Of a stretch of DNA of 54,288 bases, positions 1-54,288 are shown one piece after another. Positions within the stretch are counted from its first letter, which is position 1, and the number at the start of each line of letters is the position of its first letter. Made by a program: the position numbers and the translations under genes. This DNA is from a virus (taxonomy: Duplodnaviria; Heunggongvirae; Uroviricota; Caudoviricetes): the IMG/VR virus record IMGVR_UViG_2585427966_000002. The stretch is one strand, 5' to 3'. Under the pieces are notes generated by a model. The model was not told the origin of the DNA and did no database searches. It saw only the letters and a program-made list of their open reading frames with translations.

Positions 1-219
1 CTACGATAACCGCGCATTCAACATGGCTATCTGTTCGTCGTTCATGTCATCAATCCACATACCGTAAATTTCATACACCATCTGCGCAGTTTCATGCCCC
101 ATTTGGCTGGCTATAAATGCCGGGTTCGCTCCTGCCGTCAACAGCCAGCAGGCAAAAGTATGCCGCGTATGGTACGGATTACGGCGGCGAATACCAGCAC
201 GTTTTACTGCTGCATTCCA
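1..219. repeat. Left copy of ~219-bp direct repeat (integrase 3' end), about 3 mismatches to 52202-52420
   Basis: Aligned by eye to 52202-52420; differences at about positions 30, 103, 163, then divergence after 219. Confidence 0.8.
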
Positions 220-1236
220 CCTTGCCCCCAAACTGCTTACCGAGTAATAAGGTTTTTGTTTTCCGTTACACACCCTGGGCATGAAAACAAAATGCAGTTT
301 TTGCTTTTCGGTTCTGCCGTACTCCCGATGATAAAAGGTGATTTCGCTTTTGCGATGATGCCCGGTCAGTTTGTATTGCTCCTTCAGTGCTTCAAGAGCA
401 GGCTGCAGTAGTGTTACTGTTCGGATCCCGGCATTTGTTTTTGGGGGACCGAACATATCAAGTATCGTCAGGTTTCTTCTGACATTCACTATTCCCTTTT
501 CGAGATCCACATCCTCCCACGCCAGAGCTGCCAGTTCCCCGTGACGAAGTCCTGAGTAAACGGCAAATTTCCACAAGTTCTGGCTCTGTCCTTTTTCACT
601 TTCCATTAATGCATTGAATTCTGTTTTAGATAACGGATCAGGCTTTATTCTGTTTCGCTGTAATTTTTTTACTCCTTCAAATGGTTTGGTTGATATAAAT
701 CCCGACTGATACGCAAAACGCAACAGCGAACAGAGCAGGGCGATATAGTTATCAACTGTGCGCACGGTTCTTCCTTTTTTGTTGGATCTTGGATTATCCA
801 GGTAAAGCGTTTCTCCATGCAGCAGTTCATTCCGGTAGTTTAAGATATCGCTATAACGAATATGTGATATTGGGGTACTTTCACAAATTATTATTCTGAG
901 TGTTTTTAATTGTGATTTCGTTTTCTTCATTGTGTTTGTTGTTAACTCTGTCTCTTTAATTTTTGTCCAGATATCACAAAGCTCTCCGAACGTTTTTATG
1001 ACTCTCGTTGTCACCATTTTTGCCCCAGTGCTGGACTGGGGAAAACGTCTTAAATACTCAAATTCACCGGAGTTTATTTCATGAACTATCAGCGCTCTTA
1101 AATTTCCGGCCTTTTTAATATTACTGTTTGTAATCTCCCAGCCTTTTAATGTTTCCCGACATCGTTTTCCTCGAAACATGAACCAGATGCGAATGTATCT
1201 ACCTCTAATCTCGACACCTGTTGGTAATTTAGACAT
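1..1236 (-). CDS. intR: Tyrosine integrase, Rac prophage IntR-type (411 aa)
   Basis: Full ORF from track; C-terminal catalytic region (HTRHTFACWLL...Y); sequence matches my memory of IntR; followed by xis and recET as in Rac. Window begins at its stop codon. Confidence 0.9.
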   Translation of the reverse strand: MSKLPTGVEIRGRYIRIWFMFRGKRCRETLKGWEITNSNIKKAGNLRALIVHEINSGEFEYLRRFPQSSTGAKMVTTRVIKTFGELCDIWTKIKETELTTNTMKKTKSQLKTLRIIICESTPISHIRYSDILNYRNELLHGETLYLDNPRSNKKGRTVRTVDNYIALLCSLLRFAYQSGFISTKPFEGVKKLQRNRIKPDPLSKTEFNALMESEKGQSQNLWKFAVYSGLRHGELAALAWEDVDLEKGIVNVRRNLTILDMFGPPKTNAGIRTVTLLQPALEALKEQYKLTGHHRKSEITFYHREYGRTEKQKLHFVFMPRVCNGKQKPYYSVSSLGARWNAAVKRAGIRRRNPYHTRHTFACWLLTAGANPAFIASQMGHETAQMVYEIYGMWIDDMNDEQIAMLNARLS

Positions 1237-1237
1237 A

Positions 1238-1453
1238 TCATGAGTCTTTGATAAACTGATTTATCTTTGGATAGTTGTACCAGATAATCCCTCGTTTGCT
1301 GTCTGGCTTACCTAAAGGAGATACTCGTTTGAAGTGGAAGCCCTCCACCCAACAGTTCTGGCGGTATGCTTCAATTTGTCTGGCCCCCAGACCAGTGCGA
1401 AGCATCAGGCCGTATTCAACCATCCACTCTTCATTAAAGATTACTTGTGCCAT
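1238..1453 (-). CDS. xisR: Excisionase (XisR/YdaQ-like, 71 aa)
   Basis: Track ORF 1238-1477; start moved to internal Met ([10 protein letters not shown]...) matching remembered Rac excisionase; directly upstream of int. Confidence 0.7.
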
Positions 1454-1531
1454 CGCATCACCTCTGGCAGGCGCCAATGTTAGACTGAAATTGACGCCCG
1501 ATGTTGATTATTAATAATCAGCTATGAAGTT

Positions 1532-1741
1532 TTAATTTGAATATAATGCAATTCTCGAGGACTGAAGTTTCTCGCAATTAAAATTTATCAGTTTTACTTT
1601 CTGCTCTCTGGAAACGCCTGCTTCTTTTTTACCTGAGAGCATTTTTTCGCATTCTGATTTCGTTAGTTTAGATTTTGAATATCTTGTCCAGTTAGTAGGA
1701 GTGCCACCTTCCTTTTCAATAGTGGCGGTAATTTTATACAT
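1532..1741 (-). CDS. ydaC: Rac prophage protein YdaC-like (69 aa)
   Basis: Track ORF 1532-1813 trimmed to MYKITATIEKEGG...; position between xis and ralR as in Rac. Confidence 0.6.
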   Translation of the reverse strand: MYKITATIEKEGGTPTNWTRYSKSKLTKSECEKMLSGKKEAGVSREQKVKLINFNCEKLQSSRIALYSN

Positions 1742-1928
1742 GAACACCTCCATTATTATTTCCAGTGGTTCGTTTATTCCATCTTTCGAGTGCTTCTTTT
1801 TCACTTCCACCATAACCGGTTCGGGATTCGCATCCGTTACACTTCGCTCGGTAATATCCTGAAATGGCTTTCACCGTTACTGATGGACAACCACAAAATG
1901 GACATGGTTTAACATTGTCATATCTCAT
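1734..1928 (-). CDS. ralR: RalR-like toxin/antirestriction protein (64 aa, Cys-rich)
   Basis: Track ORF 1734-1967 trimmed to MRYDNVKPCPFCGCP...; matches remembered RalR; immediately upstream of recT. Confidence 0.7.
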   Translation of the reverse strand: MRYDNVKPCPFCGCPSVTVKAISGYYRAKCNGCESRTGYGGSEKEALERWNKRTTGNNNGGVHV

Positions 1929-1984
1929 AATTTTGCTCATAAAAAATATTTCAAGTTGGCGGTGCATTACACCGCCAGGCTGAA

Positions 1985-2794
1985 TTATTCCTCTGAATTA
2001 TCGATTACACTGTATTCCCCGGTTAATACAGAGGAATCTGCAGGATCGATTGTCAGTGGTTCCTTTTCATCCATTGATACTGCACGCTGGATCTCAATTG
2101 ATACGGGCAGATATTTGAACAGGCGACGAATAGCCGTTTTCTTTGCCATTTCTTCCCAGTGAGTTACCCACGGCCCGTTATTACCAGCTTTACTCAGGCT
2201 GCGCACCAGCTCAATCTGTTTGCGCGTCATAACTTCAAACTGAGTACCTCCGTCTTTCAGTCTTGCGACAGCATAGACGTGGGTAACCGGGGCATCTTCG
2301 TTTTCTCCCGGGCGGTGTATTAACTTTTCATCAAGGCCAAATTCGAAGCTAAACTCGTCACCTTCACGGACAACACGGGCTGACAGGCTGGCGATTTGAC
2401 CAGAACGGCGAGCCAGATCAATCATGCCGCGATAGCCAATGATTAGCTGAACGTTCTTTTTACCGCTCTTTTCGTTTTTATTACCAAAAGGCAGTAAATA
2501 TGCATGACCGAGGGCGCTACCTGGCTCAAGTCCGAGCTGTGAACACTGTACGATCGCACTGACAAAACTCATAGTGTCACAGTTTCCTAACGCCGGAACT
2601 TTACGAATTTCTGTAGTGGCGATACGGATCATACGTTCAGCCGTCATATGGCGTGGAAGAGCTGCTGCCAGTTGCTCTTTCATTGATGGCTGGTTAATAA
2701 AACTAATCACGTCGCTATTTTTAACTGCTGCTGGTGCACGGTTTCCCTGAGTTTTTTGCAGATCGGCTTTTGCGATTGGTGGTTGCTTAGTCAT
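1985..2794 (-). CDS. recT: RecT single-strand annealing recombinase (269 aa)
   Basis: Track ORF 1985-2851; start at [16 protein letters not shown] matches remembered RecT; overlaps recE stop by 8 nt. Confidence 0.9.
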
Positions 2795-5387
2795 TTGCAT
2801 ATTCCTTAGCCCAGCGGGGCAGTGATAATGTCTTAATAGCTGGCCATTCATCGGTATTCAGGCAGTCAGACAGGGTTCGCAGATTGCGGTGATATTCCTG
2901 TTGACCTGCCAGTTTTGCTTCTTCGCCCATCATGAAAATTTCAACCGGATAACGTCCGCATTCAATAGTTGTGCTGGCAACCAGAAAAACGAAAGTTGGC
3001 TGCACTCCAAACAGTGCTTCATAACCGTCACTGTAGAATGCATCCTGAACGTGATAGCGGTAGTCGTAATAAGCGGTTTTGAATCGTTGAATATCCGCCG
3101 TAGTTTTCACGTCCATGATCCAGTGAAATTCAGGGATAATTTTGTCCGGACGGCACCGACACAAAATTCCTGTTTCAGGATCTTCCCAGTAAATTGATGA
3201 TTCAGCGTGTCCGGCGCTTTCAACAAGCCATTGCCCCAGCGGCAAAGCCATAACGCTTTGATACATGAGTTCAATTTTCCGGCCTTCTTCCGCAGTGATA
3301 ACCGTTTTTCCTGTGCTTGCGCATTCCATCAGAAACGCTTTCTCTTCTTCTTTTCCGGCGTTTGTACGGCGGTTAAATTCAGGTGCTACGATAAAGCGGT
3401 TACTGAATTCTTCCGGTTCAAGTACCCGGCAGTGGAAAGCAGTTCCTAAATCGAGCGTTTTTGTCTTTGTGGTGTCCACGGGGGCATTTTTACGCCACAA
3501 ATATAGTGCCGGAGTATCAGCAATGTCATCGAGCTGAGACTTACTGATACCGGGACCCGCGTGGTAATTCTCATTCGAAATTCCGTAATAAATACCTGGC
3601 TCTATGTCTTCTACGATTACGGGATCTGCGACTTCGCCAGTTTCATCACTGCAATCGTGATGCGGATCGCTGCCAGCATTCTCATTGTGCGGATGTTCAG
3701 CGCCTTCCATTTCCTCCGGATCATTTTCCTTAGCTTCAACCTGACTCTCTTCATCGAATGTTTCCTGGTATGTTGCGTCGCCCATCACCGCACCACAGTC
3801 AGGGCAGTTATCCCCGCCAGTCTGGCCGCAGGCATTGCAGGCTATTTCCGGTTCCTGTTGCACTACTGGCTCAGGTTGATTCATATCTGGGCTGGTTTTT
3901 TCCGTTTCTGGCTGGTTCTGGTACACACAATCGCGAGTCTGGATCCCCTTTACCCATTTCGGATCGTTCGGGTCGCTAATTCCGTCAACAAATTCACCAC
4001 GTGATGCAGCAAGCAATTTATCGGCATCGACAGGATTTTTTGATGGAATGTTTTTCCGGGCTTCATGGAGTTCTGCCCGCAGTTCCTGATATTTCGCATC
4101 AACAGAATTTACCTGTGACTGAGCATCCAGCGGCTGCGTGTCCTGATGATGTTCAGTTGCGTCCGGTTCCATTGTTTCAGCCTCTCCCTGTTCAACTGCC
4201 GTTGTTCCAGATGGTTGCGGTTTTTCTTCATCATCCTGTTTTCCTTCTTCTGTTACTCGCTGCGGCATCGGGGCAGAGGAGCGACCGCAGGCAATATCCA
4301 CGATTTCCGGATCAGGGTTGGCATGATCGGTTTCAGTCAGTACTTTGTTCAGATATTCAGTGACGTGCGCGGGGATGACCTCGATCCCAATTGGTGCTTC
4401 TTTTACGGACGCAACCACGATGGCGCGGGAATAATCCAGCCCGCCAGGCATGGTGATGAATTTGTCGCGGAAAACAGAAAAGGGCGGTTTATTTTCAGCG
4501 ATAATTTCCTCAATGCGTTTAGCGTGTGCCGGATGAAGGTTATAGATGTCCAGATCCATTGAACGGGCCAGTACGCCAGTGGCTACGTCGCGCGCCAGTG
4601 ACGTCAGATCGTGTACGAAACCTTCGCCGCGATCGGTGAGGTTTCCGCCGCCAGCATTAGCACCGGAAGCCGTGCGAGTGATGTGTGAAACACGATTACC
4701 CTTCATCCACTCTTTTGTCAGCAGTCCTCGATCGGTGTAGTCAGCGTTCAGGTATGCTTCGAAAAAAGCAGTTATCAGTCCCAGGTTTGAATTACCAGGA
4801 TTAGGGAAAACTTTGTCAGTGTCACGAACCAGTTTGTGGAGTTCGCGAATTTCCAGCGGGTCGAGCAGGCTGGTTTTGTGGGAAACAGCCAGGGCAGTAA
4901 CAGCCGGTAGTTCTTCAGCCCGAGCAATGTGTAATGCCTGGAGTCCGTCGCGTGAAACGTGCGTTACCGGTTTTTCGCTGCCGTGTTGAGCAAGCCAACG
5001 AATGGGCAGTTCCTGGCCAGAAATTGGGAGTAGCATATTCTCCTCAATCTCAGTCATGTCTTCGCCGTTGACGTTGGTATTGCCTTGATAATGAGCGTTG
5101 TCTGGTGCTGCTCCCGGTTTTAGTTCCCATGTCATGGAGTCTTTGCTGAGTTGATAGCGTTCACTCCAGGTAAAATCGATCTCACCTTCAGCGGGCAGGT
5201 CATTAACGACAGGAAAATTCGTGGCAACAGCTTTAAAATAGCTGCTCAGTTTTTTACCTGACTTAACGATCAGGTAGTCCAGAGTGGCACAGGTCGATTC
5301 AAAATCGTTGCTTGCCCACAGGACGACGTCAGGTTCACCGGATGATTTTTTCGCTTTCCGTAACAGGAAGAGTGGTTTTGTGCTCAT
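2787..5387 (-). CDS. recE: RecE exonuclease VIII (866 aa)
   Basis: 866-aa ORF, the length I recall for RecE; acidic low-complexity middle region and C-terminal nuclease region; recE-recT operon arrangement. Confidence 0.9.
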
Positions 5388-5488
5388 TGTTTTTTAACCT
5401 CAACTCAGATTAAAATTCGTTTTGTTCAGTGAATGATCTTGCCGGATACACACTGTTCATAGCCTGCGCCATACGCAGGCTATTTCTT

Positions 5489-5764
5489 TCAGATTTCACC
5501 TTTTAATTTCATTGCAATTAGAGTTGCCAGAAATTCGGCTTTTTTTTCTGCGGGCAGATTCTTTCCGATATGCACCAGGCACATTTTTTTGACACCTTCA
5601 TCAAGTGTTTTTACGTTGCCTGATGGACCATCGATATCAACCACAGTGAATGGGGTTTCTTTATTTTCTGTTTTAATTACGTAGCCAATGCGCTTTCCTT
5701 CCAGATTCACCTCGTGAACAATGTCATCGGTAGTTACAACAGTGGCTTCATAATTGGTAATCAT
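5489..5764 (-). CDS. racC: RacC-like protein (91 aa)
   Basis: Track ORF 5489-5812 trimmed to MITNYEATVVTTDD...; position after recE. Confidence 0.7.
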   Translation of the reverse strand: MITNYEATVVTTDDIVHEVNLEGKRIGYVIKTENKETPFTVVDIDGPSGNVKTLDEGVKKMCLVHIGKNLPAEKKAEFLATLIAMKLKGEI

Positions 5765-5838
5765 GTTTTTCTCCTTAATTAAGGTTGAGCGAATACCTGC
5801 CATTTCTGGCATAAATTCAGTTTCGAATAGTCAATTAA

Positions 5839-6009
5839 TTAAAGTTCATGTGCCATCTGGTCTTTTTCGGCACAAGCTTCACTGCAATATTTTCTCGGTT
5901 CGTCTTTTGATAAAATCCCGTGCATGAAGTGAAGCATTCTTTCAATAGCTTTGCTTTCTTCAACGTCTTTTTTGCAAAGGTGGTAAGCACATTTTATTTT
6001 CTTAGTCAT
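5839..6009 (-). CDS. ydaE: YdaE-like small Cys-rich protein (56 aa)
   Basis: Not in ORF track (<60 aa); my translation of the minus strand gives [56 protein letters not shown]; start overlaps kilR stop. Coordinates +/-2. Confidence 0.55.
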   Translation of the reverse strand: MTKKIKCAYHLCKKDVEESKAIERMLHFMHGILSKDEPRKYCSEACAEKDQMAHEL

Positions 6010-6230
6010 CACCATGACTCCGCCTTTACAGGTAAACCATCACAACCGAGGAAGACTTTAATCATGCGGTCAGTAATGCATGTTTTTGTGGTCAGGTTAC
6101 GAATATATAGTTTTCGCTTTTTAATATTGTTTGCCGAGGCAATATATGTCCGGCCTTCATGAAGAACATAATCGCCAGGAGTCACACACTGACGTGGTAT
6201 TTCATCAGTTCCGAAGTGATGTGCAATCAT
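6009..6230 (-). CDS. kilR: KilR cell-division (FtsZ) inhibitor (73 aa)
   Basis: Track ORF 6009-6242 trimmed to [14 protein letters not shown]...; matches remembered KilR. Confidence 0.8.
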
Positions 6231-6671
6231 AATTATCTCCATTTTTACAAATGAATTTTGTTGATGCGGTGCCTGGTGCCTCCAGGTGACTGCAACCAGT
6301 TAACAATTACAGTCGGCTTTCCCACCCAAACCAATAAGGACTAACATGACTTTTAACTGTGCCACGTGCGCTTAGCCGCATTCACCGCATCACAAAATTC
6401 ACTTTAAAAAGGGCGGACATCAGCCGAACTTCAAGAAAAAAACTGATGCCGCCAGGACTACACACAGCAATGTCGTTATTTACAACCGGAGGCGCACTCC
6501 CACCATTTAAATTTAACAGACAAGACCGACTCTTTATGGATATCGGAAATGCGCCTTCGTGTTGTGCCCGGTTTTATTTCACCACCTCCGGGCTTCGGTG
6601 GTCTCGGCTATACCCCTACAGCGAGAGCTTGTGTTAACATTTCAATACCCTTACAGTTGAGAGTTATTGAT

Positions 6672-7160
6672 ATGTTGGATGTATTTACTCCATTGTTGAA
6701 ACTTTTTGCTAACGAGCCACTCGAAAGACTTATGTATACGATTATCATTTTTGGTCTCACTCTCTGGCTGATACCGAAAGAGTTTGCTGTCGCATTCAAT
6801 GCTTATACTGAAATACCCTGGCTCTTTCAGATTATCGTTTTTGCCTTTTCTTTCGTGGTCGCTATTTCCTTCTCAAGATTGCGAGCACATATTCAAAAGC
6901 ATTATTCATTGCTACCAGAGCAACGAGTATTGCTTCGTTTATCTGAGAAAGAAATCGCTGTATTTAAAGATTTCCTTAAAACAGGAAATCTTATTATCAC
7001 TTCTCCTTGCCGTAACCCGGTTATGAAAAAATTAGAACGGAAGGGCATCATTCAACATCAGAGTGATAGCGCAAACTGTTCTTATTATCTCGTCACCGAA
7101 AAATACTCCCACTTTATGAAGTTATTCTGGAACAGCAGGAGCAGGCGTTTTAATCGTTAG
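6672..7160 (+). CDS. sieB: Superinfection exclusion protein B (162 aa, membrane)
   Basis: Track ORF 6549-7160; start at MLDVFTPLLKLFANEPLERL matches remembered SieB; hydrophobic N-terminus. Confidence 0.8.
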   Translation: MLDVFTPLLKLFANEPLERLMYTIIIFGLTLWLIPKEFAVAFNAYTEIPWLFQIIVFAFSFVVAISFSRLRAHIQKHYSLLPEQRVLLRLSEKEIAVFKDFLKTGNLIITSPCRNPVMKKLERKGIIQHQSDSANCSYYLVTEKYSHFMKLFWNSRSRRFNR

Positions 7161-7312
7161 CTTACTGTGTGCTTCTCCAACCATCGTCGTGCGCCAGCTT
7201 CGGTTTTAAACGTTTTGCTTTTGGTATACGTCATGGCAGTGAACGTTCCATCCTGGTTGGGGAACACGCCGCACACCAGGGATTCGTTATTGCCGAGGTC
7301 GATTTTTTGCAT
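7157..7312 (-). CDS. ydaG: YdaG-like small protein (about 51 aa)
   Basis: My minus-strand translation gives MQKIDLGNNESLVCGVFPNQDGTFTAMTYTKSKTFKTEAGARRWLEKHTVS; overlaps sieB stop. Confidence 0.5.
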   Translation of the reverse strand: MQKIDLGNNESLVCGVFPNQDGTFTAMTYTKSKTFKTEAGARRWLEKHTVS

Positions 7313-7322
7313 TTTTCGCACC

Positions 7323-7457
7323 TCACATCTTGTTGTTGCGGATAGAGGCTTCTGCCTGCCAGAGATCCCAGTCGTTGCTGCGTAGAGCCTGTACAGCCTG
7401 GCTGTAAGTGATATCGCAACAATCCATCAAATACTGAACTACTTCGTAATGCACCAT
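7323..7457 (-). CDS. ydaF: YdaF-like small protein (44 aa)
   Basis: Track ORF 7323-7505; internal start MVHYEVVQYLMDCCD preceded by AAGGGGAGAG RBS-like sequence on the minus strand. Confidence 0.5.
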   Translation of the reverse strand: MVHYEVVQYLMDCCDITYSQAVQALRSNDWDLWQAEASIRNNKM

Positions 7458-7747
7458 CTTATCTCTCCCCTTAACGCCGGGTGGCGGAACTGAAACCTGC
7501 TGCACTGCAAAATCTGAACCCTGCCGTCATGTTCATACGCCTCGGGCTGGCTACTTAACCCCTGACCACTGCCTGGTAACTCGAAGTATTGCCCTGCGTT
7601 CTGTGGGGCGGGGTGGGTTGGTAGGTATATGATGTACTTTGTGTTCATTGATGTAAAGTACTTTAAGTACATTTTGTGTGTAAAAAAATGAGATGGGATA
7701 AAGTGAAGCACAAACCCGGAGGGGGGAGCTACCGGATTTATGCTGGT

Positions 7748-8167
7748 TTAAGAGGCTTTTTGTTTTTTCTTTCGTGCTAACTCTTCGTAAATTGCATTGT
7801 ACTTCTGTTTTTTCTCCTCAAGAGTTTTTAAAAGTTCATCTGTCTCACTGTCAGGGAGCTCGTCCAGAAGGTCAATGATGATTTTTTGTCTTGGATTTAA
7901 CTCCTGATAGAAACGTACCTGTCCACTTTCTTCTGTATCCTCTCCCAAAAGATAGGTTGGTGTTGTTCCAATGAGTGTTGCTAATTCCCTTAATTTCTCT
8001 CGGCGAGGAATTGTTTCGCCATTAAACCATTTGCTAACCGCTTTTGGTGTTAATTTCATTCGACGGGCAATTTCTGCCTGCCTTCCATGTTGTTCATAAC
8101 CAGCGTTTTCACAGGCTAGCGCAAGCCTACTGGCGAACTCTTTACGCGCTTTATCTTCATGAACCAT
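7748..8167 (-). CDS. racR: Prophage repressor, XRE-family HTH (RacR-like)
   Basis: 139-aa track ORF with HTH region (MKLTPKAVSKWFNGETIPRREKLRELA); divergent from cro-like ydaS as in Rac. Confidence 0.75.
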   Translation of the reverse strand: MVHEDKARKEFASRLALACENAGYEQHGRQAEIARRMKLTPKAVSKWFNGETIPRREKLRELATLIGTTPTYLLGEDTEESGQVRFYQELNPRQKIIIDLLDELPDSETDELLKTLEEKKQKYNAIYEELARKKKQKAS

Positions 8168-8246
8168 AAGTTCAATGATATTCGCTCTTGAATGTACTGT
8201 CAGTTCTGTTATAGCATGTACTCAAAGTTCACATTGTGAGGGTGAT
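8168..8246. promoter_or_regulatory. Divergent racR / ydaS promoter-operator region
   Basis: 79-bp gap between divergently oriented repressor and cro-like genes; GAGGG RBS 5 nt before the ydaS ATG; operators not resolved by eye. Confidence 0.35.
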
Positions 8247-8501
8247 ATGAACCAGAAAACACTTGAAGATGTAATCAAAACTGTTCGCGTTTCTGTTGTG
8301 GCCGACGTTTGTGGTGTCAGCCAAAGAGCAATCTACAAATGGATGGATAACGGAAAATTGCCTCGCACAGAATATACCGGCGAAACAAATTACGCTGAAA
8401 AAATCGCTCATGCATCAAACGGATTATTTTCTGCCGATGTAATTTTAACTATTGGCAGAAATAAAACTACTACGAAAAAGCTGATGGGAGTTGATTCATG
8501 A
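8247..8501 (+). CDS. ydaS: Cro-like HTH protein YdaS (84 aa)
   Basis: Track ORF 8175-8501 trimmed to the ATG with RBS; HTH (VADVCGVSQRAIYKWMDNGKLP); divergent from racR. Confidence 0.7.
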   Translation: MNQKTLEDVIKTVRVSVVADVCGVSQRAIYKWMDNGKLPRTEYTGETNYAEKIAHASNGLFSADVILTIGRNKTTTKKLMGVDS

Positions 8502-8920
8502 AAATCAAGCATGAGCACATCGAGTCAGTGTTGTTAGCCCTGGCAGCCGAAAAAGGGCAGGCATGGGTAGCCAATGCCATTACTGAAGAATATCTGCGCC
8601 AGGGGGGCGGCGAATTGCCCCTGGTACCAGGCAAGGACTGGAATAATCAGCAGAACATCTATCACCGTTGGTTAAAAGGTGAAACGGAAGCGCAAAGGGA
8701 AAAAATTCAGAAACTGATCCCTGCAATTCTGGCAATCCTTCCGCGCGAGCTGCGTCACCGACTCTGCATCTTCGATACCCTGGAACGCCGTGCATTACTG
8801 GCGGCGCAGGAAGCGTTAAGTACGGCAATTGATGCGCATGATGATGCAGTCCAGGCCGTTTACCGGAAAGCGCATTTCAGCGGCGGCGGGTCTTCCGACG
8901 ATTCTGTCATTGTTCATTAA
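8498..8920 (+). CDS. ydaT: CII-like regulator/toxin YdaT (140 aa)
   Basis: Track ORF; ATGA overlap with ydaS; matches remembered YdaT. Confidence 0.75.
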   Translation: MKIKHEHIESVLLALAAEKGQAWVANAITEEYLRQGGGELPLVPGKDWNNQQNIYHRWLKGETEAQREKIQKLIPAILAILPRELRHRLCIFDTLERRALLAAQEALSTAIDAHDDAVQAVYRKAHFSGGGSSDDSVIVH

Positions 8921-8932
8921 GCAAAAGTTTCC

Positions 8933-9790
8933 ATGCTGTTTGTGCTTATTCTAAGCAACCGGGCAGCATCATACGGGGCAATTATGGCCGCATTACCATA
9001 CATGCAACTGTACATAGCTGATTACCTGGCTGACACCATGCATTTGTCAGCAGAGGAGCATGGTGCGTATTTGTTGCTGATGTTCAATTACTGGCAAACA
9101 GGAAAGCCAATACCTAAAAACAGGCTGGCAAAAATTGCCCGTCTGACTAACGAGCGATGGGCTGATGTTGAACCATCCTTGCAGGAGTTTTTTTGCGATA
9201 ACGGCGAGGAATGGGTGCATCTTCGGATTGAGGAAGATCTGGCATCAGTCAGGGAAAAATTAACCAAAAAATCAGCCGCAGGAAAAGCATCTGTTCAGGC
9301 CAGAAGAAGCAGAAAGGAAGCAGATGTTCAAACAAAACAAGAGAGAAATTTAACAGGTGTTCAAACAGATGTTGAAGTGGTGTTTGAACATGATGTCAAC
9401 ACAAAGGCAACTAATAAAGATACAGATAAAGATCTAAAAACAGATCCCCCCCTAAATCCCCCCCGGGGGAATCGAGGTGTCAAAAAGTTTGACCCTCTGG
9501 ATATTGCTTTGCCGAACTGGATTTCTGTCTCGCTTTGGCGTGAGTGGGTTGAATTTCGCCAGGCATTGCGAAAACCGATTCGAACGGAGCAGGGCGCTAA
9601 CGGGGCGATACGGGAGCTGGAAAAATTCCGCCAGCAGGGTTTTTCACCTGAGCAGGTGATTCGACACAGCATCGCCAATGAATACCAGGGCTTGTTCGCG
9701 CCGAAAGGTGTTCGACCTGAGACGTTACTCCGACAGGTTAACACCGTCTCGTTACCGGATAGTGCGATCCCGCCAGGCTTCAGGGGGTAA
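8933..9790 (+). CDS. ydaU: YdaU (285 aa), replication-module protein
   Basis: Track ORF 285 aa; precedes the DnaC-like gene, in the position of a replication initiator. Confidence 0.75.
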   Translation: MLFVLILSNRAASYGAIMAALPYMQLYIADYLADTMHLSAEEHGAYLLLMFNYWQTGKPIPKNRLAKIARLTNERWADVEPSLQEFFCDNGEEWVHLRIEEDLASVREKLTKKSAAGKASVQARRSRKEADVQTKQERNLTGVQTDVEVVFEHDVNTKATNKDTDKDLKTDPPLNPPRGNRGVKKFDPLDIALPNWISVSLWREWVEFRQALRKPIRTEQGANGAIRELEKFRQQGFSPEQVIRHSIANEYQGLFAPKGVRPETLLRQVNTVSLPDSAIPPGFRG

Positions 9791-9796
9791 CTGACC

Positions 9797-10543
9797 ATGA
9801 AAAATATTGCGACAGGCGATGTTCTTGAACGTATCCGCAGACTGGCCCCGTCACATGTAACCGCGCCATTCAAGACGGTAGCGGAGTGGCGCGAGTGGCA
9901 ACTTTCCGAAGGCCAGAAACGTTGTGAGGAGATCAACCGTCAGAATCGTCAGTTGCGGGTGGAAAAAATTCTGAATCGCTCTGGCATCCAGCCATTGCAC
10001 CGCAAATGCTCGTTTTCGAATTACCAGGTGCAGAACGAAGGGCAGCGATACGCGTTGAGTCAGGCGAAATCCATCGCTGATGAACTGATGACCGGGTGTA
10101 CAAATTTTGCGTTCAGCGGAAAACCTGGTACCGGGAAGAACCACTTAGCGGCAGCTATCGGGAATCGCCTGCTGAAAGACGGTCAGACAGTGATTGTGGT
10201 TACCGTGGCTGATGTTATGAGTGCCCTGCACGCCAGCTATGACGATGGGCAGTCAGGCGAAAAATTTTTGCGGGAACTGTGCGAAGTGGATCTGCTGGTT
10301 CTTGATGAAATTGGCATTCAGCGCGAGACGAAAAACGAGCAGGTGGTACTGCACCAGATTGTTGATCGCCGGACAGCGTCGATGCGCAGCGTGGGGATGC
10401 TGACAAACCTGAACTATGAGGCCATGAAAACATTGCTCGGCGAGCGGATTATGGATCGCATGACCATGAACGGCGGGCGATGGGTGAATTTTAACTGGGA
10501 GAGCTGGCGTCCGAATGTCGTCCAGCCAGGAATTGCGAAGTAA
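9797..10543 (+). CDS. ydaV: DnaC-like helicase loader, AAA+ ATPase (248 aa)
   Basis: Walker [16 protein letters not shown] and Walker B LLVLDEIG visible in the translation. Confidence 0.85.
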
Positions 10544-10565
10544 TTTTTACCGGGAGAAAAATTTA

Positions 10566-11327
10566 ATGGAGACTGTTTTTGACGCACTGAAAGCAATGGG
10601 GAAAGCTACGTCGGTAGAACTGGCTGCGCGACTTGATATCAGTCGTGAAGAAGTGCTGAACGAGCTGTGGGAACTGAAAAAGGCTGGCTTCGTTGATAAA
10701 AGCGTATACACCTGGCGCGTGGCTGATAACAACGTTCAGCAGGAACAGCCAGAGCAGGCAGAACTGCCGGAAGAAACCACCACGGCAACAGTCGCAAAAA
10801 TTTCGGAGTGCGATTTAACTGCGACGATTGAACAACGTGGCCCACAAACGGCGGATGAACTGGCTACGTTTTTCGGCATCACATCACGCAAAGTGGCTTC
10901 AACGCTGGCAATGGCAATCAGTAAAGGTCGTCTGATTCGCGTTAATCAGAACGGTAAATTTCGTTACTGCATGCCGGGCGATAATTTACCAGCAGAGCCG
11001 AAAGCTGCATCGGTAACGGAAACTGATGGTAAAGCCTTTCCTCAACCAGCAGGTGTTGCGTTACCGGGACAGGAAGCTGCAACACAGGAAGATATTAAAA
11101 CAGAAACTGTGGCGGACATTGTGCAGTCGTTGCCATCGTTTACCGAAACGCGAGCGGATGACCTCGTTCTGCCATCGCTGCATATGGCAAACCGCGAACT
11201 GCGTCGGGCGAAAAATCATGTCCAGAAGTGGGAGCGTGTCTGCGCCGCGCTGCGGGAGCTGAACAAGCACCGGGATATTGTTCGACAGATTACTGATTCT
11301 TCTCGCTGTGTTGCATCGGAAAAGTGA
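10566..11327 (+). CDS. ydaW: YdaW-like protein, intact (253 aa; track ORF starts 10515)
   Basis: Start chosen at [12 protein letters not shown] with GGGAGA upstream; N-terminal winged-helix-like region. Confidence 0.6.
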
Positions 11328-11765
11328 TTGCCGGAGGCGCTTATGGCAAAAGTATTTACACCAGAAGAGCGGGAAAAAATTAAAGGGCAGGTTGTTGAAC
11401 TTGTACGTCTGAGCGGTCGCGAGACGTTACGGCAACTGGAAGCCAAGACAGGTGCGACAAGATATCTGATGAGTGTTCTCGCCAGTGAGCTGGTTGCCAG
11501 TGGCGATGTATACAACTCTGGTTACGGGTTATTCCCGTCTGAACAGGCGCGTAAAGACTGGCAAAACGCCCGCAAAAAACTATCGAGGGCAAAGGTGAAG
11601 AAACCTGCTGTAGTTGATCCGGACCTTATCTGGTCATTACCAGACGGAGAAATACGCCGCTATGACAGGCGTCTGAATATAATCTGTCGCGAGTGCCGGA
11701 AGAGCGAAGTCATGCAGCGTGTACTGGCGTTCTATCAGGGTAATTTTCAGGATGTGCTGTTGTGA
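11328..11765 (+). CDS. Hypothetical phage protein (145 aa)
   Basis: Track ORF; start overlaps ydaW stop; a diverged copy of its 3' end recurs at 52561-52690. Confidence 0.5.
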   Translation: MPEALMAKVFTPEEREKIKGQVVELVRLSGRETLRQLEAKTGATRYLMSVLASELVASGDVYNSGYGLFPSEQARKDWQNARKKLSRAKVKKPAVVDPDLIWSLPDGEIRRYDRRLNIICRECRKSEVMQRVLAFYQGNFQDVLL

Positions 11766-11925
11766 GCCAAATTAACAATCAGGGAACTGCGTGAACTGAA
11801 AGAGAAATCATAATCCAAATCTGAATAATTAAATTTAGCACTGTAAATAAAATTTAATCCTTAACCGGAGGGGGGGCTGCACCCTCAAAATATTAGGAGG
11901 CGGCCCGAAAGGGCGGTAATGAAAA

Positions 11926-12105
11926 ATGACTGAATTAACCAAAAAGCAATTAATCGAAGAAGCTAAATTAAAAATAGCGATTGAGAAATGCCACCCCAAT
12001 TCAGGGATGGCACGGGTAGAGGGCGAATTATTCAAAATTGCTCTGGCATCGCTGGAAGCAGAGCCAGTTGGTGATTTTTATGAATACAAACCGGATGACT
12101 GGTAG
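11926..12105 (+). CDS. Hypothetical small protein (59 aa)
   Basis: My reading: MTELTKKQLIEEAKLKIAIEKCHPNSGMARVEGELFKIALASLEAEPVGDFYEYKPDDW; weak RBS. Confidence 0.3.
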   Translation: MTELTKKQLIEEAKLKIAIEKCHPNSGMARVEGELFKIALASLEAEPVGDFYEYKPDDW

Positions 12106-12171
12106 CAGCGTTCGGCTGGAGATAAAGCGCCAAAATGGACGCCACCCTATGCCGTTTTTCCAGCGCCCGTA

Positions 12172-12429
12172 GTGCCGGAAGAAATGGATTTGCTTACATG
12201 CCATCTCGATGGTGTAACTGAAACATATGCTGAGGGATGGAACGCTTGCCGCGCTGCCCTGCTTCAGGGCAAAGGGGAGCCCGGGAAACAAGTTCGCGAA
12301 TTGACAATGCTGGTTAAACAATTGGTTAGTCAACTGAAGAAAGCGAAACCGGGCTGCAAATTGCCGGATAAAGTGATGGACTACCTGGAGCGAAGCGGAC
12401 TTATAAGCGTGGAGGATGTTTCACGATGA
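12172..12429 (+). CDS. Hypothetical protein (85 aa, non-ATG start in track)
   Basis: Track ORF only; the start codon is uncertain. Confidence 0.3.
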   Translation: MPEEMDLLTCHLDGVTETYAEGWNACRAALLQGKGEPGKQVRELTMLVKQLVSQLKKAKPGCKLPDKVMDYLERSGLISVEDVSR

Positions 12430-12509
12430 CCTGGACTGAAGCATTCACAACGGTAGGAATTGCGATGGCGGTGGCGCTGGTTGTGTATTCGATTTGCCGC
12501 TGGGGATAA
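12426..12509 (+). CDS. Candidate 27-aa hydrophobic peptide (MTWTEAFTTVGIAMAVALVVYSICRWG)
   Basis: ATG overlaps the stop of the preceding ORF (TGATG); single predicted TM helix; not in track (<60 aa). Confidence 0.25.
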   Translation: MTWTEAFTTVGIAMAVALVVYSICRWG

Positions 12510-12562
12510 AAACGATTTGCGGGAAAAGGATAGTTAAGTAGAATTGCTGCGGGTGCTTGAGG

Positions 12563-12598
12563 CTATCTGCCTTGGGCATGAACACCAAAGGCAGATAG
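12563..12598. repeat. Perfect 11-bp inverted repeat (CTATCTGCCTT ... AAGGCAGATAG) with 14-nt spacer
   Basis: Read directly; no T-tract follows, so not a classic terminator; lies at the left edge of the low-GC cassette. Confidence 0.6.
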
Positions 12599-12819
12599 AG
12601 AAAAACCCACCCGACTATAAATCAAAGTGTATTACCCCCATTTGTTGGACGATGAAATGGGTTTAGTTAACTATGTCGGTATCGACATGACTAAAACAAC
12701 CTTAAATTGCTCGATTAATAGACAAGTAGTTTTGAAAGATTAAATTTATGCGATCCGGTATTTTCAAGGGATAGCCTTTATGAGGTTATCTTATGGGGTT
12801 AAAACATCAAGAACAGTTG

Positions 12820-12828
12820 TGTTATAAT
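12820..12828 (+). promoter_or_regulatory. Extended -10 promoter element (TGTTATAAT) upstream of the methyltransferase gene
   Basis: TGnTATAAT about 32 bp upstream of the ATG at 12861; -35 weak. Confidence 0.35.
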
Positions 12829-12860
12829 ACATAGAAACTAATAAGAGACGTTGCAACTAT

Positions 12861-14012
12861 ATGAATGTAATAGATTTGTTTTCTGGCGTTGGAGGTCTAA
12901 GTCTTGGTGCTGCACGTGCTGGATTTGATGTTAAAATGGCAGTTGAAATTGATCAACATGCTATTAATACTCACGCAATTAATTTTCCAAGAAGTTTGCA
13001 CGTCCAAGAAGATGTTTCTTTACTAAATGCAGAAATAATTAAGGGTTTTTTTAAAAACGATATGCCCATAGATGGTATTATTGGCGGTCCTCCGTGCCAA
13101 GGATTTAGTTCAATAGGCAAGGGGAATCCTGATGATAGCAGGAATCAGCTTTACATGCATTTCTACCGTTTAGTATCAGAATTACAGCCATTATTCTTTT
13201 TGGCAGAAAATGTTCCAGGTATTATGCAAGAGAAATATTCTGGCATTAGAAATAAAGCATTTAATTTGGTTAGCGGTGATTATGATATTCTTGATCCCAT
13301 CAAGGTAAAAGCATCTGATTATGGTGCTCCAACTATTCGAACTAGATATTTTTTTATCGGTGTAAAAAAATCATTGAAGCTTGATATTTCAGATGAAGTA
13401 TTTATGCCTAAAATGATTGATCCGGTTACTGTAAAAGATGCTTTGTATGGATTACCAGATATTATCGATGCCAATTGGCAATCAGACTCTGAGAGTTGGC
13501 GAACAATTAAAAAAGATCGAAAAGGGGGATTTTATGAAAAATTATGGGGGCAGATCCCTCGGAATGTTGGTGATACAGAATCGATCGCTAAGTTAAAAAA
13601 TAATATCATATCTGGATGTACCGGAACATTACATAGCAAAATCGTCCAAGAGCGTTATGCTTCCTTATCTTTTGGGGAAACTGATAAAATTTCAAGATCT
13701 ACAAGATTAGATCCAAATGGTTTTTGCCCGACTTTAAGGGCGGGAACCGCTAGAGATAAAGGAAGCTTTCAAGCCGTCAGGCCGATCCACCCTTATCATC
13801 CAAGAGTGATTACACCAAGAGAAGCTGCTAGATTACAAGGCTTCCCTGATTGGTTTCGCTTTCATGTAACTAAATGGCATAGTTTCAGACAAATAGGAAA
13901 TAGCGTGTCACCAATAGTTGCTGAATATATATTAAAGGGGCTGTACAATTTATTAAATAAAAGAGTACAGCCCGAATATTTAAACCATAATTCTTTGGAA
14001 GTTAGGGTATAA
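12861..14012 (+). CDS. DNA (cytosine-5)-methyltransferase (383 aa)
   Basis: Motif I FSGVGGLSLG, motif IV GGPPCQGFS (catalytic Cys), motif VI ENVPGI, C-terminal QIGNSVSP; AT-rich codon usage. Confidence 0.9.
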   Translation: MNVIDLFSGVGGLSLGAARAGFDVKMAVEIDQHAINTHAINFPRSLHVQEDVSLLNAEIIKGFFKNDMPIDGIIGGPPCQGFSSIGKGNPDDSRNQLYMHFYRLVSELQPLFFLAENVPGIMQEKYSGIRNKAFNLVSGDYDILDPIKVKASDYGAPTIRTRYFFIGVKKSLKLDISDEVFMPKMIDPVTVKDALYGLPDIIDANWQSDSESWRTIKKDRKGGFYEKLWGQIPRNVGDTESIAKLKNNIISGCTGTLHSKIVQERYASLSFGETDKISRSTRLDPNGFCPTLRAGTARDKGSFQAVRPIHPYHPRVITPREAARLQGFPDWFRFHVTKWHSFRQIGNSVSPIVAEYILKGLYNLLNKRVQPEYLNHNSLEVRV

Positions 14013-14969
14013 CCTATAGTATTTATAATAGTTATCCCGTTCATTTTCGTTTAAAGAGAACTCTTCAGCGGCTGCCTGATATGCTTCTTTATCAGGCAGT
14101 TTACTATCTAAATTTATCTTTTCTTTAATTGTTAGTGTTGGTATTGCTATTTCTTGCACGTCTTCCCAATTTGTTGAATAAAATTGCCAGTTAGAAAGGT
14201 CGCATGCCTTAGATAACTCTATATATTCTTGTTCTGAGGAGAAAAAACCTGATATTGTCAACATGGTATGACTGCCATCATTATATTGATTTAAGGATAA
14301 TGGGTAATACTGAATCTTATCCTTACGTCCTGAAAGACCACGTTCTATTGCTGATCTAAAAGCGTTTGTAATAATTCGTATTAAAAGAGCTTTAATCTTA
14401 CGATCTGAAAGATCTGCATTTGATATCTGAAGATTAAAATCAAGATACTTTTTCCCAAGCAATGATTTTAATGAATTAATAAAAGCTTCTTTAAAAATAT
14501 CTAAACTTTCTCCAACTCTACGTTGGTAATAAGAACTAGGATTTATGGGGAAGGTGACCTTCAAAATATCAAAAGAGCTTACTTTAGTACTTAGTAAGTG
14601 TATATCATCTAGATCCGTTTGTATTTTTTTCGGGGAGGCATAGTCTAACCATGTTATTGATGGTTTAGAAAAACTATAATCAAGAATAAAGTCATGAGCT
14701 GATATTAGCTTACAATCAATACAATTATAAGGCAAATTATATTTTTGTCTGATGTGAGTAGACTCTTGTTCTTCGAGAGAAATCATATCAGAAAGAGCGA
14801 TACGATTATGCATGATTCTAAAATCTTCAAGCATCGGACCACCAAAACCTATATATGTATATTCTTGAATATTTAGTCTTTTGCTTAAGAGGTTTAGGCT
14901 TTCGAGAAAAATCTCTCTATCAATAGACTTATTATGCCTTAAGTGATAGGGAATGTATTGTCCAGACAT
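13980..14969 (-). CDS. Hypothetical protein (329 aa), partner of the GHKL ATPase
   Basis: ATG overlaps the upstream GHKL gene stop (ATGA), GAGGTG RBS; 3' end overlaps the MTase 3' end by 33 bp, convergent; no motifs recognised. Confidence 0.7.
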   Translation of the reverse strand: MSGQYIPYHLRHNKSIDREIFLESLNLLSKRLNIQEYTYIGFGGPMLEDFRIMHNRIALSDMISLEEQESTHIRQKYNLPYNCIDCKLISAHDFILDYSFSKPSITWLDYASPKKIQTDLDDIHLLSTKVSSFDILKVTFPINPSSYYQRRVGESLDIFKEAFINSLKSLLGKKYLDFNLQISNADLSDRKIKALLIRIITNAFRSAIERGLSGRKDKIQYYPLSLNQYNDGSHTMLTISGFFSSEQEYIELSKACDLSNWQFYSTNWEDVQEIAIPTLTIKEKINLDSKLPDKEAYQAAAEEFSLNENERDNYYKYYRLYPNFQRIMV

Positions 14970-16360
14970 CACTTCACCTCTTCAATCACCGTATCAAAGC
15001 ATTGCATCCCCACATCAGAAGCGCTAGCATCTTCATGTCCAAAGAAATATTTAGATAAAATTTTAACATCTTCTTTCTCTCTGGTGAAGATTATTCGTAC
15101 AGTAGAGCTTTTTTTTACTGGGGTAGGCAGCTTAGGTGTATATCGCCACTCATTTTTGTTTCTATTAGGGTTGGACCAGTTATTTTTTTTATCTTCTGGA
15201 GTTGATTGTGGGGTAATTTCAAATAAAGATTGAGCTTCATGTGACTGAGCTGACTTAAGTAATTTTTTCCCTTCTTCAAGATGCTCACCTTTCCACTGAT
15301 TGGTGAATCGAATAAAATGCATCATCCCTTCAATCATTTTATTTCGTACATCATTGTACAATGTAGAACTAAGATCGACACCTCGTTTCGTTGTTGTTAT
15401 TGGTAATTTTTCTGGGTTTTTACTGGTAAAGCGAACAACCCCAGAAATTGCTATAAATTGGGTATGAAACCTTGGTACATTAGCAAAGCCCCAACCTGTG
15501 AGATGTGTCTTATCACAATATAGAACAACGCGGTCATTGCAAATGACAGTCCATCCAGCATCATCAGAACTCCTTTTTTCTAAAACATCATCATTGTCAT
15601 CTTCTAAATTTTTATAGAAGCCAACAACTAAATCGATATCAACATCGTCTATTTTAGCTTTATATATGTATGGTTCTATTTTAGAATGATCAGTTATGAT
15701 GTTAATCGGATTATGTTCAACAACAACTCCATTTAATTCTATTTTAAATCCTTTTTGAATAATAAATGACAATGAGTGTTTTATCTGTAAAAAGAGATCA
15801 GTAAGATATGTGCTCTCATTAAATTTTTGTGCCACATTAGAATGGAGTTTTTTTATCTCTATAGTTGTGCCTGTTGGATTTTTGTTATCATAGTCACTCT
15901 CGTGCATCGGTATTTTCCAACCATCACCATCGATCCAATCAGGTGTTATATCTACAGTGAATGCGCCATCGGGATTATTCGATTGTATTGAGCAATCTCT
16001 ACCCATTTTAAAAATGGCTCTTTTCATACCAATACCATAGACGCCAACGGTGCCTTCATTTTCTTCTTCTTTTTGATGGGGTCGTCCCATTTTAAAAGCA
16101 TATTCTCGGAAGCTTTTAGGGATACCTCCGCAATTGTCTTCTATAATAAAGACATCTTTATTAATCGTAAGTTTCGCATAAAATCCTTCATATGGTTTTG
16201 AAGTTTTTTTTGTGTCTTTTATTGTACGTAAAGCCCCATCGACGCAGTTATCAAGCAGATCAAGTATGGCATCGTTTAAGTCGATATCTCGAGTTAGCAT
16301 ACTTACAAAAAATCTTTTACTAGGACTAAAGTCTGCTGTTGGAGTCGTGTTCTCAGTCAT
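14969..16360 (-). CDS. GHKL-family ATPase (Bergerat fold; MutL/MORC/Hsp90-like N-terminal domain), 463 aa
   Basis: N-box DLLDNCVDGA, G1 box IEDNCGGIP, G2 box GVYGIGMKRAIFKMG in the N-terminal ~130 aa; C-terminal ~300 aa unassigned. Confidence 0.8.
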   Translation of the reverse strand: MTENTTPTADFSPSKRFFVSMLTRDIDLNDAILDLLDNCVDGALRTIKDTKKTSKPYEGFYAKLTINKDVFIIEDNCGGIPKSFREYAFKMGRPHQKEEENEGTVGVYGIGMKRAIFKMGRDCSIQSNNPDGAFTVDITPDWIDGDGWKIPMHESDYDNKNPTGTTIEIKKLHSNVAQKFNESTYLTDLFLQIKHSLSFIIQKGFKIELNGVVVEHNPINIITDHSKIEPYIYKAKIDDVDIDLVVGFYKNLEDDNDDVLEKRSSDDAGWTVICNDRVVLYCDKTHLTGWGFANVPRFHTQFIAISGVVRFTSKNPEKLPITTTKRGVDLSSTLYNDVRNKMIEGMMHFIRFTNQWKGEHLEEGKKLLKSAQSHEAQSLFEITPQSTPEDKKNNWSNPNRNKNEWRYTPKLPTPVKKSSTVRIIFTREKEDVKILSKYFFGHEDASASDVGMQCFDTVIEEVK

Positions 16361-16422
16361 AATTTACTCTCTATGTGTTTGGGAAAATAAATACCTTAAG
16401 TGCAAATTGTTGATTTTAAACG

Positions 16423-16436
16423 CTTCGCATGCGAAG
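16423..16436. promoter_or_regulatory. Perfect 14-bp palindrome CTTCGCATGCGAAG overlapping a TTGACT -35-like hexamer for the minus-strand GHKL operon
   Basis: Read directly; about 65-75 bp upstream of the GHKL ATG at 16360. Confidence 0.4.
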
Positions 16437-16859
16437 TCAACGATGTTAAGAAAGAAAGTGCATGTGATCTAACAGTATGTTTTTAAAAAAAGATTAGCTT
16501 TATGAGAATTCAGGACTGAATCCCGTGAGAGGAAAATAACATATGTTATTGTTGCATTGCTGTGTTGTTTGGGATTTGTTGCACCATTCTGGCGTTGGTA
16601 TATCTAGTTCGTTGTTCATTTTGTTAATTGTACAACAGGCAGACAACAGAGAGCTTTTAGCCTAGTTAGCTTACGAAATTAAACAACTAAGATTATCGGC
16701 GGGGAGTGGTCACCGCTACTCTTTGGCTAGGAGACTTCAACGCAACCGCACACAACCAGCTTCGGCGGGTTTTGTTTTTTCCTGGCATTCTGGTTTACAA
16801 TTTGCGTGCTAGCTTGAACAACTGGCATCTGCTGCACTGCGCCATCGAGAGATTGAGAA

Positions 16860-17459
16860 ATGGCGCATATACAACTGGTCAAACAAACTTCTTCTGGTTT
16901 ACTTCTCCCGGCGACGCCGGAGAGTTGCGATTTTCTGCATCAAATCAAAATAGGTGAGTGGATACACGCAGATTTTAAGCGTGTGCGTAACTACGCATTC
17001 CACAAGCGTTTTTTCAAACTCCTGCAACTGGGATTCGATTACTGGACTCCGGTCGGTGGGGCGATCACGCCTCGCGAACGAGAACTGCTGTCTGGTTTCG
17101 TTGATTACCTGTGCGAATCAGTTGGTCGGGAACACACGCCAGCCCTGAGTGATGCCGCAGAGCAATACCTTAACACCGTTGCGACTCGTAGAACCCGGGA
17201 TACGGCGTTGCTAAAGTCGTTTGAGGCTTTCCGCGAGTGGGTAACCATTCAGGCCGGATTTTACACCGAGCATATTTATCCGGACGGTAGCCGTGGGCGT
17301 CGGGCAAAATCCATCGCTTTTGCGAATATGGACGAAGTCGAGTTTCAGCAGGTTTATAAATCTGTACTGAATGTGCTGTGGAACTGGATTCTGTTCCGTA
17401 AATTCTCCTCTCAGGAGGAAGTTGAAAATGTGGCCGCACAACTACTGGAGTTTGCGTAA
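16860..17459 (+). CDS. Nin-region phage protein (199 aa), possibly DUF1367-like
   Basis: Track ORF; position immediately upstream of the ybcO-like gene; family assignment from memory only. Confidence 0.55.
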   Translation: MAHIQLVKQTSSGLLLPATPESCDFLHQIKIGEWIHADFKRVRNYAFHKRFFKLLQLGFDYWTPVGGAITPRERELLSGFVDYLCESVGREHTPALSDAAEQYLNTVATRRTRDTALLKSFEAFREWVTIQAGFYTEHIYPDGSRGRRAKSIAFANMDEVEFQQVYKSVLNVLWNWILFRKFSSQEEVENVAAQLLEFA

Positions 17460-17749
17460 TGGTGAATTTACGTAAAGCGGCTAAAGGCCAGATATGCCAG
17501 ATCAGAATCCCTGGCTACTGCAATCACAATCCCGAAACCTCTGTGCTGGCGCATTACAGGCTGGCGGGGACGTGCGGAACAGCGACAAAACCACACGATA
17601 TGCAGGCGGCGATAGCCTGTAGCTCATGCCACGATCTAATCGACGGGCGGGTAAAAACCAGCGATTACACCAAAGAAGAATTGCGCCTGATGCATGCTGA
17701 AGGGGTTTTTCGCACACAAGAAATCTGGAGAAAGAAAGGTCATTTATGA
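17459..17749 (+). CDS. YbcO-like protein (DUF1364; Cys/His-rich, putative nuclease), 96 aa
   Basis: Similarity to remembered DLP12 YbcO (LRKAA.G..CQ.RIPG.CN.NPETSVLAH.R); ATG overlaps upstream stop. Confidence 0.7.
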   Translation: MVNLRKAAKGQICQIRIPGYCNHNPETSVLAHYRLAGTCGTATKPHDMQAAIACSSCHDLIDGRVKTSDYTKEELRLMHAEGVFRTQEIWRKKGHL

Positions 17750-18288
17750 TTTACCCAACGAATACAGGAAAAAGCGGAGAACACCTTCGCCTCACCACGC
17801 TGGAAAGTGTCTGGATTCAGGGAAAACTACGTATGTGGGGGCGCTGGTCGTATATTGGCGGTGGCAGGTCAGGGAATATGTTCAATCAGTTGTTGGCATC
17901 CAAAAAACTGACGAAAACAGCCATTAATGAAGCCCTGCGCAGAATGAAAAAAGCGGGAATAGAGAAAGCTGAGCTGGAAGCGTTTTTGCGAGAGATGATC
18001 AACGGCAAGCAAAAGAGCTGGCTGGCGCATTGTACTGATGCAGAGGCGTTATGTATTGATCGAGTCATAAGTGAGGTGCTGGCAGAGCATCCAGGATTGA
18101 TTTGCATTCTCCGGCAACGCTATGAAGGGCGGGGGATGACTAAGCGCAAAATGGCTGAATTGCTAAATGATGCACACCCAGAGTGGTGTTTTAGCACATG
18201 CGAAAAACGGATTGCTAATTGGTTAGCTGTTGCTGAGTATGCCCTATATATTCCCATGCGTGAATCATTTGCTGAGAAAATGGCTTGA
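17746..18288 (+). CDS. Putative late-gene antiterminator (Q-like), 180 aa
   Basis: Position: last gene before a strong hairpin terminator and the lysis cassette; sequence not matched to a specific Q family. Confidence 0.45.
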   Translation: MIYPTNTGKSGEHLRLTTLESVWIQGKLRMWGRWSYIGGGRSGNMFNQLLASKKLTKTAINEALRRMKKAGIEKAELEAFLREMINGKQKSWLAHCTDAEALCIDRVISEVLAEHPGLICILRQRYEGRGMTKRKMAELLNDAHPEWCFSTCEKRIANWLAVAEYALYIPMRESFAEKMA

Positions 18289-18365
18289 TTTCTTACGTAT
18301 AAACTGCTTCAATTTTGCTATGCTTCGTAAAGCTGTATCGCGAGGCGGATTGCAGACATGGACAT

Positions 18366-18397
18366 CGTAAAAAAACCGCTCAATGCGGTTTTTTTAC
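18366..18397. terminator. Symmetric hairpin flanked by A- and T-tracts (tR'-like)
   Basis: aaaaaccgc-tcaat-gcggttttttt read directly, 80 bp downstream of the Q-like gene. Confidence 0.55.
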
Positions 18398-18715
18398 GTC
18401 AGGAAAGCAGGGGAGAATGCTGCTAGTTGGGCAACTGGTCTTTCTGCTCCAAATTATAACAGAGACCAGTTATAGTTTCGGTGCTGTGTTTTTTTTACAA
18501 TATTGTGATAACACATTGCTGGCGGGAGTTTTGATATTTCTTGGCAGGGGCTGATGATGCGTTATCCTGATGTCGTCAACTCATATAAAATGAGATGAGA
18601 GATCATTGCAGGGTGGTTTGTAATTCGCTGTTTAGCGGGACAATATGTTGTCTGATACAAGACACCCGACGCCTCAGATTACTATAATAAAGACGAAGCA
18701 TCCTTTGTATTGACC

Positions 18716-18742
18716 AACCGCCTGTTTAGGCGGTTCTTTTTG
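18716..18742 (+). terminator. Rho-independent terminator (aaccgcc-tgttta-ggcggtt-cttttt)
   Basis: 7-bp GC-rich stem and T-tract read directly. Confidence 0.55.
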
Positions 18743-19332
18743 GGCTGGTTTATTGTATGCCAAATGATTATTAAAAAGGTTGTGTTAATAACAAAATCCG
18801 AAATAATATGCCTGCATATTTTTATCTTGCTTATATTCTGCATATTGTGCATAGCAGGCTCATCCCTGCAATCAAAACTGTATGATGAGTATTTTTTGTT
18901 TTCCTTTTTTCCAGTCATCTGATGATGACCTGCTTCTTTTTAATCCGGATCGACATCAGTTTTTTAAGATAATTCCTGCGAGTTATATGCATAAATACCA
19001 CAAACTCCGCATTTTATGTGGTTGGGAGTTGCCGGGCGCGCAGTGAGTTTGCTAAGAAAACTCCTGCATGGTGAATCCCCCTGTGCGGTGGGGTGATACC
19101 ATTAACCTTTTCTGTCGCCGACAGGTATCACGAACATTTTGTTCACCGGGAGGCACCCGGCACCATGCACTTCAATAGATTCTCTCCACATTATGGATAT
19201 TCTTTCAGAATATCCCACGCAGACTTTGTGTAAATGTTAACAAATGTGCGTTTTATTTGATCTGATTCGCTGTTTGAGCGTCCAAAACAACGGTATATAT
19301 AATCCTTTACTATATGACATATGTGAGGAAAA

Positions 19333-19761
19333 ATGGGTTTTCGTAGCGCATCAATTCTTACGTTGATTATTAGTGGGATTATTATCGGGTGCACTGATGC
19401 TGTATCGACAAATTATCATGACCGTACATCATATTACTCCGATAAAGCAATAGAGACACAGTATGTGAGTTCATCTGAACGTACTTCTGATGTTAGTGAG
19501 GATATCCGTCTGTATGCCCATCAAATCAAGAGCGCCATCGAAAAACAGTTCGGGGATGCGAGTAAGTATTCAGGAAAAGAGTGTACACTGAGAATGCATA
19601 TGGCCCCGAATGGCCTTCTACTGGAGGTTAAAAGAGAAAGTGGAGACCTCGATTTATGTCGTGAAGCGATGAATGCGATAAAGAATGCTGATATACCTGC
19701 CCCCCCTTCGCCGGAAGTATATAAAGTATTTCAAAATGGGGTGCTGGATTTTAAACCCTGA
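19333..19761 (+). CDS. Lipoprotein with TolA C-terminal (domain III)-like region, 142 aa
   Basis: Signal peptide with lipobox IIGC; C-terminus (YAHQIKSAIEKQF...CTLRMHMAPNGLLLEVK...PPSPEVYKVFQNGVLDFKP) resembles the E. coli TolA C-terminus as I recall it. Confidence 0.75.
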   Translation: MGFRSASILTLIISGIIIGCTDAVSTNYHDRTSYYSDKAIETQYVSSSERTSDVSEDIRLYAHQIKSAIEKQFGDASKYSGKECTLRMHMAPNGLLLEVKRESGDLDLCREAMNAIKNADIPAPPSPEVYKVFQNGVLDFKP

Positions 19762-19911
19762 TATTTATTGTTTTGTAATAAACGGTTTCGGCTTAGGTTT
19801 GTTCTGACACAGCTACGGCACTGAGCTAAATTTAGCGGATAGTCAGCTCTGAGCCAGTGGCGGACGTAACAACTACTATTGCTGAGATTTTAATGGATTG
19901 AGGAGCAAGAA

Positions 19912-20307
19912 GTGGGATTAAAGAAAATCGTTATGTTGACTTTTTGGGTCGGTTTTGTTGCGGGATGCACACCTTTACACCCTTCAGATTGCCACAAAAC
20001 TACTGCTACAGGTAGTTGCAGTTCAGGACGCTGGGATGATCAGGATGAATGGGGGGCGCAAGCGCGGGGAATCAGAGCTGCAATTAATGCCAAACTTGAT
20101 GAGCCGCATAACTGGAAAGGGAAAAAATGCAGGTTGCATATGGAATTCTCTCAGGATGGTACGGCGTTAAAAATATCTACCAGTAACGGTGATAAAGCCT
20201 ATTGCGAAGCGATAAAGTCCGCAGCTCATAAAGCCAAATTTCCGGCCTTCAACAATCCGGAAGTCTACAGAGATTTTCAGAAATCTGGCTTTGACATGCG
20301 AGGTTAG
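19912..20307 (+). CDS. Second lipoprotein with TolA C-terminal-like region, 131 aa (diverged paralogue)
   Basis: Lipobox VAGC; CRLHMEFSQDGTALKIS...AKFPAFNNPEVYRDFQKSGFDMRG parallels the preceding gene. Confidence 0.65.
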   Translation: MGLKKIVMLTFWVGFVAGCTPLHPSDCHKTTATGSCSSGRWDDQDEWGAQARGIRAAINAKLDEPHNWKGKKCRLHMEFSQDGTALKISTSNGDKAYCEAIKSAAHKAKFPAFNNPEVYRDFQKSGFDMRG

Positions 20308-20432
20308 CTCTTCAGTTACTATATCTCATTCATAGCAAACTGACAGATTTGATGATGTTCTATATACGAAACCTGTGATGTCAAGTCTGAGCTAATACAA
20401 ATAAACATAATATCAGAGAAATACATTTTATT

Positions 20433-20456
20433 AGCTCGCTACGGCGAGCTTTTTAT
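20433..20456 (+). terminator. Rho-independent terminator (agctcgc-tacg-gcgagct-ttttat)
   Basis: Read directly, downstream of the second lipoprotein gene. Confidence 0.5.
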
Positions 20457-20558
20457 ATTGCATCGTCTCCAGCATATATATCAATTAAGGCTCTGATTGA
20501 TGTGTCTGAAAGCCTACACATAATAACTATGCCATCCGTTCCGTGCGGAGGTGAGGCT

Positions 20559-20774
20559 ATGAAATCCATGGACAAAATTTCAACAGGCATTGCCTACGGC
20601 ACCTCCGCAGGCAGTGCTGGCTACTGGTTTTTACAGTTGCTCGATAGAGTAACTCCGTCACAGTGGGCTGCAATCGGTGTGCTGGGTAGTCTGGTATTTG
20701 GCCTGCTGACGTACCTGACAAACCTTTATTTCAAGATTAAAGAAGATAAGCGCAAGGCTGCGAGAGGTGAATAA
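20559..20774 (+). CDS. Holin (EssD/phage 21 S-like), 71 aa
   Basis: Track ORF 20502-20774 trimmed to [10 protein letters not shown] with GGAGGTGAGG RBS; TM segment; directly upstream of the endolysin. Confidence 0.8.
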
Positions 20775-21271
20775 TGCCTCCATCATTACGAAAAGTCGTT
20801 GCTGCTGCTATTGGTGGCGGAGCAATTGCTATAGCATCAGTGTTAATCACTGGCCCAAGTGGTAACGATGGTCTGGAAGGTGTCAGCTACATACCATACA
20901 AAGATATTGTTGGTGTATGGACTGTATGTCACGGGCATACAGGAAAAGACATCATGCTCGGTAAAACGTATACCAAAGCAGAATGCAAAACACTCTTGAA
21001 TAAAGACCTTGCCACGGTCGCCAGACAAATTAACCCGTACATCAAAGTCGATATACCGGAAACAACGCGCGGCGCTCTTTACTCATTCGTTTACAACGTG
21101 GGTGCTGGCAATTTCAGAACATCGACGCTTCTTCGCAAAATAAACCAGGGCGATATCAAAGGCGCATGTGATCAGCTACGTCGCTGGACATATGCTGGCG
21201 GTAAGCAATGGAAAGGTCTCATGACTCGTCGTGAGATTGAGCGTGAAATCTGTTTGTGGGGTCAGCAATGA
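20774..21271 (+). CDS. SAR-endolysin (phage lysozyme, RrrD-like), 165 aa
   Basis: N-terminal hydrophobic SAR segment; lysozyme-like sequence matching remembered RrrD; ATG overlaps the holin stop. Confidence 0.85.
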
Positions 21272-21732
21272 ACAGAGTAACCGCGATTATCTCCGCTCTG
21301 GTTATCTGCATCGTCGTCTGCCTGTCATGGGGTGTTAATCATTACCGTGATAACGCCATCGCCTACAAAGAACAGCGCGACAAAAATGCCAGAGAACTGA
21401 AGCTGGCGAACGCGGCAATTACTGACATGCAGATGCGTCAGCGTGATGTTGCTGCGCTCGATGCAAAATACACGAAGGAGTTAGCTGATGCGAAAGCTGA
21501 AAATGATGTTCTGCGTGATGATGTTGCCGCTGGTCGTCGTCGGTTGCACATCAAAGCAGTCTGTCAGTCAGTGCGTGAAGCCACCACCGCCTCCGGCGTG
21601 GATAATGCAGCCTCCCCCCGACTGGCAGACACCGCTGAACGGGATTATTTCACCCTCCGGGAACGACTGGTAATGATGCAGGCCCAACTTGAAGGTGCTC
21701 AGCAATACATAACCGAGCAGTGTTTAAAGTAA
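21268..21732 (+). CDS. rzpR: i-spanin Rz (153 aa)
   Basis: N-terminal TM, coiled-coil rest; Rz1 gene embedded in the +1 frame. Confidence 0.8.
21488..21673 (+). CDS. rzoR: o-spanin Rz1 lipoprotein (61 aa), nested in Rz
   Basis: Lipobox VVGC and proline-rich stretch; entirely within the Rz gene in another frame. Confidence 0.75.
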
Positions 21733-21869
21733 AATCTTAACTACAATATGATTCATTTTGATGATTGTTTCATAAGGAACAGTGAAGTAAGATCTAAGAG
21801 GAGTTAAATTTTATACAGTATAATCATAATATTGCAGCAAGGTGGTTATAATTGAAAGAATATTTAGAT

Positions 21870-23327
21870 ATGAATACATCTCATGTAAGAGTTGTTACTC
21901 ATATGTGTGGGTTCCTGGTTTGGCTCTATAGTCTTTCAATGTTGCCACCAATGGTTGTAGCATTGTTTTATAAAGAAAAAAGCCTGTTCGTTTTCTTTAT
22001 AACTTTCGTTATATTTTTTTGCATTGGTGGCGGAGCGTGGTATACAACTAAGAAATCTGGCATTCAATTACGTACCCGTGATGGGTTTATTATAATTGTA
22101 ATGTTTTGGATTTTGTTTTCTGTTATTAGTGCATTCCCTTTATGGATTGACTCAGAACTTAATTTAACGTTCATTGATGCTCTGTTTGAAGGGGTTTCTG
22201 GAATAACAACAACAGGAGCAACTGTAATTGATGATGTTAGTTCATTACCTCGGGCATATTTGTACTATCGGTCACAGTTAAATTTTATAGGTGGTTTAGG
22301 AGTTATTGTTCTGGCGGTTGCTGTATTGCCATTATTGGGTATTGGTGGTGCAAAGCTTTATCAGTCAGAAATGCCGGGGCCATTTAAGGATGACAAACTC
22401 ACTCCCCGCCTGGCCGATACGTCACGGACACTGTGGATAACTTATTCTTTATTAGGTATTGCTTGTATTGTCTGTTATAGACTTGCAGGAATGCCTTTGT
22501 TTGATGCTATTTGTCACGGGATTTCCACAGTTTCGCTTGGTGGTTTCTCAACTCATAGCGAGAGTATCGGATATTTTAATAACTATTTGGTTGAGCTGGT
22601 GGCTGGTTCTTTTTCCCTGCTATCGGCTTTCAACTTCACTCTTTGGTATATTGTTATTAGCAGGAAAACGATAAAACCTTTAATCAGAGATATTGAACTT
22701 CGTTTCTTTCTGTTAATAGCCTTAGGGGTGATCATTGTTACCTCTTTCCAGGTCTGGCATATAGGTATGTATGACTTGCATGGAAGTTTTATTCATTCGT
22801 TTTTTCTTGCCAGCTCCATGCTCACTGATAATGGTTTAGCTACGCAGGATTATGCAAGTTGGCCCACGCACACGATAGTGTTTTTGCTGTTGTCAAGTTT
22901 CTTTGGGGGATGTATAGGTTCAACTTGTGGTGGAATTAAGTCACTTCGATTTCTTATACTTTTCAAACAAAGCAAACACGAGATAAATCAGCTTTCTCAT
23001 CCCAGAGCGTTGTTGAGTGTAAATGTAGGAGGGAAGATAGTTACAGATCGTGTAATGAGGTCTGTATGGAGTTTCTTTTTTCTTTATACTCTCTTCACGG
23101 TGTTTTTTATACTGGTGTTAAATGGTATGGGATATGATTTTCTTACATCATTTGCAACAGTGGCTGCATGTATTAATAATATGGGATTAGGTTTTGGGGC
23201 TACTGCATCGTCATTCGGAGTGCTTAATGACATTGCAAAATGTTTAATGTGCATAGCTATGATTCTTGGTCGCCTTGAAATTTATCCTGTTATTATATTG
23301 TTTTCAGGTTTTTTTTGGCGCTCCTAA
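21870..23327 (+). CDS. trkG: TrkG potassium uptake protein (485 aa)
   Basis: Multi-TM transporter matching remembered TrkG; AT-rich; track ORF 21852 trimmed to MNTSHVRV. Confidence 0.9.
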   Translation: MNTSHVRVVTHMCGFLVWLYSLSMLPPMVVALFYKEKSLFVFFITFVIFFCIGGGAWYTTKKSGIQLRTRDGFIIIVMFWILFSVISAFPLWIDSELNLTFIDALFEGVSGITTTGATVIDDVSSLPRAYLYYRSQLNFIGGLGVIVLAVAVLPLLGIGGAKLYQSEMPGPFKDDKLTPRLADTSRTLWITYSLLGIACIVCYRLAGMPLFDAICHGISTVSLGGFSTHSESIGYFNNYLVELVAGSFSLLSAFNFTLWYIVISRKTIKPLIRDIELRFFLLIALGVIIVTSFQVWHIGMYDLHGSFIHSFFLASSMLTDNGLATQDYASWPTHTIVFLLLSSFFGGCIGSTCGGIKSLRFLILFKQSKHEINQLSHPRALLSVNVGGKIVTDRVMRSVWSFFFLYTLFTVFFILVLNGMGYDFLTSFATVAACINNMGLGFGATASSFGVLNDIAKCLMCIAMILGRLEIYPVIILFSGFFWRS

Positions 23328-23464
23328 TATATGGCTGATTTATAATTGTGAGTTTAATATTATGTTGACTCACTCATTGATCCAATACCTAACTTTACCA
23401 GCAACCCCTCCGTCCCCAGTAGCACTGGCTGCTGGGGTGCGTTTTATTCATAAAGCAAGGCTGT

Positions 23465-24256
23465 ATGAGCGAGAAATTAAAGATAGTCTATCGCCCATTA
23501 CAAGAATTGTCACCGTATGCGCACAACGCCAGGACGCACAGCCCTGAGCAGGTGGCACAACTGGTAGAAAGTATTAAGCAATTCGGCTGGACTAATCCGG
23601 TGCTGATTGACGAAAAGGGCGAAATTATTGCGGGTCACGGTCGTGTTATGGCGGCTGAAATGCTCAAAATGGATTCTGTTCCGGTCATTGTTCTGTCTGG
23701 CCTGACGGATGAGCAGAAAAAGGCGTACCGCCTGGCAGATAATCGCCTGCCGATGAATGCTGGCTGGGATGAAGATCTGTTGCGGATGGAGCTGTCGGAC
23801 CTAATCAATGCTGATTTTGATGTCTCCCTGACAGGCTTCATCCCGACAGAAATTGATGAACTGTTGACGGATGTTTTGCCCGGTACAGGAAATGAGGAGG
23901 AGCCGTATACGACGAAAATTGATACGCCTGTTTATGAGCCGTCGGGCGGTAAACCGGATATCAGTGAACTGTACGACGATACGAAAACTCAGGAGCTGAT
24001 CAGCCGGATACGTTCGGCGTCCCTTGAGCCTGATATTGAGAAATTCCTCCTGTGTGCGGCAGAACGTCACACGGTGTTTAATTTCAGCAGAATTGCGGAC
24101 TATTACGCTCACGCCCCCTCTGAAATTCAGTGTTTTTTCGAGGAGTCGGCGCTGGTGATCATTGATTATCAGCAGGCTATTGAAAATGGATTTGTCCGGA
24201 TGACGCAGCGCATGGTGGAGATCATGCATGGTGGTGAGGAGGAGGAATATGCGTGA
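23465..24256 (+). CDS. ynaK: ParB-like nuclease domain protein (263 aa)
   Basis: N-terminal ParB/Srx-like region (YRPLQELSPYAHNARTHSPEQV...IIAGHGRVMAA); acidic C-terminus. The ynaK name is from memory of K-12, where I recall only an N-terminal fragment. Confidence 0.75.
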   Translation: MSEKLKIVYRPLQELSPYAHNARTHSPEQVAQLVESIKQFGWTNPVLIDEKGEIIAGHGRVMAAEMLKMDSVPVIVLSGLTDEQKKAYRLADNRLPMNAGWDEDLLRMELSDLINADFDVSLTGFIPTEIDELLTDVLPGTGNEEEPYTTKIDTPVYEPSGGKPDISELYDDTKTQELISRIRSASLEPDIEKFLLCAAERHTVFNFSRIADYYAHAPSEIQCFFEESALVIIDYQQAIENGFVRMTQRMVEIMHGGEEEEYA

Positions 24257-25181
24257 TGATTTTTGCGCCTTTATTCTGACTCACGGGCGACCGGACAAAG
24301 TTCTGACTTACCGGACGTTGCGTCGTGCTGGCTATACCGGGAAAATTTTTATCGTTGTTGATGATGAAGATAAGACACGGAATCAGTACATGGCTGAATT
24401 TGGTGAACAGGTGCTGGTGTTTTCCAAAGCCGATATCGCCAGTCGTTTTGACGAAGCCGATAATTTCTGTGACCGCCGCTCAATTTTTTACGCCCGTAAT
24501 GCCTGTTTCGACCTGGCAAAACTGGTCGGGTGTAAATACTTCATTCAGCTCGATGATGATTATCACGAGTTCCAGTTTCGGGTGGATCGCAACTATGACC
24601 AGGCCTATTTTCCGATAAGGAAACTGGATGCGATCCTTTCTGAAATGCTGGCGTACTACGAATCAATACCTGCTCTTTCCATCGCTATGTCGCAGGGCGG
24701 GGATTTTCTTGGTGACAATGGCGGCCATGCTTCGTGGGTGAAACGCAAGGCAATGAACAGCTTTATCTGTTCGGTTGATCGACCGTTCTCATTCATGGGG
24801 CGCATTAACGAGGATGTGAATACGTACACGAATCTCGGTCGCTGTGGTGAATTGTTTATGACGATCGGTGCTGTCCAGTTAGGGCAGAAACAGACGCAGA
24901 AAAACAGCGGCGGAATGACCGAGCTGTATCTGGATTCCGGAACCTACGTTAAAAGTTTTTACTCCGTCATGTATGCGCCGTCGTGCGTAAAAATCTCACT
25001 GATGGGTGCCAGCCATAAACGCATTCACCATCAGGTCACCTGGAACAACGCTGCAGTAAAAATCCTTCACGAAAAATACAGGAAGAAGACACCCTGCATA
25101 TCAATGGGGGTGACAAATGATTCCGTATTCGAAAGTCGAGTCTCTGGCAGCGTGCCGGATGACTGCACAACAAATCGCTGA
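24249..25181 (+). CDS. ydaY: Hypothetical protein with GT-A-like features (310 aa; YdaY-like)
   Basis: FIVVDDEDK and QLDDDY (DXD-like) motifs; glycosyltransferase assignment is weak; ydaY name from memory. Confidence 0.55.
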   Translation: MRDDFCAFILTHGRPDKVLTYRTLRRAGYTGKIFIVVDDEDKTRNQYMAEFGEQVLVFSKADIASRFDEADNFCDRRSIFYARNACFDLAKLVGCKYFIQLDDDYHEFQFRVDRNYDQAYFPIRKLDAILSEMLAYYESIPALSIAMSQGGDFLGDNGGHASWVKRKAMNSFICSVDRPFSFMGRINEDVNTYTNLGRCGELFMTIGAVQLGQKQTQKNSGGMTELYLDSGTYVKSFYSVMYAPSCVKISLMGASHKRIHHQVTWNNAAVKILHEKYRKKTPCISMGVTNDSVFESRVSGSVPDDCTTNR

Positions 25182-25368
25182 CGTTCTGGATGTTGATCTG
25201 AACCGACTGAAAGAAAATCGGGAAGCAATGACAGATTTTTATGCGGCCATCCGTAAGGGCAGAGCGAAAGGTGAAGCCGAGTTACGAGCGGCATTGTTTA
25301 AGCTTGCCAGAAAAGGGGATGCCTTTGCTCTGCGCGAACTACTCAGGGTGGATAAAAATCAGGACTAA
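25159..25368 (+). CDS. Small HTH-like protein (about 69 aa; start uncertain)
   Basis: Track ORF 25117-25368; MTAQQIADVLDVDL suggests HTH; overlaps the preceding gene. Confidence 0.35.
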   Translation: MTAQQIADVLDVDLNRLKENREAMTDFYAAIRKGRAKGEAELRAALFKLARKGDAFALRELLRVDKNQD

Positions 25369-25371
25369 CTG

Positions 25372-26466
25372 ATGAGCAGACCGGACTGGGGGGCGTTGCA
25401 GCAGGAGTATATTGCTGAATACACCCGCTCCGGTATATCTCCGGTGGCATGGTGTGAAGCAAGGGGACTGAATTACGCAACAGCCCGTCGTTACATCAAA
25501 AAAACTCCGAAAAATGCGCAGACAGAAATGTGCAAAACTGCGCAAAAAAGTGCGCAGAAAAAATCTGCGCAGACTGCACAAAAGCGGAACGAAAAATCTC
25601 AGGAAAAAAAGCCAGTATTCGATGCGGGCCTGAATGAGGGCGACGCGGAGGAATTTTCGTTCTGTCCCGATGAATTCGGCATTTCTGACCAGCAGGCTAA
25701 GTTTGCGATGCTTGTTGCTCAGGGTAAAAAGCCGACAGAGGCGTACCGACTAGCCGGTTATGAGGGGCAAGGTGCGACAGCTAACAGCAACGCCAGTCGT
25801 ATGCTTAGAAATGCCAGGGTTTTTCGCGCTATCAGCTACTTCCGCAATCAGTACCAGAAACGCTATACCGCAGACCTGGATTTACTAGTGAGTCAGTTGA
25901 TGGCTATTGTCCTGGCCGACCCCAATCAGCTTGCACAATTTCGCCGTGTTAACTGCCGTTATTGCTGGGGCGAGAATCATCTCTACCAGTGGCGCGATAT
26001 AGCAGAATTCGACAAGGCAGCGGCGCAGGCTTCCAGAGATGGCAAACCCGAACCGGAATATGGAGGCCTCGGCTTTGTTGATAACGCCATACCCAATCCG
26101 GACTGCCCGAAGTGCTGCGGTGAGGGAACGGGACAGCTTTATATGGCTGATACCACTCTGCTTGATGGGGATGCGCGGCAATTATATGCAGGGGCAAAAT
26201 TCGGAAAATTCGGCGTTGAGATCCTGCTGGAGGATAAGGCTGCCGCCCGGCGTGAATTGTTGCGTTTGTTTTCTGCTGGCGGGGCTTTATGTGCAGATAA
26301 ACGGCTACAGGAACTGGAAATTGAACGGCGCAGAATGGAAAACCAGAAGCTGCGCAAAGAGATCGAAACGGTGGAAGATAATGAACATCCCCAGCCTGTG
26401 GCGATCAATATTAATGTGGTTGATGCCAGAGTAAGGAGTGATGAAGATGATCTCTCCGACGCTTAA
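25372..26466 (+). CDS. Terminase small subunit (364 aa)
   Basis: Position before the terminase large subunit; N-terminal HTH-like region; family assigned from memory. Confidence 0.6.
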   Translation: MSRPDWGALQQEYIAEYTRSGISPVAWCEARGLNYATARRYIKKTPKNAQTEMCKTAQKSAQKKSAQTAQKRNEKSQEKKPVFDAGLNEGDAEEFSFCPDEFGISDQQAKFAMLVAQGKKPTEAYRLAGYEGQGATANSNASRMLRNARVFRAISYFRNQYQKRYTADLDLLVSQLMAIVLADPNQLAQFRRVNCRYCWGENHLYQWRDIAEFDKAAAQASRDGKPEPEYGGLGFVDNAIPNPDCPKCCGEGTGQLYMADTTLLDGDARQLYAGAKFGKFGVEILLEDKAAARRELLRLFSAGGALCADKRLQELEIERRRMENQKLRKEIETVEDNEHPQPVAININVVDARVRSDEDDLSDA

Positions 26467-27748
26467 TGTGCCTCAGGCGCGATTTCTTTCAATGCCCCAT
26501 AAATTTAAAGCCTATATTGCTGGTTTTGGCTCGGGCAAAACATGGGTTGGGTGTGGCGGCATATGCAAGGGGATTTGGGAGCATCCAGGTATAAATCAGG
26601 GATATTTTGCGCCAACGTATCCCCAAATTCGCGATATTTTTTACCCTACAGTGGAAGAAGTTGCTGCTGACTGGGGATTGAACGTAAAAATTAATGAGGG
26701 AAATAAAGAGGTTCACTTTTATTACGGACGCCAGTATCGGGGAACCACTATCTGCAGATCGATGGAGAAGCCACAAACGATCGTCGGTTTCAAAATTGGT
26801 AATGCGTTGGTGGATGAACTGGACATTTTGCCGAAGGAAAAAGCCAGAACGGCGTGGCGCAAGATAATTGCACGTATGCGTTATAAGATTGATGGACTTC
26901 GCAACGGTATTGACGTTACAACCACGCCGGAAGGATTCAAATTTGTCTACGAGCAGTTTGTTAAAGCCGTGCGTGAAAAAACAGAGCTGGCCTCACTGTA
27001 TGGTCTGGTGCAGGCATCTACTTTCGATAATGAAAAGAACCTGCCAGCAGATTACATTCCTTCGCTTCTTGAATCATACCCTCCAGAGCTGATTAAAGCC
27101 TATCTTCGAGGACAGTTTACTAACCTGACAAGTGGTACTGTTTACCATCAGTTTGACCGGAAACTGAATAATTGCGAAGAAGTGGAGCAGCCAGGGGAGC
27201 CGATTTATATTGGGATGGATTTTAACGTTGGAAAGATGGCGGGAATCGTCCATGTGCTGCGTTTGGGGCTTCCATGTGCGGTAACTGAAATCATCAATGC
27301 CTACGATACGCCGGATATGATCCGCATCATTAAAGAACGCTTCTGGCTGTATGATGGGAATGATTACCGGAAAGTGAGGGAAATTTATATTTATCCAGAT
27401 GCTTCCGGGGATTCCAGAAAATCAAGTAACGCAAGTACGACGGATATAGCCCAGCTTAAGCAGGCTGGTTTTAACGTTGTGGTGAACAGCTCGAACCCGC
27501 CAGTAAAAGATCGCGTTAACTCAATGAATGCAATGTTCTGCAATGCCAATGGTGAGCGTCGCTATAAAGTTAATGTGAAGCGTTGCCCGTTATATGCCGA
27601 ATCTCTGGAGCAACAGGTCTGGGATGAGAAGGGGGAGCCTGATAAAAAATCTGGCAATGATCACCCGAATGATGCAGGAGGTTATTTCATCGTTAAGCAA
27701 TTCCCTATTGTCAAACCGACCGGAAGAGTCACATCACTTCGGATTTAA
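26438..27748 (+). CDS. Terminase large subunit (436 aa)
   Basis: Walker A-like AGFGSGKTW near the N-terminus; acidic nuclease-like C-terminal region. Confidence 0.8.
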   Translation: MMKMISPTLNVPQARFLSMPHKFKAYIAGFGSGKTWVGCGGICKGIWEHPGINQGYFAPTYPQIRDIFYPTVEEVAADWGLNVKINEGNKEVHFYYGRQYRGTTICRSMEKPQTIVGFKIGNALVDELDILPKEKARTAWRKIIARMRYKIDGLRNGIDVTTTPEGFKFVYEQFVKAVREKTELASLYGLVQASTFDNEKNLPADYIPSLLESYPPELIKAYLRGQFTNLTSGTVYHQFDRKLNNCEEVEQPGEPIYIGMDFNVGKMAGIVHVLRLGLPCAVTEIINAYDTPDMIRIIKERFWLYDGNDYRKVREIYIYPDASGDSRKSSNASTTDIAQLKQAGFNVVVNSSNPPVKDRVNSMNAMFCNANGERRYKVNVKRCPLYAESLEQQVWDEKGEPDKKSGNDHPNDAGGYFIVKQFPIVKPTGRVTSLRI

Positions 27749-27750
27749 TT

Positions 27751-29157
27751 ATGGCTGATATATCAACACCCAACCTCGACTATAACGATATGCTGGAGGC
27801 GTGGGATATTAACGACGCACTGATGGGCGGTACGCTTGAAATGCGCAGGCAGGGGGAAAATTATCTCCCAAAATGGCCTAACGAAGATGAAGACGCTTAT
27901 AAAAAACGCCTGTCTGTGGCTACGCTACTTCCTGTGTATGAAGAAAGCATCAAGCAAAATATTGGGCGCATATTTGCAGAGCCGACAGTATTGAGTGAGG
28001 AAACGCCGGCAAAAATCAGGGAATATGCAGAAAATATCGACATGGAGGGGAGCCGACTGGATGTGTGGGCCCAGCAATTTTTCAGCCTCGCATTTCAGTA
28101 TGGTGTGGCACATGCGCTGGTGGACTATCCACGAACGGATATGAAAGAGATTCGTACAAAAGCCGATGAAAACGCGACCGGTGGTCGTCCGTACGTTACG
28201 ATGCTGAATCCACGCCAGGTTATTGGATGGAAATCGAAAGTTGAAAAAGGGAAAGTTGTTCTCACTGATTTGCGTATAAAAGAGGTCATCATTATTGATG
28301 GTGATGATTTCGGGCAGAAGAAGGTGGAGCAGATCCGCCATATTATGCCCCGTCGAGTTGAAATTTATCGACGTAGCGAAGGCACTAATGGCGAATCTGT
28401 CTGGACGCTTCATGAGTCATGGAATACCAGCCGTGATGATATTCCTCTGGTAACACTGTACACGAAGAAAACAGGATTTATGCGTGGTACACCGCCATTG
28501 CTTAATCTTGGCTTGCTGAATATCAAGCACTGGCAAAGCCAGAGCGAGCAGGACAATATTCTTCATGTTACCCGCGTTCCATTGCTGGTGGCCTACGGGC
28601 TGGACAGGAATGAAGAACTGACGGTTGGTGCATCCACCGCTACGATTTTTGAGGACAGAACAAAAAATGGCCTCGAATATGTTGAACATAGTGGCGCAGC
28701 GATAGAATCTGGCGAAACATCACTTGAGAAGCTGGAAAATCAGATGCGTCATGCCGGCGCTAAACTTCTGCGTGCTGAAAATACATCCACCAAATCTGTT
28801 GATCAGACTAATGAAGAGCGAATGCAGGAAAACTCGCCGCTTTATACAATGGCGAACTCCCTCGAAGATGCCCTCGATAATATTCTCCAGATAATGGCGG
28901 AATGGATCGGAGAGAGTTGCGGTGGCAATGTGGATGTGCGCACTGAACTGGATGTATCTGCCCAGGTGTTTGACTCATCCTCCGCGCTGGCTGTTCAGTC
29001 ATTGCGTCAGGGCGGTGATATACGTCAGATTGATGCGGTTCGGGTGTTGCAGGCGTTGAAATTTATCGATCAGGATTCCCGTCCAGAGGAAGTGATCGAT
29101 GAATTAAAAAATCAGAGTGTAATGCTGATGGAAATCAATGATGCAAACCGTGAATGA
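27751..29157 (+). CDS. Portal protein (468 aa)
   Basis: Size and position immediately after the terminase large subunit. Confidence 0.65.
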   Translation: MADISTPNLDYNDMLEAWDINDALMGGTLEMRRQGENYLPKWPNEDEDAYKKRLSVATLLPVYEESIKQNIGRIFAEPTVLSEETPAKIREYAENIDMEGSRLDVWAQQFFSLAFQYGVAHALVDYPRTDMKEIRTKADENATGGRPYVTMLNPRQVIGWKSKVEKGKVVLTDLRIKEVIIIDGDDFGQKKVEQIRHIMPRRVEIYRRSEGTNGESVWTLHESWNTSRDDIPLVTLYTKKTGFMRGTPPLLNLGLLNIKHWQSQSEQDNILHVTRVPLLVAYGLDRNEELTVGASTATIFEDRTKNGLEYVEHSGAAIESGETSLEKLENQMRHAGAKLLRAENTSTKSVDQTNEERMQENSPLYTMANSLEDALDNILQIMAEWIGESCGGNVDVRTELDVSAQVFDSSSALAVQSLRQGGDIRQIDAVRVLQALKFIDQDSRPEEVIDELKNQSVMLMEINDANRE

Positions 29158-30253
29158 ACGGCTGCGTGATGAATCAATTGCTCATGCAGTCTGGATATCC
29201 CGCTATAGCACTGGCGTGGCTGCCAGAATGGTGAAAATACTGAATGACAGCGATGCGGAACTTACTGCTCGCCTGCTGATAGCACTGGACAGCCTCGATC
29301 CAGGTAATTTTACCGTTAAGCGCCTGGAGTCACTTCTGGCGAGCGTCAGAAAGGTTAACCGCACTGCTATTAACAGCATGTTTACCAGTCTCTCCGGAGA
29401 GCTGAACGAGCTGGCAATTTATGAGGCTGGTTATCAGTTAAGTCTGTTTGATTCTATGCTACCTGATTTTGTTGCTGATGTTCACCCTCTGGTTGGTATC
29501 TCTCCTGATGCACTTTATGCCGCTGCAATGGCGCGACCATTCCAGGGACGACTGCTCAGTGAGTGGGCCTCAGATCTTGAGGCGGATCGGCTCAGACGCA
29601 TAACAAATACAGTGCGTCAGGGTTTTTTGCTGGGGGATACCAATGAGCAGATCGCAAGAAAAATTCGGGGACATGTCAGTAAGGGATTTCAGGATGGTGC
29701 ATTGCAGATGAGCCGGGCTAATGCGGCCAGCATTGCAAAAACAGCGGTTGGACATCTTGCTGCTACTGCCCGTGAGAGTTTTGCCAGCGCGAATAATGAT
29801 TTGATTAAGGGTAAGCAATGGTTATCAACGCTTGATAATCGTACTACGCCACAATGTCGAATCAGGGATCGCCTCAAATATACGCTGAATAATAAACCTG
29901 TAGGTCACAGCGTGCCTTATTTGCAGGGGCCGGGAAAAATTCATTTCTGCTGCCGCTCAACGGAAACGTTCATTCTGAAATCAGCGAAGGAACTGGGTAT
30001 TGATGTTCGCGATATTTCCCCGGCTGAGCGGGCCAGCATGGATGGCGTGGTGGCCGGAGATACAACCTACAGGGAATGGTTTTTGCGTCAGCCTTACACC
30101 AGACAAAAACAGATTGTGGGGGAAACCCGAGCAAAGCTGATTCGGGATGGTGGTATGTCGCCAGATGAATTTTACACCGATAAAGGCGAATGGCTGACGC
30201 TGAAGCAGCTCCGTGAGCGTGATGCACAGGTATTCAGAAAAGCAGGGATTTAA
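29138..30253 (+). CDS. Head morphogenesis protein (371 aa)
   Basis: Position after the portal; overlapping start. Confidence 0.55.
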   Translation: MMQTVNERLRDESIAHAVWISRYSTGVAARMVKILNDSDAELTARLLIALDSLDPGNFTVKRLESLLASVRKVNRTAINSMFTSLSGELNELAIYEAGYQLSLFDSMLPDFVADVHPLVGISPDALYAAAMARPFQGRLLSEWASDLEADRLRRITNTVRQGFLLGDTNEQIARKIRGHVSKGFQDGALQMSRANAASIAKTAVGHLAATARESFASANNDLIKGKQWLSTLDNRTTPQCRIRDRLKYTLNNKPVGHSVPYLQGPGKIHFCCRSTETFILKSAKELGIDVRDISPAERASMDGVVAGDTTYREWFLRQPYTRQKQIVGETRAKLIRDGGMSPDEFYTDKGEWLTLKQLRERDAQVFRKAGI

Positions 30254-30273
30254 ATAAATCATTTATTACAACA

Positions 30274-30297
30274 GGCTACCTTCGGGTGGCCTTTTTT
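30274..30297 (+). terminator. Hairpin terminator (ggctacc-ttcg-ggtggcc-tttttt)
   Basis: 7-bp stem with one G-U pair, tetraloop and T-tract read directly. Confidence 0.5.
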
Positions 30298-30357
30298 ATT
30301 GCTGCGATCCGGATGGTGAGCAGCGTAACTGTCGGAAGACTTAAACCAGGTACTAAT

Positions 30358-31122
30358 ATGAAACTGAAAACGGTCGAGATTAACGGAAAACAATACGCAG
30401 AAATTGATACTGCTGGCCTGCCAGTTTATGTGCACGACGATGGTAAAGAAATTGGCTTCGATGCACCGCTGGCGACAAAAAAAATTACAGAGCTTAATGG
30501 CGAGGCAAAAAATCATCGCCTGGCTAAAGAAGCTGCAGAGGAAAAACTGGCTAAGTTTGCCGCTATCGAAGACCCGAAGAAGGCGATCGAGGCACTGGAA
30601 ATGCTGTCAAAAATCGACCAGAAAAAGCTGCTCGATGCGGGACAGGTTGACCAGGTTAAGGCAGAAATTACGAAAAATTTTCAGCAGCAATTAGATGAAG
30701 AAAAGCAACGCTCTCAGATGCTGGAGAAGCAGCTTTACGATTCTATGATTGGCGGTAGTTTTGCGGGTTCAAAATATATTGCCGATAAAATTGCGATCCC
30801 GGCAGATTTATTACAAGCCCGCTTCGGGCAGGCATTCAAAGTGGAAGAAGGGAGGATCGTTGCTTATGACGCTTCCGGCAACAAAATTTATTCCCGCGCG
30901 AAGCCTGGCGAACTGGCGCAGTTTGATGAGGCGCTGGAGTTCCTTGTCGAAAATTACCCTCAGAAAGACTACATCCTGAAAGCCAGTGGCAACAATGGCG
31001 GCGGCTCCCGTCCGACACAGCATGATATTGGTCAGAAAACGATGAAACGCTCTGCTTTTGATGCACTGGATGTTGCAGGTAAGCAAAACGCATTGAAAGA
31101 CGGTATCACAATCGTTGATTAA
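30358..31122 (+). CDS. Putative scaffolding protein (254 aa, coiled-coil/charged)
   Basis: Track ORF 30286 trimmed to MKLKTVEING; charged coiled-coil-like composition; position before the capsid gene. Confidence 0.5.
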   Translation: MKLKTVEINGKQYAEIDTAGLPVYVHDDGKEIGFDAPLATKKITELNGEAKNHRLAKEAAEEKLAKFAAIEDPKKAIEALEMLSKIDQKKLLDAGQVDQVKAEITKNFQQQLDEEKQRSQMLEKQLYDSMIGGSFAGSKYIADKIAIPADLLQARFGQAFKVEEGRIVAYDASGNKIYSRAKPGELAQFDEALEFLVENYPQKDYILKASGNNGGGSRPTQHDIGQKTMKRSAFDALDVAGKQNALKDGITIVD

Positions 31123-31220
31123 CACATTTGTCAGCTTCCGGATGGGAGCTGGTGTCAGGGCTGGATAGCTCATTACTCCATCTATTCACAATTACGCAAA
31201 TTTTTAAGGAATATTTAATT

Positions 31221-32360
31221 ATGGCTGGAAATACCCTGACCGGGTTGATCCCGACTATTTATACCGCCCTGGATGTTGTATCCCGTGAGCAGGTAGGTTT
31301 TATCCCTGCGGTAGCAAAAAACGCAAAAGCTGACGCCGCAGCAAAAGATCAGACGGTAACCGCGCCAGTTGCGCCTGAGGCGAAAACCGAAGATATCGTA
31401 CCGGGGCCGTCAGCTCCGAATACCGGTGATCAAAATATTGGCACTGTTGATGTAAAAATTACTAAATCCAAAATGGCACCGGTTAAATGGAATGGTGAAG
31501 AACAACTGGCTCTTGGCCCTTCAGGGACTTACAACACCATTCTGGCTGATCAGTTCAAGCAGGCTTTTCGCGCCCTTGCAAACGAGGTTGAGGCTGATCT
31601 TGGTGCGTTGTATTTCGGTGCTTCCCGCGCCGTGGGAACCGCAGGGACAACGCCGTTTGGTGTTAAAGATGATCTTTCTGATGCTGCTCTGGCTCGTCAG
31701 GTTCTGGAGGATAACGGCGCACCGACAACCGATCTGCAGATGGTGCTTGGCTCCACTGCCATTGCTAATTTGCGCGGAAAACAGTCTGTATTGTTTAAAG
31801 TGAATGAATCCGGCACTGAACAGCTACTGCGTGAGGGCGTGTTGGGGCGTCTGGAGGGATTCAATATTCACAGTTCGGCAGGTGTGAAACGAGCGCCAAA
31901 GGTTGCTGCAACTGGTTATCTCGTGAATGGAGAGAAAAAAGAAGGCGATGTTCTTATTTCCATTGATACTGGTTCGGGGAGTATTTCTGCAGGTCAGATT
32001 GTTACGTTCGCTGGTGATCCGAATCAGTATGTTGTGGCAGCAGCGACCAGCAATCTGATTACTCTTGCAGCGCCCGGACTGCGTCAGGATCTGGCCGATG
32101 ATACTGCCATCACAGTTGTTGGGGCCTTTACGGCAAATATGGCGTTTGATCGCAACGCGTTTCTGCTGGCATCCCGTACTCCGGCAATGCCGGAAGGTGG
32201 CGATAATGCTGATGATGTAATGAATGTTACGGACCCGATTTCAGGGATTACGTTCCAGATTGCACTGTATCGTCAGTATCGCCAGGTGCGCTATGAAGTT
32301 GGACTGGCATGGGGTGTTTCATCAGTGAAGCCGGCACATGGTTGTCTGATTCTTGGTTAA
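31221..32360 (+). CDS. Putative major capsid protein (379 aa)
   Basis: Track ORF 31128 trimmed to the ATG (MAGNTLTGL); size and position. Confidence 0.6.
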   Translation: MAGNTLTGLIPTIYTALDVVSREQVGFIPAVAKNAKADAAAKDQTVTAPVAPEAKTEDIVPGPSAPNTGDQNIGTVDVKITKSKMAPVKWNGEEQLALGPSGTYNTILADQFKQAFRALANEVEADLGALYFGASRAVGTAGTTPFGVKDDLSDAALARQVLEDNGAPTTDLQMVLGSTAIANLRGKQSVLFKVNESGTEQLLREGVLGRLEGFNIHSSAGVKRAPKVAATGYLVNGEKKEGDVLISIDTGSGSISAGQIVTFAGDPNQYVVAAATSNLITLAAPGLRQDLADDTAITVVGAFTANMAFDRNAFLLASRTPAMPEGGDNADDVMNVTDPISGITFQIALYRQYRQVRYEVGLAWGVSSVKPAHGCLILG

Positions 32361-32370
32361 ACATTCAAAC

Positions 32371-32390
32371 GGGGCTTCGGCCCCATTTTT
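32371..32390 (+). terminator. Hairpin terminator (ggggc-ttcg-gcccc-attttt)
   Basis: Read directly downstream of the capsid gene. Confidence 0.5.
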
Positions 32391-32402
32391 AATGGGGGGC
32401 AT

Positions 32403-32579
32403 ATGGCCGGATTAACTAAAGAGCAAAGAGCACAGCGTGAAGCCGCACAAAAAACGCAAATTGAGTTAGTGGTTATGGTGACCGATTATCAGATGTTTCC
32501 CGGCGCACCAACTATCGCTAATGTTCATCCTGATGAAGTTGACAACTGGAAGGCTATGGGCTGGAAAACTCAGGAGTAA
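32403..32579 (+). CDS. Hypothetical small protein (58 aa)
   Basis: My reading (MAGLTKEQRAQREAAQKTQIELVVMV...); short, so uncertain. Confidence 0.3.
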   Translation: MAGLTKEQRAQREAAQKTQIELVVMVTDYQMFPGAPTIANVHPDEVDNWKAMGWKTQE

Positions 32580-32582
32580 CAC

Positions 32583-32978
32583 ATGATCACTTACGTGACC
32601 TGTGATGACGTTGATAATGCGTTTGGGAACGCCTGGACGAGTGAGAACGCTAAAAATAAAGCTGTTTTAATGGCTAATGCCTGGCTTAATGGCTTCAACC
32701 TGAAAATTAACCCATCCCGTATTCCGGAAGAGGTAAAACTTGCGGGAGCATATGCAGCCAGAATTGCCTCATTCGGTAAGTTGTTTCAGCAGAAAAATGA
32801 TTCTGGCGTTGTTATCAGTAAAGCCGTGTCGGCTGACGGGGTCAGTGTATCGAAATCATTTTCTGAGTTGCCAGCAAACAGCACTGCATTGCTTGAACCC
32901 GATTTACAGCTTGCGATAGCACTGCTGAAACCGTACGGACTTAGTCGCTCACAAGTCAGGGTTGTGAGGGGGGGATAA
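32583..32978 (+). CDS. Head-tail connector / head completion protein (131 aa)
   Basis: Position and size; overlapping gene series typical of head-tail joining genes. Confidence 0.5.
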   Translation: MITYVTCDDVDNAFGNAWTSENAKNKAVLMANAWLNGFNLKINPSRIPEEVKLAGAYAARIASFGKLFQQKNDSGVVISKAVSADGVSVSKSFSELPANSTALLEPDLQLAIALLKPYGLSRSQVRVVRGG

Positions 32979-33361
32979 TGGGGCTTCGTGAAGAGATTCA
33001 GTCAGAGGTTGCCGCTGCTTTTGATGAGGATTTAGCGGACGCCGTGAGTGATTTTTCTGGTTCTTACGTTACGCACCGGCACTGGGATCCTGTGACGGAA
33101 ACTGGCGGCGAATCCACCGCAATCTATACCGGGCGAGGCGTGTTGACACGTTATAAGCTGGGCAGAATTGATGGGATTAATATTTTGCATGGTGACCTTA
33201 AATTAACCGCTCTGGTATGCGAGGTTACGGATAAACCAGCTGTCGACCATATTATTGAGATTTATGATCCTGTATCAAGGCAGTTACAACGATACGAGGT
33301 AATTACAGCAAGTGTAGATCCTTCCGCATCAGTTTACTCTATCCAGTTAAGGAGAGCGTAA
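32978..33361 (+). CDS. Head-tail joining protein (127 aa)
   Basis: Position; ATG overlaps upstream stop. Confidence 0.5.
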   Translation: MGLREEIQSEVAAAFDEDLADAVSDFSGSYVTHRHWDPVTETGGESTAIYTGRGVLTRYKLGRIDGINILHGDLKLTALVCEVTDKPAVDHIIEIYDPVSRQLQRYEVITASVDPSASVYSIQLRRA

Positions 33362-33742
33362 ATGGCAAAGGCATGGGATATAGAACCGTCAATATTTGCC
33401 GGGATGATTGAGGAAGATGTAGGGCTGAAGATTCGCTACATCGCTATTCAGATTCTTACTGCTATTGATATTGCTGCTCCGGTTGATACCGGACGTTTCA
33501 GAAATAACAACCTGGTGTCGTTACAGCATCCCGATTTTGGTATATCTGATAACGTGGATCCGAACGGTACGATTGCTGTTCAGCGTGGGATCGGGGTTAT
33601 TTCGAAAGCTGCAAATTACGGAGTTATTTATATCCAGAATAACCTTCCTTATGCAGAGGCTCTTGAAAACGGTCATTCACAACAAGCGCCAACTGGCGTG
33701 TATGCCAACGCTTTTCATGGTGTTTTACAGGCTTACAAATGA
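33362..33742 (+). CDS. Tail completion / neck protein (126 aa)
   Basis: Position. Confidence 0.45.
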   Translation: MAKAWDIEPSIFAGMIEEDVGLKIRYIAIQILTAIDIAAPVDTGRFRNNNLVSLQHPDFGISDNVDPNGTIAVQRGIGVISKAANYGVIYIQNNLPYAEALENGHSQQAPTGVYANAFHGVLQAYK

Positions 33743-34131
33743 CGTTTACTGAAATCAGAAATACGGTTATTTCCAGAATGACGGCACAGACGATTATTGA
33801 TGGAAAAGACGTATTGTATCCGAACGCGCCAACGTTCGATCCTTCCGGTAAGTTAATCTGGGCGCGGTTAAGTAATATTCCCGGGCAGGCTGGAGTTAAT
33901 GAAATTGGCGCGGGGCCGATTGTTTATCGCACGGGGATAATCATTATTCAGTTATTTGTCCCCGCAGGTTCTGGTTCAAAACTCATTACTGAGACAGCCG
34001 ATAAATTGCGGGAACTGTTTGAGTTTCAGGATGACGATCGTCTCAGTTACCAGGCTGTTTCCTCAATAGCCGTTGGCGAAAAGAATGGCTGGTTCCAGCT
34101 TAATCTTCAAATTCCATATCGCGCGCTCTAG
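33739..34131 (+). CDS. Tail terminator-like protein (130 aa)
   Basis: Position; ATGA overlap with upstream gene. Confidence 0.45.
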   Translation: MTFTEIRNTVISRMTAQTIIDGKDVLYPNAPTFDPSGKLIWARLSNIPGQAGVNEIGAGPIVYRTGIIIIQLFVPAGSGSKLITETADKLRELFEFQDDDRLSYQAVSSIAVGEKNGWFQLNLQIPYRAL

Positions 34132-34157
34132 CGCAATTAATGACATAGGAGGCTCCT

Positions 34158-35120
34158 GTGAGTTCAGGTGCAAAGGTTATCTCGGCATTTATCCGGGAGA
34201 CGGTTGCAGGCACTACGCCAGCAAGTGGTGACTGGAGTTTATTAAAACGCACAAGCTGGGGAGTAAAACCCACCCAGAATAAAGGCGAAAATAATGAGAT
34301 TGGTGGCTCCCGGATGGCTCAGGGGGCGACGCCTGGCACTGTGGATGTCGGCGGTGATGTTGGTACCAAATTTCGCTGGGGTCAACATGATGATTTTCTT
34401 GCATCCTGTTTCGGCGCGGAATGGTCAGGCGATTCTCTGACAATGGGGAATGAGCGAATAACATTTTCTCTGGCGACCTATGCGTCCGATGTCGGAATTG
34501 CCTCTGTCGTCAGAGGAGCGCAGGTTGGCTCATGGAAAATGCAGATCCCTAACGACGGCGATATTACAGCGACCGTAACCTTTGCCGGACTGGACTGGGA
34601 ATCAAAGGCCGATGATACGAATTTTATCAAAGGCGAACCTGTGGATAGTGCAGGAAAGCTACGTTATTCGTTTAAGGAGGTTTCAGCAGTAAGCCTGAAT
34701 GGTGTTGCCGGAGGTAACGGTTTTTGTATCGACAGTTTTGATATTCAGTTCGATAACAAACTCCAGACACAGCGTTGTATCGGGACTGGCTCGCCTTATG
34801 CAGGAGCAAATATTCCGACTACTTTTACACCGTCCGGTACGGTGACGCTTTCATGGTCTAAAGCCGCGTGGGAAATCTGGAGTAAAACACTGACTGGAGA
34901 AACAGTTCCGTTCAGCTTCACGCTTTCGAATGGAGAGGGGGCATACACTTTCAGTTTCCCGAAGGTTCAGGTGTCAGGTGAATGGCCTGATGGGGGTAAT
35001 AGCGACATTATCCAGGTTCAATTGAGCATTACCGCAGCAGATGAAGCACCTACGATAACCAGAAAAAAAAATTCCCCGGCTGCCGTGATCGCAAAAGCCA
35101 GTGCTGAGGCGATTAGTTGA
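34158..35120 (+). CDS. Major tail (tube) protein (320 aa)
   Basis: Position before the chaperone/frameshift pair and tape measure. Confidence 0.6.
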   Translation: MSSGAKVISAFIRETVAGTTPASGDWSLLKRTSWGVKPTQNKGENNEIGGSRMAQGATPGTVDVGGDVGTKFRWGQHDDFLASCFGAEWSGDSLTMGNERITFSLATYASDVGIASVVRGAQVGSWKMQIPNDGDITATVTFAGLDWESKADDTNFIKGEPVDSAGKLRYSFKEVSAVSLNGVAGGNGFCIDSFDIQFDNKLQTQRCIGTGSPYAGANIPTTFTPSGTVTLSWSKAAWEIWSKTLTGETVPFSFTLSNGEGAYTFSFPKVQVSGEWPDGGNSDIIQVQLSITAADEAPTITRKKNSPAAVIAKASAEAIS

Positions 35121-35168
35121 TTTTCCGTTATTCCTCCTGTGGTACTGCCCTACAGGGGGACGCATTGA

Positions 35169-35630
35169 ATGAGGTTATGGATGTTTATTCTTAATCAGAA
35201 AATTATCATTGGTGGAGAACGCTGGTTTACGCCAATGAAGGACTTAAAACCTGTAGACGGGTTAAAACTGTTGGTGGCAAGCAGCGATAACGATCAGTAT
35301 CGCTCCCGTAATGCATTAATCCGTCGCCACATTGAGAAAATGGATGCCAGTTTGCACGTCGGAACGAAGGAGTTTGATATTTCAAAGGTTTCCGAGGTGG
35401 ATTCTGTTGATGATTTACTCATTGATAATGCCGCTCGTTATCTGCTGAAAGACTGGAAAGGGGTTGGTGAACTGGTTAATGGTGTTGAGGTTGCACTGGA
35501 ATATACGGCAGAACGAGGGATCGCGCTGCTTAAGCAGAATCCAGAGTTGTACTGGCAGATCCTTGCAGAAGCAGCCAGCATCGCCCAGGGTAAAGAGCAG
35601 CAGAAGCAGGATACGATAAAAAAGCCATAG
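35169..35630 (+). CDS. Tail assembly chaperone, G-like (153 aa)
   Basis: Position before the tape measure; slippery heptamer near its 3' end. Confidence 0.6.
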   Translation: MRLWMFILNQKIIIGGERWFTPMKDLKPVDGLKLLVASSDNDQYRSRNALIRRHIEKMDASLHVGTKEFDISKVSEVDSVDDLLIDNAARYLLKDWKGVGELVNGVEVALEYTAERGIALLKQNPELYWQILAEAASIAQGKEQQKQDTIKKP

Positions 35631-35938
35631 CTGCCCAGCGGTGGTTATCGGAGTTCGGGGGAGAAAGGGGGGAAAAGGCAAGATGGAAGCGAGAAAAACT
35701 CAGGTTGCCACCGATACCGGAACCAGAAATAGACCCGGTGCTTAAGGAGTTGTTGTACGCCTATTCGGTAATATCCCGTGCCCGACGTTATGCTGGAATG
35801 GCTGGGGTGCCTTTGCCTTTATCTCTGACAGAGATAAATGAATATTTAGCCACTCATCCGGTATTGATTGAGCGCGATGAATTTGAAGCAGTGATCTTTG
35901 CACTGGATGACCAGTATTTTCAGGAGCAGTGTGTGTAG
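35169..35938 (+). CDS. Tail assembly chaperone frameshift fusion (GT-like) via -1 slip at A_AAA_AAG (35618-35624)
   Basis: Heptamer A AAA AAG lies 4 nt before the G stop; the -1 frame continues ...KKAIAAQRWLSEFGGERGEKARWKREKLRLPPIPEPEIDPVLKELLYA... into track ORF 35705-35938. Confidence 0.5.
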
Positions 35939-36058
35939 TTGTTAATTACGTACACTCTGTTACAGAGATGTGATGGTGTCTTTAATTAAATCGATGATGC
36001 TCCTGGAGAAAAGCATTGCGTGGCCTCGTAATCGCTATATCTACTATTATGTCGCCTG

Positions 36059-36084
36059 AAACCCACTTCGCGGTGGGTTTTTTG
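36059..36084 (+). terminator. Hairpin (acccac-ttcgcg-gtgggt-ttttt)
   Basis: Read directly, 20 bp upstream of the tape measure gene. Confidence 0.4.
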
Positions 36085-36103
36085 TTGTCAGGAGTTTTAA
36101 TAA

Positions 36104-39100
36104 ATGGCAGAGCAAACCTCGCGTCTCGCAATAATTATTGATAGCACTGGAGCGAAAAATAATGCTGACAATCTGACCTCCTCATTAGTCAAAATGACGC
36201 AGGCTGGGGAAACTGCTGCAAATAGCGCAGGGAAAGTGACTAAGGCAACAGAAGATGAGAAGAACGCGCTCGCAAAATTAAAAGCAGCTATTGATCCAGT
36301 TGGTGCCGCAATTGATACTGTCGGTCGACGCTATTCTGAATTAAAGAAATTTTTCGATAAAGGGCTTATTGATAAAGAAGAATATGAATTTCTTGTCCGT
36401 AAACTTAATGAAACCACAGAGGAATTGAGCGGGGTTGCGCAAGCGCAGAGAGAAGCCGAGAAGGCCGGAAAACTTGCTGCCGCCCAGCAGGAAGCGCAGG
36501 CTCAGGCCTTTCAAAGAATGCTGGACAAGATCGACCCTCTGGCTGCGGCGCTAAGAAATCTTGAACAACAGCATGATGAACTTAATGCTGCGTTTGCATC
36601 CGGGAAAATAAATGGTTCTCAGTTTGAGAATTATAGCCGAAAAATACAGGAAACACGGCGAGAGCTTACCGGAGAGGCTCAGGCAGAGCGAGAAGCAGCA
36701 AAAGCGCATGATGAACAGGTTGTTGCTTTGCAACGTCTGATTGCTCAACTTGATCCTGTCGGAACTGCTTTTAATCGTCTGGTAGAACAACAGAAACAGC
36801 TCAATGAAGCAAAAGCTAAGGGGATGCTTTCTCCTGAAATGTATGAGGAGCTTTCTGGAAAACTTCGTGCTATGCGGAGTGAGCTTGAGGTTACTCAATC
36901 ACAATTAAGCAAAACCGGAATGTCGGCAAAACAAACGGCTTTTGCTATGCGCATGTTGCCTGCACAAATGACGGATATTGTTGTTGGGTTGTCCACTGGT
37001 CAGTCGCCATTTATGGTGTTAATGCAGCAGGGCGGCCAGCTAAAAGATATGTTCGGTGGGATTGGCCCGGCGATCAAAGGTGTAGGTTCTTATGTGCTGG
37101 GATTAATTAATCCTTTTACCCTGGCCGCAGCAGCCGTTGGGGTCTTAGGACTGGCTTACTATAAAGGCTCTCAGGAGCAGGACGAATTTAATAAATCTCT
37201 TATTCTTACCGGAAATCAGTTGGGGACAACCAGCGGGCAATTGGGCGATATAGCTCAACGTGCCGGGAATGCGGCTGATTCGACAACTGGTGCTGCGGCG
37301 GCAGTATTAAATCAGCTTGTGCGTTCGGGAAAGGTAGCGAGCAGTTCGCTGGAGCAAGTGACGACAGCGATAGTAAAAACGAGCGAAGTAACAGGAATAT
37401 CAACCGAACAACTGGTTAATGACTTCAATGAAATTGCAAAGGATCCTGTCAGTGCCATATCAAAACTTAATGATCAGTACCATTTTCTGACACTTGCGAC
37501 TTATAACCAGATTAAGGCGCTACAGGATGAAGGGAACCAGCAGGAGGCCGCCCGCATTGCGACAGAAGAATACTCATCCTCAATGATCCAGCGCACCAAC
37601 CAGATTAAAGAAAATCTTGGTTATCTTGAGACTGCATGGAAAGCTGTCGCAGACTCCGCAAAATGGGCATGGGATTCCATGCTGGACATTGGCCGTGAGG
37701 CCTCCCTTGATCAAAAAATCTCAGATGTTCTCCGTCAAATTGATGAAATAGAAAAAAATACCCGACCCGGAGTTTTCGGGTTAGGTGGCATTGGAGATGG
37801 CGGAGCTCAAAATAAAAGGCTGGCACGATTAAAGCAGCAATTGGGCGTACTTCAAGCAGAAAAAATTGCTCAGGACGTCCTAAATTCATCAATAAACGAT
37901 TACAACAAGCGACAACAGGAAGGAATTGAACTCAGACAGAGAGCAGATGCCTTTTCAAAACAATATCAGACCCGGGAGCAGCAGAGAGCTAGTGAACTTG
38001 CAAAACTGGAAAAGCTAAAGAGTCAGTATTCAAAGGAAGAATATAATAATTTTATCGCTCAAATAAATGAGCGTTATAAAGATCCAAAGCAACCAAAGGC
38101 GAAAGGTTATTCGGATGATGCTGCCCAACGAATGATTGATCATCTGAATCAACAGAATGCGTTACTAAGTTCACAAACTGAATTAACCGTTAAATTAAGT
38201 TCCTCTGAACAGGAACTGGTTAAGTGGCGTCAGCAGATTGCCGACCTGGAGTCACGACCGTCATCGAAATTAACCCAGGATCAGAAATCGCTTCTCTTAC
38301 ACCTGGAAGAAATAACCGCGTTGATGGAGAAAAATGTTGCGATTGAAAAAAATAACAGGCTAATCAAGGAATCCGCCGAAATAGCTGCATGGCGTGATTC
38401 ATTGCAGGCTTCGATTGATAATCGTCAACAGGGGTATGATATTCAGATTGCTGGTTATGGGGTTGGCGATAAAAATCAGCAACGCCAGCAGGAATTACTG
38501 CGGATTGAACGTGAATATAACAATCAGCGTCTGCAACTTGAACGTGACTATGCAGATAAATCCCGTGGGATGTCAAATCATGTTTTTCAGGAGAAAATGC
38601 AGGCTCTGAATGATGCTCTGGAACGAGAAAAAGAAATTGTCAGACAGAAAAACGAGCAGCTCGATATTCAGGCAGGAGACTGGGTTAGTGGTGCCTCCCA
38701 GGGATTCAATAACTGGCTGGATGACACTAAGGATATCAGTGAGCAGATAAAATCAACCACGACTCAGATGTTTGATGGAATGACCGATGCGCTGGGTGAT
38801 TTTGTCACGACAGGCAAGGCAAATTTTCGTTCTTTCGCTACTTCCGTGATTTCGGATCTTAGTCGAATAGCATTAAAGGCTTCAATTACTGGGATTTTCG
38901 ACAGCATTAGTAACAGTTCTTCTGGGGGGATTTTAGGAACTATCGGGAGTGCTATTAGTAAATTTATTCCGAATGCAAAGGGCGGTGTTTATGAGTCTCC
39001 GTCATTGAACACGTATTCGAACGGTATTTATGATTCCCCGCAATTTTTTGCTTTTGCAAGAGGGGCTGGTGTTTTTGGTGAGGCTGGTCCGGAAGCCATT

Positions 39101-39337
39101 ATGCCATTAACACGAACTTCCGATGGTTCTCTTGGTGTCAGAGCTATTAATAGTAAAAGTGGTAATGGAGGCGGAGATATTACCTATGCCCCTGTATACC
39201 AAATCACTATTCAAAATGACGGCCAGAATGGAGAGATTGGCCCTCAGGCAATAAAAGCACTTATGGGGATGGTTGATCAGCGGGTGCAGGGCAATCTGTT
39301 AAATATGCGACGTGATGGGGGAATGTTAAGTGGCTAA
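36104..39337 (+). CDS. Tail tape measure protein (1077 aa)
   Basis: Very long coiled-coil-rich ORF in the canonical position; Gly-rich C-terminal part. Confidence 0.85.
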
Positions 39338-39668
39338 TACGGAAGAATTTCACTGGTTACCAGAGGATGGAATGAAAACAGAAAATAAACCATCGATAAA
39401 AACTGTAAGATTTGGCGATGGTCATGAGCAACGAAGTCCAAATGGACTTAATCATTCTCTGCGCGTTTTCACCTGTGATTTCAAAGTTGAGGCGAATGAA
39501 CGTGATTCATTTGAAAAATTTTTAGCCCGGCATGAAGGCTATAAATCTTTTTTTTGGCGCCCGCCGGGTATTAACAGAAAAATCAGAGTGGTGTGTCGAA
39601 CGTGGTCAGCGACAGAACATATCACCTATACCGATTTTTCGTGTCAGTTTGACGAAGTGGTGATCTGA
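39330..39668 (+). CDS. Minor tail protein M-like (112 aa)
   Basis: Diverged similarity to lambda M as I recall it (VRFGDG...SFFWRPP...). Confidence 0.7.
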
Positions 39669-40366
39669 TGCAGGACATACAACAGGAAACGCTGAATGAA
39701 TGCATTCGTGCGGAGCAGTCTGCCAGCGTGGTGCTCTGGGAAATCGACCTGACAGAGGTAGACGGGGATCGCTACTTTTTCTGTAATGAGCAGAACGAAA
39801 AAGGTGAGTCTGTCACCTGGCAGAGTCGGCAGTATCAGGCCTATCCCATTCAGGGGAGTGGATTTGAGATGAACGGCAAGGGCAGTGCTGCCCGTCCGAC
39901 ACTGACGGTCTCTAACCTGCACGGCATGATCACCGGGATGGCGGAAGATCTGCAGAGTCTGGTCGGCGGAACGGTGGTCCGGCGTAAGGTTTACGCCCGC
40001 TTTCTGGATGCGGTGAACTTCGTCAACGGAAACAGCGAAGCCGATCCGGAGCAGGAGGTGATCAGCCGCTGGCGCATCGAGCAGTGCAGCGAACTGAGCG
40101 CGGTCAGTGCCTCTTTTGTACTGTCCACGCCGACTGAAACGGATGGCGCTGTTTTTCCGGGACGTATCATGCTGGCCAACACCTGCACCTGGACCTATCG
40201 CGGCGATGAGTGCGGTTATAGCGGTCCGGCGGTCGCGGATGAATATGACCAGCCGACGTCCGATATCACGAAGGATAAATGCAGCAAATGCCTGAGTGGC
40301 TGTAAGTTTCGCAATAACGTCGGCAACTTTGGCGGCTTCCTTTCCATTAACAAACTTTCGCAGTAA
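39668..40366 (+). CDS. Minor tail protein L (232 aa), near-identical to lambda L as I recall it
   Basis: [31 protein letters not shown]... matches remembered lambda L. Confidence 0.85.
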   Translation: MQDIQQETLNECIRAEQSASVVLWEIDLTEVDGDRYFFCNEQNEKGESVTWQSRQYQAYPIQGSGFEMNGKGSAARPTLTVSNLHGMITGMAEDLQSLVGGTVVRRKVYARFLDAVNFVNGNSEADPEQEVISRWRIEQCSELSAVSASFVLSTPTETDGAVFPGRIMLANTCTWTYRGDECGYSGPAVADEYDQPTSDITKDKCSKCLSGCKFRNNVGNFGGFLSINKLSQ

Positions 40367-40371
40367 ATCCC

Positions 40372-41115
40372 ATGACACAGACAGAATCAGCGATTCTGGC
40401 GCACGCCCGGCGATGTGCGCCAGCGGAGTCGTGCGGCTTCGTGGTAAGCACGCCGGAGGGGGAAAGATATTTTCCCGGCGTGAATATTTCCGGTGAGCCG
40501 GAGGATTATTTCCGGATGGCTCCGGAGGACTGGCTGCAGGCAGAAATGCAGGGTGAGATTGTGGCGCTGGTCCACAGCCACCCCGGTGGTCTGCCCTGGC
40601 TGAGTGAGGCTGACCGGCGGCTGCAGGTGCAGAGTGATTTGCCGTGGTGGCTGGTCTGCCGGGGGGCGATTCATAAGTTCCGCTGTGTGCCGCATCTCAC
40701 CGGGCGGCGCTTTGAGCACGGGGTGACGGACTGTTACACGCTGTTCCGGGATGCTTATCATCTGGCGGGGATTGAGATGCCGGATTTTCATCGCGGGGAT
40801 GACTGGTGGCGTCACGGTCAGAATCTCTATCTGGATAATCTGGAGGCCACAGGGCTGTATCAGGTGCCGTTGTCAGCGGCGCAGCCGGGCGATGTGCTGC
40901 TGTGCTGTTTTGGTTCATCGGTGCCGAATCATGCCGCCATTTACTGTGGTGACGGTGAGCTGCTGCACCATATTCCTGAACAACTGAGCAAACGAGAGAG
41001 GTACACCGACAAATGGCAGCGACGCACACACTCCCTCTGGCGTCACCGGGCATGGCGCGCATCTGCCTTTACGGGGATTTACAACGATTTGGTCGCCGCA
41101 TCGACCTTCGTGTGA
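40372..41115 (+). CDS. Tail assembly protein K (JAMM/MPN plus NlpC/P60-like), 247 aa
   Basis: HSHPGG JAMM motif; matches remembered lambda K. Confidence 0.85.
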   Translation: MTQTESAILAHARRCAPAESCGFVVSTPEGERYFPGVNISGEPEDYFRMAPEDWLQAEMQGEIVALVHSHPGGLPWLSEADRRLQVQSDLPWWLVCRGAIHKFRCVPHLTGRRFEHGVTDCYTLFRDAYHLAGIEMPDFHRGDDWWRHGQNLYLDNLEATGLYQVPLSAAQPGDVLLCCFGSSVPNHAAIYCGDGELLHHIPEQLSKRERYTDKWQRRTHSLWRHRAWRASAFTGIYNDLVAASTFV

Positions 41116-41684
41116 AAACGGGGGCTGAAGCCATCCGGGCACTGGCCACACAGCTCCCGGCGTTTCGTCAGAAACTGAGCGACGGCTGGTATCAGGTACG
41201 GATTGCCGGGCGGGACGTCAGCACGTCCGGGTTAACGGCGCAGTTACATGAGACTCTGCCTGATGGCGCTGTGATTCATATTGTTCCCAGAGTCGCCGGG
41301 GCCAAGTCAGGTGGCGTATTCCAGATTGTCCTGGGGGCTGCCGCCATTGCCGGATCATTCTTTACCGCCGGAGCCACCCTTGCAGCATGGGGGGCAGCCA
41401 TTGGGGCCGGTGGTATGACCGGCATCCTGTTTTCTCTCGGTGCCAGTATGGTCCTCGGTGGTGTGGCGCAGATGCTGGCACCGAAAGCCAGAACTCCCCG
41501 TACACAGACAACGGATAACGGTAAGCAGAACACCTATTTCTCCTCACTGGATAACATGGTTGCCCAGGGCAATGTTCTGCCTGTTCTGTACGGGGAAATG
41601 CGCGTGGGGTCACGCGTGGTTTCTCAGGAGATCAGCACGGCAGACGAAGGGGACGGTGGTCAGGTTGTGGTGATTGGTCGCTGA
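41013..41684 (+). CDS. Tail assembly protein I (223 aa)
   Basis: MAATHTLPLASPGMARICLYGDLQRFGRRIDLRV... matches remembered lambda I; overlaps the K 3' end. Confidence 0.8.
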   Translation: MAATHTLPLASPGMARICLYGDLQRFGRRIDLRVKTGAEAIRALATQLPAFRQKLSDGWYQVRIAGRDVSTSGLTAQLHETLPDGAVIHIVPRVAGAKSGGVFQIVLGAAAIAGSFFTAGATLAAWGAAIGAGGMTGILFSLGASMVLGGVAQMLAPKARTPRTQTTDNGKQNTYFSSLDNMVAQGNVLPVLYGEMRVGSRVVSQEISTADEGDGGQVVVIGR

Positions 41685-41703
41685 TGCAAAATGTTTTATG
41701 TGA

Positions 41704-41725
41704 AACCGCCTGCGGGCGGTTTTGT
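41704..41725 (+). terminator. Hairpin (aaccgcc-tgcg-ggcggtt-ttgtc)
   Basis: Read directly between I and J; weak T-tract. Confidence 0.4.
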
Positions 41726-41744
41726 CATTTATGGAGCGTGAGGA

Positions 41745-44700
41745 ATGAGTAAAGGAAGCAGTAAGGGGCATACCCCGCGCGAAGCGAAGGACAACCTGAA
41801 GTCCACGCAGTTGCTGAGTGTGATCGATGCCATCAGCGAAGGGCCGGTTGAAGGTCCGGTGGATGGATTAAAAAGCGTGCTGCTGAACAGTACGCCGGTG
41901 CTGGACACTGAGGGGAATACCAACATCTCCGGTGTCACGGTGGTGTTCCGTGCCGGTGAGCAGGAGCAGACACCGCCGGAGGGGTTTGAATCCTCCGGCT
42001 CCGAGACGGTGCTGGGTACGGAAGTGAAGTACGACACGCCGATTACCCGGACCATCACGTCTGCAAACATCGACCGTCTGCGCTTTACCTTCGGTGTGCA
42101 GGCACTGGTGGAAACCACCTCAAAGGGGGACCGGAATCCGTCGGAAGTCCGCCTGCTGGTTCAGATACAGCGTAACGGTGGCTGGGTGACGGAAAAAGAC
42201 ATCACCATTAAAGGCAAAACCACCTCGCAGTATCTGGCCTCGGTGGTGGTGGATAACCTGCCGCCGCGCCCGTTTAATATCCGGATGCGCAGGATGACGC
42301 CGGACAGCACCACAGACCAGCTGCAGAACAAAACGCTCTGGTCGTCATACACCGAAATCATCGATGTGAAACAGTGCTACCCGAACACGGCACTGGTCGG
42401 CGTACAGGTGGACTCGGAGCAGTTCGGCAGCCAGCAGGTGAGTCGTAATTATCATCTTCGCGGGCGCATTCTGCAGGTGCCGTCGAACTATAACCCGCAG
42501 ACGCGACAATACAGCGGTATCTGGGACGGAACGTTTAAGCCAGCATACAGCAACAACATGGCCTGGTGTCTGTGGGATATGCTGACCCATCCGCGCTACG
42601 GCATGGGGAAACGTCTTGGTGCGGCGGATGTGGACAAATGGGCGCTGTATGTCATCGGCCAGTACTGCGACCAGTCAGTGCCGGACGGCTTTGGCGGCAC
42701 GGAGCCGCGCATCACCTGTAATGCGTACCTGACCACACAGCGCAAGGCGTGGGACGTTCTCAGTGATTTCTGCTCGGCGATGCGCTGTATGCCGGTATGG
42801 AACGGGCAGACGCTGACGTTCGTGCAGGACCGACCGTCGGATAAGGCGTGGACCTATAACCGCAGTAATGTGGTGATGCCGGATGATGGCGCGCCGTTCC
42901 GCTACAGCTTCAGCGCCCTGAAAGACCGCCATAATGCCGTTGAGGTGAACTGGATTGACCCGAACAACGGCTGGGAGACGGCGACAGAGCTTGTTGAAGA
43001 TACGCAGGCCATTGCCCGTTACGGTCGTAATGTTACGAAGATGGATGCCTTTGGCTGTACCAGCCGGGGGCAGGCACACCGCGCCGGGCTGTGGCTGATT
43101 AAAACGGAGCTGCTGGAGACGCAGACCGTGGATTTCAGCGTCGGCGCAGAAGGGCTTCGCCATGTACCGGGCGATGTTATTGAAATCTGCGATGATGACT
43201 ATGCCGGTATCAGCACCGGTGGTCGTGTGCTGGCGGTGAACAGCCAGACCCGGACGCTGACGCTCGACCGTGAAATCACGCTGCCATCCTCCGGTACCAC
43301 GCTGATAAGCCTGGTTGACGGAAGTGGCAATCCGGTCAGCGTGGAGGTTCAGTCCGTCAACGACGGCGTGAAGGTAAAAGTGAGCCGTGTTCCTGAGGGT
43401 GTTGCTGAATACAGCGTATGGGGGCTGAAGCTGCCGACGCTGCGCCAGCGCCTGTTCCGCTGCGTGAGTATCCGTGAGAACGACGACGGCACGTATGCCA
43501 TCACCGCCGTGCAGCATGTGCCGGAAAAAGAGGCCATCGTGGATAACGGGGCGCACTTTGACGGCGAACAGAGTGGCACGGTGAATGGTGTCACGCCGCC
43601 AGCGGTGCAGCACCTGACCGCAGAAGTCACTGCAGACAGCGGGGAATATCAGGTGCTGGCGCGATGGGACACACCGAAGGTGGTGAAGGGCGTGAGCTTC
43701 CTGCTCCGTCTGACCGTAACAGCGGACGACGGCAGTGAGCGGCTGGTCAGCACGGCCCGGACGACGGAAACCACATACCGCTTCACGCAACTGGCGCTGG
43801 GGAACTACAGGCTGACAGTCCGGGCGGTAAATGCGTGGGGGCAGCAGGGCGATGCGGCGTCGGTATCGTTCCGGATTGCCGCACCGGCAGCACCGTCGAG
43901 GATTGAGCTGACGCCGGGCTATTTTCAGATAACCGCCACGCCGCATCTTGCCATTTATGACCCGACGGTACAGTTTGAGTTCTGGTTCTCGGAAAAGCGG
44001 ATTACCGATATCAGGCAGGTTGAAACCACAGCCCGCTATCTTGGCACGGCGCTGTACTGGATAGCCGCCAGTATCAATATCAAACCGGGCCATGATTATT
44101 ATTTTTACATCCGCAGTGTGAACACCGTTGGCAAATCGGCATTTGTGGAGGCTGTTGGCCAGCCGAGTGATGATGCATCCGGCTATCTGGATTTTTTCAA
44201 AGGAGAGATAGGGAAAAGCCATCTGGCTCAGGAGCTGTGGACGCAGATTGATAACGGTCAGCTTGCGCCTGACCTGGCTGAAATCAGGACGTCCATTACG
44301 GATGTCAGCAATGAAATCACGCAGACCGTCAATAAGAAACTGGAAGACCAGAGTGCGGCAATTCAGCAGATACAGAAGGTTCAGGTTGATACAAATAATA
44401 ACCTGAACAGCATGTGGGCTGTGAAGCTGCAGCAGATGCAGGACGGACGCCTTTATATCGCGGGTATTGGTGCCGGTATTGAGAATACCCCTGACGGTAT
44501 GCAGAGTCAGGTGCTGCTGGCGGCGGACAGGATTGCGATGATTAATCCTGCGAATGGCAACACAAAGCCGATGTTTGTTGGTCAGGGCGATCAGATATTT
44601 ATGAATGAAGTGTTCCTGAAATATCTGACGGCTCCCACCATTACCAGCGGCGGTAATCCTCCGGCATTTTCCCTGACACCGGACGGGCGGCTGACGGCAA

Positions 44701-45224
44701 AAAATGCCGATATCAGCGGTAACGTGAATGCGAACTCCGGGACGCTCAACAACGTCACGATTAACGAGAACTGCCGGGTTCTGGGAAAACTGTCCGCGAA
44801 CCAGATTGAAGGCGATCTCGTTAAAACAGTGGGCAAAGCTTTCCCCCGTGACTCCCGTGCACCGGAACGGTGGCCATCAGGGACCATTACCGTCAGGGTT
44901 TATGACGATCAGCCGTTTGACCGGCAAATTGTTATTCCAGCGGTGGCTTTCAGCGGTGCCAGACATGAACGGGAGAATAGCGATACTTATTCGTCATGCC
45001 GCCTGATAGTGAAGAAAAACGGGGCTGAAATTTATAACCGAACGGCTCTGGATAATACTCTGATTTACACGGGTGTTATTGATATGCCTGCAGGCAGTGG
45101 CGTAATGACACTGGAGTTTTCGGTATCAGCATGGTGGGTAAATGGCTGGTATCCCACAGCAAGTATCAGCGATTTGCTGGTTGTGGTGATGAAGAAAGCC
45201 ACCGCAGGCATCAGTATCAGCTGA
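41745..45224 (+). CDS. Host specificity / central tail fibre protein J (1159 aa)
   Basis: Size, position and lambda J-like sequence; fibronectin-like internal region. Confidence 0.9.
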
Positions 45225-45291
45225 ATTTTATAACCCCAATACGGGCGTCAGAAATGACGCCTTTTTTATTGCAGAAAAGCGAGAGGTAATT

Positions 45292-45891
45292 ATGCGTAAA
45301 TTATGTGCTGTTATTCTGTCCGCAGTAGTCTGGCTGGTTGCCGCTGGTACGCCAGCGAGCGCAGCAGAGCATCAGTCCACACTAAGCGCCGGGTATCTTC
45401 AGGCCCATACTGATATGCCAGGCAGTGATGACCTGAAGGGCATTAACGTGAAATACCGTTATGAATTTACGGACACGCTGGGGCTGGTGACGTCATTCAG
45501 TTATGCCAATGCCAAAGATGAGCAAAAAACGCATTACAGCGATACCCGCTGGCATGAAGATTCAGTGCGTAACCGCTGGTTCAGCATGATGGCGGGGCCA
45601 TCTGTACGCGTGAATGAATGGTTCAGTGCTTATGCGATGGCAGGTGTGGCTTACAGCCGTGTTTCGACGTTCTCCGGGGATTATCTCCGCGTAACTGACA
45701 ACAAGGGGAAAACGCACGATGTGCTGACCGGAAGTGATGACGATCGCCACAGCAACACGTCTCTGGCGTGGGGAGCTGGCGTGCAGTTTAACCCGACCGA
45801 ATCCGTGGCCATTGATATTGCTTATGAAGGCTCCGGCAGTGGCGACTGGCGCACTGACGGTTTCATCGTGGGTGTCGGTTATAAGTTCTGA
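45292..45891 (+). CDS. lomR: Lom-family outer membrane beta-barrel protein (199 aa), uninterrupted
   Basis: Signal peptide; Ail/Lom-like with C-terminal GYKF; no IS interruption. Confidence 0.85.
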   Translation: MRKLCAVILSAVVWLVAAGTPASAAEHQSTLSAGYLQAHTDMPGSDDLKGINVKYRYEFTDTLGLVTSFSYANAKDEQKTHYSDTRWHEDSVRNRWFSMMAGPSVRVNEWFSAYAMAGVAYSRVSTFSGDYLRVTDNKGKTHDVLTGSDDDRHSNTSLAWGAGVQFNPTESVAIDIAYEGSGSGDWRTDGFIVGVGYKF

Positions 45892-45917
45892 TTAGCCAGG
45901 TAACACAGTGTTATGAC

Positions 45918-45945
45918 AGCCCGCCGGTTCAGGCGGGCTTTTTTG
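45918..45945 (+). terminator. Rho-independent terminator (agcccgcc-ggttca-ggcgggct-tttttt)
   Basis: 8-bp GC stem plus T-tract read directly after lom. Confidence 0.6.
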
Positions 45946-45949
45946 TGGA

Positions 45950-48331
45950 GTGGATATGGCAGCAGTAAAAATCTCAGGTGTGCTGAAAGATGGTGCGGGA
46001 AAACCAATACAGAACTGCACTATTCAACTGAAGGCAAAGCGTAACAGCACCACGGTACTGGTGAACACGGTGGCCTCTGAAAATCCGGATGAAGCCGGGC
46101 GTTACAGCATGGATGTTGAGTATGGTCAGTACAGCGTCACCCTGCTGGTTGAAGGTTTTCCGCCTTCACATGCCGGGACCATTACCGTCTATGAAGGTTC
46201 CAGACCAGGTACGCTGAATGATTTTCTCGGTGCCATGACGGAAGATGATGTCATGCCGGAGGCATTGCGTCGTTTTGAGGAAATGGTGGAAGAAGCGGCA
46301 CGCAACGCTGAAGCCGCCTCTCAGAGCGCAGCGGCGGCAAAGAAATCCGAAACTGCAACGGCATCATCGAAGAACGCGGCGAAAACCTCAGAAACGAATG
46401 CAGCTAACAGCGCACAGGCGGCAGCGGCCTCGCAGACTGCATCGGCAAACTCCGCAACAGCAGCTAAAAAATCAGAAACCAACGCGAAAAATAGCGAGAC
46501 AGCCGCAAAGACGAGCGAAACCAACGCAAAGTCCAGCCAGACGGCAGCGAAGACCAGCGAAACGAATGCCAAAGCCAGTGAAACTGCGGCAAAAAACAGC
46601 CAGGTTGCAGCAGCCCAAAGCGAGAGCGCGGCAGCCGGTTCTGCGACTTCAGCAGCTGGATCAGCAACTGCTACGGCTAACAGCCAGAAAGCTGCGAAGA
46701 CGAGTGAAACTAACGCAAAGTCCAGCCAGACGGCAGCGAAGACCAGCGAAACGAATGCCAAAGCCAGTGAAACTGCGGCGAAAAGCAGTCAGGATGCAGC
46801 GGCTCAAAGCGAGAGTGCCGCAGCCAGTTCTGCAAGCGCGGCGGCTGCTTCTGCCACTGCATCAGCTAACAGTCAAAAAGCAGCAAAAACCAGTGAAACC
46901 AACGCAAAGGTGAGCGAAACAGCGGCTGCGAACTCAGCGAAAGCATCGGCAGCAAGCCAGACGGCAGCTAAAGCAAGCGAAGATGCAGCCAGAGAGTACG
47001 CAAGCCAGGCTGCGGAGCCGTATAAATATGTCTTACAGCCGCTGCCTGATGTGTGGATACCATTTAACGATTCGCTGGATATGATTACGGGCTTTTCGCC
47101 GTCATATAAAAAAATTGTTATTGGTGACGATGAAATAACGATGCCTGGCGACAAGATTGTTAAGTTTAAACGTGCATCGAAAGCAACCTATATTAACAAA
47201 TCTGGTGTGCTGACAGAGGCTGCCATTGACGAGCCACGATTTGAACGTGATGGCCTGCTTATTGAGGGGCAAAGAACAAACTACATGCTCAATTCGGAAA
47301 GCCCTGCCAGTTGGGGGCGATCTTCAAATATGGATGTGCCCGAAACAGGGACGGATAATTTTGGTTTTACCTATGGAAAGTTTGTCTGCAACGATTCTCT
47401 GATTGGGCAAACCTCAGCCATTAATATGGCATCAATTGCTGCAACAAAGTCAGTTGATGTCTCAGGCGATAATAAACACGTGACAACCTCATGTCGTTTT
47501 AAAACAGAACTGCAGGTAAGGTTGCGTATCCGGTTTGATAAATATGACGGTAGCGCAACAACTTTTCTTGGTGATGCGTATATTGATACACAAACGCTTG
47601 AAATTAATATGACAGGCGGTGCTGCCTCAAGGATTACAGCGAGAGTCAGAAAGGACGAAGCTACCGGATGGATTTTTGCAGAGGCAACAATTCAGGCAAT
47701 TGATGGGGAGCTAAAAATAGGCTCTCAGATACAGTATTCTCCTAAGCAGAGCGGGGCAACCGTATCTGGTGACTATATTTATCTGGCCACCCCACAAGTA
47801 GAAGATGGGCCTTGTGTATCATCTTTTATTATATCAGGAGCGACGGCGGCGACCCGCGCAAGCGATATAGTTACAGTTCCAATTAAGAATAATCTTTATA
47901 ATCTTCCTTTTACGGTTCTTTGTGAGGTACATAAGAACTGGTATAAAACGCCAAATGCAGCGCCACGTGTTTTTGATACCGGCGGTCATCAAACCGGAGC
48001 GGCTATTATTCTTGGCTTCGGTCGTTCAACAGATTACGACGGATTTCCTTATTGCGATATTGGAGGAGCTAACAGACGGGTAAACGAAAACGCATCGCTT
48101 GAAAAAATGGTTATGGGGATGCGTGTAAAGTCAGAGCAGTCTACGTGCTCAGTAAGTAACGGGCATATATCCAGCGAAACAAAAACCACATGGTCCTGTA
48201 TTCAGAACACCGCAATTATCCGTATTGGAGGCCAGACTACAGCCGGGTTACGTCATTTATTTGGTCATGTCAGGAATTTCAGAATATGGCACAAGGCATT
48301 GACTGATGCTCAGGTGGGGGAGTCAATCTAA
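45950..48331 (+). CDS. stfR: Side tail fibre protein (Stf-like N-terminus, Ala-rich repeat shaft), 793 aa
   Basis: N-terminus (VKISGVLKDGAGKPIQNCTIQLKAKRNSTTV...) matches remembered lambda Stf / StfR; internal AAKTSETNAKxSxTAAK repeats. Confidence 0.8.
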   Translation: MDMAAVKISGVLKDGAGKPIQNCTIQLKAKRNSTTVLVNTVASENPDEAGRYSMDVEYGQYSVTLLVEGFPPSHAGTITVYEGSRPGTLNDFLGAMTEDDVMPEALRRFEEMVEEAARNAEAASQSAAAAKKSETATASSKNAAKTSETNAANSAQAAAASQTASANSATAAKKSETNAKNSETAAKTSETNAKSSQTAAKTSETNAKASETAAKNSQVAAAQSESAAAGSATSAAGSATATANSQKAAKTSETNAKSSQTAAKTSETNAKASETAAKSSQDAAAQSESAAASSASAAAASATASANSQKAAKTSETNAKVSETAAANSAKASAASQTAAKASEDAAREYASQAAEPYKYVLQPLPDVWIPFNDSLDMITGFSPSYKKIVIGDDEITMPGDKIVKFKRASKATYINKSGVLTEAAIDEPRFERDGLLIEGQRTNYMLNSESPASWGRSSNMDVPETGTDNFGFTYGKFVCNDSLIGQTSAINMASIAATKSVDVSGDNKHVTTSCRFKTELQVRLRIRFDKYDGSATTFLGDAYIDTQTLEINMTGGAASRITARVRKDEATGWIFAEATIQAIDGELKIGSQIQYSPKQSGATVSGDYIYLATPQVEDGPCVSSFIISGATAATRASDIVTVPIKNNLYNLPFTVLCEVHKNWYKTPNAAPRVFDTGGHQTGAAIILGFGRSTDYDGFPYCDIGGANRRVNENASLEKMVMGMRVKSEQSTCSVSNGHISSETKTTWSCIQNTAIIRIGGQTTAGLRHLFGHVRNFRIWHKALTDAQVGESI
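46320..46960 (+). repeat. Imperfect tandem repeats within stf encoding the Ala/Ser/Thr-rich shaft
   Basis: Units such as AAKTSETNAKSSQTAAKTSETNAKASETAAK recur at least twice (about 46500-46610 and 46690-46800) with shorter variants. Confidence 0.6.
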
Positions 48332-48612
48332 TGAAAGATTTAACACTCAAATTTGCCGACAGGGCCGACTTTTCGGCCTTTATGGATAGCACTGGCTATT
48401 ATGATGACGAGTCGATGCAGGATGATATTCTTATTGACGTGATAGGTAACGTGTACAAAGAAACCGGAGAACTGACTGAAGATGGCGAACCGGTATGTGT
48501 TAAGGAAGACGGATATTTTGTAAACGTGCGCATCATTAATGATTCGCAAATATCGTCATTATTCGATGAATACGTGGTTGCTGTTGAGCATCAACTTCGT
48601 GGCTGGATGTGA
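48331..48612 (+). CDS. Hypothetical acidic protein (93 aa) between the tail fibre genes
   Basis: Track ORF; ATG overlaps the stf stop. Confidence 0.45.
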   Translation: MKDLTLKFADRADFSAFMDSTGYYDDESMQDDILIDVIGNVYKETGELTEDGEPVCVKEDGYFVNVRIINDSQISSLFDEYVVAVEHQLRGWM

Positions 48613-48621
48613 GGAAGAAAA

Positions 48622-49662
48622 ATGGCTACATCGACAGTAATTCCTGATGACATCAAAACGCTAAAATCCGACGTTAGCAAATTAAAAAACGATCAAGGAA
48701 GCTACGCAACAAAATTATATGTAGACAGCAAAGATGAAATCGTTGGTGACTGGTCTGCTTCATGGTATCAGCAGGTATTGCCAACTAGCGGAGCTATATT
48801 TGGGAGAAAACTCCGCTCAACTCACAGGACGGCAGGTGTTGAGGATGCGTATTGCGAACTATACCTCAAAAAATGGATAGACAGTCCAGGTAACGCAATG
48901 GCGCGCCTTAACCTGAACGATAACGGGACAAACATTTGCTGGGACTTTACCAACCTTTATGGCGGTACGATGATTTTTCCCGGTGACAGCGGATACCTCA
49001 AAATGGGTAACTGCCTTATGTCATACAGCAAGCGTGGAAGTAGCGCGCTTATTAAATTTGATTACACCGACACATTACAGATCAAATATGCCAATCATGG
49101 GTCAACCATGACATTAAACACACAGGGAACCGCTTATGCTGGTGTTACTGCTCAATTGTGGGGCAACACCAGCCGTCCTGTTGTTTATGAAGTCGGTGTT
49201 GATGGTGGCGCTTATATGTTCTATGCGCAGAAAAATACCGATAACACCTATATGTTAAGCGTTAATGGTGCATGTCATGCCACCGCATTTAACCAGCATT
49301 CCGACCGGGATCTGAAAGACAACATTCAGGTGATCGATAATGCAACCGACCGCATCCGTAAAATGAACGGCTATACATACACGCTTAAAGAAAACGGTAT
49401 GCCCTATGCTGGTGTCATTGCACAGGAAGCTCTGGAAGCAATCCCAGAAGTTGTAGGTTCCGCAATGAAATATCAGGACGGTGCAAGCGGATCGGAAGGT
49501 GAAGAAGGTGAACGTTATTACACAGTAGATTATTCTGGTGTTACTGGCTTGCTTGTTCAGGTAGCCAGAGAGTCAGACGACAGAATAACAGCACTGGAAG
49601 AAGAAAACGCAGAATTAAGACAAAGATTATCTGCAATTGAGGCGGCGCTTGCGTCTAAATAA
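48622..49662 (+). CDS. Tail fibre protein with C-terminal intramolecular chaperone (Peptidase S74-like) domain, 346 aa
   Basis: SDRDLKDNIQVI motif followed by a ...ALEEENAELRQRL coiled-coil tail, which I recognise as the autoproteolytic chaperone signature. Confidence 0.7.
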   Translation: MATSTVIPDDIKTLKSDVSKLKNDQGSYATKLYVDSKDEIVGDWSASWYQQVLPTSGAIFGRKLRSTHRTAGVEDAYCELYLKKWIDSPGNAMARLNLNDNGTNICWDFTNLYGGTMIFPGDSGYLKMGNCLMSYSKRGSSALIKFDYTDTLQIKYANHGSTMTLNTQGTAYAGVTAQLWGNTSRPVVYEVGVDGGAYMFYAQKNTDNTYMLSVNGACHATAFNQHSDRDLKDNIQVIDNATDRIRKMNGYTYTLKENGMPYAGVIAQEALEAIPEVVGSAMKYQDGASGSEGEEGERYYTVDYSGVTGLLVQVARESDDRITALEEENAELRQRLSAIEAALASK

Positions 49663-49668
49663 TATTAA

Positions 49669-49688
49669 GGGGCCGAGCGCCCCGTTTT
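49669..49688 (+). terminator. Hairpin (ggggc-cgagc-gcccc-gtttt)
   Basis: Read directly after the tail fibre gene. Confidence 0.45.
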
Positions 49689-49689
49689 A

Positions 49690-49998
49690 TTGGGTAGGAT
49701 GAAAATGGATATAACACCTTTCCTTCATGCGCTTTGTGCTGTGGCTGCGCAGCTACTGATTGGTCTTTTTACCGGGAACTGGGCTTACGGGGCGATAGCC
49801 GGTTGTACGTTCTTCATTGCGCGTGAACACACCCAGGCAGAATATCGCTGGATTGAAATGTTCGGGCATGGCAAGCGAATGAATATGCCGTGGTGGGGCG
49901 GTTTTGATCCGCGCGCGTGGGATGTGGCAAGCCTGATGGATTTTGCTGTGCCGGTGGTGGCGTGTCTGCTGGTCTGGCTGTTGGTTAATCGTGGGTGA
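49690..49998 (+). CDS. Hypothetical membrane protein (102 aa, two predicted TM segments)
   Basis: Track ORF; hydrophobic stretches; sits where tfa would be expected. Confidence 0.4.
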   Translation: MGRMKMDITPFLHALCAVAAQLLIGLFTGNWAYGAIAGCTFFIAREHTQAEYRWIEMFGHGKRMNMPWWGGFDPRAWDVASLMDFAVPVVACLLVWLLVNRG

Positions 49999-50008
49999 AA
50001 AAAGGTGA

Positions 50009-50128
50009 GCTGTATATGCAACGGAGGAAGAAACCTCGTTGCGGGAAGCCTGGAAGAAGTATCGGGTGTTGCTGAACCGTGTTGATACGTCAACTGCACA
50101 GGATATTGAATGGCCAGCACTGCCGTAG
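50009..50128 (+). pseudogene. Tail fibre assembly (tfa) 3' remnant, C-terminal ~39 codons only
   Basis: Translation ...[36 protein letters not shown] matches the Tfa C-terminus as I recall it; an in-frame stop lies immediately upstream and there is no start. Confidence 0.6.
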
Positions 50129-50225
50129 GGTAAAACATATAAATTCTATAATTAGATGTATCTTTCCATTTACGGCAAGGAAGGGGGCTTGGAAGACGTA
50201 AGGCATCTCACACCGAGATTATTTT

Positions 50226-50816
50226 TTATATGTCAGGTGTCTGAAGTTTTGCTTTGGCTCTTAAAATGGTTTGCCGCGAGGTTTTGAATTCCCGGGCAAT
50301 GGCACTTATACTTACACCTGACTTAATCCGTTCGAATACCACCTGTTTCTGTTCTTCATTTAACACAGGTGGTCGACCAAAACGTTTCCCTGCGCCCCGG
50401 GCTCTTACTATCCCGGAATGAGTGCGTTCAAGTAAAAGGTCTCGTCCAAATTCAGCGACTGCTGAAATTACTTGCATCATCATTTTTCCTGTTGGACTGG
50501 TCAGGTCAATGCCCCCCAATGCTAAGCAATGCACTCTGATACCTGTTTCGGTCAGTTGTTCCACTGTTTTCCTGATATCCATTGCATTACAACCAAGGCG
50601 ATCCAGTTTTGTCACAATCAATTGATCACCACATTTCAGGCGAGCAAGCAACCGGTTAAAACCAGGACGCTCACTGGTTGCTGCTGAGCCGCTAATGTGT
50701 TCTTCGATTATTTGCTGAGGTTTGATTTTAAAACCTGCACTTTCGATTTCCCGGCGTTGATTTTCGGTGGTCTGATCCAGCGTTGATATCCGACAGTAAG
50801 CAAAAATTCGAGACAT
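50226..50816 (-). CDS. pinR: Serine recombinase / DNA invertase (Pin/Gin/Hin family), 196 aa
   Basis: N-terminal catalytic Ser region ([15 protein letters not shown]) and C-terminal HTH. Confidence 0.9.
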
Positions 50817-51132
50817 AGTGAGACTCTATACGAAATTGGTGTTCATATCATAATGCATCTCAGAAAATAATTTTGATTATTTTTGTGCATGTTTGTATGT
50901 ACACGTTCGAAAATAAACGAATGCGTATGCAACCCCGTAATTTTGGTGAGACCCAAAATCGATTTTGTGAAAAATAGCTTTAACTCGGTTTGTTTTTCGA
51001 GTTCCGGGCGGACTCAAGGAAGAAGAATAGTGTTGCGTGTTATTTTAACCAGATTTCAAGTTGTTTGGTCGTGGAAAAGTGGAGCAAAATGTTGTTAAAG
51101 TGGAAAAATGATAAAAAAGTAAGTTTATTATA

Positions 51133-51366
51133 TTACATTTTACCATTTAAATTTTGGTTGTCTTTAAGAACTGATATCGCTGTTTGTAATAATTCTTTGT
51201 TATCCAGCCATGATTTTTTCTTTATGTTTCCTTCAATGTAATCAAGCAATGTTCTGGTATTGATAGGTCTTCCCTGTTTTGCTACTTCCACTACAGCATC
51301 CCCTAGGATAATTCTTACTTCAGGAAGCTGCGCAGGGAACCACTTTAGGGTGTCTTTTGATTTCAT
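51133..51366 (-). CDS. ynaE: YnaE/YdfK-like protein (77 aa)
   Basis: Track ORF 51133-51399 trimmed to MKSKDTLKWFPAQL; matches remembered YnaE. Confidence 0.65.
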   Translation of the reverse strand: MKSKDTLKWFPAQLPEVRIILGDAVVEVAKQGRPINTRTLLDYIEGNIKKKSWLDNKELLQTAISVLKDNQNLNGKM

Positions 51367-51945
51367 GAAGATATTCCTTAAAATATTATTGATTTTCATT
51401 GCGATATTGTATGTCTGATTCAGGATATGTTGACTTATACATCGGTTTTGTCTGGGTTATTGGATATGCCAATCCCTAATTTTATTAGGGCATGACTAAA
51501 AATGCTGAATATGATAAGGAGAGATGTGATTATCAGTATGCTGTTCATATAGCCTCGAATTAGTAATGTGTTATATATGATATAGTTGACAATTTTTATC
51601 CTGGGTGTTCTTAAAGTTCGTAGATAAACATTGTCGTTTCAGGTATACAGGAATGCTAACAGGTGGCAGCAAAAATCAGGCGGTTTATGGCGCAAGCTGA
51701 AGCGGCAACTGCAAACTATCTTATGCAGAGACTCTACACGGATTGGGTTTAAAAGTATACATAGATAACAGTTTTTATCTGAAGAAGAAAAATATCAAGG
51801 TGATATAGCCTATATGCCTATGATGCGGAGGAATGAATGTGATGGGAGTGATGTATCTGAATAGTTGAAAAACCGCAGTCACGTCGTATGCAAGAACGTG
51901 CTGCGGTTGGTTTGACTTTGATTGAGACGTTTTGGAATTTTTTTC

Positions 51946-52000
51946 GGTGGCAAAAATGGGGCAAAACGCTGCAAAAGGGGCAAAAAAGGGGCAAAAAAAG
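51946..52000. repeat. Five short direct repeats with GCAAAA(A) core at 9-11-bp spacing
   Basis: ggtggcaaaaa tggggcaaaa cgctgcaaaa ggggcaaaaaa ggggcaaaaaaa read directly; about 100 bp on the phage side of the ttcA junction. Confidence 0.55.
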
Positions 52001-52096
52001 AGTGGATTATCGTAGCTTATTGTTGTCGCTGATGATATCTAACACATTGAAAAATAAGTAAAATACTTATGAGTCAGAGAGTTGTGATTTTTGCCC

Positions 52097-52150
52097 TTAC
52101 TTGTTCAGGTTGTATTGTTCTTTCTTTGTAATTTGTTGATTTTCTTGCAT
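52097..52150 (-). pseudogene. ttcC: ttcA 5' fragment (17 codons MQENQQITKKEQYNLNK then stop), attachment-site junction
   Basis: My minus-strand translation matches the N-terminus of TtcA as I recall it and then stops; marks the attR crossover region. Confidence 0.55.
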
Positions 52151-52201
52151 TATTTCAGTTCTCTGGTACTAAGTGGGGCATATTGAGGGCAAACTTTGCA
52201 A

Positions 52202-52420
52202 CTACGATAACCGCGCATTCAACATGGCTACCTGTTCGTCGTTCATGTCATCAATCCACATACCGTAAATTTCATACACCATCTGCGCAGTTTCATGCCC
52301 CATCTGGCTGGCTATAAATGCCGGGTTCGCTCCTGCCGTCAACAGCCAGCAGGCAAAAGTATGTCGCGTATGGTACGGATTACGGCGGCGAATACCAGCA
52401 CGTTTTACTGCTGCATTCCA
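52202..52420. repeat. Right copy of the ~219-bp direct repeat (integrase 3' end)
   Basis: Near-identical to 1-219; homology continues with more divergence to about 52470. Confidence 0.8.
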
Positions 52421-52470
52421 TCTCGCTCCCAAATAGTCGTAGTGAAATCTGATGGGAAAGCCTTGCTTAG
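52202..52470 (-). pseudogene. Integrase 3' fragment (last ~80 codons) from a second, decayed Rac-like element
   Basis: Track ORF 52202-52510 translates to ...GARWNAAVKRAGIRRRNPYHTRHTFACWLL...NARLS, almost identical to the IntR C-terminus; upstream part diverges and lacks the N-terminal 300+ codons. Confidence 0.7.
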
Positions 52471-52501
52471 CATGCTGGTGTTGCGCTACCCGTACAGGAT
52501 G

Positions 52502-52690
52502 CGGTAACACAGGAAGAAATTAGAACAGAAACTGTGGCGGACATTGTGCATTCGTTGCCAGGCGGAGAAATAGAACGCTACAACAAGTGCAGAATATAAT
52601 TTTTCGCAAGTGCCAGAATAGCGATATTATGCAGTGTTTTTTAGTTTTCTATCAGGGGATATTTTGTGAAACTTTTCGGTGAATAAAATA
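52502..52690 (+). pseudogene. Fused fragments homologous to ydaW (about 11083-11137) and to the 3' end of the 145-aa ORF (about 11640-11765)
   Basis: By-eye alignment: acaggaagaAattaGaacagaaactgtggcggacattgtgcaTtcgttgcca versus the ydaW sequence; second part about 70% identical to the 11640-11765 region. Confidence 0.5.
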
Positions 52691-53218
52691 ATTCTCTGTA
52701 ATAAATGATGGGTATGGTTGGTGGTTATATTTGCGCATGGAAATATTACATTGGATATGAATGTATTTCAAATGAAAGAACCATGACACCCGAATGGAGT
52801 TAGGGATTCATTACGTATCTAATCTAAAGAATAAGAAAAATACTTAATTCATTGTGGGTGGTGATGATATCTTGATATGTAAAAATGGTTCTCTTAATAA
52901 GATGTAACTAGCTTATTACTTATCCATAGCACAAGAAATGGTCCTGTATCTGCGTTGCCATGAAATAAGATAGGCCTAAATGTAATAAAGAGTTGCATGA
53001 CAAAATTACTAAAGTTCACAATAAAAAAGAATTAAGTTTTTTGTTCAAGTATTTTTTTAGTGTATTGTTTTGAAATGTTCTACGCTGCTCTAACCTTCAG
53101 TCTGAAGAGGGCTTGAATCGTGATGTCAGTTCGATTGACATAATGTTATTAATAATGTTTACGTTTGAATGTGAAATATGCTTAACTATGCCTTGATTGT
53201 TAATCACAGGGACTGACT

Positions 53219-53398
53219 ATGAGAAAAATACTGATGTATTTATGTATTAGCATATGGATTGTTATATCATGCGTGCCTATCATATTAACTAGCGAGTATT
53301 TAACAGAGGCGAGTATAATGGCATTGATGTTTGGTCATGCCAATGCACTATGTATTGGGGTTTTTATTTCTATTATTTATATAGAATGCTGGAGGTAA
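53219..53398 (+). CDS. Hypothetical small membrane protein (59 aa)
   Basis: My reading (MRKILMYLCISIWIVISCVPIIL...); AT-rich region; weak RBS. Confidence 0.25.
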   Translation: MRKILMYLCISIWIVISCVPIILTSEYLTEASIMALMFGHANALCIGVFISIIYIECWR

Positions 53399-53786
53399 AT
53401 AGTGTGAACAGCATTAGTTTGATGATTTTATACTGAACTAAAGGGGGAAAGAGGTAACGAAAAAAGACCTCCACCAGGTACGAATCTGAGGCGGGCAGAT
53501 GGAGGTCGATATCTACACGATTAAATTGATAAGTAAAAGTCCCATCAGGGATTGATTTGTTCGAGTCTAATTTAAAGTAATTTCAACGATTTGGCAGAAT
53601 TTCTTAGAGTTAATGATTTTCAAGTTTTCGATTACCAGGAAAAAGGCTGGGTGCTGATAAAATAGTCATCTGCATTCCTTAAATTGTGTAAGGGTGAAAG
53701 GATAAAGTTCAATTTAAAGGCGGTGCAATATTAGCACCATCTTATATATGTAATGATTGATTTGCCTCTTTATTCTACTGTTGAGA

Positions 53787-54288
53787 TTATTGTTTCCGAA
53801 AATTGATTATTATAAGCGCGAAAAGAAATGCTACAGCAAATAAGAGGACGATTGTCGGCGCTGGGGCTCTATCGAGAAAATATAATAACCATACACCTGA
53901 TATTGTTATTGATATCGTTACGGCGATAAGTAATGCCTTATGAAAGCGATGCGTGATGAGGACAGCAATAGACCCTGGAGCTATTAATAGTATATAGACA
54001 GAATAATTTCGACTGCTTTTAATGTGGCAAAAATGGTAGGCGATACCATGCAGAGTAAACCGTAATGTAATAATGATATCTGTAATCCGCTGACTTGTGC
54101 CTGTTGATAGTCAAGACAAAAATTCCTGAAAAAACGATACCTATAATGGTATCTTTCTTTATGATGCTATTATCTTTCAGATAGCCAGTTGCAATTGCAC
54201 AAGACAGTCCTACAATAAATGCACCAATTCCCAGCGGCATACCTATAATCCAGGCTAGAACTATGCCAGGAAACATTGCGTGGTTCAT
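53787..54288 (-). pseudogene. Membrane protein gene interrupted by an in-frame TAA (at 54019-54021); start at or beyond the window end
   Basis: Track ORF 54019-54288 (89 aa, hydrophobic) continues in the same frame after one stop codon for about 77 more hydrophobic codons to 53787. Confidence 0.4.

Follow-up and report, generated by a model that had tools for sequence, protein, structure and literature searches.

Two consecutive genes of an intact Rac-like E. coli prophage, A and B, which lie between the late-gene activator and the lysis genes, encode small lipoproteins with a copy of domain III of the cell envelope protein TolA. Both products would thus consist of a flexible tether and a stand-alone TolA tip, anchored in the outer membrane and exposed to the periplasm. 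By analogy, they may serve as outer-membrane-tethered competitors which intercept invaders that bind TolA, a reading to which we give a little less than an even chance. All coordinates refer to the window, i.e. the whole analysed stretch of 54,288 nucleotides.

Gene architecture and resemblance to TolA domain III

The two genes and their parts are arranged as follows.
19333..19761, plus strand: gene A, ATG start, lipoprotein of 142 aa
19333-19392, plus strand: signal peptide of A (aa 1-20) with lipobox IIGC
aa 21-54 of A: linker of 34 residues, rich in Ser, Thr and Tyr, predicted to be disordered
19495-19758, plus strand: TolA domain III copy of A (aa 55-142)
19900-19905, plus strand: SD sequence GAGGAG preceding the GTG of B
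19912..20307, plus strand: gene B, GTG start, lipoprotein of 131 aa
aa 1-19 of B: signal peptide with lipobox VAGC
aa 19-44 of B: conserved, Cys-rich linker of 25 residues, CxPLHPSxCHKTTAxGSC, predicted to be disordered
20044-20304, plus strand: divergent TolA-domain-III fold of B (aa 45-131)

The preliminary description of this DNA had proposed two tandem lipoproteins with lipoboxes IIGC and VAGC. Both open reading frames were confirmed, and both products match the PROSITE lipoprotein pattern {DERK}(6)-[LIVMFWSTAG](2)-[LIVMFYSTAGCQ]-[AGS]-C when searched as a regular expression, with the lipobox Cys at position 20 in A and 19 in B and with K/R (R or KK) among the first seven residues. Each gene has its own signal peptide and ribosome-binding site. 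The lipobox Cys is invariant in homologues, and the +2 residue is Thr in both proteins and Ala, Ser or Thr in homologues, never Asp. Since Asp is missing at +2, sorting to the outer membrane is predicted, and lipidation is likewise predicted from such sequence rules.

A TolA-like C-terminal region had also been claimed, and here profile, sequence and structure searches all agree. The Pfam family PF06519 (TolA_C) is matched by A with 82.6 bits and by B with 54.6 bits (gathering score 25), and phmmer searches against TolA chains in the PDB gave E-values of 5e-28 (A) and 5e-9 (B). In an ungapped alignment with residues 334-421 of E. coli TolA, 52 of 88 positions are identical in A (59%), including the C-terminal LDFKP common to both, as compared to 27 of 88 (31%) in B. 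Structure prediction against TolA domain III, which had been suggested as a check, yielded AF2 models of A and B with a pLDDT of about 90 over the domain, and both superpose on TolA with an rmsd of 0.6-1.0 Å. The best Foldseek match in the PDB is 2x9a_B for A (rmsd 0.6 Å, TMt 0.93) and 3qdp for B (rmsd 1.0 Å, TMt 0.93), and the top matches of both proteins are all TolAIII, a three-stranded sheet packed on helices. Moreover, Cys84/Cys109 of A and Cys73/Cys98 of B align with the two disulfide cysteines of TolA and are invariant in homologues.

Nevertheless, neither A nor B is TolA, because domains I and II are absent from both. The N-terminus of A is a lipoprotein signal peptide in place of the transmembrane domain I which couples TolA to TolQ and TolR, and the same holds for B; with 142 and 131 aa versus the 421 aa of TolA, neither protein contains the long, Ala/Lys/Glu-rich helical domain II with which TolA spans the periplasm. 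Of the TolA NCBIfam profiles, which have 362 and 387 positions, only 265-362 and 293-386, respectively, are covered. The genes are located in a prophage late region and not in the tolQRA-tolB-pal operon, the host tolA locus being elsewhere. The name 'cell envelope integrity protein TolA' that PGAP assigns to A is an over-annotation as judged from these profiles: A passes TIGR02794 (75.6, cut-off 59.45) via its C-terminal part alone and stays below the cut-off of NF007065 (107.8 versus 213). Among PHROG families, the sole match is PHROG 5772 ('unknown function'); in Pfam, TolA and TonB_2 were matched. No family of the PADLOC-DB 2.0 defence models was matched by A or B at E-values up to 1.

Position in the prophage and distribution of the genes

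The surroundings of the pair comprise the following elements.
17746..18288, plus strand: Q-like antiterminator of late genes (DUF1133 family), which bounds the slot upstream
18659-18688, plus strand: candidate late promoter AAGACA-18-TATAAT, weak, a consensus match only
18716-18735, plus strand: short hairpin with T-run, weak (fold -14.3 kcal/mol, z -1.5)
19036..19222, plus strand: STnc100 prophage sRNA (Rfam RF02076, full length, E 2.9e-18, 86.6 bits with the gathering score at 47)
19274..19303, plus strand: candidate sigma-70-like promoter for A(-B), TTGAGC-18-TATAAT, matching 10 of 12 consensus positions
20433..20450, plus strand: intrinsic terminator AGCTCGC-TACG-GCGAGCT, then TTTTTAT (-13 kcal/mol, z -3.67)
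20559..21732, plus strand: lysis cassette, downstream border of the slot
20559-20774, plus strand: S21-type holin (longer open reading frame from 20502)
20774-21271, plus strand: lysozyme, SAR-type
21256-21732, plus strand: Rz
21488-21673, plus strand: Rz1, embedded in Rz

The earlier assignment of A and B to the slot between Q and the lysis genes is supported by these flanks, with the Q-like gene on one side and the holin, lysozyme, Rz and Rz1 genes on the other. The Q-like gene scores 356 bits against Pfam DUF1133 and only marginally against Phage_antitermQ (26.1 bits, gathering score 26), and it occupies the position of Q in related prophages. Promoter-like and hairpin sequences at 18659..18735 possibly form a pair of the pR'/tR' type. 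Closer to the genes, the promoter candidate at 19274..19303 ends about 30 nt upstream of the ATG of A and is identical in phage mEp460; in a consensus scan, promoter-like sites were no more numerous in this region than in shuffled sequences. A separate terminator had been ascribed to each gene. This part did not stand: a convincing intrinsic terminator follows B only, ahead of the lysis genes, and nothing terminator-like was detected 3' of A by terminator scan and hairpin folding. Since A lacks a terminator, the genes are to be regarded as one unit rather than two morons, and the pair looks like a single moron-like promoter–A–B–terminator unit within the late operon, its promoter being a candidate. 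The G+C content of the block is 42-46%, slightly below the 46% of the window, and no tRNA genes occur between the Q-like gene and the lysis genes in this window.

Together with their neighbours, A and B travel as a mosaic block. The region 19045-20775 is shared with mEp460, whose Q differs, at 96.8%, and the homology begins at 19045. STnc100, A, B and the holin gene form one such block, which is common to prophages that differ in Q and endolysin. In 79 of the 80 IMG/VR contigs of prophages examined, the four are inherited as a whole, whereas the endolysin is variable; IMG/VR prophages display the pattern '---YYYY---'. Complete E. coli genomes contain both genes in 773 of 5426 cases, and copies with at least 99% identity were found in 784 E. 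coli genome records. The Rac region of K-12 is devoid of the pair, the segment having been lost there. Among 50,697 isolated phage genomes, DNA search and tblastn retrieved the A-B genes from a single one, mEp460_ev081. A variant of A fills the stx slot in other prophages, between Q and nanS-p/holin, and truncated and frameshifted copies are present in databases as well.

Two possible origins of the pair were discarded. Recent tandem duplication is incompatible with an identity of 28% between A and B, A being nearer to TolA than to B. Recent capture of the host tolA gene is at odds with a DNA identity of 59% for A, a third-position identity of 40% and a dS of 2.4; the omega of the A domain is 0.24.

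B also occurs far beyond the prophage. Without A, it is carried by 607 plasmids, including conjugative IncI1/B/O plasmids and the virulence plasmid pO157, where it adjoins toxB. More than 30 species of Enterobacterales carry it on the chromosome as a solitary gene, the sites being unrelated to each other. Copies outside prophages occur, among others, in Enterobacter, Citrobacter, Serratia, Klebsiella and Leclercia. Its dN/dS of 0.04-0.13 indicates strong purifying selection. Recent transfer is indicated by a dS of only 0.19 between the copies from Citrobacter and those from Serratia. The locus differs in every genus examined, with no recurring neighbour, and across 33 species a conserved operon partner was absent except for a TonB_C gene in a Klebsiella/Raoultella subgroup. 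There, in the Klebsiella oxytoca group and Raoultella, the B-like gene always lies 3' of a gene for a secreted TonB_C protein of 125 aa. TonB_C is the tip of TonB, the second transducer that colicins and phages hijack. Upstream of B, about 170 bp are common to chromosomal copies across genera, in which no motif of a known regulator box was detected.

The decoy reading and its alternatives

Domain III of TolA is the established docking site for g3p, ColN, ColA and TolB, of which g3p, ColN and TolB use its helix-1 and beta3 surfaces; colicins and filamentous phages have to dock on this tip on their way into the cell. A retains 11 of 16 residues of helix 1 and six of nine of beta3, including L417, D418, F419, K420 and P421, and it carries no proline at the TolA positions 418 and 420, whose backbone amides are needed for binding of g3p and ColN. 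The corresponding edges of B are unlike those of TolA (two of six positions identical in beta2, two of nine in beta3). Because of this divergence, a role as TolA decoy is far better grounded for A than for B. The argument by analogy carries much weight for A and less for B. The C-terminal 34 residues of B, counted from the second disulfide Cys, do not differ among the seven copies compared, and even in the A2 homologues the final 23 residues are the same; such an invariant C-terminus would fit binding to a conserved partner in the host better than binding to invaders, which evolve fast.

Acting as decoys, A and B would compete beneath the outer membrane with the real TolA tip for ligands that bind by beta-strand addition. 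Their targets could be the segments with which group A colicins and related bacteriocins bind TolA, the g3p N1 domain of filamentous phages and, in addition, TolB N-termini freed by TolB-binding colicins. As the membrane anchor and helical stalk of TolA are missing, neither protein should be energisable by TolQR, and an invader held on such a tip would not be pulled into the cell. The lysogen or plasmid host would become tolerant because the captured invader is not pulled in. Periplasmic overproduction of the C-terminal part of TolA reportedly rendered E. coli colicin-tolerant and its outer membrane leaky, which is the effect proposed for A and B. Expression would proceed from the moron-like unit inside the late operon, i.e. 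candidate promoter, A, B and terminator. Some interference with Tol-Pal may be the price, and it speaks against the decoy reading that TolB would be bound as well, which could be costly. Invaders bind TolA with affinities of about 1 µM, more strongly than TolB with 40-200 µM; hence, a modest level of decoy could favour invaders over TolB. Furthermore, high expression of A and B may be lytic rather than lysogenic because of their location in the late operon and their tight linkage to the holin gene. Further points against the decoy reading are the lack of a PADLOC match, the uncharacterised PHROG family, a promoter candidate that is a consensus match only and the occurrence of the genes in just one of 50,697 isolated phage genomes. 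Both ligand binding and a protective outcome are proposed by analogy, and the spread of A and B fits that of a self-contained protective gene.

The same location in the late operon, between the Q-like gene and the holin gene, would also suit proteins that sabotage Tol-Pal on behalf of the phage, in which case tips produced late and in large amounts under Q control would sequester the TolB N-terminus, prevent the mobilisation of Pal and make the outer membrane looser, thereby aiding lysis and release or the shedding of vesicles. Co-inheritance of STnc100, A, B and holin in 79 of 80 contigs in spite of a varying endolysin is in line with this, as are the leakiness and hyper-vesiculation of tol mutants and the fact that the beta3 site kept by A is the binding site of TolB. 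Yet, where B lies on plasmids or on chromosomes away from any lysis genes, it is just as conserved (dN/dS of about 0.1), a terminator between B and holin and a promoter-like site before A form the layout of a moron expressed in lysogens, the cassette is already complete for holin, endolysin and spanin, and the TonB_C partner in Klebsiella has no obvious lysis role, which makes sabotage for lysis unlikely. Doubtful, too, but deserving somewhat more weight is a physiological function, with B being a patchily distributed Enterobacterales gene for an outer-membrane-tethered module which binds TolB or another partner, tunes Tol-Pal or the envelope stress response and hitch-hiked onto phages and plasmids, A being its phage-side paralogue. 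Chromosomal B genes outside prophages in many genera, the C-terminus identical in the seven copies together with the Cys-rich N-terminal motif, which suggest an endogenous partner, and the upstream stretch of about 170 bp common between genera all favour such an accessory role. Against it, B sits at a different locus in each genus examined and has no recurring neighbour, its copies in different genera diverge far too little at synonymous sites to have descended vertically, K-12 lacks the gene, and it is enriched on mobile elements; such behaviour is typical of accessory genes for defence or competition.

Like bor, A and B are moron-like lipoprotein genes in the late region of a lambdoid prophage. 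If their products were host-interaction or virulence factors of the Bor/Iss/TraT type, e.g. surface-exposed with an effect on adhesion or serum resistance, their TolA-like fold would be a mere scaffold, and the neighbourhood of B and toxB on pO157 as well as the A variant in the stx slot would be readily accommodated. This is quite improbable given that profile searches revealed no similarity to Bor, Iss or TraT, that the genes are widespread in commensal and environmental genera and that A keeps the ligand-binding edges of TolA in a detail superfluous for a scaffold. Hardly credible is the view that A and B are decaying fragments of a captured host tolA mis-called as genes, for which the PGAP name of A and the truncated or frameshifted database copies might be quoted. 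A is no recent tolA fragment because its synonymous sites are near saturation with respect to E. coli tolA (dS 2.4, third-position identity 40%); in addition, each gene brings a signal peptide and a ribosome-binding site of its own, strong purifying selection acts on them (omega 0.04-0.13 for B, 0.24 for the A domain), and copies at least 99% identical occur in 784 E. coli genome records.

The decoy reading may be extended, tentatively and with more doubt than confidence, to an unrecognised Enterobacterales class of entry-blocking immunity genes which consist of mobile, secreted or lipid-anchored copies of TolA and TonB tips. A, B and the Klebsiella pair of TonB_C and TolA-III proteins would be its members, shielding lysogens and plasmid hosts from Tol- and Ton-dependent bacteriocins and from pilus-specific filamentous phages by co-receptor mimicry, with A and B serving different ligand sets. 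Phage IF1 attaches to pili encoded by B-bearing plasmids of the IncI1 type. [quoted passage not shown]

A decoy role of A and B is plausible and easily testable, and K-12, which lacks the pair, offers an ideal null background. Full-text searches returned no functional study of, or other paper on, A or B; the pair has never been studied probably because K-12 deleted exactly that Rac segment. If the decoy reading is true, about one in seven sequenced E. coli carries a resistance to group A colicins and filamentous phages that is due to a single gene and has so far escaped study, and hundreds of IncI1 and pO157-type plasmids carry the same resistance. This would be relevant to colicin- and phage-based therapeutics as well as to the use of phage display and M13 in hosts other than K-12, would bear on conjugative plasmids defending cells which their pili make vulnerable, and would provide a clean natural case of periplasmic co-receptor mimicry as opposed to surface-receptor masking.

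Comparison with known systems

The closest relative in structure is TolA domain III itself (PF06519; PDB 1TOL, 2X9A, 3QDP/3QDR, 1S62), with which A and B share fold, disulfide and order of secondary-structure elements. In A and B, however, the place of domains I and II is taken by a lipoprotein signal with a short tether, and the genes reside on prophages and plasmids instead of the tol-pal operon. The laboratory construct of a periplasmic TolA C-terminal part likewise places a free, unenergised tip in the periplasm. While that construct is artificial, soluble and overproduced, A and B are natural, predicted to be lipid-anchored, diverged and under selection. Cor (phi80, N15 and mEp phages) and Llp (T5) are also small phage lipoproteins encoded by accessory genes of temperate phages, lambdoid ones among them, and they block an entry route of competing phages and colicins. 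No sequence likeness of A or B to either was detected in Pfam and PHROG searches, and whereas Cor and Llp act by inactivating FhuA, a receptor on the cell surface, A and B would mimic a periplasmic co-receptor.

In the superinfection immunity conferred by Ff g3p, periplasmic g3p occupies TolA, so that the Tol route is closed through the same surface between g3p N1 and TolA III. Here, the ligand of the invader saturates the host tip; A and B would act in reverse, with an extra host tip saturating the ligand of the invader. The classical lambdoid morons stx, bor and lom, located within the late operon or close to it, finally resemble the pair in genetic layout, as an A variant sits in the same slot as stx and A-B likewise combines a promoter-like site upstream, a terminator downstream, a mosaic block and a slightly lower G+C content. 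What sets A-B apart from these morons is its cargo, a mimic of a host envelope protein, together with a promoter that is a candidate and a single terminator that serves both genes.

Genomic setting and transcription layout

The window is an intact Rac-like E. coli prophage, matching strain ST2747 at 100% identity across the query, with the gene order intR, xisR, ralR, recET, kilR, sieB, racR, ydaS/T, replication and nin genes, a Q-like gene, ORF A, ORF B, holin, lysozyme, Rz/Rz1, trkG, terminase, head and tail genes. The location between Q and lysis previously assigned to the two tandem small lipoprotein genes, ORF A and ORF B, is confirmed by the Q-like DUF1133 gene upstream and by the S21-type holin, lysozyme and Rz/Rz1 genes downstream of B.

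Features around ORFs A and B (window coordinates)
17746-18288: Q-like gene (DUF1133; marginal Phage_antitermQ match), upstream of A and B
18659-18735: promoter-like site and short hairpin (weak evidence)
19036-19222 (+ strand): STnc100 sRNA (Rfam RF02076, full-length, 86.6 bits, E 2.9e-18), immediately 5' of A
19274-19303: candidate sigma-70-like site (10/12 consensus, perfect TATAAT), ~30 nt 5' of A
19333-19761: ORF A, 142 aa, ATG start after GAGGA
19912-20307: ORF B, 131 aa, GTG start six bases after GAGGAG
20433-20450: terminator 3' of B (-13 kcal/mol, z -3.7)

STnc100 is related to the PasD sRNAs, which adjoin Q genes (2026 preprint). The preliminary description had given each gene its own terminator, which holds for B but not for A, as a terminator is absent from the 150-nt A–B spacer (z -1.4 and +0.35, T-run lacking). 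Hence, judged from sequence, A and B share a single unit within the late operon, running from the candidate promoter through both genes to the terminator, instead of being terminated separately.

In the cryptic Rac prophage of K-12 MG1655 (comparison locus L017, 1418000-1428000, against window 11000-21800), ydaW directly adjoins rzpR/rzoR fragments, followed by trkG. This deletion from ydaW to rzpR comprises the entire A/B segment; nin region, Q-like gene, STnc100, both TolA-like genes, holin and endolysin are missing. Another cargo gene of the late region is trkG (TrkH-family potassium transporter, 21852-23327, + strand), which immediately follows the spanin genes Rz/Rz1 and precedes the ParB-like and terminase genes, an order shared with K-12 Rac. 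The nin region carries a C5 cytosine DNA methyltransferase gene (12861-14012, + strand), convergent with a two-gene minus-strand unit of a Methyltransf_35 'putative O-methyltransferase' (13980-14972) and a GHKL/HATPase_c_3 ATPase (14969-16360). PADLOC returned no match for the latter two, and the methyltransferase/ATPase genes (12861-16360) may form an uncatalogued defence or restriction-like cassette.

Lipoprotein signals, TolA domain III fold and binding edges

The N-termini of both proteins match the PROSITE lipoprotein pattern at Cys20 (A, IIGC) and Cys19 (B, VAGC), in agreement with the lipoboxes described before, and carry positive charge near the start (Arg or Lys-Lys); the shorter B of PGAP, starting at an internal ATG, would be devoid of the charged n-region. 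The lipobox cysteine is invariant across both families. Since residue +2 is Thr in A and B and never Asp in homologues, both are predicted to be sorted to the outer membrane via Lol. In B, the lipid cysteine is followed by a strongly conserved Cys-rich segment (CxPLHPSxCHKTTAxGSC), modelled by AlphaFold2 as a small hairpin with two extra cysteines, which could represent a second binding element, e.g. for an outer-membrane protein. Over residues 20-44 (19969-20043), the motif CxPLHPSxCHKTTAxGSCSSGR(W/F) is conserved like the TolA-like domain, even in homologues of 47% identity.

The proposed similarity of both C-termini to domain III of TolA, the tip domain of this Tol-Pal protein, is borne out at several levels. 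Pfam PF06519 (TolA C-terminal) is matched with 82.6 bits by A and 54.6 bits by B (gathering score 25), full-length NCBIfam TolA models are matched over their last ~80–100 positions only, and sequence matches in the PDB are TolA chains exclusively (E 5e-28 for A, 5e-9 for B). In ungapped comparison with E. coli TolA (334-421 for A), A is identical at 52/88 positions and ends in the same LDFKP, as the TolA motif described before had implied, while B is identical at 27/88. Structure prediction, suggested earlier as a check, yielded pLDDT ~90 over both domains with disordered signal and linker; the best Foldseek hits in the PDB are TolA domain III structures for A (2x9a_B, rmsd 0.6 Å, TMt 0.93) and B (3qdp, rmsd 1.0 Å, TMt 0.93), with TonB C-terminal domains ranking far below. 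Both disulfide cysteines of TolA III are kept in either protein.

A and B are not TolA itself: both lack the anchor that couples to TolQR (domain I) as well as the long helical stalk (domain II), and neither gene lies in the tol-pal operon. A recent origin of A from host tolA is ruled out by 59% nucleotide identity, 40% at third codon positions and a dS of ~2.4, recent duplication by the mere 25/88 identities between A and B, and decay by dN/dS values, which are 0.04-0.13 among the copies of B and 0.24 in the domain of A.

According to published structures and mutagenesis, g3p-N1, colicin N and the TolB N-terminus dock on helix 1 (334-349) and beta3 (412-420) of TolA through contacts that depend on the D418 and K420 backbone amides, while colicin A uses the opposite edge, beta2 (L375-P380), with K368, K379 and K396 (PMC3365938, PMC4339652, PMC7391070). 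A retains 11/16 residues of helix 1, 6/9 of beta3 (L417, D418, F419 and K420 identical, no proline at 418 or 420) and 3/6 of beta2 including K379, and K396 outside the strand is kept as well. In B, only 4/16, 2/9 and 2/6 are retained. Thus, A is a plausible imitation of the TolA tip of E. coli, whereas B has the TolA III fold but different edges.

Distribution and mobility

Of 5426 complete E. coli genomes, 773 contain the 1251-bp cassette almost in full (coverage 80% or more), and 784 records reach an identity of ≥99%. A relative is encoded on at least 152 IMG/VR viral contigs; among 50,697 isolated phages, only mEp460_ev081 carries the cassette. Homology to this phage, which has a different Q, extends from 19045 to 20775, exactly the STnc100–A–B–holin block. 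The block recurs in 80 IMG/VR contigs with varying Q and endolysin flanks, A accompanying B in 79. A variant of A (65% identity), not accompanied by B, occupies the stx position of Qin/Stx-like prophages, with Q on one side and nanS-p/holin on the other. The A family (46 clusters) does not extend beyond E. coli and Shigella.

The B family is broader (370 clusters). B resides on 607 plasmids, where the shared stretch is the gene only (19882-20310), directly after the relaxase in IncI1/B/O conjugative plasmids and near toxB on pO157. It is also solitary at unrelated chromosomal sites of Enterobacter, Citrobacter, Serratia, Klebsiella, Leclercia, Pantoea, Rouxiella, Kluyvera and others, with no recurring neighbour across these sites, though ~170 bp upstream are common to different genera. 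A dS of just 0.19 between Citrobacter and Serratia copies indicates recent horizontal transfer. A phmmer search with B against 1.84 billion representatives gave 130 relatives; as 53 of the 72 with 100-170 aa have a lipobox, short TolA-III lipoproteins form a diverse class. In Serratia marcescens (L011/L012, 6957-8736), solitary B adjoins a GmrSD_N and HEPN (RiboL-PSP/MAE_28990) gene pair, which looks like a defence island. A B gene of 89% identity is also present on two MAG contigs of ~8 kb assigned to Lachnospiraceae and Treponemataceae (L019, L020); rather than a true occurrence outside Enterobacterales, this most likely reflects mis-binning of plasmid or phage DNA from enterobacteria.

Wherever B-like genes (47-53% identity) occur in Raoultella and the Klebsiella oxytoca group, they follow a gene for a 125-aa TonB_C protein (47.4 bits, gathering score 24.6) with a cleavable Sec signal and no lipobox. 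Both genes are inserted as a pair between der and yfgJ-xseA, in one genome beside an integrase, so that the tips of the Ton and Tol transducers travel together as stand-alone proteins.

TonB_C and B-like TolA-III cassettes (coordinates of each comparison locus)
L046: 3574-4399
L049: 3517-4393
L051: 5001-5831
L052: 500-1328

Proposed function and comparison with known systems

The best-supported reading, at slightly less than even odds, is that A and B are tethered to the outer membrane, are not energised and compete with the tip of TolA, in line with the decoys proposed originally. They would intercept the epitopes with which group A colicins and filamentous-phage g3p bind TolA, as well as TolB N-termini freed by TolB-binding colicins, and import would be uncoupled from the proton-motive force. 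This competitor reading is supported by the binding edges of A, which are conserved in detail, by published invader affinities for the TolA tip (micromolar, compared with TolB at tens of micromolar and above), by the single-gene, horizontally moving behaviour under purifying selection and by the TonB_C partner in Klebsiella. It also has a laboratory precedent, as periplasmic TolA III reportedly causes colicin tolerance and leakiness. Pili encoded by IncI1 plasmids are the receptor for phage IF1. The presence of B on such plasmids is a further argument, given that IF1 g3p docks on TolA (PDB 2x9a).

Against competition count the tight linkage of A/B to holin inside the late operon and the lack of any match in defence catalogues. 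Likewise adverse is B, whose C-terminal 34 residues are identical in the seven copies compared despite its TolA-unlike edges, suggestive of a conserved partner in the host. Sabotage of Tol-Pal aiding lysis or vesiculation seems rather unlikely. A physiological envelope accessory hitch-hiking on mobile elements has some plausibility but is not what we expect, and a Bor/TraT-like host-interaction lipoprotein is improbable. Gene debris is scarcely conceivable, contradicted by the A–tolA dS and by the dN/dS of B and of the A domain.

The existence of the genes is not new, since annotation pipelines already name them 'TolA C-terminal domain-containing' and PHROGs holds a family of 'unknown function'; no functional study of A or B was found in the literature. 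The finding itself is real and widespread, and K-12, in which both genes are missing, allows a direct test of the proposal. If the mechanism is true, it would constitute a new variant of phage- and plasmid-encoded entry exclusion: instead of masking a surface receptor, A and B would mimic a periplasmic co-receptor.

Follow-up and report, generated by a model that had tools for sequence, protein, structure and literature searches.

The window, a 54,288-nt stretch of DNA from a tailed virus (Caudoviricetes; IMG/VR record IMGVR_UViG_2585427966_000002), carries ynaK and an adjoining glycosyltransferase gene within a Rac-like E. coli prophage, immediately 5' of the DNA-packaging genes. The features of this pair and of its neighbours are as follows.

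23414 to 23437, plus strand: terminator-like hairpin 3' of trkG (CCCCAGTAGC/GCTGCTGGGG, then TGCGTTTTAT)
23465 to 24256, plus strand: ynaK, intact, 263 aa, pI 4.5, the ParB-like partner subunit (ORF list, Pfam, PHROG)
23465 to 23869, plus strand: YnaK residues 1-135, ParB-CTPase/Srx nucleotide-binding domain with a helical extension (Pfam, AF2, Foldseek)
23870 to 23905, plus strand: YnaK residues 136-147, acidic, variable first part of the linker (AF2)
23906 to 24253, plus strand: YnaK residues 148-263, transferase-partner domain (conservation among adjacent partners)
24236 to 24256, plus strand: coupling junction, with the RBS-like GAGGAGGAGGAA, the transferase ATG at 24249 and the ynaK TGA at 24254-24256
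24249 to 25181, plus strand: TAGT-family GT-A glycosyltransferase, 310 aa (Pfam, PHROG, alignment, AF2/Foldseek)
24249 to 24893, plus strand: GT-A catalytic core, transferase residues 1-215 (alignment, AF2, Foldseek)
24894 to 25103, plus strand: basic C-terminal region, transferase residues 216-285, pI 9.7, highly conserved and mostly outside the Pfam model
25104 to 25181, plus strand: 25-residue C-terminal tail of the transferase, in the Escherichia/Shigella version only, overlapping the next ORF
25117 to 25368, plus strand: small TerS-like ORF, a packaging gene 3' of the module
25372 to 26466, plus strand: TerS, a packaging gene 3' of the module
26438 to 27748, plus strand: TerL, a packaging gene 3' of the module

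The original prediction had placed a 263-aa ParB/Srx protein and an overlapping 310-aa protein 5' of the terminase. Both ORFs were found, and the motifs quoted for the second are present (FIVVDDEDK at transferase residues 34-42, nt 24348-24374; QLDDDY at residues 100-105, nt 24546-24563). The transferase ORF (24228-25181, plus strand) encodes 317 aa from its first ATG and 310 aa from the ATG at 24249; the latter start is backed by homologues and is also the choice of PGAP. The ynaK stop and the transferase start overlap by 8 nt, with the RBS-like GAGGAGGAGGAA (24236-24247) just 5' of the transferase ATG. No sigma-70-like promoter was found between the trkG terminator hairpin and ynaK, and the module is probably expressed from a Q-antiterminated late transcript. 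When a parS-like repeat was sought 5' of ynaK and near the terminase, the sole inverted repeat was the trkG terminator hairpin.

Both genes are intact in the window, as had been anticipated, in comparison with the K-12 remnant. An 11.56-kb deletion in K-12 (window 23719-35278) took the transferase, terminase and head genes, and the transferase is entirely lost from that strain. The two genes had been equated with ynaK and ydaY of K-12. The first identity stands, K-12 ynaK being a truncated 5' part of the ParB gene, and the second does not: the tail tube and tape measure genes flank K-12 ydaY, which corresponds to window 35279-35630. Because ydaY is a tail-region gene and the deletion removed the transferase, ydaY is not a transferase remnant. 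The whole region from trkG to the terminase is present in approximately 760 of 5426 complete E. coli genomes (roughly one in seven).

The transferase matched the Pfam TAGT family (PF20691) with an E-value of 8.4e-35 and a score of 121 bits (cut-off 27.5) over model positions 4-205 of 205, and phrog_842 with an E-value of 1.2e-103. The alignment of 24 homologues identified invariant core residues, namely R14 (THGRPD), D38 and D41 (VVDDEDK), D102-D104 (DDD) and N187-E188-D189, of which DDD102-104 is the DxD metal/nucleotide-sugar motif. The pattern R...DDD...ED(Y/F) is the signature of 5hmC-glycosylating phage GT-A enzymes and of the trypanosome JGT (bioRxiv 10.1101/2023.12.21.572611). Structure prediction, which had been suggested as a check on the 310-aa protein, returned a GT-A fold by AF2 and Foldseek. 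The AF2 confidence over residues 1-215 was mostly high, with pLDDT <50 at residues 70-72 and 152-168, and the best Foldseek matches were all GT-A enzymes, led by SpsA (1qg8, E 1.8e-4); glycogenin-type self-glucosylating GT-A enzymes were among the matches. A profile search of PDB sequences gave no genuine hit. The glycosyltransferase assignment had been called weak; it is in fact strong, and the catalytic signature is intact, given the 121-bit TAGT match, the invariant R...DDD...ED residues and the GT-A fold.

Residues 216-285 of the transferase contain further invariants (TQ, GGMT, GTYxK, R258, H260-H261, W265 and K279). As the AF2 confidence is low there, this region is put forward as a candidate acceptor-, DNA- or partner-binding element. 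Homologues outside Escherichia/Shigella stop near residue 285-295. The PGAP name of the protein is 'GREB1-related protein' (WP_001204037.1) or hypothetical protein. Among 142 representatives, the long TAGT variants were fusions with a second TAGT, a SAM-methyltransferase, a sulfotransferase or a P-loop domain, and no ParB-TAGT fusion protein (Rosetta stone) was present. One variant carried its P-loop domain at the N-terminus, and one locus had a radical-SAM enzyme upstream.

YnaK comprises an N-terminal ParB-CTPase/Srx domain, a linker and an uncharacterised C-terminal domain. It matched Pfam ParB_N (PF02195; E 1.2e-6, 28.9 bits, cut-off 26.3) and phrog_620 (E 8.5e-91). The domain matches of both proteins far exceed what chance would give. 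The N-terminal domain includes the motifs NARTH (21-25), GWTNP (41-45), AGHGR (56-60), RLADN (89-93) and SLTGF (121-125), and the predicted NTP-phosphate residues, Box II Arg60 (AGHGR) and Box III Asn93 (RLADN), are both present. The AF2 model of residues 1-130 had block pLDDT values mostly of 73-93, with one block at 62. The best Foldseek matches were CTP/CDP-bound ParB (7bnr, 6sdk), Noc, PadC and KorB (E ~1e-6), and those to ParB, Noc and PadC mostly covered ~140-160 columns, the span of the N-terminal domain. The same part of the protein matched phrog_498 'DNA methyltransferase' (residues 3-141, E 1.2e-50) and the PADLOC profile MTase_II PDLC03229 (residues 10-144, E 2e-38); PADLOC gave the pair no defence-system assignment beyond this methyltransferase-type ParB domain. 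Pfam, PHROG and fold matches thus uphold the predicted arrangement, with a ParB/Srx-fold protein and a GT-A enzyme side by side immediately 5' of the terminase.

AF2 pLDDT was <50 across YnaK residues 136-169, from the linker into the start of the C-terminal domain. This partner domain opens with an invariant YTxKIxTPxYEP (148-159), followed by a helical domain (AAERHTVFNF, 198-207; FEESALVIID, 225-234) and an acidic tail. No Pfam family covers it, and sequence comparison gave it no PDB relative; designed armadillo repeats, returned by the profile search of PDB sequences, were judged spurious. A role for YnaK as a canonical partition ParB (ParABS) was considered and is disfavoured: no HTH DNA-binding domain was detected by Pfam or Foldseek, no ParA is present in the prophage annotation, and the repeat search had yielded nothing parS-like. 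The TIGR00180 score was 38.5, below the cut-off of 58.45.

The pair is an ancient two-gene module. The 80 species-level genomes in which it was analysed span Proteobacteria, Firmicutes, Bacteroidota and archaeal MAGs. A partner was present in 78/80 GTDB-species loci, the other two being cut by contig ends, and lay directly upstream of the TAGT gene in 75/80. The two genes overlapped in 68/74 pairs of other species, with modes at 11 nt (32 pairs) and 8 nt (24 pairs). The C-terminal domain was found in 73/75 adjacent partners, and Y148, P155, Y157, L195, R201, A211, E226 and D234 were retained in all 73. Among partners with a ParB domain, G57 was conserved in 62/62, N93 in 61/62 and R60 in 52/62, the Box II arginine being missing in ~16% of these domains. 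No other gene was conserved within ±7 kb of the module across the 80 loci, and this included TET/JBP and hydroxymethylase genes. The module is widespread (1324 clusters at 50% identity) and occurs in tailed viruses of bacteria and archaea; its carriers include a haloarchaeal virus and Lactobacillus phage c5 (31.8 kb). Literature searches found no published study of a YnaK/TAGT module.

The surroundings of the pair vary. TerL was the first long downstream ORF in ~40/54 loci, with families Terminase_6N, Terminase_3 and GpA represented; a TerL_ATPase-type terminase was also seen after the module, giving at least four unrelated terminase families overall. A specific virion or terminase protein is therefore unlikely as the acceptor. 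The pair sits amid primase, exonuclease and helicase genes in 191-kb Vibrio phages. UDP-galactopyranose mutase or cytidylyltransferase genes adjoin it in some loci and DNA methyltransferase genes in some, where unfused N6_N4 methyltransferases lie upstream.

Near-obligate adjacency and translational coupling across phyla strongly support the view, drawn from comparative sequence analysis, that YnaK and the transferase work together. It is very improbable that they are unrelated neighbours, with YnaK a partition or pac/cos-binding ParB and the transferase a surface-glycan (seroconversion-type) or decaying moron gene. Such a reading would suit the database label of YnaK ('partition protein') and the place beside cos/terminase, and prophage GT-A enzymes such as TarP do modify cell-wall polymers (bioRxiv 10.1101/2023.12.21.572611). 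However, YnaK lacks the ParA, HTH domain and parS-like repeat expected of a partition system, the genes are translationally coupled in most species (the 68/74 above), and the partner domain was found only beside TAGT genes. A decaying moron is at odds with the invariant catalytic residues and intact gene. A surface-glycan enzyme would not be expected as the same pair in Gram-negatives, Gram-positives and a haloarchaeal virus, whose envelopes differ, and no signal peptide or TM segment was noticed on reading the sequence by eye.

The obligate partner element is the C-terminal domain of ~110 aa. The domain is also abundant as a stand-alone protein of ~130 aa, always beside a TAGT gene, and the N-terminal module of the partner alternates between a ParB-CTPase domain and a QxxLF beta-clamp-binding-like peptide. 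An N-terminal Q-x-x-[LMI]-F was present in 58/68 ParB-less partners versus 0/12 ParB-containing partners, and in 2/1209 control ORFs; counted by cluster, the ParB-less figures were 30/35 at 80% identity and 7/10 at 60%. Positions 1, 4 and 5 of the peptide are the conserved ones. A QxxLF-type motif is absent from YnaK, which has the ParB domain instead. The beta-clamp-binding consensus is QL[S/D]LF or QxxLF (PMC12309361); the peptide of the ParB-less partners fits it and is predicted to bind the clamp. A phage beta-clamp homologue was adjacent in loci L142 and L162 (Pfam above cut-off) and, weakly, in L145, and a clamp-HMM match lay 2-3 kb from the module in L184 and L235. A beta-clamp gene as the invariable substitute for the ParB domain was considered and discounted, as one was adjacent in only a few ParB-less loci. 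The general feature of ParB-less partners is the N-terminal QxxLF peptide, not an adjacent clamp gene.

We propose that the pair is a two-subunit, late-expressed, clamp-tethered DNA glycosyltransferase that coats phage DNA with sugar, a proposal that we judge to be evenly poised between right and wrong. The GT-A enzyme would move a sugar from a nucleotide-sugar donor, the C-terminal domain of YnaK would bind or activate it, and the ParB-CTPase domain, acting as an NTP-gated clamp or adaptor, would keep the complex on DNA. The QxxLF peptide, which takes the place of the ParB domain in other phages, would engage the host or phage beta sliding clamp. The complex, made from the late transcript just before the terminase, would add sugar to progeny concatemers ahead of packaging or while it proceeds, and the injected genome would then resist nucleases in the next host. 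On this proposal, the two proteins should interact physically, the ParB domain probably behaves as a clamp, DNA is the presumed acceptor, and the modification may protect against restriction.

The context points to DNA because the ParB domain is homologous to DNA methyltransferase N-termini and because the alternative to it is a clamp-binding peptide. The module corresponding to YnaK 3-144 is covalently fused at the N-terminus of phage and prophage DNA methyltransferases, and the neighbouring genes and TAGT fusions fit glycan chemistry on DNA. Against this reading, YnaK is acidic (pI 4.5) with no HTH detected, ~16% of partner ParB domains lack the Box II arginine, NTP-site mutations in the 5mYOX system did not abolish its function (PMC13229309), and the family member GREB1 glycosylates a protein (PMC7968844). 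Against the clamp tether, beta-clamp genes adjoin only a minority of ParB-less loci.

To our knowledge, in every DNA sugar modification that is understood, a dedicated phage enzyme first supplies a hydroxymethylated pyrimidine. The characterised DNA-modifying TAGT/GT-A enzymes use 5hmC, glucosyl-5hmC or 5hmU as acceptor. Neither the PGAP annotation of window 1800-47800 nor Pfam scans revealed a TET/JBP, a ThyA-like hydroxymethylase or an alpha/beta-GT, and the complete prophage has neither the dCMP hydroxymethylase nor the alpha-GT needed for alpha-glucosyl-5hmC. Similarly, no hydroxymethyl-pyrimidine enzyme is annotated in Lactobacillus phage c5, and the first 50 kb of Vibrio phage pv27 has an ordinary thymidylate synthase beside DHFR. 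A C5-methyltransferase island in the window was considered as the source of a 5mC to 5hmC acceptor and was rejected because of the lack of a dioxygenase, its low GC and its absence from other module carriers. As there is no hydroxyl-acceptor enzyme, DNA glycosylation here would need unprecedented acceptor chemistry. Tentatively, and with considerable doubt, we suggest that canonical, non-hydroxymethylated DNA may be glycosylated, for example at an exocyclic amine or elsewhere on an ordinary base. A ParB-type NTP-gated clamp or, in other phages, the beta clamp via QxxLF would keep the GT-A enzyme on the DNA.

The lack of an available hydroxylated base would also accord with protein glycosylation, in which the transferase modifies its own partner (for example at the Tyr/Thr-rich YTxKIxTPxYEP of the predicted disordered linker) or another protein, and not DNA. 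GREB1, with its TAGT-type domain, O-GlcNAcylates ERalpha (PMC7968844), and glycogenin-type self-glucosylating enzymes are among the fold matches. The partner is the sole protein that always co-occurs with the enzyme, and its Y148, [T/S]149, P155 and Y157 are invariant or nearly so within a region of pLDDT <50; an invariant linear motif is, however, equally expected for a docking peptide. Protein glycosylation leaves unexplained why the partner N-terminus should be a methyltransferase-type ParB domain or a beta-clamp-binding-like peptide, as well as the replication-gene context in Vibrio phages and the adjoining DNA methyltransferases. We consider it unlikely.

Less likely still, in our view, is an acceptor in the form of a small signalling or precursor nucleotide, an RNA 2'-OH or a host-supplied hydroxylated DNA lesion or mark, with a counter-defence or metabolic role. 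The enzyme identity of 40-60% between E. coli and Firmicutes or archaeal viruses would imply a universal acceptor, neither the prophage nor phage c5 makes an acceptor base, and the N-terminal P-loop variant and the upstream radical-SAM enzyme would be compatible with such chemistry. Counter-defence genes usually act early, and a late-operon place directly before the terminase, deduced from position, would be atypical of them. Apart from the methyltransferase-type ParB domain, PADLOC matched no defence protein, and a partner that has a ParB domain in some phages and a clamp-binding peptide in others suggests a complex bound to DNA.

If the pair does modify DNA, as we favour, it would use an acceptor chemistry not seen before or reach a known one by a new route, and the DNA of ordinary temperate coliphages would be hypermodified in a way that sequencing and restriction mapping have missed. 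Glycosylation of canonical DNA, if true, would be a chemically new DNA modification, found in lambdoid prophages and in tailed viruses of many phyla and of archaea. DNA modification by the pair would also add to the recently recognised cases in which a DNA-modifying enzyme works with a ParB-CTPase protein, and would suggest the principle that DNA-encircling clamps, of ParB type or the beta clamp, deliver DNA-decorating enzymes. The system lends itself to direct testing in E. coli, with K-12 as a natural null. Several database labels in this area are misleading, including 'partition protein', 'beta-glucosyl-HMC-alpha-glucosyltransferase', 'GREB1-related' and the listing of ynaK as a pseudogene.

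Among known systems, the T2/T6 beta-glucosyl-HMC-alpha-glucosyltransferase shares the Pfam family (PF20691), the GT-A fold and a DxD-type signature with the transferase (PMC13216743). It adds a second glucose to alpha-glucosyl-5hmC and so depends on a dCMP hydroxymethylase and an alpha-GT, neither of which the prophage has. The T6 enzyme is not known to require a partner protein. The T-even enzymes were not retrieved with the transferase at tblastn E<=1e-10, and the transferase is therefore placed in a distant subfamily. PHROG and pharokka-style annotation copies the T2/T6 enzyme name onto it, and that label is a misnomer.

The TET/5mYOX-associated phage GT-A enzymes and the trypanosome base-J glucosyltransferase belong to the same family and share the R...DDD...ED motif; experiments have demonstrated that the former glycosylate 5hmC in DNA (PMC8256090; bioRxiv 10.1101/2023.12.21.572611). 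These enzymes adjoin either a C5-methyltransferase together with a TET, or a thymidylate-synthase-like hydroxymethylase, whereas the YnaK module has neither and is distinguished by its obligate partner domain and terminase-proximal place. The context from which the TAGT family takes its name, with TET/JBP or hydroxymethyl-pyrimidine synthesis nearby, is absent from the transferase locus. Previous surveys left ~65% of GT contigs unexplained (bioRxiv 10.1101/2023.12.21.572611), as they did 288/753 phages classed as 'solitary TAGT' (PMC13216743). The YnaK-paired transferase falls among these, and the module thus bears on the role of 'solitary' TAGT/GT-A genes, a question raised by papers from 2024-2026. 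GREB1, a large cytoplasmic animal protein that O-GlcNAcylates ERalpha (PMC7968844), has a TAGT-type domain of the same glycosyltransferase family, and no ParB-like partner has been reported for it.

The T4 alpha-glucosyltransferase binds the gp45 sliding clamp, although this interaction is not the main determinant of the modification level (PMC13216743). An enzyme riding on the clamp parallels the QxxLF-type partners and the adjacent beta-clamp genes; the T4 enzyme differs in its GT-B fold, is unrelated in sequence and contacts the clamp itself, with no partner protein in between.

A parallel to the partnership itself is 5mYOX176/ParB176: certain phage thymine dioxygenases are active on dsDNA only with the help of a ParB-like protein, and the cognate pairs are specific (PMC13229309). 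Like the YnaK pair, this system sets a DNA-modifying-type enzyme beside a ParB-like protein in which a nucleotide-binding domain and a C-terminal domain are evident but a DNA-binding domain is not, the two ParBs being likened by description only. The catalytic partner there is a dioxygenase and here a glycosyltransferase, and the C-terminal domain here also occurs alone or with a clamp-binding-like peptide, in contrast to the 5mYOX/ParB system. ParB-assisted DNA-modifying enzymes, which also include DpdA/DpdB, are marked by an adjacent, conserved, cognate ParB-like gene without a DNA-binding domain, and the YnaK pair has this arrangement. The ParB-CTPase domain is, in addition, fused to N6/N4 DNA methyltransferases in prophages (PF02195 with PF01555; PMC12704722), and YnaK residues 3-144 are homologous to this N-terminal module. 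The methyltransferases carry the ParB domain and the catalytic domain on one chain, whereas in YnaK the ParB domain sits on an adaptor domain and the catalytic subunit is separate and translationally coupled. The idea that ParB directs modification enzymes during packaging was put forward by Iyer et al. (2013, NAR 41:7635), who founded the TAGT family, as that work is represented in PMC8256090 and PMC13229309.

The whole window corresponds to a complete lambdoid prophage of the Rac type from E. coli. intR lies at its left end, and ttcA adjoins this prophage type in E. coli chromosomes sharing the trkG-to-terminase region. The gene order is recET, racR, replication genes, Q-like genes, lysis genes, trkG, the ynaK-transferase pair, and head and tail genes. 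The pair is preceded by the TrkG potassium transporter gene and followed by a small TerS-like ORF, TerS (Terminase_2) and TerL (Terminase_6N/6C). The original prediction of two overlapping ORFs upstream of the terminase was confirmed in its coordinates, and both motifs quoted for the second protein were present:

21852-23437: trkG, inside the late operon, with its own strong terminator hairpin
23414-23437: strong terminator-like hairpin of trkG
23465..24256, plus strand: ynaK ORF, 263 aa
24228..25181, plus strand: transferase ORF, 317 aa from the first ATG, 310 aa from ATG 24249
Transferase residues 34-42: sequence motif FIVVDDEDK
Transferase residues 100-105: sequence motif QLDDDY

The 310-aa start is backed by homologues beginning MRDDF and by the PGAP annotation. 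It gives an 8-nt overlap with ynaK, whose TGA stop lies at 24254-24256, and GAGGAGGAGGAA is found close 5' of this ATG. No consensus promoter was found between the trkG terminator and ynaK. The pair comprises the first genes after the late activator in phage phi jlb1, and the first after cos in phage c5. Expression is likely to be late and Q-dependent, together with the packaging genes. trkG itself, the classic Rac cargo gene, has the lysis genes on its 5' side and the ynaK module on its 3' side. Upstream of the lysis genes, two successive small TolA C-terminal-domain proteins (19333-19761 and 19912-20307; Pfam E 2e-23 and 1e-14) may serve in the exclusion of Tol-dependent phages or colicins.

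The transferase matched Pfam PF20691 (TET-associated glycosyltransferases, TAGT; E 8.4e-35, 121 bits, cut-off 27.5) and phrog_842 (E 1.2e-103). Residues R14, D38, D41, D102-D104, N187-E188-D189 and H260-H261 were invariant in 24 homologues, with identity down to 59%. The AF2 model was confident across most of residues 1-215, and its best PDB matches were all GT-A enzymes, including SpsA, SunS/ThuS, ColGalT1 and glycogenin. Residues 216-285 form a conserved, basic C-terminal region (pI 9.7). Given the family matches, invariant residues and fold, the glycosyltransferase assignment is strong; the original prediction had named this identity, which the structure-prediction check it proposed bore out, and had graded it weak, a grading that can be dropped. 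PHROG-style pipelines annotate the protein as 'beta-glucosyl-HMC-alpha-glucosyltransferase', an activity it cannot have in a prophage with neither a hydroxymethylase nor an alpha/beta-GT. In window 25104-25368, the unique 25-residue C-terminal tail of the Escherichia/Shigella transferase overlaps an 83-aa ORF (25117..25368), which aligns with the central part of the small-terminase family phrog_309 (E 8e-23). This region may be a recombination scar, or encode a second TerS-like DNA-binding subunit.

The N-terminal domain of YnaK was, as predicted, of the ParB-CTPase/sulfiredoxin type (Pfam ParB_N, 28.9 bits; phrog_620, 8.5e-91). The AF2 model matched CTP- and CDP-bound ParB, Noc, PadC and KorB at E about 1e-6, and Box II (AGHGR) and Box III (RLADN) were both present. 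An acidic linker of low AF2 confidence follows, then a helical C-terminal domain (CTD) that falls in no Pfam family and, by sequence, lacks a relative in the PDB. The protein is acidic (pI 4.5). No HTH domain was found in YnaK, no ParA in the prophage and no parS-like repeat.

The transferase family comprised more than 8000 sequences at E<=1e-5 in one search, and 1324 clusters at 50% identity (493 at E<=1e-30) among 1.84 billion representatives. Eighty loci were drawn from bacterial and archaeal assemblies, one genome per species, and spanned Proteobacteria, Bacteroidota, Firmicutes, Kiritimatiellia, Verrucomicrobia, Acidobacteriota, Ignavibacteria, Saccharibacteria and archaeal MAGs; outside Enterobacteriaceae, the transferase was 40-60% identical to the E. 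coli protein. A YnaK homologue, here termed the partner, was present in 78 of the 80, the remaining two ending at a contig edge, and was directly adjacent to the transferase in 75. The genes overlapped in 68/74 pairs, mostly by 8 nt (24 pairs, as in the window) or 11 nt (32 pairs). All-against-all clustering identified no other gene conserved within +/-7 kb in the 80 loci. By these comparisons the pair is an ancient module, and that ynaK and the transferase are unrelated neighbours is highly improbable.

A large terminase (Terminase_6N, Terminase_3 or GpA family) was the first long ORF 3' in about 40 of 54 loci, and metagenomic contigs had TerL_ATPase-type terminases after the pair. Cultured carriers include haloarchaeal virus HHTV-2, Lactobacillus phage phi jlb1, Nocardia phage NTR1, and L. 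delbrueckii phages c5, LL-Ku, phiLdb, Ld17 and PMBT4. Phage c5, a cos phage of 31.8 kb, has the pair as its ORF1 and ORF2, right after the cos site and ahead of the terminase. Among 5426 complete E. coli genomes, 1650 matched part of the trkG-to-TerL region and 760 carried at least 80% of it. The match to the transferase was split in two or partial in related L. delbrueckii phages (c5, locus L178, 90-1713; search hits H49/H50 in phiLdb, H54/H55 in Ld17, H58/H59 in LL-Ku). The module may thus be decaying in some lineages, and such decay would make it accessory, not essential.

The CTD was the constant part of the partner, present in 73/75 adjacent partners, with Y148, P155, Y157, L195, R201, A211, E226 and D234 kept in all 73. 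The ParB domain was present in 61/75; its residues G57, N93 and R60 were kept in 62/62, 61/62 and 52/62, respectively. A CTD profile search retrieved 5573 proteins, the best 120 of which were nearly all stand-alone (125-135 aa, without a Pfam domain). Every stand-alone protein examined had a TAGT gene immediately 3', and TAGT was present in 80/80 viral loci fetched with the profile. In 191-kb Vibrio phages, a short partner and TAGT lie amid primase, exonuclease and helicase genes. As the CTD is constant, also occurs alone and is TAGT-adjacent, the sequences indicate that YnaK is a ParB-CTPase domain fused to a dedicated TAGT-partner domain.

Residues 3-144 of YnaK shared homology with the ParB module that forms the N-terminus of DNA methyltransferases in phages and prophages (phrog_498, 1.2e-50; PADLOC MTase_II, 2e-38), and the ParB-DNA methyltransferase fusion class is reported to be phage-enriched (PMC12704722). 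ParB-less partners start MKQxNLFG. Among viral loci, an N-terminal Q-x-x-[L/M/I]-F was found in 58/68 ParB-less versus 0/12 ParB-containing partners (30/35, 11/15 and 7/10 of clusters at 80%, 70% and 60% identity), and in only 2/1209 other ORFs of the same loci. Q, L/M and F were fixed and the other positions variable (QINLF, QASLF, QFDLF, QTTLF, QLNMF and others). The peptide fits the bacterial beta-clamp-binding motif, QL[S/D]LF or QxxLF, in which positions 1, 4 and 5 matter for binding (PMC12309361). A phage beta-clamp homologue lay beside the pair in loci L142 and L162 (Pfam DNA_pol3_beta above cut-off) and L145 (weak), and was detected in no other locus of the 178 searched, hence in no ParB-containing locus. 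Weaker clamp-HMM matches lay within 2-3 kb of the pair in L184 and L235. As the other ParB-less loci examined had no clamp gene, the feature general to this class is the peptide rather than the gene. The N-terminal module could hold the complex of partner and transferase on DNA by way of a protein ring; this ring would be a ParB-type NTP-gated clamp in some phages and the replicative clamp in others. L142 (5460-9156, Paludibacteraceae MAG) contained two tandem pairs, in which both TAGTs have a short partner of their own, with the clamp homologue 3' and a GIY-YIG/NUMOD3 endonuclease 5'.

The proposed correspondence to the Rac remnant of E. coli K-12 stood for ynaK and failed for ydaY. K-12 ynaK (87 aa) matched window 23465-23718, and ydaY matched 35279-35630, flanked by the tail tube and tape measure genes and outside the transferase; in full-length prophages, the PGAP annotation puts ydaY at this position too. 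These matches define an 11.56-kb K-12 deletion (window 23719-35278; end points 23718/23719 and 35278/35279) that left nt 254 of ynaK abutting the ydaY region; gone are two thirds of ynaK, the whole transferase, and the genes for terminase, portal, capsid and head-tail proteins. Numerous E. coli proteins in the databases consist of a ynaK or transferase fragment joined to a piece of Lom, terminase or tail fibre, suggesting that deletions have recurred in this region. PGAP calls ynaK a pseudogene ('missing C-terminus') of the first 258 nt only (window 23465-23722; loci L001, L008 21666-21923) in genomes 100% identical to the window over a 6-kb query, with the 263-codon ORF intact; the label is probably an artefact of the truncated K-12 protein serving as reference. 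In a 2026 overexpression screen, the truncated 87-aa K-12 YnaK (L002 4378-4641) raised the MIC of six antibiotics (PMC12924614). This protein is a bare ParB-domain fragment, and nothing evident links the effect to the intact module.

Some members of the TAGT subfamily were fused to a further domain: a SAM-methyltransferase, a sulfotransferase, another TAGT or, at the N-terminus, a P-loop (kinase-like) domain. In the fusions checked (L173-L177), the partner gene was still 5' and the terminase still 3'. The fusions, and the sugar-donor or tailoring genes that neighbour the module in some phages, were:

P0248, P0250, P0287, P0284, P0267, P0268, P0271, P0306, P0319: natural TAGT fusion proteins
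L141 3340-4527: UDP-galactopyranose mutase, abutting the module
L162 7855-8298 and L164 1478-1888: cytidylyltransferase-like protein, abutting the module
L173 80-1042: radical-SAM enzyme, close 5' of the ParB gene

The fusions and the mutase and cytidylyltransferase neighbours indicate real glycan chemistry. DNA methyltransferases neighbour the pair in several loci. One metagenomic phage with the module has two Glycos_transf_2 genes after its capsid gene (L003 15837-16894, L004 8659-9716), which may be a separate virion-glycosylation system.

We give glycosylation of DNA by the pair an even chance. DNA is the favoured acceptor because of the family precedents, the methyltransferase-type ParB module, the clamp-binding-like peptide, the DNA-methyltransferase neighbours, the fusions and sugar-related neighbours, and the cases of T4 alpha-GT and the phage thymine dioxygenases. 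Characterised family members glycosylate DNA bases, namely the T2/T6 enzyme, TET-associated GT-A enzymes and JGT (PMC13216743; PMC8256090; bioRxiv 10.1101/2023.12.21.572611). Glycosylation of a protein, or of the partner itself, is considerably less probable: the same fold can glycosylate proteins, as in GREB1 (PMC7968844), and the invariant YTxKIxTPxYEP motif, in a stretch of low AF2 confidence, could be an acceptor instead of a docking peptide, while the varied terminase and capsid families among carriers argue against a specific virion-protein acceptor. Another nucleotide, RNA or a host mark as acceptor is less probable still. A point against DNA is that no TET/JBP, hydroxymethylase or alpha/beta-GT was found in the prophage or phage c5, or conserved near the module, so the acceptor, if DNA, would lie outside the known ones. 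The window also contains a low-GC island (12861-16360, 32-36%):

12861..14012, plus strand: C5 DNA cytosine methyltransferase
13980..14972, opposite strand: Methyltransf_35 'putative O-methyltransferase'
14969..16360, opposite strand: GHKL-type ATPase

No dioxygenase accompanies it, and PADLOC recognised only the methyltransferase; the island may be restriction-modification or defence cargo.

That GT-A genes occur together with ParB-like genes and terminases has received passing mention (PMC8256090; bioRxiv 10.1101/2023.12.21.572611), and 'solitary' TAGTs in 288/753 phages were flagged as unexplained (PMC13216743). The literature searched (Iyer et al. 2013 not covered) contained no analysis of the module, the partner domain or the clamp-binding-peptide alternative. 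The transferase is thus a member of the TAGT family that lacks the family's known acceptor pathway and comes, in a ParB-assisted (or beta-clamp-assisted) arrangement, with a partner domain that is obligate and was not described before. Both forms of assistance have parallels: some phage thymine dioxygenases require a ParB-like activator on dsDNA (PMC13229309), and T4 alpha-GT binds the gp45 clamp (PMC13216743), much as the clamp-binding-like peptide of the ParB-less partners would.

What the first reader, a model, noticed from the sequence alone, without database searches (positions are those of the whole stretch)
35618..35624. Programmed -1 frameshift site (A_AAA_AAG) in the tail assembly chaperone gene
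The classic slippery heptamer lies 4 nt before the chaperone stop codon, and the -1 frame stays open for about 100 more codons into the downstream ORF. This is the conserved G/GT arrangement of long-tailed phages, here with the A_AAA_AAG heptamer rather than lambda's G_GGA_AAG.
Basis: partly seen in the sequence, partly recalled or inferred. Interest (0 to 1): 0.45.

Follow-up and report, generated by a model that had tools for sequence, protein, structure and literature searches.

The report
Tail chaperone -1 frameshift site, Rac-type prophage
This is a genuine but ordinary example of the ribosomal frameshift site that long-tailed phages use to make two tail-assembly chaperones from one gene, here in a very common E. 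coli Rac-type prophage where public annotation misses it.

Summary
A_AAA_AAG lies at 35618-35624 in the zero frame of a 149-aa gene (35181-35630), between the tail-tube gene and the tape-measure gene. The stop follows one codon later. The -1 frame opens only at 35594 and then runs 104 codons to 35938, so a shift must occur within 37 nt, and the gene's only in-phase slippery heptamer lies there.

- The heptamer is invariant in 38 distinct relatives, even where the zero-frame stop has moved or is lost.
- In more distant genera the same position holds A_AAA_AAG or lambda's G_GGA_AAG. That swap changes an amino acid but keeps the site slippery.
- Purifying selection switches from the zero frame to the -1 frame exactly at the heptamer, upstream of any possible start codon.

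No conserved downstream structure or upstream SD was found, so a low-level, lambda-like shift is expected.

The protein has no BLASTP similarity to lambda gpG or Sakai ECs1801, which also uses A_AAA_AAG. RefSeq calls it "YdaY" with a truncated start plus a separate hypothetical protein.

Verdict: a new, unannotated member of a textbook mechanism. Low interest apart from its value for annotation.

The parts
35181..35630 (+). G: zero-frame tail assembly chaperone, 149 aa. RefSeq annotates it as 'YdaY'. An alternative upstream ATG lies at 35169.
   Evidence: PHROG 313 'tail assembly chaperone', E 4e-46. It lies between the tail-tube and tape-measure genes. Met1 of the 149-aa form is invariant in 24 diverse homologues. 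GAGG at 35171-35174 lies 6 nt before ATG 35181. Zero-frame third-position variation is 117 of 145 sites.
35618..35624 (+). Slippery heptamer A_AAA_AAG: -1 tandem slippage of tRNA-Lys in the P and A sites.
   Evidence: Sequence and phase confirmed. Invariant in 38 distinct relatives. At the homologous position in distant relatives it is A_AAA_AAG or G_GGA_AAG. Only the A_AAG tetramer is kept in Erwinia phage Gungnir39 and Pseudomonas phage Aurca01.
35624..35938 (+). T segment: 104 codons plus TAG in the -1 frame, reached only by frameshifting. GT fusion = 35181..35624 joined to 35624..35938, 252 aa.
   Evidence: Frame open 35594-35938. PHROG 1189, E 1e-36, and a weak Pfam Phage_TAC_18 match (E 5e-4, below cut-off). 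In the 27 codons after the heptamer, variable sites by -1-frame codon position are 9/8/22, and syn:nonsyn is 13:6 in the -1 frame against 3:18 in the zero frame. The -1-frame peptide A[LI]EAQKWL.EFGGE.GEKAKW is conserved down to 44% G identity.
34158..35120 (+). Tail tube (major tail) protein gene, upstream neighbour. By analogy with lambda it is the binding partner of the T domain.
   Evidence: Pfam Phage_tube_2, E 9e-32. RefSeq 'phage tail tube protein'.
36104..39337 (+). Tape measure protein gene, downstream neighbour. By analogy with lambda it is the binding partner of the G domain.
   Evidence: Pfam TMP_2 E 1e-81, Tape_meas_lam_C E 4e-26.

Best explanation

Most ribosomes translate G (35181-35630) and stop at TAG 35628, giving a 149-aa chaperone. 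A minority pause with tRNA-Lys on AAA (P site) and AAG (A site) of A_AAA_AAG, slip back one base to re-pair with AAA_AAA, and continue with GCC at 35624 for 104 more codons. That gives a 252-aa G-T fusion.

By analogy with lambda (inferred, not shown here), the G part of both products coats the tape measure protein and the T part recruits the tail tube protein. The low shift rate would set the G:GT ratio needed for tail assembly. No conserved stimulatory RNA structure or SD was found, so the heptamer alone, in its local context, is expected to give a frameshift of a few percent or less.

Shown here: the heptamer, its phase, the frame architecture, the family assignment, conservation of the site, and the switch of coding constraint at the site. 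Inferred: that ribosomes actually shift, the efficiency, and the binding roles of G and T.
For: 1. Anatomy. An in-phase A_AAA_AAG lies within the 37-nt overlap. It is the only in-phase heptamer in the gene, and 104 -1-frame codons follow.
2. Context. The pair lies between the tail tube and tape measure genes. G matches PHROG 313 'tail assembly chaperone', and the fusion is colinear with profile positions 13-246 of 258, scoring 174 bits against 159 for G alone.
3. Close relatives. The heptamer is invariant in 80 IMG/VR loci (38 distinct sequences, 79-100% identity), although the zero-frame stop sits 1, 7 or 35 codons downstream of it in different variants.
4. Distant relatives. In GTDB genomes down to 44% identity, the homologous position carries A_AAA_AAG in 9 genera and G_GGA_AAG in 4. 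This is a Lys-to-Gly replacement that preserves slipperiness. Sharma et al. 2014 measured nearly equal efficiencies for the two heptamers in E. coli: 0.29% and 0.28% without a stimulator, 39% and 43% with the IS3 stimulator.
5. Coding constraint. Variation moves from zero-frame to -1-frame third positions at the heptamer. Syn:nonsyn is 13:6 in the -1 frame against 3:18 and 1:19 in the other two frames, over the 27 codons that precede any candidate start.
6. No independent start. The candidate starts of T (TTG 35705, GTG 35738) are replaced by CTC and GTA in the 79% relatives.
7. Chance. P is about 0.001 to 0.02.
8. Precedent. The G/GT frameshift is conserved in long-tailed dsDNA phages (Atkins et al. 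2016, PMC5009743). A_AAA_AAG is already accepted for another E. coli prophage chaperone cluster (Sharma et al. 2014, PMC4066793, Table S4).
Against: - There is no experimental evidence of a fusion protein for this family. No full-length, 100%-identical fusion exists in the 5.8-billion-cluster protein collection. The two 'fused' hits are indel products.
- No stimulator was found. The adjacent hairpin (dG -11.8 kcal/mol) is no better than shuffled sequence (z +0.6), starts 0-2 nt after the site, and is not conserved (consensus -3 kcal/mol, no covariation). The AGGA 6 nt upstream is not conserved in distant relatives.
- One relative (Pectobacterium, L094) has the non-canonical G_GGG_AAG. Two distant phages keep only the A_AAG tetramer.
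- G matches no Pfam or NCBIfam model in the libraries used. The T part matches Pfam only below the cut-off.
- The structure model was too poor to test the fold (pLDDT 57).
Confidence: 0.9

Rival explanations
1. T is translated on its own from an internal start codon (for example TTG 35705 or GTG 35738, as GenBank and RefSeq annotate it), and the heptamer is incidental.
For: RefSeq and GenBank annotate a separate 61-66-aa 'hypothetical protein' starting at window 35738 or 35753. The ORF lister finds TTG 35705.
Against: The 27 -1-frame codons between the heptamer and 35705 are under purifying selection in the -1 frame (syn:nonsyn 13:6 against 3:18 in the zero frame). They encode a peptide conserved down to 44% G identity. 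The candidate starts are not conserved: CTC and GTA replace them in the 79% relatives. No SD precedes them.
Confidence: 0.04
2. The fusion arises from transcriptional slippage: RNA polymerase drops one A in the A6 run, and normal ribosomes then read the edited mRNA.
For: Runs of A are known sites of transcriptional realignment (Atkins et al. 2016; Antonov et al. 2013). The protein product would be indistinguishable.
Against: The run is only 6 A, and efficient slippage is described for runs of about 9 or more. Four genera carry G_GGA_AAG, with only 3 A, at the same position. Gungnir39 and Aurca01 carry GCA AAG and GAA AAG. What is conserved is tRNA re-pairing potential, not homopolymer length.
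Confidence: 0.03
3. A decayed single gene: G-T was once one ORF, and a 1-nt insertion in an A run split it, so the element is a pseudogene in a defective prophage.
For: The K-12 Rac copy (ydaY) is a truncated remnant. Occasional single-frame versions exist in the databases (P0001, P0002).
Against: The two-frame layout is conserved across at least 13 genera, with both frames under selection. P0001 and P0002 are a deletion product and a multi-indel product. The same DNA is present in records deposited as phage genomes (ON032529 and nine vB_EcoS records).
Confidence: 0.02

Closest known systems
Phage lambda G / G-T programmed -1 frameshift (Levin, Hendrix & Casjens 1993; Xu, Hendrix & Duda 2004, 2013, 2014, as cited in PMC5009743)
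   Same: Two overlapping ORFs lie between the major tail and tape measure genes. The slippery heptamer is near the 3' end of G, T is in the -1 frame with no start of its own, and a stimulatory structure is not evident. Some members of this family use lambda's exact heptamer, G_GGA_AAG.
   Different: There is no detectable sequence similarity to gpG (BLASTP finds no alignment at E <= 100). The heptamer here is A_AAA_AAG. The stop follows after 1 codon, against 6 in lambda. A 165-nt gap with a terminator-like hairpin separates T from the tape measure gene, whereas lambda T and H overlap.
E. coli O157 Sakai prophage Sp9 ECs1801/ECs1802: cluster A_AAA_AAG_25 of Sharma et al. 2014 (PMC4066793, Table S4), marked 'true, safely inferred'
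   Same: The heptamer is the same (AGA AAA AAG TAG), in the same position between the major tail and tape measure genes, with a longer -1 product. A hairpin plus T-run also precedes its tape measure gene.
   Different: It is a different protein family. BLASTP finds no alignment for G and only E 0.12 over 6 residues for T. The published cluster therefore does not cover this gene.
E. coli dnaX gamma/tau frameshift signal
   Same: The same A_AAA_AAG heptamer is decoded by the single E. coli tRNA-Lys (PMC5009743).
   Different: dnaX has an SD-like element 10 nt upstream and a strong downstream stem-loop, and shifts at about 50% to give a shorter product. Neither stimulator is present or conserved here, and the product is longer.

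Membership tests
Lambda-type G/GT tail assembly chaperone frameshift (Xu et al. 2004) | Two consecutive ORFs located between the major tail (tube) gene and the tape measure gene | tested here: met
   Tube gene 34158-35120, G 35181-35630, T to 35938, tape measure 36104-39337.
Lambda-type G/GT tail assembly chaperone frameshift (Xu et al. 2004) | The second ORF overlaps the first in the -1 frame and lacks its own conserved start | tested here: met
   The -1 frame is open 35594-35938. Candidate starts are not conserved. -1-frame coding constraint begins at the heptamer.
Lambda-type G/GT tail assembly chaperone frameshift (Xu et al. 2004) | A canonical X_XXY_YYZ slippery heptamer, in phase, within the overlap | tested here: met
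   A_AAA_AAG at 35618-35624, the only one in the gene.
Lambda-type G/GT tail assembly chaperone frameshift (Xu et al. 2004) | The slippery site is conserved among homologues while the surrounding sequence diverges | tested here: met
   Invariant in 38 distinct close relatives. A_AAA_AAG or G_GGA_AAG in 13 genera, with one G_GGG_AAG exception. The A_AAG tetramer is retained at 27-50% identity.
Lambda-type G/GT tail assembly chaperone frameshift (Xu et al. 2004) | Sequence membership of a recognised tail assembly chaperone family | tested here: met
   PHROG 313 'tail assembly chaperone': E 4e-46 for G and 6e-51 for the fusion. However, no Pfam or NCBIfam model reaches its cut-off, and there is no similarity to lambda gpG.
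Lambda-type G/GT tail assembly chaperone frameshift (Xu et al. 2004) | Tail assembly chaperone fold of the G domain | tested here: inconclusive
   The AlphaFold model has mean pLDDT 57. Foldseek against the PDB gave a best E of 0.48 with unrelated proteins. The profile search of PDB sequences found nothing.
Lambda-type G/GT tail assembly chaperone frameshift (Xu et al. 2004) | Both G and the G-T fusion are detected, in a large G excess (about 30:1 in lambda), and both are required for tail assembly | not testable with these tools
   This needs protein analysis and genetics. The ratio for lambda is taken from PMC5009743.
dnaX-type high-efficiency -1 frameshift cassette | A_AAA_AAG heptamer | tested here: met
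dnaX-type high-efficiency -1 frameshift cassette | SD-like stimulator about 10 nt upstream | tested here: not met
   Only AGGA is present, 6 nt upstream. It lies within Gln-Asp codons and is absent from the Siccibacter, Serratia, Providencia and Rosenbergiella homologues.
dnaX-type high-efficiency -1 frameshift cassette | Stable downstream stem-loop at 5-8 nt | tested here: not met
   The local hairpin has z +0.6 against shuffles and a 0-2 nt spacer. The 17-sequence consensus is -3 kcal/mol with covariation term -0.19.

The most novel reading that the evidence does not exclude
This chaperone family may set tail-protein stoichiometry at two levels. The first is a stimulator-free frameshift whose heptamer drifts between functionally equivalent forms: A_AAA_AAG, G_GGA_AAG, or a bare A_AAG next to a stop. 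The second is a conserved hairpin plus T-run placed directly 5' of the tape-measure ribosome-binding site. That hairpin would act as a partial terminator or attenuator lowering tape-measure expression relative to tube and chaperone. The same junction would also serve as a preferred docking site for inserted accessory genes (morons).
Probability: 0.15. Interest if true: 0.4.

Novelty: new member of a known kind. Interest (0 to 1): 0.2.

Why it matters
Its main value is for annotation. This exact locus matches 1,092 of 5,426 complete E. coli genomes, and at least 80% of it is present in 714 of them. In the records inspected it is labelled 'protein YdaY' plus 'hypothetical protein', or two hypothetical proteins, with no ribosomal-slippage join. 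In the RefSeq record the start codon corresponds to the truncated K-12 Rac remnant.

Recognising it as a G/GT pair gives a function to the K-12 orphan name ydaY. It adds a chaperone family with no sequence similarity to lambda gpG or Sp9 ECs1801 to the list of those that use this frameshift. The natural swap between A_AAA_AAG and G_GGA_AAG within one family is also a clean example of selection for slipperiness rather than for the encoded amino acid. It does not change what is understood about frameshifting or tail assembly.

Tried and rejected
- **Downstream stimulatory structure.** I folded 60-111-nt windows of this locus and three relatives. None was more stable than shuffled sequence, and the shapes differed. 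RNAalifold on 17 diverse sequences found nothing. Rejected.
- **Upstream SD-like element.** AGGA lies 6 nt upstream but is not conserved in distant relatives. Rejected as a conserved stimulator.
- **Rfam scan of 35100-36200.** The only match was a sub-threshold hit of the terminator hairpin to the 3' end of sroH (14.7 bits against a gathering score of 80). It means nothing for the frameshift.
- **Is this the published cluster A_AAA_AAG_25 (ECs1801)?** I fetched Sakai Sp9 and compared both proteins. They show no similarity.
- **Natural in-frame fusions as support.** P0001 and P0002 turned out to be deletion or indel products. Not used as evidence.
- **Fold confirmation.** The AlphaFold model was poor, and the Foldseek and PDB sequence searches were uninformative.
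- **Literature.** No paper links ydaY or the Rac prophage to a tail chaperone frameshift. The two ydaY hits are unrelated. I did not try to read Xu et al. 2004, so I cannot exclude that a Rac-type prophage is in its list of 28 phages.
- **Other in-phase heptamers** (25605, 37327, and the A9 run at 35063): their -1 products are short (8, 28 and 12 codons), and the A9 run is not conserved. Judged incidental.

Full report
**Observation.** Positions 35618-35624 read AAAAAAG. The ORF that ends at 35630 is read ...GAT ACG ATA AAA AAG CCA TAG, so the heptamer has the phase A_AAA_AAG, and one codon separates it from the stop. After a -1 slip the next codon is GCC at 35624, and that frame stays open for 104 sense codons, to the TAG at 35936-35938. 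It includes the mechanically listed ORF 35705-35938. The -1 frame is closed upstream of 35594, so a productive shift has to happen within 37 nt. The only in-phase X_XXY_YYZ heptamer of the whole gene lies in that stretch.

In-phase A_AAA_AAG occurs only twice among 17,709 codon positions of all ORFs of 100 aa or more in the window. That gives P of about 0.001 for one in an 11-codon stretch. For any Lys-type heptamer P is about 0.012 from the same count and 0.024 from codon shuffles, and for any heptamer about 0.06. The other strong in-phase heptamers in the window (25605, and GGGAAAG at 37327 inside the tape measure gene) lead to -1 products of only 8 and 28 codons.

**What the genes are.** The upstream neighbour (34158-35120) is a tail tube protein (Pfam Phage_tube_2, E 9e-32). 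The downstream neighbour (36104-39337) is a tape measure protein (TMP_2, E 1e-81; Tape_meas_lam_C). A lambda M-like minor tail gene follows.

The upstream ORF of the pair matches PHROG 313 'tail assembly chaperone' (E 4e-46). When the predicted fusion is scored, the match extends over profile positions 13-246 of 258 and the score rises from 159 to 174 bits. The -1 continuation is therefore colinear with the C-terminal part of that family profile. On its own, the -1 segment matches PHROG 1189 (E 1e-36) and, below the cut-off, Pfam Phage_TAC_18. No NCBIfam model matches.

The likely start is ATG 35181, not 35169. GAGG lies 6 nt upstream of it, and Met1 of the 149-aa form is invariant among 24 diverse homologues.

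**Where it comes from.** The 1,953 bases spanning tube to tape measure match 1,092 of 5,426 complete E. coli genomes, with at least 80% coverage in 714. They are 100% identical in 'Salmonella phage SPF_0923' and 98.4% identical in nine Escherichia vB_EcoS phage records.

RefSeq names the chaperone 'ydaY: protein YdaY', the name of a Rac prophage remnant of K-12. In the one RefSeq record inspected in detail, it begins at an internal TTG (window 35271, 119 aa), followed by a separate 'hypothetical protein'. The GenBank phage record has two hypothetical proteins. Neither record carries a joined CDS, and none of the 15 listed E. coli rows names a tail assembly chaperone.

In K-12-type genomes, similarity to the intact gene begins only at about window 35279, with unrelated sequence upstream. 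The RefSeq model therefore corresponds to the truncated remnant. The protein collection of 5.8 billion clusters has no full-length fusion identical to the predicted one. The two single-frame hits (P0001, P0002) are a deletion product and a multi-indel product.

**Comparative test of the frameshift.**

1. *Close relatives.* In 80 IMG/VR loci (79-100% protein identity, 38 distinct sequences) all seven heptamer columns are invariant. Meanwhile the zero-frame stop lies 1 codon (149-aa form), 7 codons (155-aa form) or 35 codons (183-aa form, TAG changed to TTG) after the heptamer.

2. *Coding constraint.* This changes frame at the heptamer. In the body of G, variable sites by zero-frame codon position number 42/27/117. 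In the 27 codons between the heptamer and the first candidate start (35624-35704) they number 9/8/22 when counted in the -1 frame. Against the 79% relatives, synonymous:nonsynonymous codon differences there are about 13:6 in the -1 frame, 3:18 in the zero frame and 1:19 in the +1 frame.

3. *No independent start.* The candidate starts of the downstream ORF (TTG 35705, GTG 35738) are CTC and GTA in the 79% relatives.

4. *Distant relatives.* In representative genomes down to 44% identity, the homologous position carries A_AAA_AAG in Escherichia, Shigella, Citrobacter, Siccibacter, Providencia, Dryocola, Scandinavium and Entomohabitans. It carries G_GGA_AAG in Raoultella, Serratia, Pantoea and Rosenbergiella. 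That swap changes Lys to Gly but keeps a top-ranked slippery heptamer. The -1 peptide that follows, A[LI]EAQKWL.EFGGE.GEKAKW..EKL.LP.IPEPEID, is conserved throughout. Sharma et al. 2014 measured almost identical efficiencies for the two heptamers in E. coli: 0.29% and 0.28% unstimulated, 39% and 43% with the IS3 stimulator.

5. *Most distant relatives.* Erwinia phage Gungnir39 (50% identity; GCA AAG TAA) and Pseudomonas phage Aurca01 (27%; GAA AAG CCA) keep only the A_AAG tetramer at the same place, again followed by the homologous -1 peptide. Both annotate separate ORFs.

One Pectobacterium genome has the non-canonical G_GGG_AAG, and one Rosenbergiella copy is decayed.

**Stimulators.** A hairpin can form directly after the heptamer (dG -11.8 kcal/mol). 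It is no more stable than shuffled sequence (z +0.6), begins 0-2 nt from the site, and is replaced by other folds in relatives. RNAalifold on 17 diverse sequences gives -3 kcal/mol with no useful covariation. An AGGA 6 nt upstream lies within Gln-Asp/Glu codons and is absent from the more distant relatives. Rfam finds nothing relevant. The site therefore looks like lambda's low-level shift rather than the dnaX cassette.

**Mechanism proposed.** Most ribosomes terminate at 35628 and make G (149 aa). A small fraction slip -1 on A_AAA_AAG with tRNA-Lys in both sites and make a 252-aa G-T fusion. The roles are inferred from lambda (PMC5009743): the G domain binds the tape measure protein, the T domain recruits the tube protein, and the ratio is set by the shift efficiency.

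**Rivals.**
- *Independent initiation of T* is contradicted by points 2-4 above.
- *Transcriptional slippage* is unlikely. The run is only six A, and relatives with G_GGA_AAG, GCA AAG or GAA AAG keep tRNA re-pairing potential but not a homopolymer.
- *A split pseudogene* is contradicted by conservation of the two-frame layout across many genera, and by the presence of the same DNA in deposited phage genomes.

**Comparison with known systems.**
- The arrangement and mechanism are those of lambda G/GT, but BLASTP finds no similarity to gpG.
- A_AAA_AAG in an E. coli prophage tail chaperone is already in the literature as cluster A_AAA_AAG_25 (ECs1801, Sakai Sp9) of Sharma et al. 2014. I fetched that locus. 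It uses AGA AAA AAG TAG, but its proteins show no BLASTP similarity to these ones.
- The dnaX signal shares the heptamer but not the stimulators.
- The fold test for G was inconclusive: pLDDT 57, with no meaningful Foldseek or PDB sequence hits.

**Verdict.** This is a new, unannotated member of a textbook kind, in a protein family (YdaY / PHROG 313) with no BLASTP similarity to lambda gpG or Sp9 ECs1801. Its value lies mainly in annotation, and in the clean within-family swap between two equivalent slippery heptamers. Interest is low.

Noticed in passing
window 36058-36090 (also L070, L096, L097, L099, L100; L083 about 20685-20735): A strong intrinsic-terminator-like hairpin (GAAACCCAC-TTCG-GTGGGTTT plus a T-run) sits directly 5' of the tape-measure SD and ATG. 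The same layout (hairpin, T-run, TTGyCCGGAGA, ATG) recurs in relatives with different stem sequences (3 of 8 pairs show compensatory changes in 7 sequences). It also occurs in Sakai Sp9, whose chaperone shows no similarity to this one. It might be a partial terminator or attenuator that lowers tape-measure expression, or the terminator of inserted genes.
   Followed up: partly
window 35939-36103; L058, L070, L080/L087, L092, L095, L097, L099, L102 downstream of T: The T-to-tape-measure junction varies in length from 29 nt to more than 480 nt. In different relatives it carries different inserted ORFs, several of them lipoprotein-like (for example MKKTVMVAFVLLLAGCATKQ... in the Raoultella and Dryocola loci), so it looks like a hot spot for moron insertion. 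In the window the gap holds only an untested 29-codon ORF (35972-36059, MVSLIKSMMLLEKSIAWPRNRYIYYYVA).
   Followed up: partly
window 35181-35630 versus the RefSeq model at 35271-35630; L090/L091: In the RefSeq record inspected, 'YdaY' (WP_012565075.1, 119 aa) starts at an internal TTG. This corresponds to the 5'-truncated K-12 Rac remnant, whose similarity to the intact gene begins at about 35279 and which is preceded by unrelated sequence (a fused ParB-N-domain form is seen in P0040). Intact prophage copies therefore lose about 30 N-terminal residues in annotation, and the name hides the function.
   Followed up: yes
window 35063-35071: An A9 run, in phase as A_AAA_AAA, lies 17 codons before the end of the tail-tube gene. 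The alternative frames end after 12 (-1) or 5 (+1) codons, and the run is A7 or absent in relatives, so it is probably incidental.
   Followed up: yes
window 37327 and 25605: An in-phase G_GGA_AAG lies inside the tape measure gene, and an in-phase A_AAA_AAG lies in ORF 25372-26466. Their -1 frames close after 28 and 8 codons. They are likely incidental low-level shift sites, and their conservation was not examined.
   Followed up: no
L094 1920-1926 (Pectobacterium odoriferum); L103 (Erwinia phage Gungnir39); L104 (Pseudomonas phage Aurca01): Variants of the site depart from the canonical heptamer: G_GGG_AAG in L094, C_GCA_AAG directly before TAA in Gungnir39, and G_GAA_AAG in Aurca01. The last two keep only the A_AAG tetramer. 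Whether these shift efficiently, or whether the Pectobacterium copy is defective, is unknown.
   Followed up: partly

Follow-up and report, generated by a model that had tools for sequence, protein, structure and literature searches.

A probable Rac-type lambdoid prophage with an exchanged receptor-binding cassette

The window (the whole 54,288-nucleotide stretch of DNA analysed, IMG/VR record IMGVR_UViG_2585427966_000002) probably holds a lambdoid prophage of the Rac type in which the receptor-binding cassette was exchanged, the tfa scar stems from an older, inherited join, and the recombinase has no substrate in cis. The sequence features singled out in a preliminary description of this region hold up, yet they amount to a common recombination scar, widely distributed and already annotated, of the kind left when lambda-like phages shuffle their tail-fibre cassettes. 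It is classical phage biology that mosaic exchange of such cassettes leaves 3' gene fragments behind; NCBI's PGAP pipeline has flagged the remnant, and it is published that pinR and pinQ are orphans and act in trans on e14.

Following the suggestion in the preliminary description that the breakpoints be placed by alignment, we compared the window with Rac of Escherichia coli K-12 and found the edges at ~46300 and 50017. Identity is ~98-100% as far as the stf start (45949), falls to 78-92% across the stf N-terminal anchor and is gone beyond about 46300. Similarity is back at 50017, and the right arm (50017-52143) is 98.8% identical up to the attR/ttcC end. Since identity with Rac is lost after about 46300 and regained from 50017, the swapped cassette is wider than 48622-50016; as delimited by the alignment, the exchanged unit is 45950-50017, comprising stf, a gene for a 93-aa protein, a short S74 fibre gene and a membrane-protein gene. 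The preliminary description had stf-C and tfa replaced by a different receptor-binding module. Such a module does stand in the place of the Rac-type stf-C/tfa, but it spans the whole of 45950-50017 and not the distal fibre alone. An Rfam search gave no match in the 48622-50816 region.

K-12 Rac (stfR-tfaR-pinR) and Qin (stfQ-tfaQ-pinQ) share with the window the attachment-site end, a convergent pin that lacks cis sites, and a right arm running from the tfa 3' end through pin and ynaE/ydfK to ynaM/ynfT (98.8% identity). Unlike the window, they encode a complete Tfa (191 aa) and a StfR of 1120 aa whose shaft and tip are unrelated, and they have none of the 93-aa, S74-fibre and membrane genes.

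We detected the full module in 83 genomes and in the phages Tritos (LF82 prophage 3, OV696610), HannyBb, PhiR63_1 and 2G7b, at 98.5-99.9% identity. All four phages have the same order: J, stf, the 93-aa gene, the 346-aa S74 fibre gene, the 97-aa membrane gene, the tfa remnant, pin and a ydfK-like gene. Tritos is 99.4% identical to the window over 45939-51910; it differs in its integration at ydfJ, the Qin site of LF82, and in having no lom between J and stf. The same arrangement is viable, as Tritos forms plaques and has been imaged as a siphovirus (PMC9928086).

It is improbable that the window is a decaying prophage with a non-functional fibre module, in which the tfa remnant is one of several inactivating lesions. 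A pseudogene fragment is indeed present, and the recombinase carries a private E123G substitution at a conserved position (absent from LF82, PinR, PinQ and Tritos, whose Pin has E123). However, none of the four cassette ORFs is broken, each being 99-100% identical to its counterpart in plaque-forming Tritos, and the lambdoid genome in the window is full-length, spanning int to attR.

The tfa remnant and its junction

Downstream of the membrane gene only a 3' remnant of tfa is found (50018-50128, plus strand), a non-coding scar of 36 codons plus a stop (50126-50128) without a start. Residues 156-191 of TfaR match 50018-50125 with 34 of 36 identical, and residues 1-155 have no match anywhere in the window (tblastn, E > 1). 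An in-frame stop lies upstream at 50006, with no start codon between it and the remnant, which falls short of a complete Tfa, an ORF of some 190 aa that has its own start. In LF82 the same stretch is labelled by PGAP as 'tail fiber assembly protein, incomplete, missing N-terminus'. The stop-bounded, startless remnant of the preliminary description (~39 codons there, 36 by the match to TfaR) is confirmed, and it is dead.

Because TfaR residues 1-155 are absent from the whole window and the remnant has an upstream stop and no start, it is not part of a frameshifted intact tfa, a candidate that we therefore ruled out. A fusion of the membrane ORF to the remnant by read-through or frameshifting was likewise rejected, as the A-AAA-AAG run lies 3' of the stop and the remnant is in frame +1, not -1.

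The junction at which the membrane gene meets the tfa remnant is identical, nucleotide for nucleotide, in phage 21 (OL657228), and is present in 1745 of the 5426 complete E. coli genomes and in 36 phage records. Phage 21 also resembles the window in its Stf family (71% aa identity), a small accessory gene (92 aa) and the membrane gene (96% aa identity), but it has no S74 short fibre, no terminator hairpin and no pin, and its tfa remnant is cut at about 57 nt by a sitABCD insertion. A second scar of the same kind was identified in the P22-like phage 611R6, where a 166-nt 3' remnant of an S74 fibre precedes the membrane gene. Marking a cassette boundary in a third of complete E. coli genomes, the tfa remnant helps annotation and host-range engineering of lambdoid phages.

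Inspection by eye gave no convincing microhomology at the join of the membrane gene and tfa, nor did a sequence parental to the original join turn up. From a single observation, the lack of visible homology at the junction, we infer that the original join was non-homologous. Judging by the sequences compared, the junction is old and inherited and not private to the window. The illegitimate recombination put forward in the preliminary description agrees with the join itself, which shows no visible homology, but not with a fresh event here, since the junction is common to phage 21 and to 1745 of 5426 genomes. The later spread of the junction fits homologous exchange through conserved flanks rather than a fresh illegitimate event; in lambda, Red-beta mediates the exchange of stf/tfa DNA with Rac and Qin (PMC3945230).

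For the direction and mechanism of the cassette exchange we propose the following. An older non-homologous join would have linked the tail of the membrane-gene unit with the last third of tfa, once, and would have been inherited since. The tfa remnant and the conserved stf 5' end would now serve as homology arms, and through both arms cassettes could be swapped between lambdoid phages and prophages by relaxed homologous recombination.

A recombinase without a substrate in cis

Convergent with the fibre genes, 50226-50816 (minus strand) encodes a PinR/PinQ-type small serine recombinase with a resolvase catalytic domain (PF00239, E 3.9e-35) and a C-terminal HTH_7 domain (PF02796, E 3.8e-11). It is identical to K-12 PinR at 195 of 196 positions. 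Classical invertases are mutually about 60-70% identical, and with 37% identity between PinR and PinE the recombinase lacks close kinship with them. Among the matches listed, the closest non-PinR phage homologues are 44-46% identical, apart from one record in the 60-80% band.

The invertible systems of e14 (stfP/tfaP, tfaE/stfE, pinE) and Gin/Cin/Hin resemble the window in that a small serine recombinase adjoins fibre and tfa genes. In contrast to the window, e14 has two inverted sites with an AAACC-NN-GGTTT core and oppositely oriented alternative fibre ends, and its pin points away from the segment, whereas the pin of the window converges with the fibre genes.

The preliminary description had noted a convergent pinR with no obvious pair of crossover sites and suggested a search for such pairs, and both observations hold. 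The invertase core AAACCNNGGTTT had no match at up to one mismatch in the whole 54-kb window; at two mismatches there were 28 matches versus 29 expected by chance, none of them within 45000-51000. The published e14 site TTGGTTTGGGAGAAGG had no match in the window at up to three mismatches, and a search for crossover half-sites with mismatches gave nothing above chance. As a positive control, the same core search on e14 recovered both its sites; in K-12 Rac it found none. There were no inverted alternative fibre or tfa ends (tblastn with TfaR and StfR gave single plus-strand matches only) and no inversion isomers, the best 25 of the 83 full-length matches each being one collinear piece.

Scanning 44-54 kb for inverted repeats, we found one perfect 16-nt pair at 45305-45320 and 49579-49594, located in lom and in the S74 fibre gene. 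A perfect repeat of this length is rarer than chance, being reached in only 1 of 200 shuffles, and PinR diverges from the classical invertases, so its preferred site could differ. The recombinase might accordingly keep a cis substrate with sites unlike gix/pix, such as this repeat. We consider this highly unlikely, as such an inversion would disrupt lom as well as the fibre gene, and the junction it predicts occurs in none of the 5426 complete genomes, so the 16-nt pair was rejected as a crossover site. Moreover, PinQ has a single published substrate, the classical e14 site, and the survey in the same study saw inversions in e14 only (PMC12529663).

The swap did not orphan the recombinase, because K-12 Rac and Qin, with an intact stf-tfa and the same pin, are also without cis sites. 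The claim that recombination left the invertase without a substrate therefore fails; PinR is moreover distant from PinE, and inversion of the e14 P segment by PinQ and PinR acting in trans has been reported (PMC12529663). It is very unlikely that a single illegitimate recombination in this lineage both swapped stf-C/tfa and stripped the invertase of its invertible substrate. Such an event would account for a startless tfa piece, a left edge without visible homology and a window without a site pair. Against it, the junction is shared by phage 21 and a third of complete E. coli genomes, Rac and Qin lack inverted fibre copies as well as sites, and PinR is not of the Gin family by sequence. In the reading that we prefer, the recombinase is part of the right arm that is conserved (tfa 3' end, pin, ydfK/ynaE, ynfT/ynaM), lacks a cis substrate in every known carrier and, if active, would act in trans on the e14 P segment.

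A probable composite side-fibre module

The first gene of the cassette encodes the side tail fibre Stf, about 791 aa when read from its ATG (45956-48331, plus strand; the ORF list starts at a GTG at 45950). It consists of a lambda-type N-terminal anchor (PF08400, residues 5-133, E 8.7e-67), an Ala/Ser-rich repeat shaft and a C-terminal binding region of its own. The anchor and the position of the gene downstream of J and lom are those of a lambdoid side fibre, and the N-terminus matches the Stf N-terminal chain of PDB 9e7m (E 7.5e-49). Stf matches PHROG 1419 over its full length, and residues 437-637 correspond to the GTA head-spike-fibre domain NF048003 (50.5 bits versus a cut-off of 36). K-12 StfR matches it through StfR residues 2-110 only, and Stf is 71% identical to Stf of phage 21 and 73% to a fibre of the virulent phage ESCO3.

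The start of the 93-aa gene (48331-48612, plus strand), a partner of this Stf fibre type, overlaps the stf stop. Its product matches PHROG 1361 (E 7e-46) and has no match in Pfam, NCBIfam or PADLOC. We found it in 179 phage records (tblastn), directly 3' of a fibre gene in the 40 listed. Carriers include virulent Nonagvirus, T5-like and rV5-like phages, and the homologues in T5-like phages likewise follow fibre genes. An AlphaFold2 model built on a shallow alignment was discarded because its pLDDT of 42 made it unusable.

The third gene (48622-49662, plus strand) encodes a short fibre of 346 aa with a full-length match to PHROG 4563 ('tail fiber protein'). The preliminary description had this fibre end in an intramolecular-chaperone domain with the motif SDRDLKDNI, which is confirmed by a match to Peptidase_S74 (PF13884) at residues 227-278 (E 4.8e-14; 52.8 bits versus the Pfam gathering cut-off of 22), and the fibre is of the self-chaperoning kind. 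The chaperone domain occupies the extreme C-terminus (residues 227-346 of 346, 49300-49659); residues 1-226 (48622-49299) are the predicted mature part, and the region upstream of the domain matches fibre PHROGs and a T4 gp34-like repeat. Closer inspection of the translation gave the motif HS(227)DRDLK(232)DNI at 49297-49326, in which S227-D-R-D-L-K232 aligns with SSDRRIKKDI of the chaperone region of PDB 6f45. A Ser at the cleavage site and a Lys five residues downstream form the Ser-Lys dyad of endosialidases. With Ser227 and Lys232 in these places, the short fibre is probably cut at Ser227 by autocleavage; it would fold through its own chaperone domain, without requiring Tfa, and may dock on Stf. 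Its N-terminal 115 aa are found in 14 phage records only, from lambdoids and Nonagvirus.

A two-part lateral fibre is described in the Tequintavirus IrisVonRoten, with a proximal fibre that has a lectin-like C-terminus and a distal, chaperone-ended fibre (BASEL preprint 10.1101/2024.09.12.612763). The genes of the window follow the same logic, a long anchored fibre and then a separate fibre with an intramolecular-chaperone end. Unlike that of IrisVonRoten, its distal fibre is short (226 aa predicted mature) and not T-shaped with two binding domains. In the virulent phage ESCO3 the genes for the fibre, the 93-aa protein and the S74 fibre are all present (94% nucleotide identity), and the membrane gene is missing. 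The 94% identity over a 2.6-kb stretch between these temperate phages and a virulent Nonagvirus shows a fairly recent temperate-virulent exchange of receptor-binding genes.

Between the fibre and membrane genes lies a G+C-rich hairpin followed by a T run (49669-49683), terminator-like on both strands, which also precedes the membrane gene in phage 611R6. The 102-aa membrane-protein ORF that the preliminary description placed where tfa should be is real, but the conserved start gives 97 aa: the ORF list begins at a TTG (49690-49998), and the ATG at 49705 is the start in 30 of 30 aligned homologues and in PGAP. The resulting three-helix membrane protein (49705-49998, plus strand) carries the invariant motif AREHTQAEYRWI..FG.GKR.NMPWWGGFD and corresponds to PHROG 1443, with no match in Pfam, NCBIfam or PADLOC; the three helices are those of an AlphaFold2 model (mean pLDDT 93.9). 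No standout promoter was seen in the sequence for this gene, and in LF82 it is not among the Tritos, Perceval and Gally genes whose expression exceeds background by 5-fold or more (PMC9928086).

In lambdoid siphoviruses, P22-like podoviruses, and HP1/P2-like and phiHAP-1 myoviruses, members of the 97-aa family are encoded directly 3' of a receptor-binding gene; translational coupling with the fibre gene is frequent, and the fibre that precedes them is repeatedly an S74-ending one. The membrane gene is a regular partner of this fibre type, and its high conservation beside unrelated receptor-binding proteins argues for a receptor-independent role. For the two small proteins we infer functions as follows. 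The 93-aa protein would be the accessory in a composite side-fibre module (45950-50017) that also comprises Stf, an optional short S74 fibre and the 97-aa membrane protein. The latter can tentatively be seen as an uncharacterised fibre-linked function, possibly a general block of DNA entry (superinfection exclusion) or an envelope/LPS-related modifier. As a conserved membrane protein that travels with receptor-binding genes, it offers an inexpensive, testable lead to a possible new function in phage-host interaction.

A fibre cassette exchanged within a Rac-type prophage

The window carries a full-length lambdoid prophage of Rac type: over 50017-52143 it matches K-12 Rac's right end at 98.8% identity as far as attR/ttcC, and RalA, the sRNA from the toxin-antitoxin pair of Rac, is present at 1557-1735 (Rfam, 225 bits). 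A second Rfam sRNA match within the prophage is STnc100 (19036-19222, 87 bits). Past the Rac-type attR, 52202-54288 contains a tyrosine integrase fragment (C-terminal, 102 aa, minus strand) together with genes for a DUF1627 protein and a metal ABC permease. Of 5426 E. coli genomes, 1044 cover this neighbourhood over at least 80%, and it has the appearance of a leftover from another element.

The right-end gene order begins with J (41745-45224) and continues with lom (45292-45891), stf (45956-48331), a 93-aa gene (48331-48612), the gene for a 346-aa fibre (48622-49662), a hairpin (49669-49683), a membrane-protein gene (49705-49998), a tfa fragment (50018-50128) and pin (50226-50816, minus strand), with a ydfK/ynaE-like gene beyond. 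Every element of the preliminary description of this region was confirmed, while its interpretation is partly supported. Breakpoints were placed by comparison with K-12 Rac. Identity is ~98-100% across lom to the start of stf and 78-92% in the Stf N-terminal anchor, is gone beyond ~46300, and resumes at 50017, within tfa. The exchanged unit is therefore the entire block from stf through the 93-aa and S74 fibre genes to the membrane gene; a cassette was exchanged as proposed, but it is this block and not the distal fibre alone. We regard the feature as mosaicism of an ordinary kind: it is widespread and viable, and annotation already covers it.

Residues 227-278 of the 346-aa fibre match the chaperone domain Peptidase_S74 far over Pfam's cut-off, and the protein can be aligned to the chaperone part of a long-tail-fibre tip of solved structure. 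Ser227 and Lys232 sit in the motif from which a self-chaperoning distal fibre had been proposed, and that proposal stands. We take the S74 fibre to be an optional second fibre whose docking is inferred; in logic, Stf plus S74 fibre resembles the proximal and distal lateral fibres described in one T5-like phage. The 93-aa gene was found in 179 phage records from many genera, behind fibre genes among the matches listed, and its product is read as an accessory of its fibre type. The Ala/Ser-rich shaft of Stf (46418-46981) contains internal repeats ~190 nt apart with ~82% identity, which are likely sites of length variation.

Distribution of the cassette

The cassette is a known, working module. 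The whole arrangement, including the tfa remnant and pin, shares 99.4% identity over 6 kb with phage Tritos (LF82 prophage 3), which forms plaques on MG1655 and was imaged as a siphovirus (PMC9928086). Tritos, HannyBb, PhiR63_1 and 2G7b carry the fibre cassette (46300-50020) at 98.5-99.9% identity, and full-length copies of the module occur in 83 of 5426 complete E. coli genomes.

Its parts also occur apart from one another. Phage 21 combines an Stf of this family with the small accessory gene and the membrane gene but lacks the S74 fibre, whereas the virulent Nonagvirus vB_EcoS_ESCO3 has the fibre, 93-aa gene and S74 fibre at 94% nucleotide identity and lacks the membrane gene. The match to ESCO3 (window 47036-49598 against 3001-5563) is 2.56 kb long and runs from the fibre C-terminus through the 93-aa gene into the S74 fibre, which indicates a fairly recent exchange of this stretch between temperate and virulent phages.

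The tfa remnant and its junction

The tfa fragment corresponds to TfaR residues 156-191 (34 of 36 identical), has an in-frame stop upstream and lacks a start codon, as had been described. An intact but frameshifted tfa is excluded because nothing in the whole window corresponds to TfaR residues 1-155. PGAP already labels the remnant 'tail fiber assembly protein, incomplete, missing N-terminus'. Phage 21 has exactly this join of the tfa 3' end to the end of the membrane-gene unit, and a 156-nt probe spanning it (counted when covered over at least 80%) matched 36 phage records as well as 1745 of the 5426 complete E. coli genomes. The join is therefore old and inherited, which contradicts the fresh illegitimate recombination suggested for this lineage.

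Experiments have shown that Red-beta-dependent recombination between diverged sequences lets lambda swap its stf/tfa DNA with that of Rac and Qin (PMC3945230). For transfer of the cassette, the conserved stf 5' end on one side and the tfa 3' end with pin on the other would serve as homology arms, and a non-homologous event would be required for the original join only; the parent sequences of that join were sought and not found. A second scar of the same kind is present in the P22-like phage vB_EcoP-611R6: at 3793-4243, behind tailspike and O-acetylase genes, the S74 fibre gene survives as its final 166 nt along with the hairpin and the membrane gene, at 96% identity to window 49497-49947. The fibre fragment there is annotated as a 37-aa 'tail fiber protein'.

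The Pin recombinase

The convergent pin gene encodes a protein identical to K-12 PinR at 195 of 196 residues, and the reported lack of a crossover-site pair was borne out. The invertase core has no match in the 54 kb at up to one mismatch; its two-mismatch matches are about as many as chance predicts, and all lie away from the fibre genes. A search of the window for the published e14 repeat, allowing up to three mismatches, likewise gave nothing. The identical core search recovers both sites in e14. Contrary to the preliminary description, the swap did not orphan the recombinase, since K-12 Rac and Qin have an intact stf-tfa followed by the same convergent pin and equally lack crossover sites and inverted fibre copies.

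PinR is 37% identical to PinE and 44-46% identical to its nearest non-PinR phage homologues among the matches listed; judged by sequence, it lies outside the classical Gin/Hin/Cin/Pin group. A 2025 study reported that PinQ inverts the e14 P segment in trans, treated PinR as equivalent, and in its database survey found inversions in e14 only (PMC12529663). Codon 123 of the window's pin (50449-50451), within the conserved AEF-E-RD stretch, encodes Gly, a change private to the window, with Glu in PinR, PinQ, PinE, LF82 and Tritos; this E123G change may impair the copy. A perfect 16-nt inverted repeat links the lom 5' end (45305-45320) and the S74 fibre 3' end (49579-49594), a length beyond chance expectation, reached in only 1 of 200 dinucleotide shuffles; the junction expected from inversion there occurs in none of the 5426 E. 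coli genomes.

The 97-aa membrane protein

The membrane protein is the sole part of the region without an existing explanation. The proposed 102-aa ORF is confirmed in a shorter form of 97 aa: the conserved start, used by PGAP and all 30 aligned homologues, is the ATG at 49705. AlphaFold2 predicts three helices (pLDDT 93.9). The family comprises 575 clusters with an invariant polar motif; it has no match in Pfam, NCBIfam or PADLOC, and a fold search returned generic helical matches only.

In many phage types the gene lies directly 3' of a receptor-binding gene, as in lambdoid siphoviruses and P22-like podoviruses. It overlaps the Tfa gene in phiHAP-1, its start abuts or overlaps the fibre stop in HP1/P2-like prophages of Aeromonas and Leclercia (the Leclercia fibre has an S74 end), and in a Comamonas prophage it lies near a J-like gene with one 72-aa gene in between. 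In LF82 it does not belong to the prophage genes whose transcription exceeds background by a factor of 5 or more (PMC9928086 data), which, taken with the translational coupling, tends to favour late expression and makes a simple role in lysogenic conversion less likely. A chromosomal homologue outside any prophage in Aeromonas rivipollensis (6001-6309) adjoins a RIO1/Kdo-kinase-like gene and two genes for lipid A acyltransferases, which may hint at an envelope-related role. Our best guess, and no more than a guess, is that the protein's function does not depend on the receptor and has to do with infection or entry.

Follow-up and report, generated by a model that had tools for sequence, protein, structure and literature searches.

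A remnant of a Rac-family prophage between an intact Rac-like prophage and uspF at the ttcA locus of Escherichia coli

The attachment of the Rac prophage at ttcA/ttcC was described by Liu et al. (2015, PMC4632033), who sorted TtcA N-termini by the presence of Rac and called attB ancient. According to the same study (Liu et al. 2015, PMC4632033), excision of Rac from K-12 alters four N-terminal residues of TtcA as well as a phenotype related to carbenicillin. CFT073 was listed there as an unexplained exception, because its TtcA N-terminus is of the Rac type although ttcA is free of a Rac-like prophage. We analysed a stretch of 54,288 nucleotides from an IMG/VR virus record (IMGVR_UViG_2585427966_000002), which is called the window here. 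It carried an intact 52-kb Rac-like prophage, and decayed DNA followed the right end of this prophage. The decayed DNA is a remnant of a Rac-family prophage at ttcA. The attachment core, an integrase fragment at a spacing of 51 bp and genes in the Rac order were present, and the distal att site was absent.

The locus resembled the attR of K-12 Rac with its ttcC pseudogene (NC_000913.3) in the site at the 5' end of ttcA, the 26-bp core, the right-arm sequence and the 51-nt stub of ttcA. However, the stub in the window had phage-type codons, with a phage-type spacer and then the integrase fragment (int') beyond it, whereas in K-12 the stub had pre-integration codons and was followed by uspF. The remnant that lies beside ttcA in CFT073, Nissle 1917, ATCC 25922, APEC O1 and other strains, where PGAP marks its pieces as pseudogenes, was the same element. 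The four named strains belong to phylogroup B2. In the window, unlike in these genomes with their functional ttcA next to the remnant, the 52-kb prophage separated ttcA from the remnant. The CFT073 exception is explained by the remnant, because CFT073 carries it.

The arrangement was also similar to that of tandem prophages at one att site, such as lambda dilysogens and the PPompW and Stx2 arrays, where related elements lie head to tail with an attP-like junction. However, the distal element was here a 2.2-kb fossil, which had probably decayed before the proximal one arrived and which had lost its own distal att. In addition, lambdoid prophages with sitABCD are found at ttcA in EcPF14 and Z247. 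They carry sit at the right end by attR, and the fossil ended in a sitD homologue (sitD') in the same orientation. Unlike the intact sitABCD of EcPF14 and Z247, sitD' was frameshifted, showed 61-73% identity at the protein level and was without sitCBA. Lambdoid phages with SitD were also present in the phage collection. In a literature search, no paper was found that described the remnant itself, and its pieces are routinely annotated as pseudogenes by PGAP. The fossil is an unremarked example of a well-known type of feature, that is, ordinary prophage archaeology.

The resident prophage and the junction at its right end

The resident prophage began with an intact integrase gene, intR (positions 1-1236, minus strand). 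This gene encoded 411 aa with Arm-DNA-bind_2 and Phage_integrase domains and was 100% identical to the annotated intR in several E. coli genomes. The left-end genes intR, xisR, rcbA, ralR, recT and recE were 100% identical to annotated Rac genes of several genomes over 2.5 kb. The prophage encoded intact int and xis as well as RecE and RecT. The right half of the window matched structural modules of sequenced Rac-like phages, and a pinR-type recombinase gene and a ynaE/ydfK-like ORF were located at the right end. The layout of this end was annotated as tail fibre, tfaR, pinR, ydfK and ynaM in EC28 and as stfR, tfaR, pinR and ynaE in K-12.

A 21-nt periodic repeat with nine copies of a 59-nt unit and a 189-bp tandem duplication at 83% was observed at 46448-46926, just upstream of the tail-fibre/pinR region. 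It was taken to encode a repeated 7-residue motif, putatively in the side tail fibre gene. The prophage at the ttcA site of EC28 (2696000-2703000) exceeded that of the window in size and had genes for a BCCT transporter and a DUF2254 protein inside the prophage DNA. This indicated that the cargo varies among otherwise similar Rac-like prophages.

The right (P) arm of the resident prophage was located at 51947-52100 on the plus strand, up to the att core. Homology to prophage-free genomes began only at 52101. The boundary of the intact prophage is located at 52100/52101, not at the integrase fragment. Repeats of the GGGGCAAAA type were found in this region, and three of the five exact matches in the window fell within one 40-bp stretch of the P arm. 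Four repeats of this type were present in direct orientation within 50 bp (51947-51996). An inverted copy at 52089-52097 abutted the core, and degenerate copies were seen in the P' spacer on the other side. Across the whole window, GGGGCAAAA was without enrichment (22 against 20 expected), and the local cluster at 51947-51996 alone stood out. The repeats of this cluster are plausible candidates for arm-type Int sites. An Rfam scan of 51000-54288 gave a single match, to the Shigella sRNA CssrB, in the right arm of the prophage (51768-51905, plus strand). It was below threshold (27.8 bits, gathering score 76, E = 0.006) and may be due to chance.

The junction was analysed by alignment of K-12 attL, K-12 attR and the window junction, and Z247 and K-12 served as the attL reference loci. 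The att core of 26 bp (TTGTTCAGGTTGTATTGTTCTTTCTT, 52101-52126) was common to the three sites and was located inside codons 9-17 of ttcA. Left of the core, the window aligned gap-free and with almost no mismatches to the right arm of K-12 Rac beside ttcC. Right of the core, K-12 attR ran into the pre-integration codons of ttcA (MSQNQEISKK) and host DNA. In contrast, the window ran into phage-type codons, a phage-type spacer and the 3' end of an integrase gene, as at an attL. Because the Rac right arm and the core were followed by a phage-type left arm, the junction was attP-like, with the structure POP' (51947-52201). Such a junction is what separates two co-oriented tandem prophages.

The ttcA stub was located at 52097-52150 on the minus strand. 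The reverse complement of this region was ATGCAAGAAAATCAACAAATTACAAAGAAAGAACAATACAACCTGAACAAGTAA, which was translated as MQENQQITKKEQYNLNK and a stop. The 17 codons ran from ATG to AAG at 52100-52150, and the TAA was at 52097-52099. An earlier reading, made from the sequence only, had described the first 17 codons of ttcA followed by a stop on this strand, and exactly this was seen. The stub was the counterpart of K-12 ttcC, a 51-bp pseudogene annotated at the equivalent position of the right end of K-12 Rac. Its N-terminus was of the phage type (MQENQQITKK), compared to MSQNQEISKK in ttcC.

Between the ATG of ttcA and the integrase stop, a spacer of 51 bp (52151-52201) was measured, where about 50 bp had been estimated. 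This fossil P' arm aligned with the attL spacer of K-12 and Z247 and differed from it at three positions, offsets 72, 80 and 85 counted from the start of the core. In both K-12 and Z247, a Rac-type intR (98-99.9% over the stretches compared) was followed by 51 bp and then by ttcA. The window does not contain attL, and from these two loci we infer that ttcA is located left of position 1. No genome in the collection matched the window exactly across the junction, and the best of them reached 98% (EC28), or 99.7% where the right arm differed. The attP-like junction and the additional integrase fragment can lead prophage-calling tools astray.

Pieces and extent of the remnant

The first piece beyond the spacer was int' (52202-52433, minus strand), an integrase 3' fragment of 76 codons and a stop that corresponded to aa 336-411. 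It was the distal copy of a direct repeat, the proximal copy being the last 232 nt of the resident intR. Positions 1-232 and 52202-52433 aligned ungapped with 97.4% identity. The sequence-only reading had reported a 219-bp copy with three mismatches. This count was reproduced exactly (copy positions 30, 103 and 163), and the copy extended to 232 bp with six mismatches. Only part of the repeat had been visible to that reading because the window begins at the integrase stop codon. The BLAST E value of 7e-111 indicated that the copy was not due to chance. In Z247, where both junctions were present, the direct repeat was about 333 bp long with 8 mismatches and ran from the core through the end of int'. 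Direct copies of a repeat of about 333 bp, about 97-98% identical, thus lay on both sides of the prophage.

The int' fragment covered positions 112-165 of the 172 positions of the Pfam Phage_integrase profile (PF00589), which is the last third of the catalytic domain. It failed as a functional tyrosine recombinase, with aa 336-411 alone left and the full catalytic, arm-binding and core-binding domains absent. PGAP marked a partial integrase pseudogene at this position in Nissle 1917, CFT073, EcPF14, Z247 and EC28. The DNA upstream of the copy had been read as a different integrase allele. However, the integrase homology stopped at 52433, and from 52446 onward the opposite strand already encoded ydaW sequence. 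None of the integrases of the window, K-12 (IntR), PHB10 and Fraca aligned with the residues that precede LGARW (VLPHPVRVAQHQHAKQGFPIRFHYDY). In the 102-aa ORF of the minus strand (52202-52510), Rac-type phage integrases matched residues 27-102 only. Longer tblastn spans to distant integrases (ORF residues 4-102, about 50%) were not reproduced by multiple alignment.

A scan for a promoter of ttcA in int' or the spacer gave no qualifying sigma-70 consensus site on the minus strand at 52150-52450, and the overall count was an uninformative 9 compared to 6.4 expected. A TTGACG-N17/18-TTTATA arrangement was seen by eye within int'. It falls outside the criteria of the scan.

When 52097-54288 was compared with the remainder of the window by local BLAST, two more phage pieces were identified. 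They were preceded by a filler of 12 bp (TAGTCGTAGTGA, 52434-52445) with no homology to the prophage on either side, at the point where the first deletion joined int' to ydaW'. The ydaW' piece (52446-52560, plus strand) was an internal fragment of a gene of the DUF1627/YdaW family. It was 84.5% identical to 11020-11135 (E = 2e-30), within the gene for a 270-aa DUF1627 protein at 10515-11327, and 82-87% identical to the ydaW genes of Rac-type phages. PGAP marked a DUF1627 pseudogene here. The lygF' piece (52552-52665, plus strand) was a 3' fragment of a DUF977/LygF gene. It showed 74.8% identity to 11634-11747 (E = 1e-13), at the 3' end of the 145-aa ORF (11328-11765, DUF977/LygF), and 73-79% identity to phage LygF genes. 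The two pieces shared an overlap of 9 bp (TCGTTGCCA), which suggested a deletion at a short direct repeat (microhomology). The earlier reading had placed a ydaW-like piece and the end of the 145-aa ORF in the order and orientation of the intact prophage. The analysis agreed with this: as in the intact prophage, int was on the minus strand, and the plus strand carried ydaW and lygF. The plus-strand order of ydaW' and lygF' was also that of phage vB_EcoS-666R9 and of positions 10515-11765.

The next part of the fossil was an AT-rich stretch of about 1.1 kb (52666-53786, about 30-37% GC), for which BLAST gave no homology to the resident prophage. It contained an ORF for 59 hydrophobic residues at 53219-53398, which matched no Pfam family. 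A hairpin (GACCTCCA...TGGAGGTC) followed by a T run was observed on the minus strand near 53450-53510.

The last fossil piece before uspF was sitD' (53787-54288, minus strand), a frameshifted pseudogene of a sitD-like permease with an ABC-3 domain, of which about 100 bp more were located beyond the window end. The 61-73% aa identity to SitD extended over residues 9-273 in three frames, and residues 104-151 were missing. No matches to sitA or sitB were found in this region, and the sitC query found only the same sitD' DNA, more weakly. There was no intact ABC-3 permease frame and no sitABCD operon context. PGAP marked a frameshifted metal ABC transporter permease at the same position. The element had been thought to end at 52690. 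It was found to be about four times longer, running for about 2.2 kb via the AT-rich stretch and sitD' toward uspF. The interval between ttcA and uspF was about 2.2 kb in Nissle 1917, CFT073 and EC28.

A repeat search in Nissle 1917 gave no second ttcA stub, the fossil's own attR, between the remnant and uspF. Host homology to K-12 resumed directly after sitD', 96 bp past the expected start of ttcC. These results indicated the loss by deletion of sitCBA, of about 96 bp of host DNA and of the attR that the fossil once had.

Distribution of the remnant, order of events and route of integration

A survey of 5,426 complete E. coli genomes was conducted. DNA specific to the remnant (52440-53400) was present in 1,050 genomes, which is about a fifth. 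The contiguous arrangement of ttcA, int' and ydaW', with the remnant directly on ttcA, was found in about 1,022 genomes. In contrast, the junction of Rac right arm, stub and integrase was found in at most 38. In Nissle 1917, the remnant matched the window at 100% from 52101 to 53400 or beyond and was located directly on an intact ttcA with no prophage. CFT073 had the same annotated set of pseudogenes. The remnant varied by at most about 1.4% across genomes. The same remnant was found with different prophages in front of it, which carried sitABCD in EcPF14 and Z247 and were of the pinR/ynaE type in EC28 and the window. K-12 was without the remnant, and uspF came directly after ttcC.

The sequence-only reading had proposed a tandem integration of two Rac-like phages in this lineage, after which the distal, older copy decayed in place. 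Its structural part stood, because a second, decayed Rac-like element with internal deletions was located head to tail at ttcA. The head-to-tail layout and the attP-like junction would fit a tandem dilysogen, and the 97% identity of the integrase 3' ends would also fit. However, the proposed history did not agree with the distribution. The identical and already decayed remnant was found without any prophage in about 1,022 genomes, which is not what decay after both arrivals in the same lineage would give. The identities of the remnant pieces to the resident prophage were 97%, 84% and 75%, and the tail of the remnant had no DNA match. ydaW' and lygF' showed 84% and 75%, yet the remnant itself varied by at most about 1.4%, which indicated an allelic difference. 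The divergence of 16-25% therefore suggested a different donor phage and not decay in place. In addition, the sitD' cargo had no DNA-level counterpart in the resident phage. By these sequence comparisons, the fossil is not a decayed copy of the resident phage, and decay in place in this lineage is very improbable.

The remnant is very probably the fossil of an older Rac-family prophage at the 5' end of ttcA, and the intact 52-kb phage integrated later at its core. The deletions would predate the 52-kb phage, because the remnant was alone in Nissle 1917 and about 1,022 genomes compared to at most 38 tandem arrangements. The remnant-only genomes could in principle have been derived from tandem ancestors by excision.

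On the basis of the anatomy, the homologies, the structure of the att junction and the distribution among genomes, an order of events was reconstructed by parsimony, together with Int-mediated integration and the mechanisms of the deletions. An older Rac-family phage would have integrated into the 5' end of ttcA. This prophage would have been cut down by the two visible internal deletions, one of them at the 9-bp microhomology, and a further deletion would have taken away sitCBA together with its attR and some 96 bp of host sequence. What is left consists, in this order, of the ttcA 5' end and spacer supplied by the phage, int', ydaW', lygF', the AT-rich stretch and sitD'. The fossil would then have been fixed in a large E. 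coli lineage that includes CFT073 and Nissle 1917, where it supplies the N-terminus of TtcA and the upstream DNA. Later, the intact 52-kb phage would have recombined with the 26-bp core that the ttcA 5' end had received from the fossil, in effect an old attL (BOP'). The products would be an attL left of the window and the attP-like POP' junction at 51947-52201.

The variable sites of the repeat were compared for the route of integration. In the junction copy of the window, 10 of 10 variable sites right of the core were of the remnant type, and the copy at 1-232 had 7 visible sites, all of the Rac type. All variable sites right of the core were also of the remnant type in the junction copy of EcPF14. 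These results placed the crossover in the window and EcPF14 within offsets 0-72, as expected for Int acting at or near the core. At offset 72 from the core start, the junction copies of Z247 and EC28 had the phage-type A, with the other sites of the remnant type. The window, EcPF14, Nissle 1917 and CFT073 had G at this offset. The base in Z247 and EC28 is either a lineage polymorphism or the trace of a crossover outside the 26-bp core.

Such a crossover would be consistent with another route of entry, in which the 52-kb phage entered by homologous recombination, through RecA or the phage RecET, between its P' arm with the int 3' end and the fossil copy, and in which the same repeat drives loss. 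The repeat of about 333 bp at about 97-98% is long enough for this, the prophage encodes RecE and RecT, and the phage-type base of Z247 and EC28 is outside the core. However, the window and EcPF14 had remnant-type bases at all variable sites right of the core, offset 72 is perhaps a mere lineage polymorphism, and the prophage has an intact int and xis. We consider entry by homologous recombination quite unlikely.

For the loss of the prophage, RecA could possibly use the repeat of about 333 bp as a substrate. The more direct route to an identical product is through Int/Xis acting at the 26-bp core that both copies share. Excision by Int/Xis at the core or by homologous recombination in the repeat would restore a locus of the Nissle type. 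Because the first 72 bp do not differ between the two repeat copies, TtcA would be left unaltered by excision. The prediction is that Rac excision should not switch the TtcA N-terminus in strains that bear the remnant, unlike in K-12. The flanking repeat would also provide an Int-independent route to precise loss of the prophage.

Integrase fragments upstream of ttcA in other Enterobacterales

The region upstream of ttcA was searched by tblastn in the 20 closest species representatives of Enterobacterales, including Salmonella, Kluyvera, Mixta, Serratia, Erwinia, Atlantibacter and Rouxiella. A C-terminal fragment similar to Rac Int, and no other part of the integrase, was found at most 400 bp upstream of ttcA in 16 of these 20 loci, which were chosen by similarity to the Rac-type TtcA in a search that finds the conserved catalytic motif most easily. 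The remaining four comprised one full-length integrase (Enterobacter pasteurii) and three loci with none by tblastn. It is conceivable, though we hold it only tentatively and on balance doubt it, that the 5' end of ttcA was repeatedly overwritten by Rac-family phages across Enterobacterales and that the 3' DNA of the integrase was taken over as regulatory sequence of ttcA. If this serial overwriting is true, the window would show the two youngest of at least three layers, and attB itself would be a fossil attL. In that case, ttcA would clearly exemplify how phage DNA can repeatedly replace the 5' end and promoter region of a host gene.

An integrase-like sequence was also present in the spacer between ttcC and uspF of K-12, which corresponds to the 'pre-Rac' state. 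A block of 51 bp (K-12 locus 6091-6141) was 76% identical to codons 343-360 of intR, in the same orientation and with an exact 16-mer. Its Smith-Waterman score was 42, compared to 17 ± 2.2 for 2,000 shuffles with a maximum of 31. The same block was found upstream of ttcA in a Citrobacter sp. with the same layout of ttcA, uspF and ompN (Citrobacter locus about 3869-3920, intR orientation). The block may derive from an older integrase fossil that ttcA has adopted as regulatory DNA. It was 90% identical between E. coli and Citrobacter, compared to 62% at the third codon positions of ttcA, and it looks to be under selection. The block contained a palindrome, AAATGT-N4-ACATTT.
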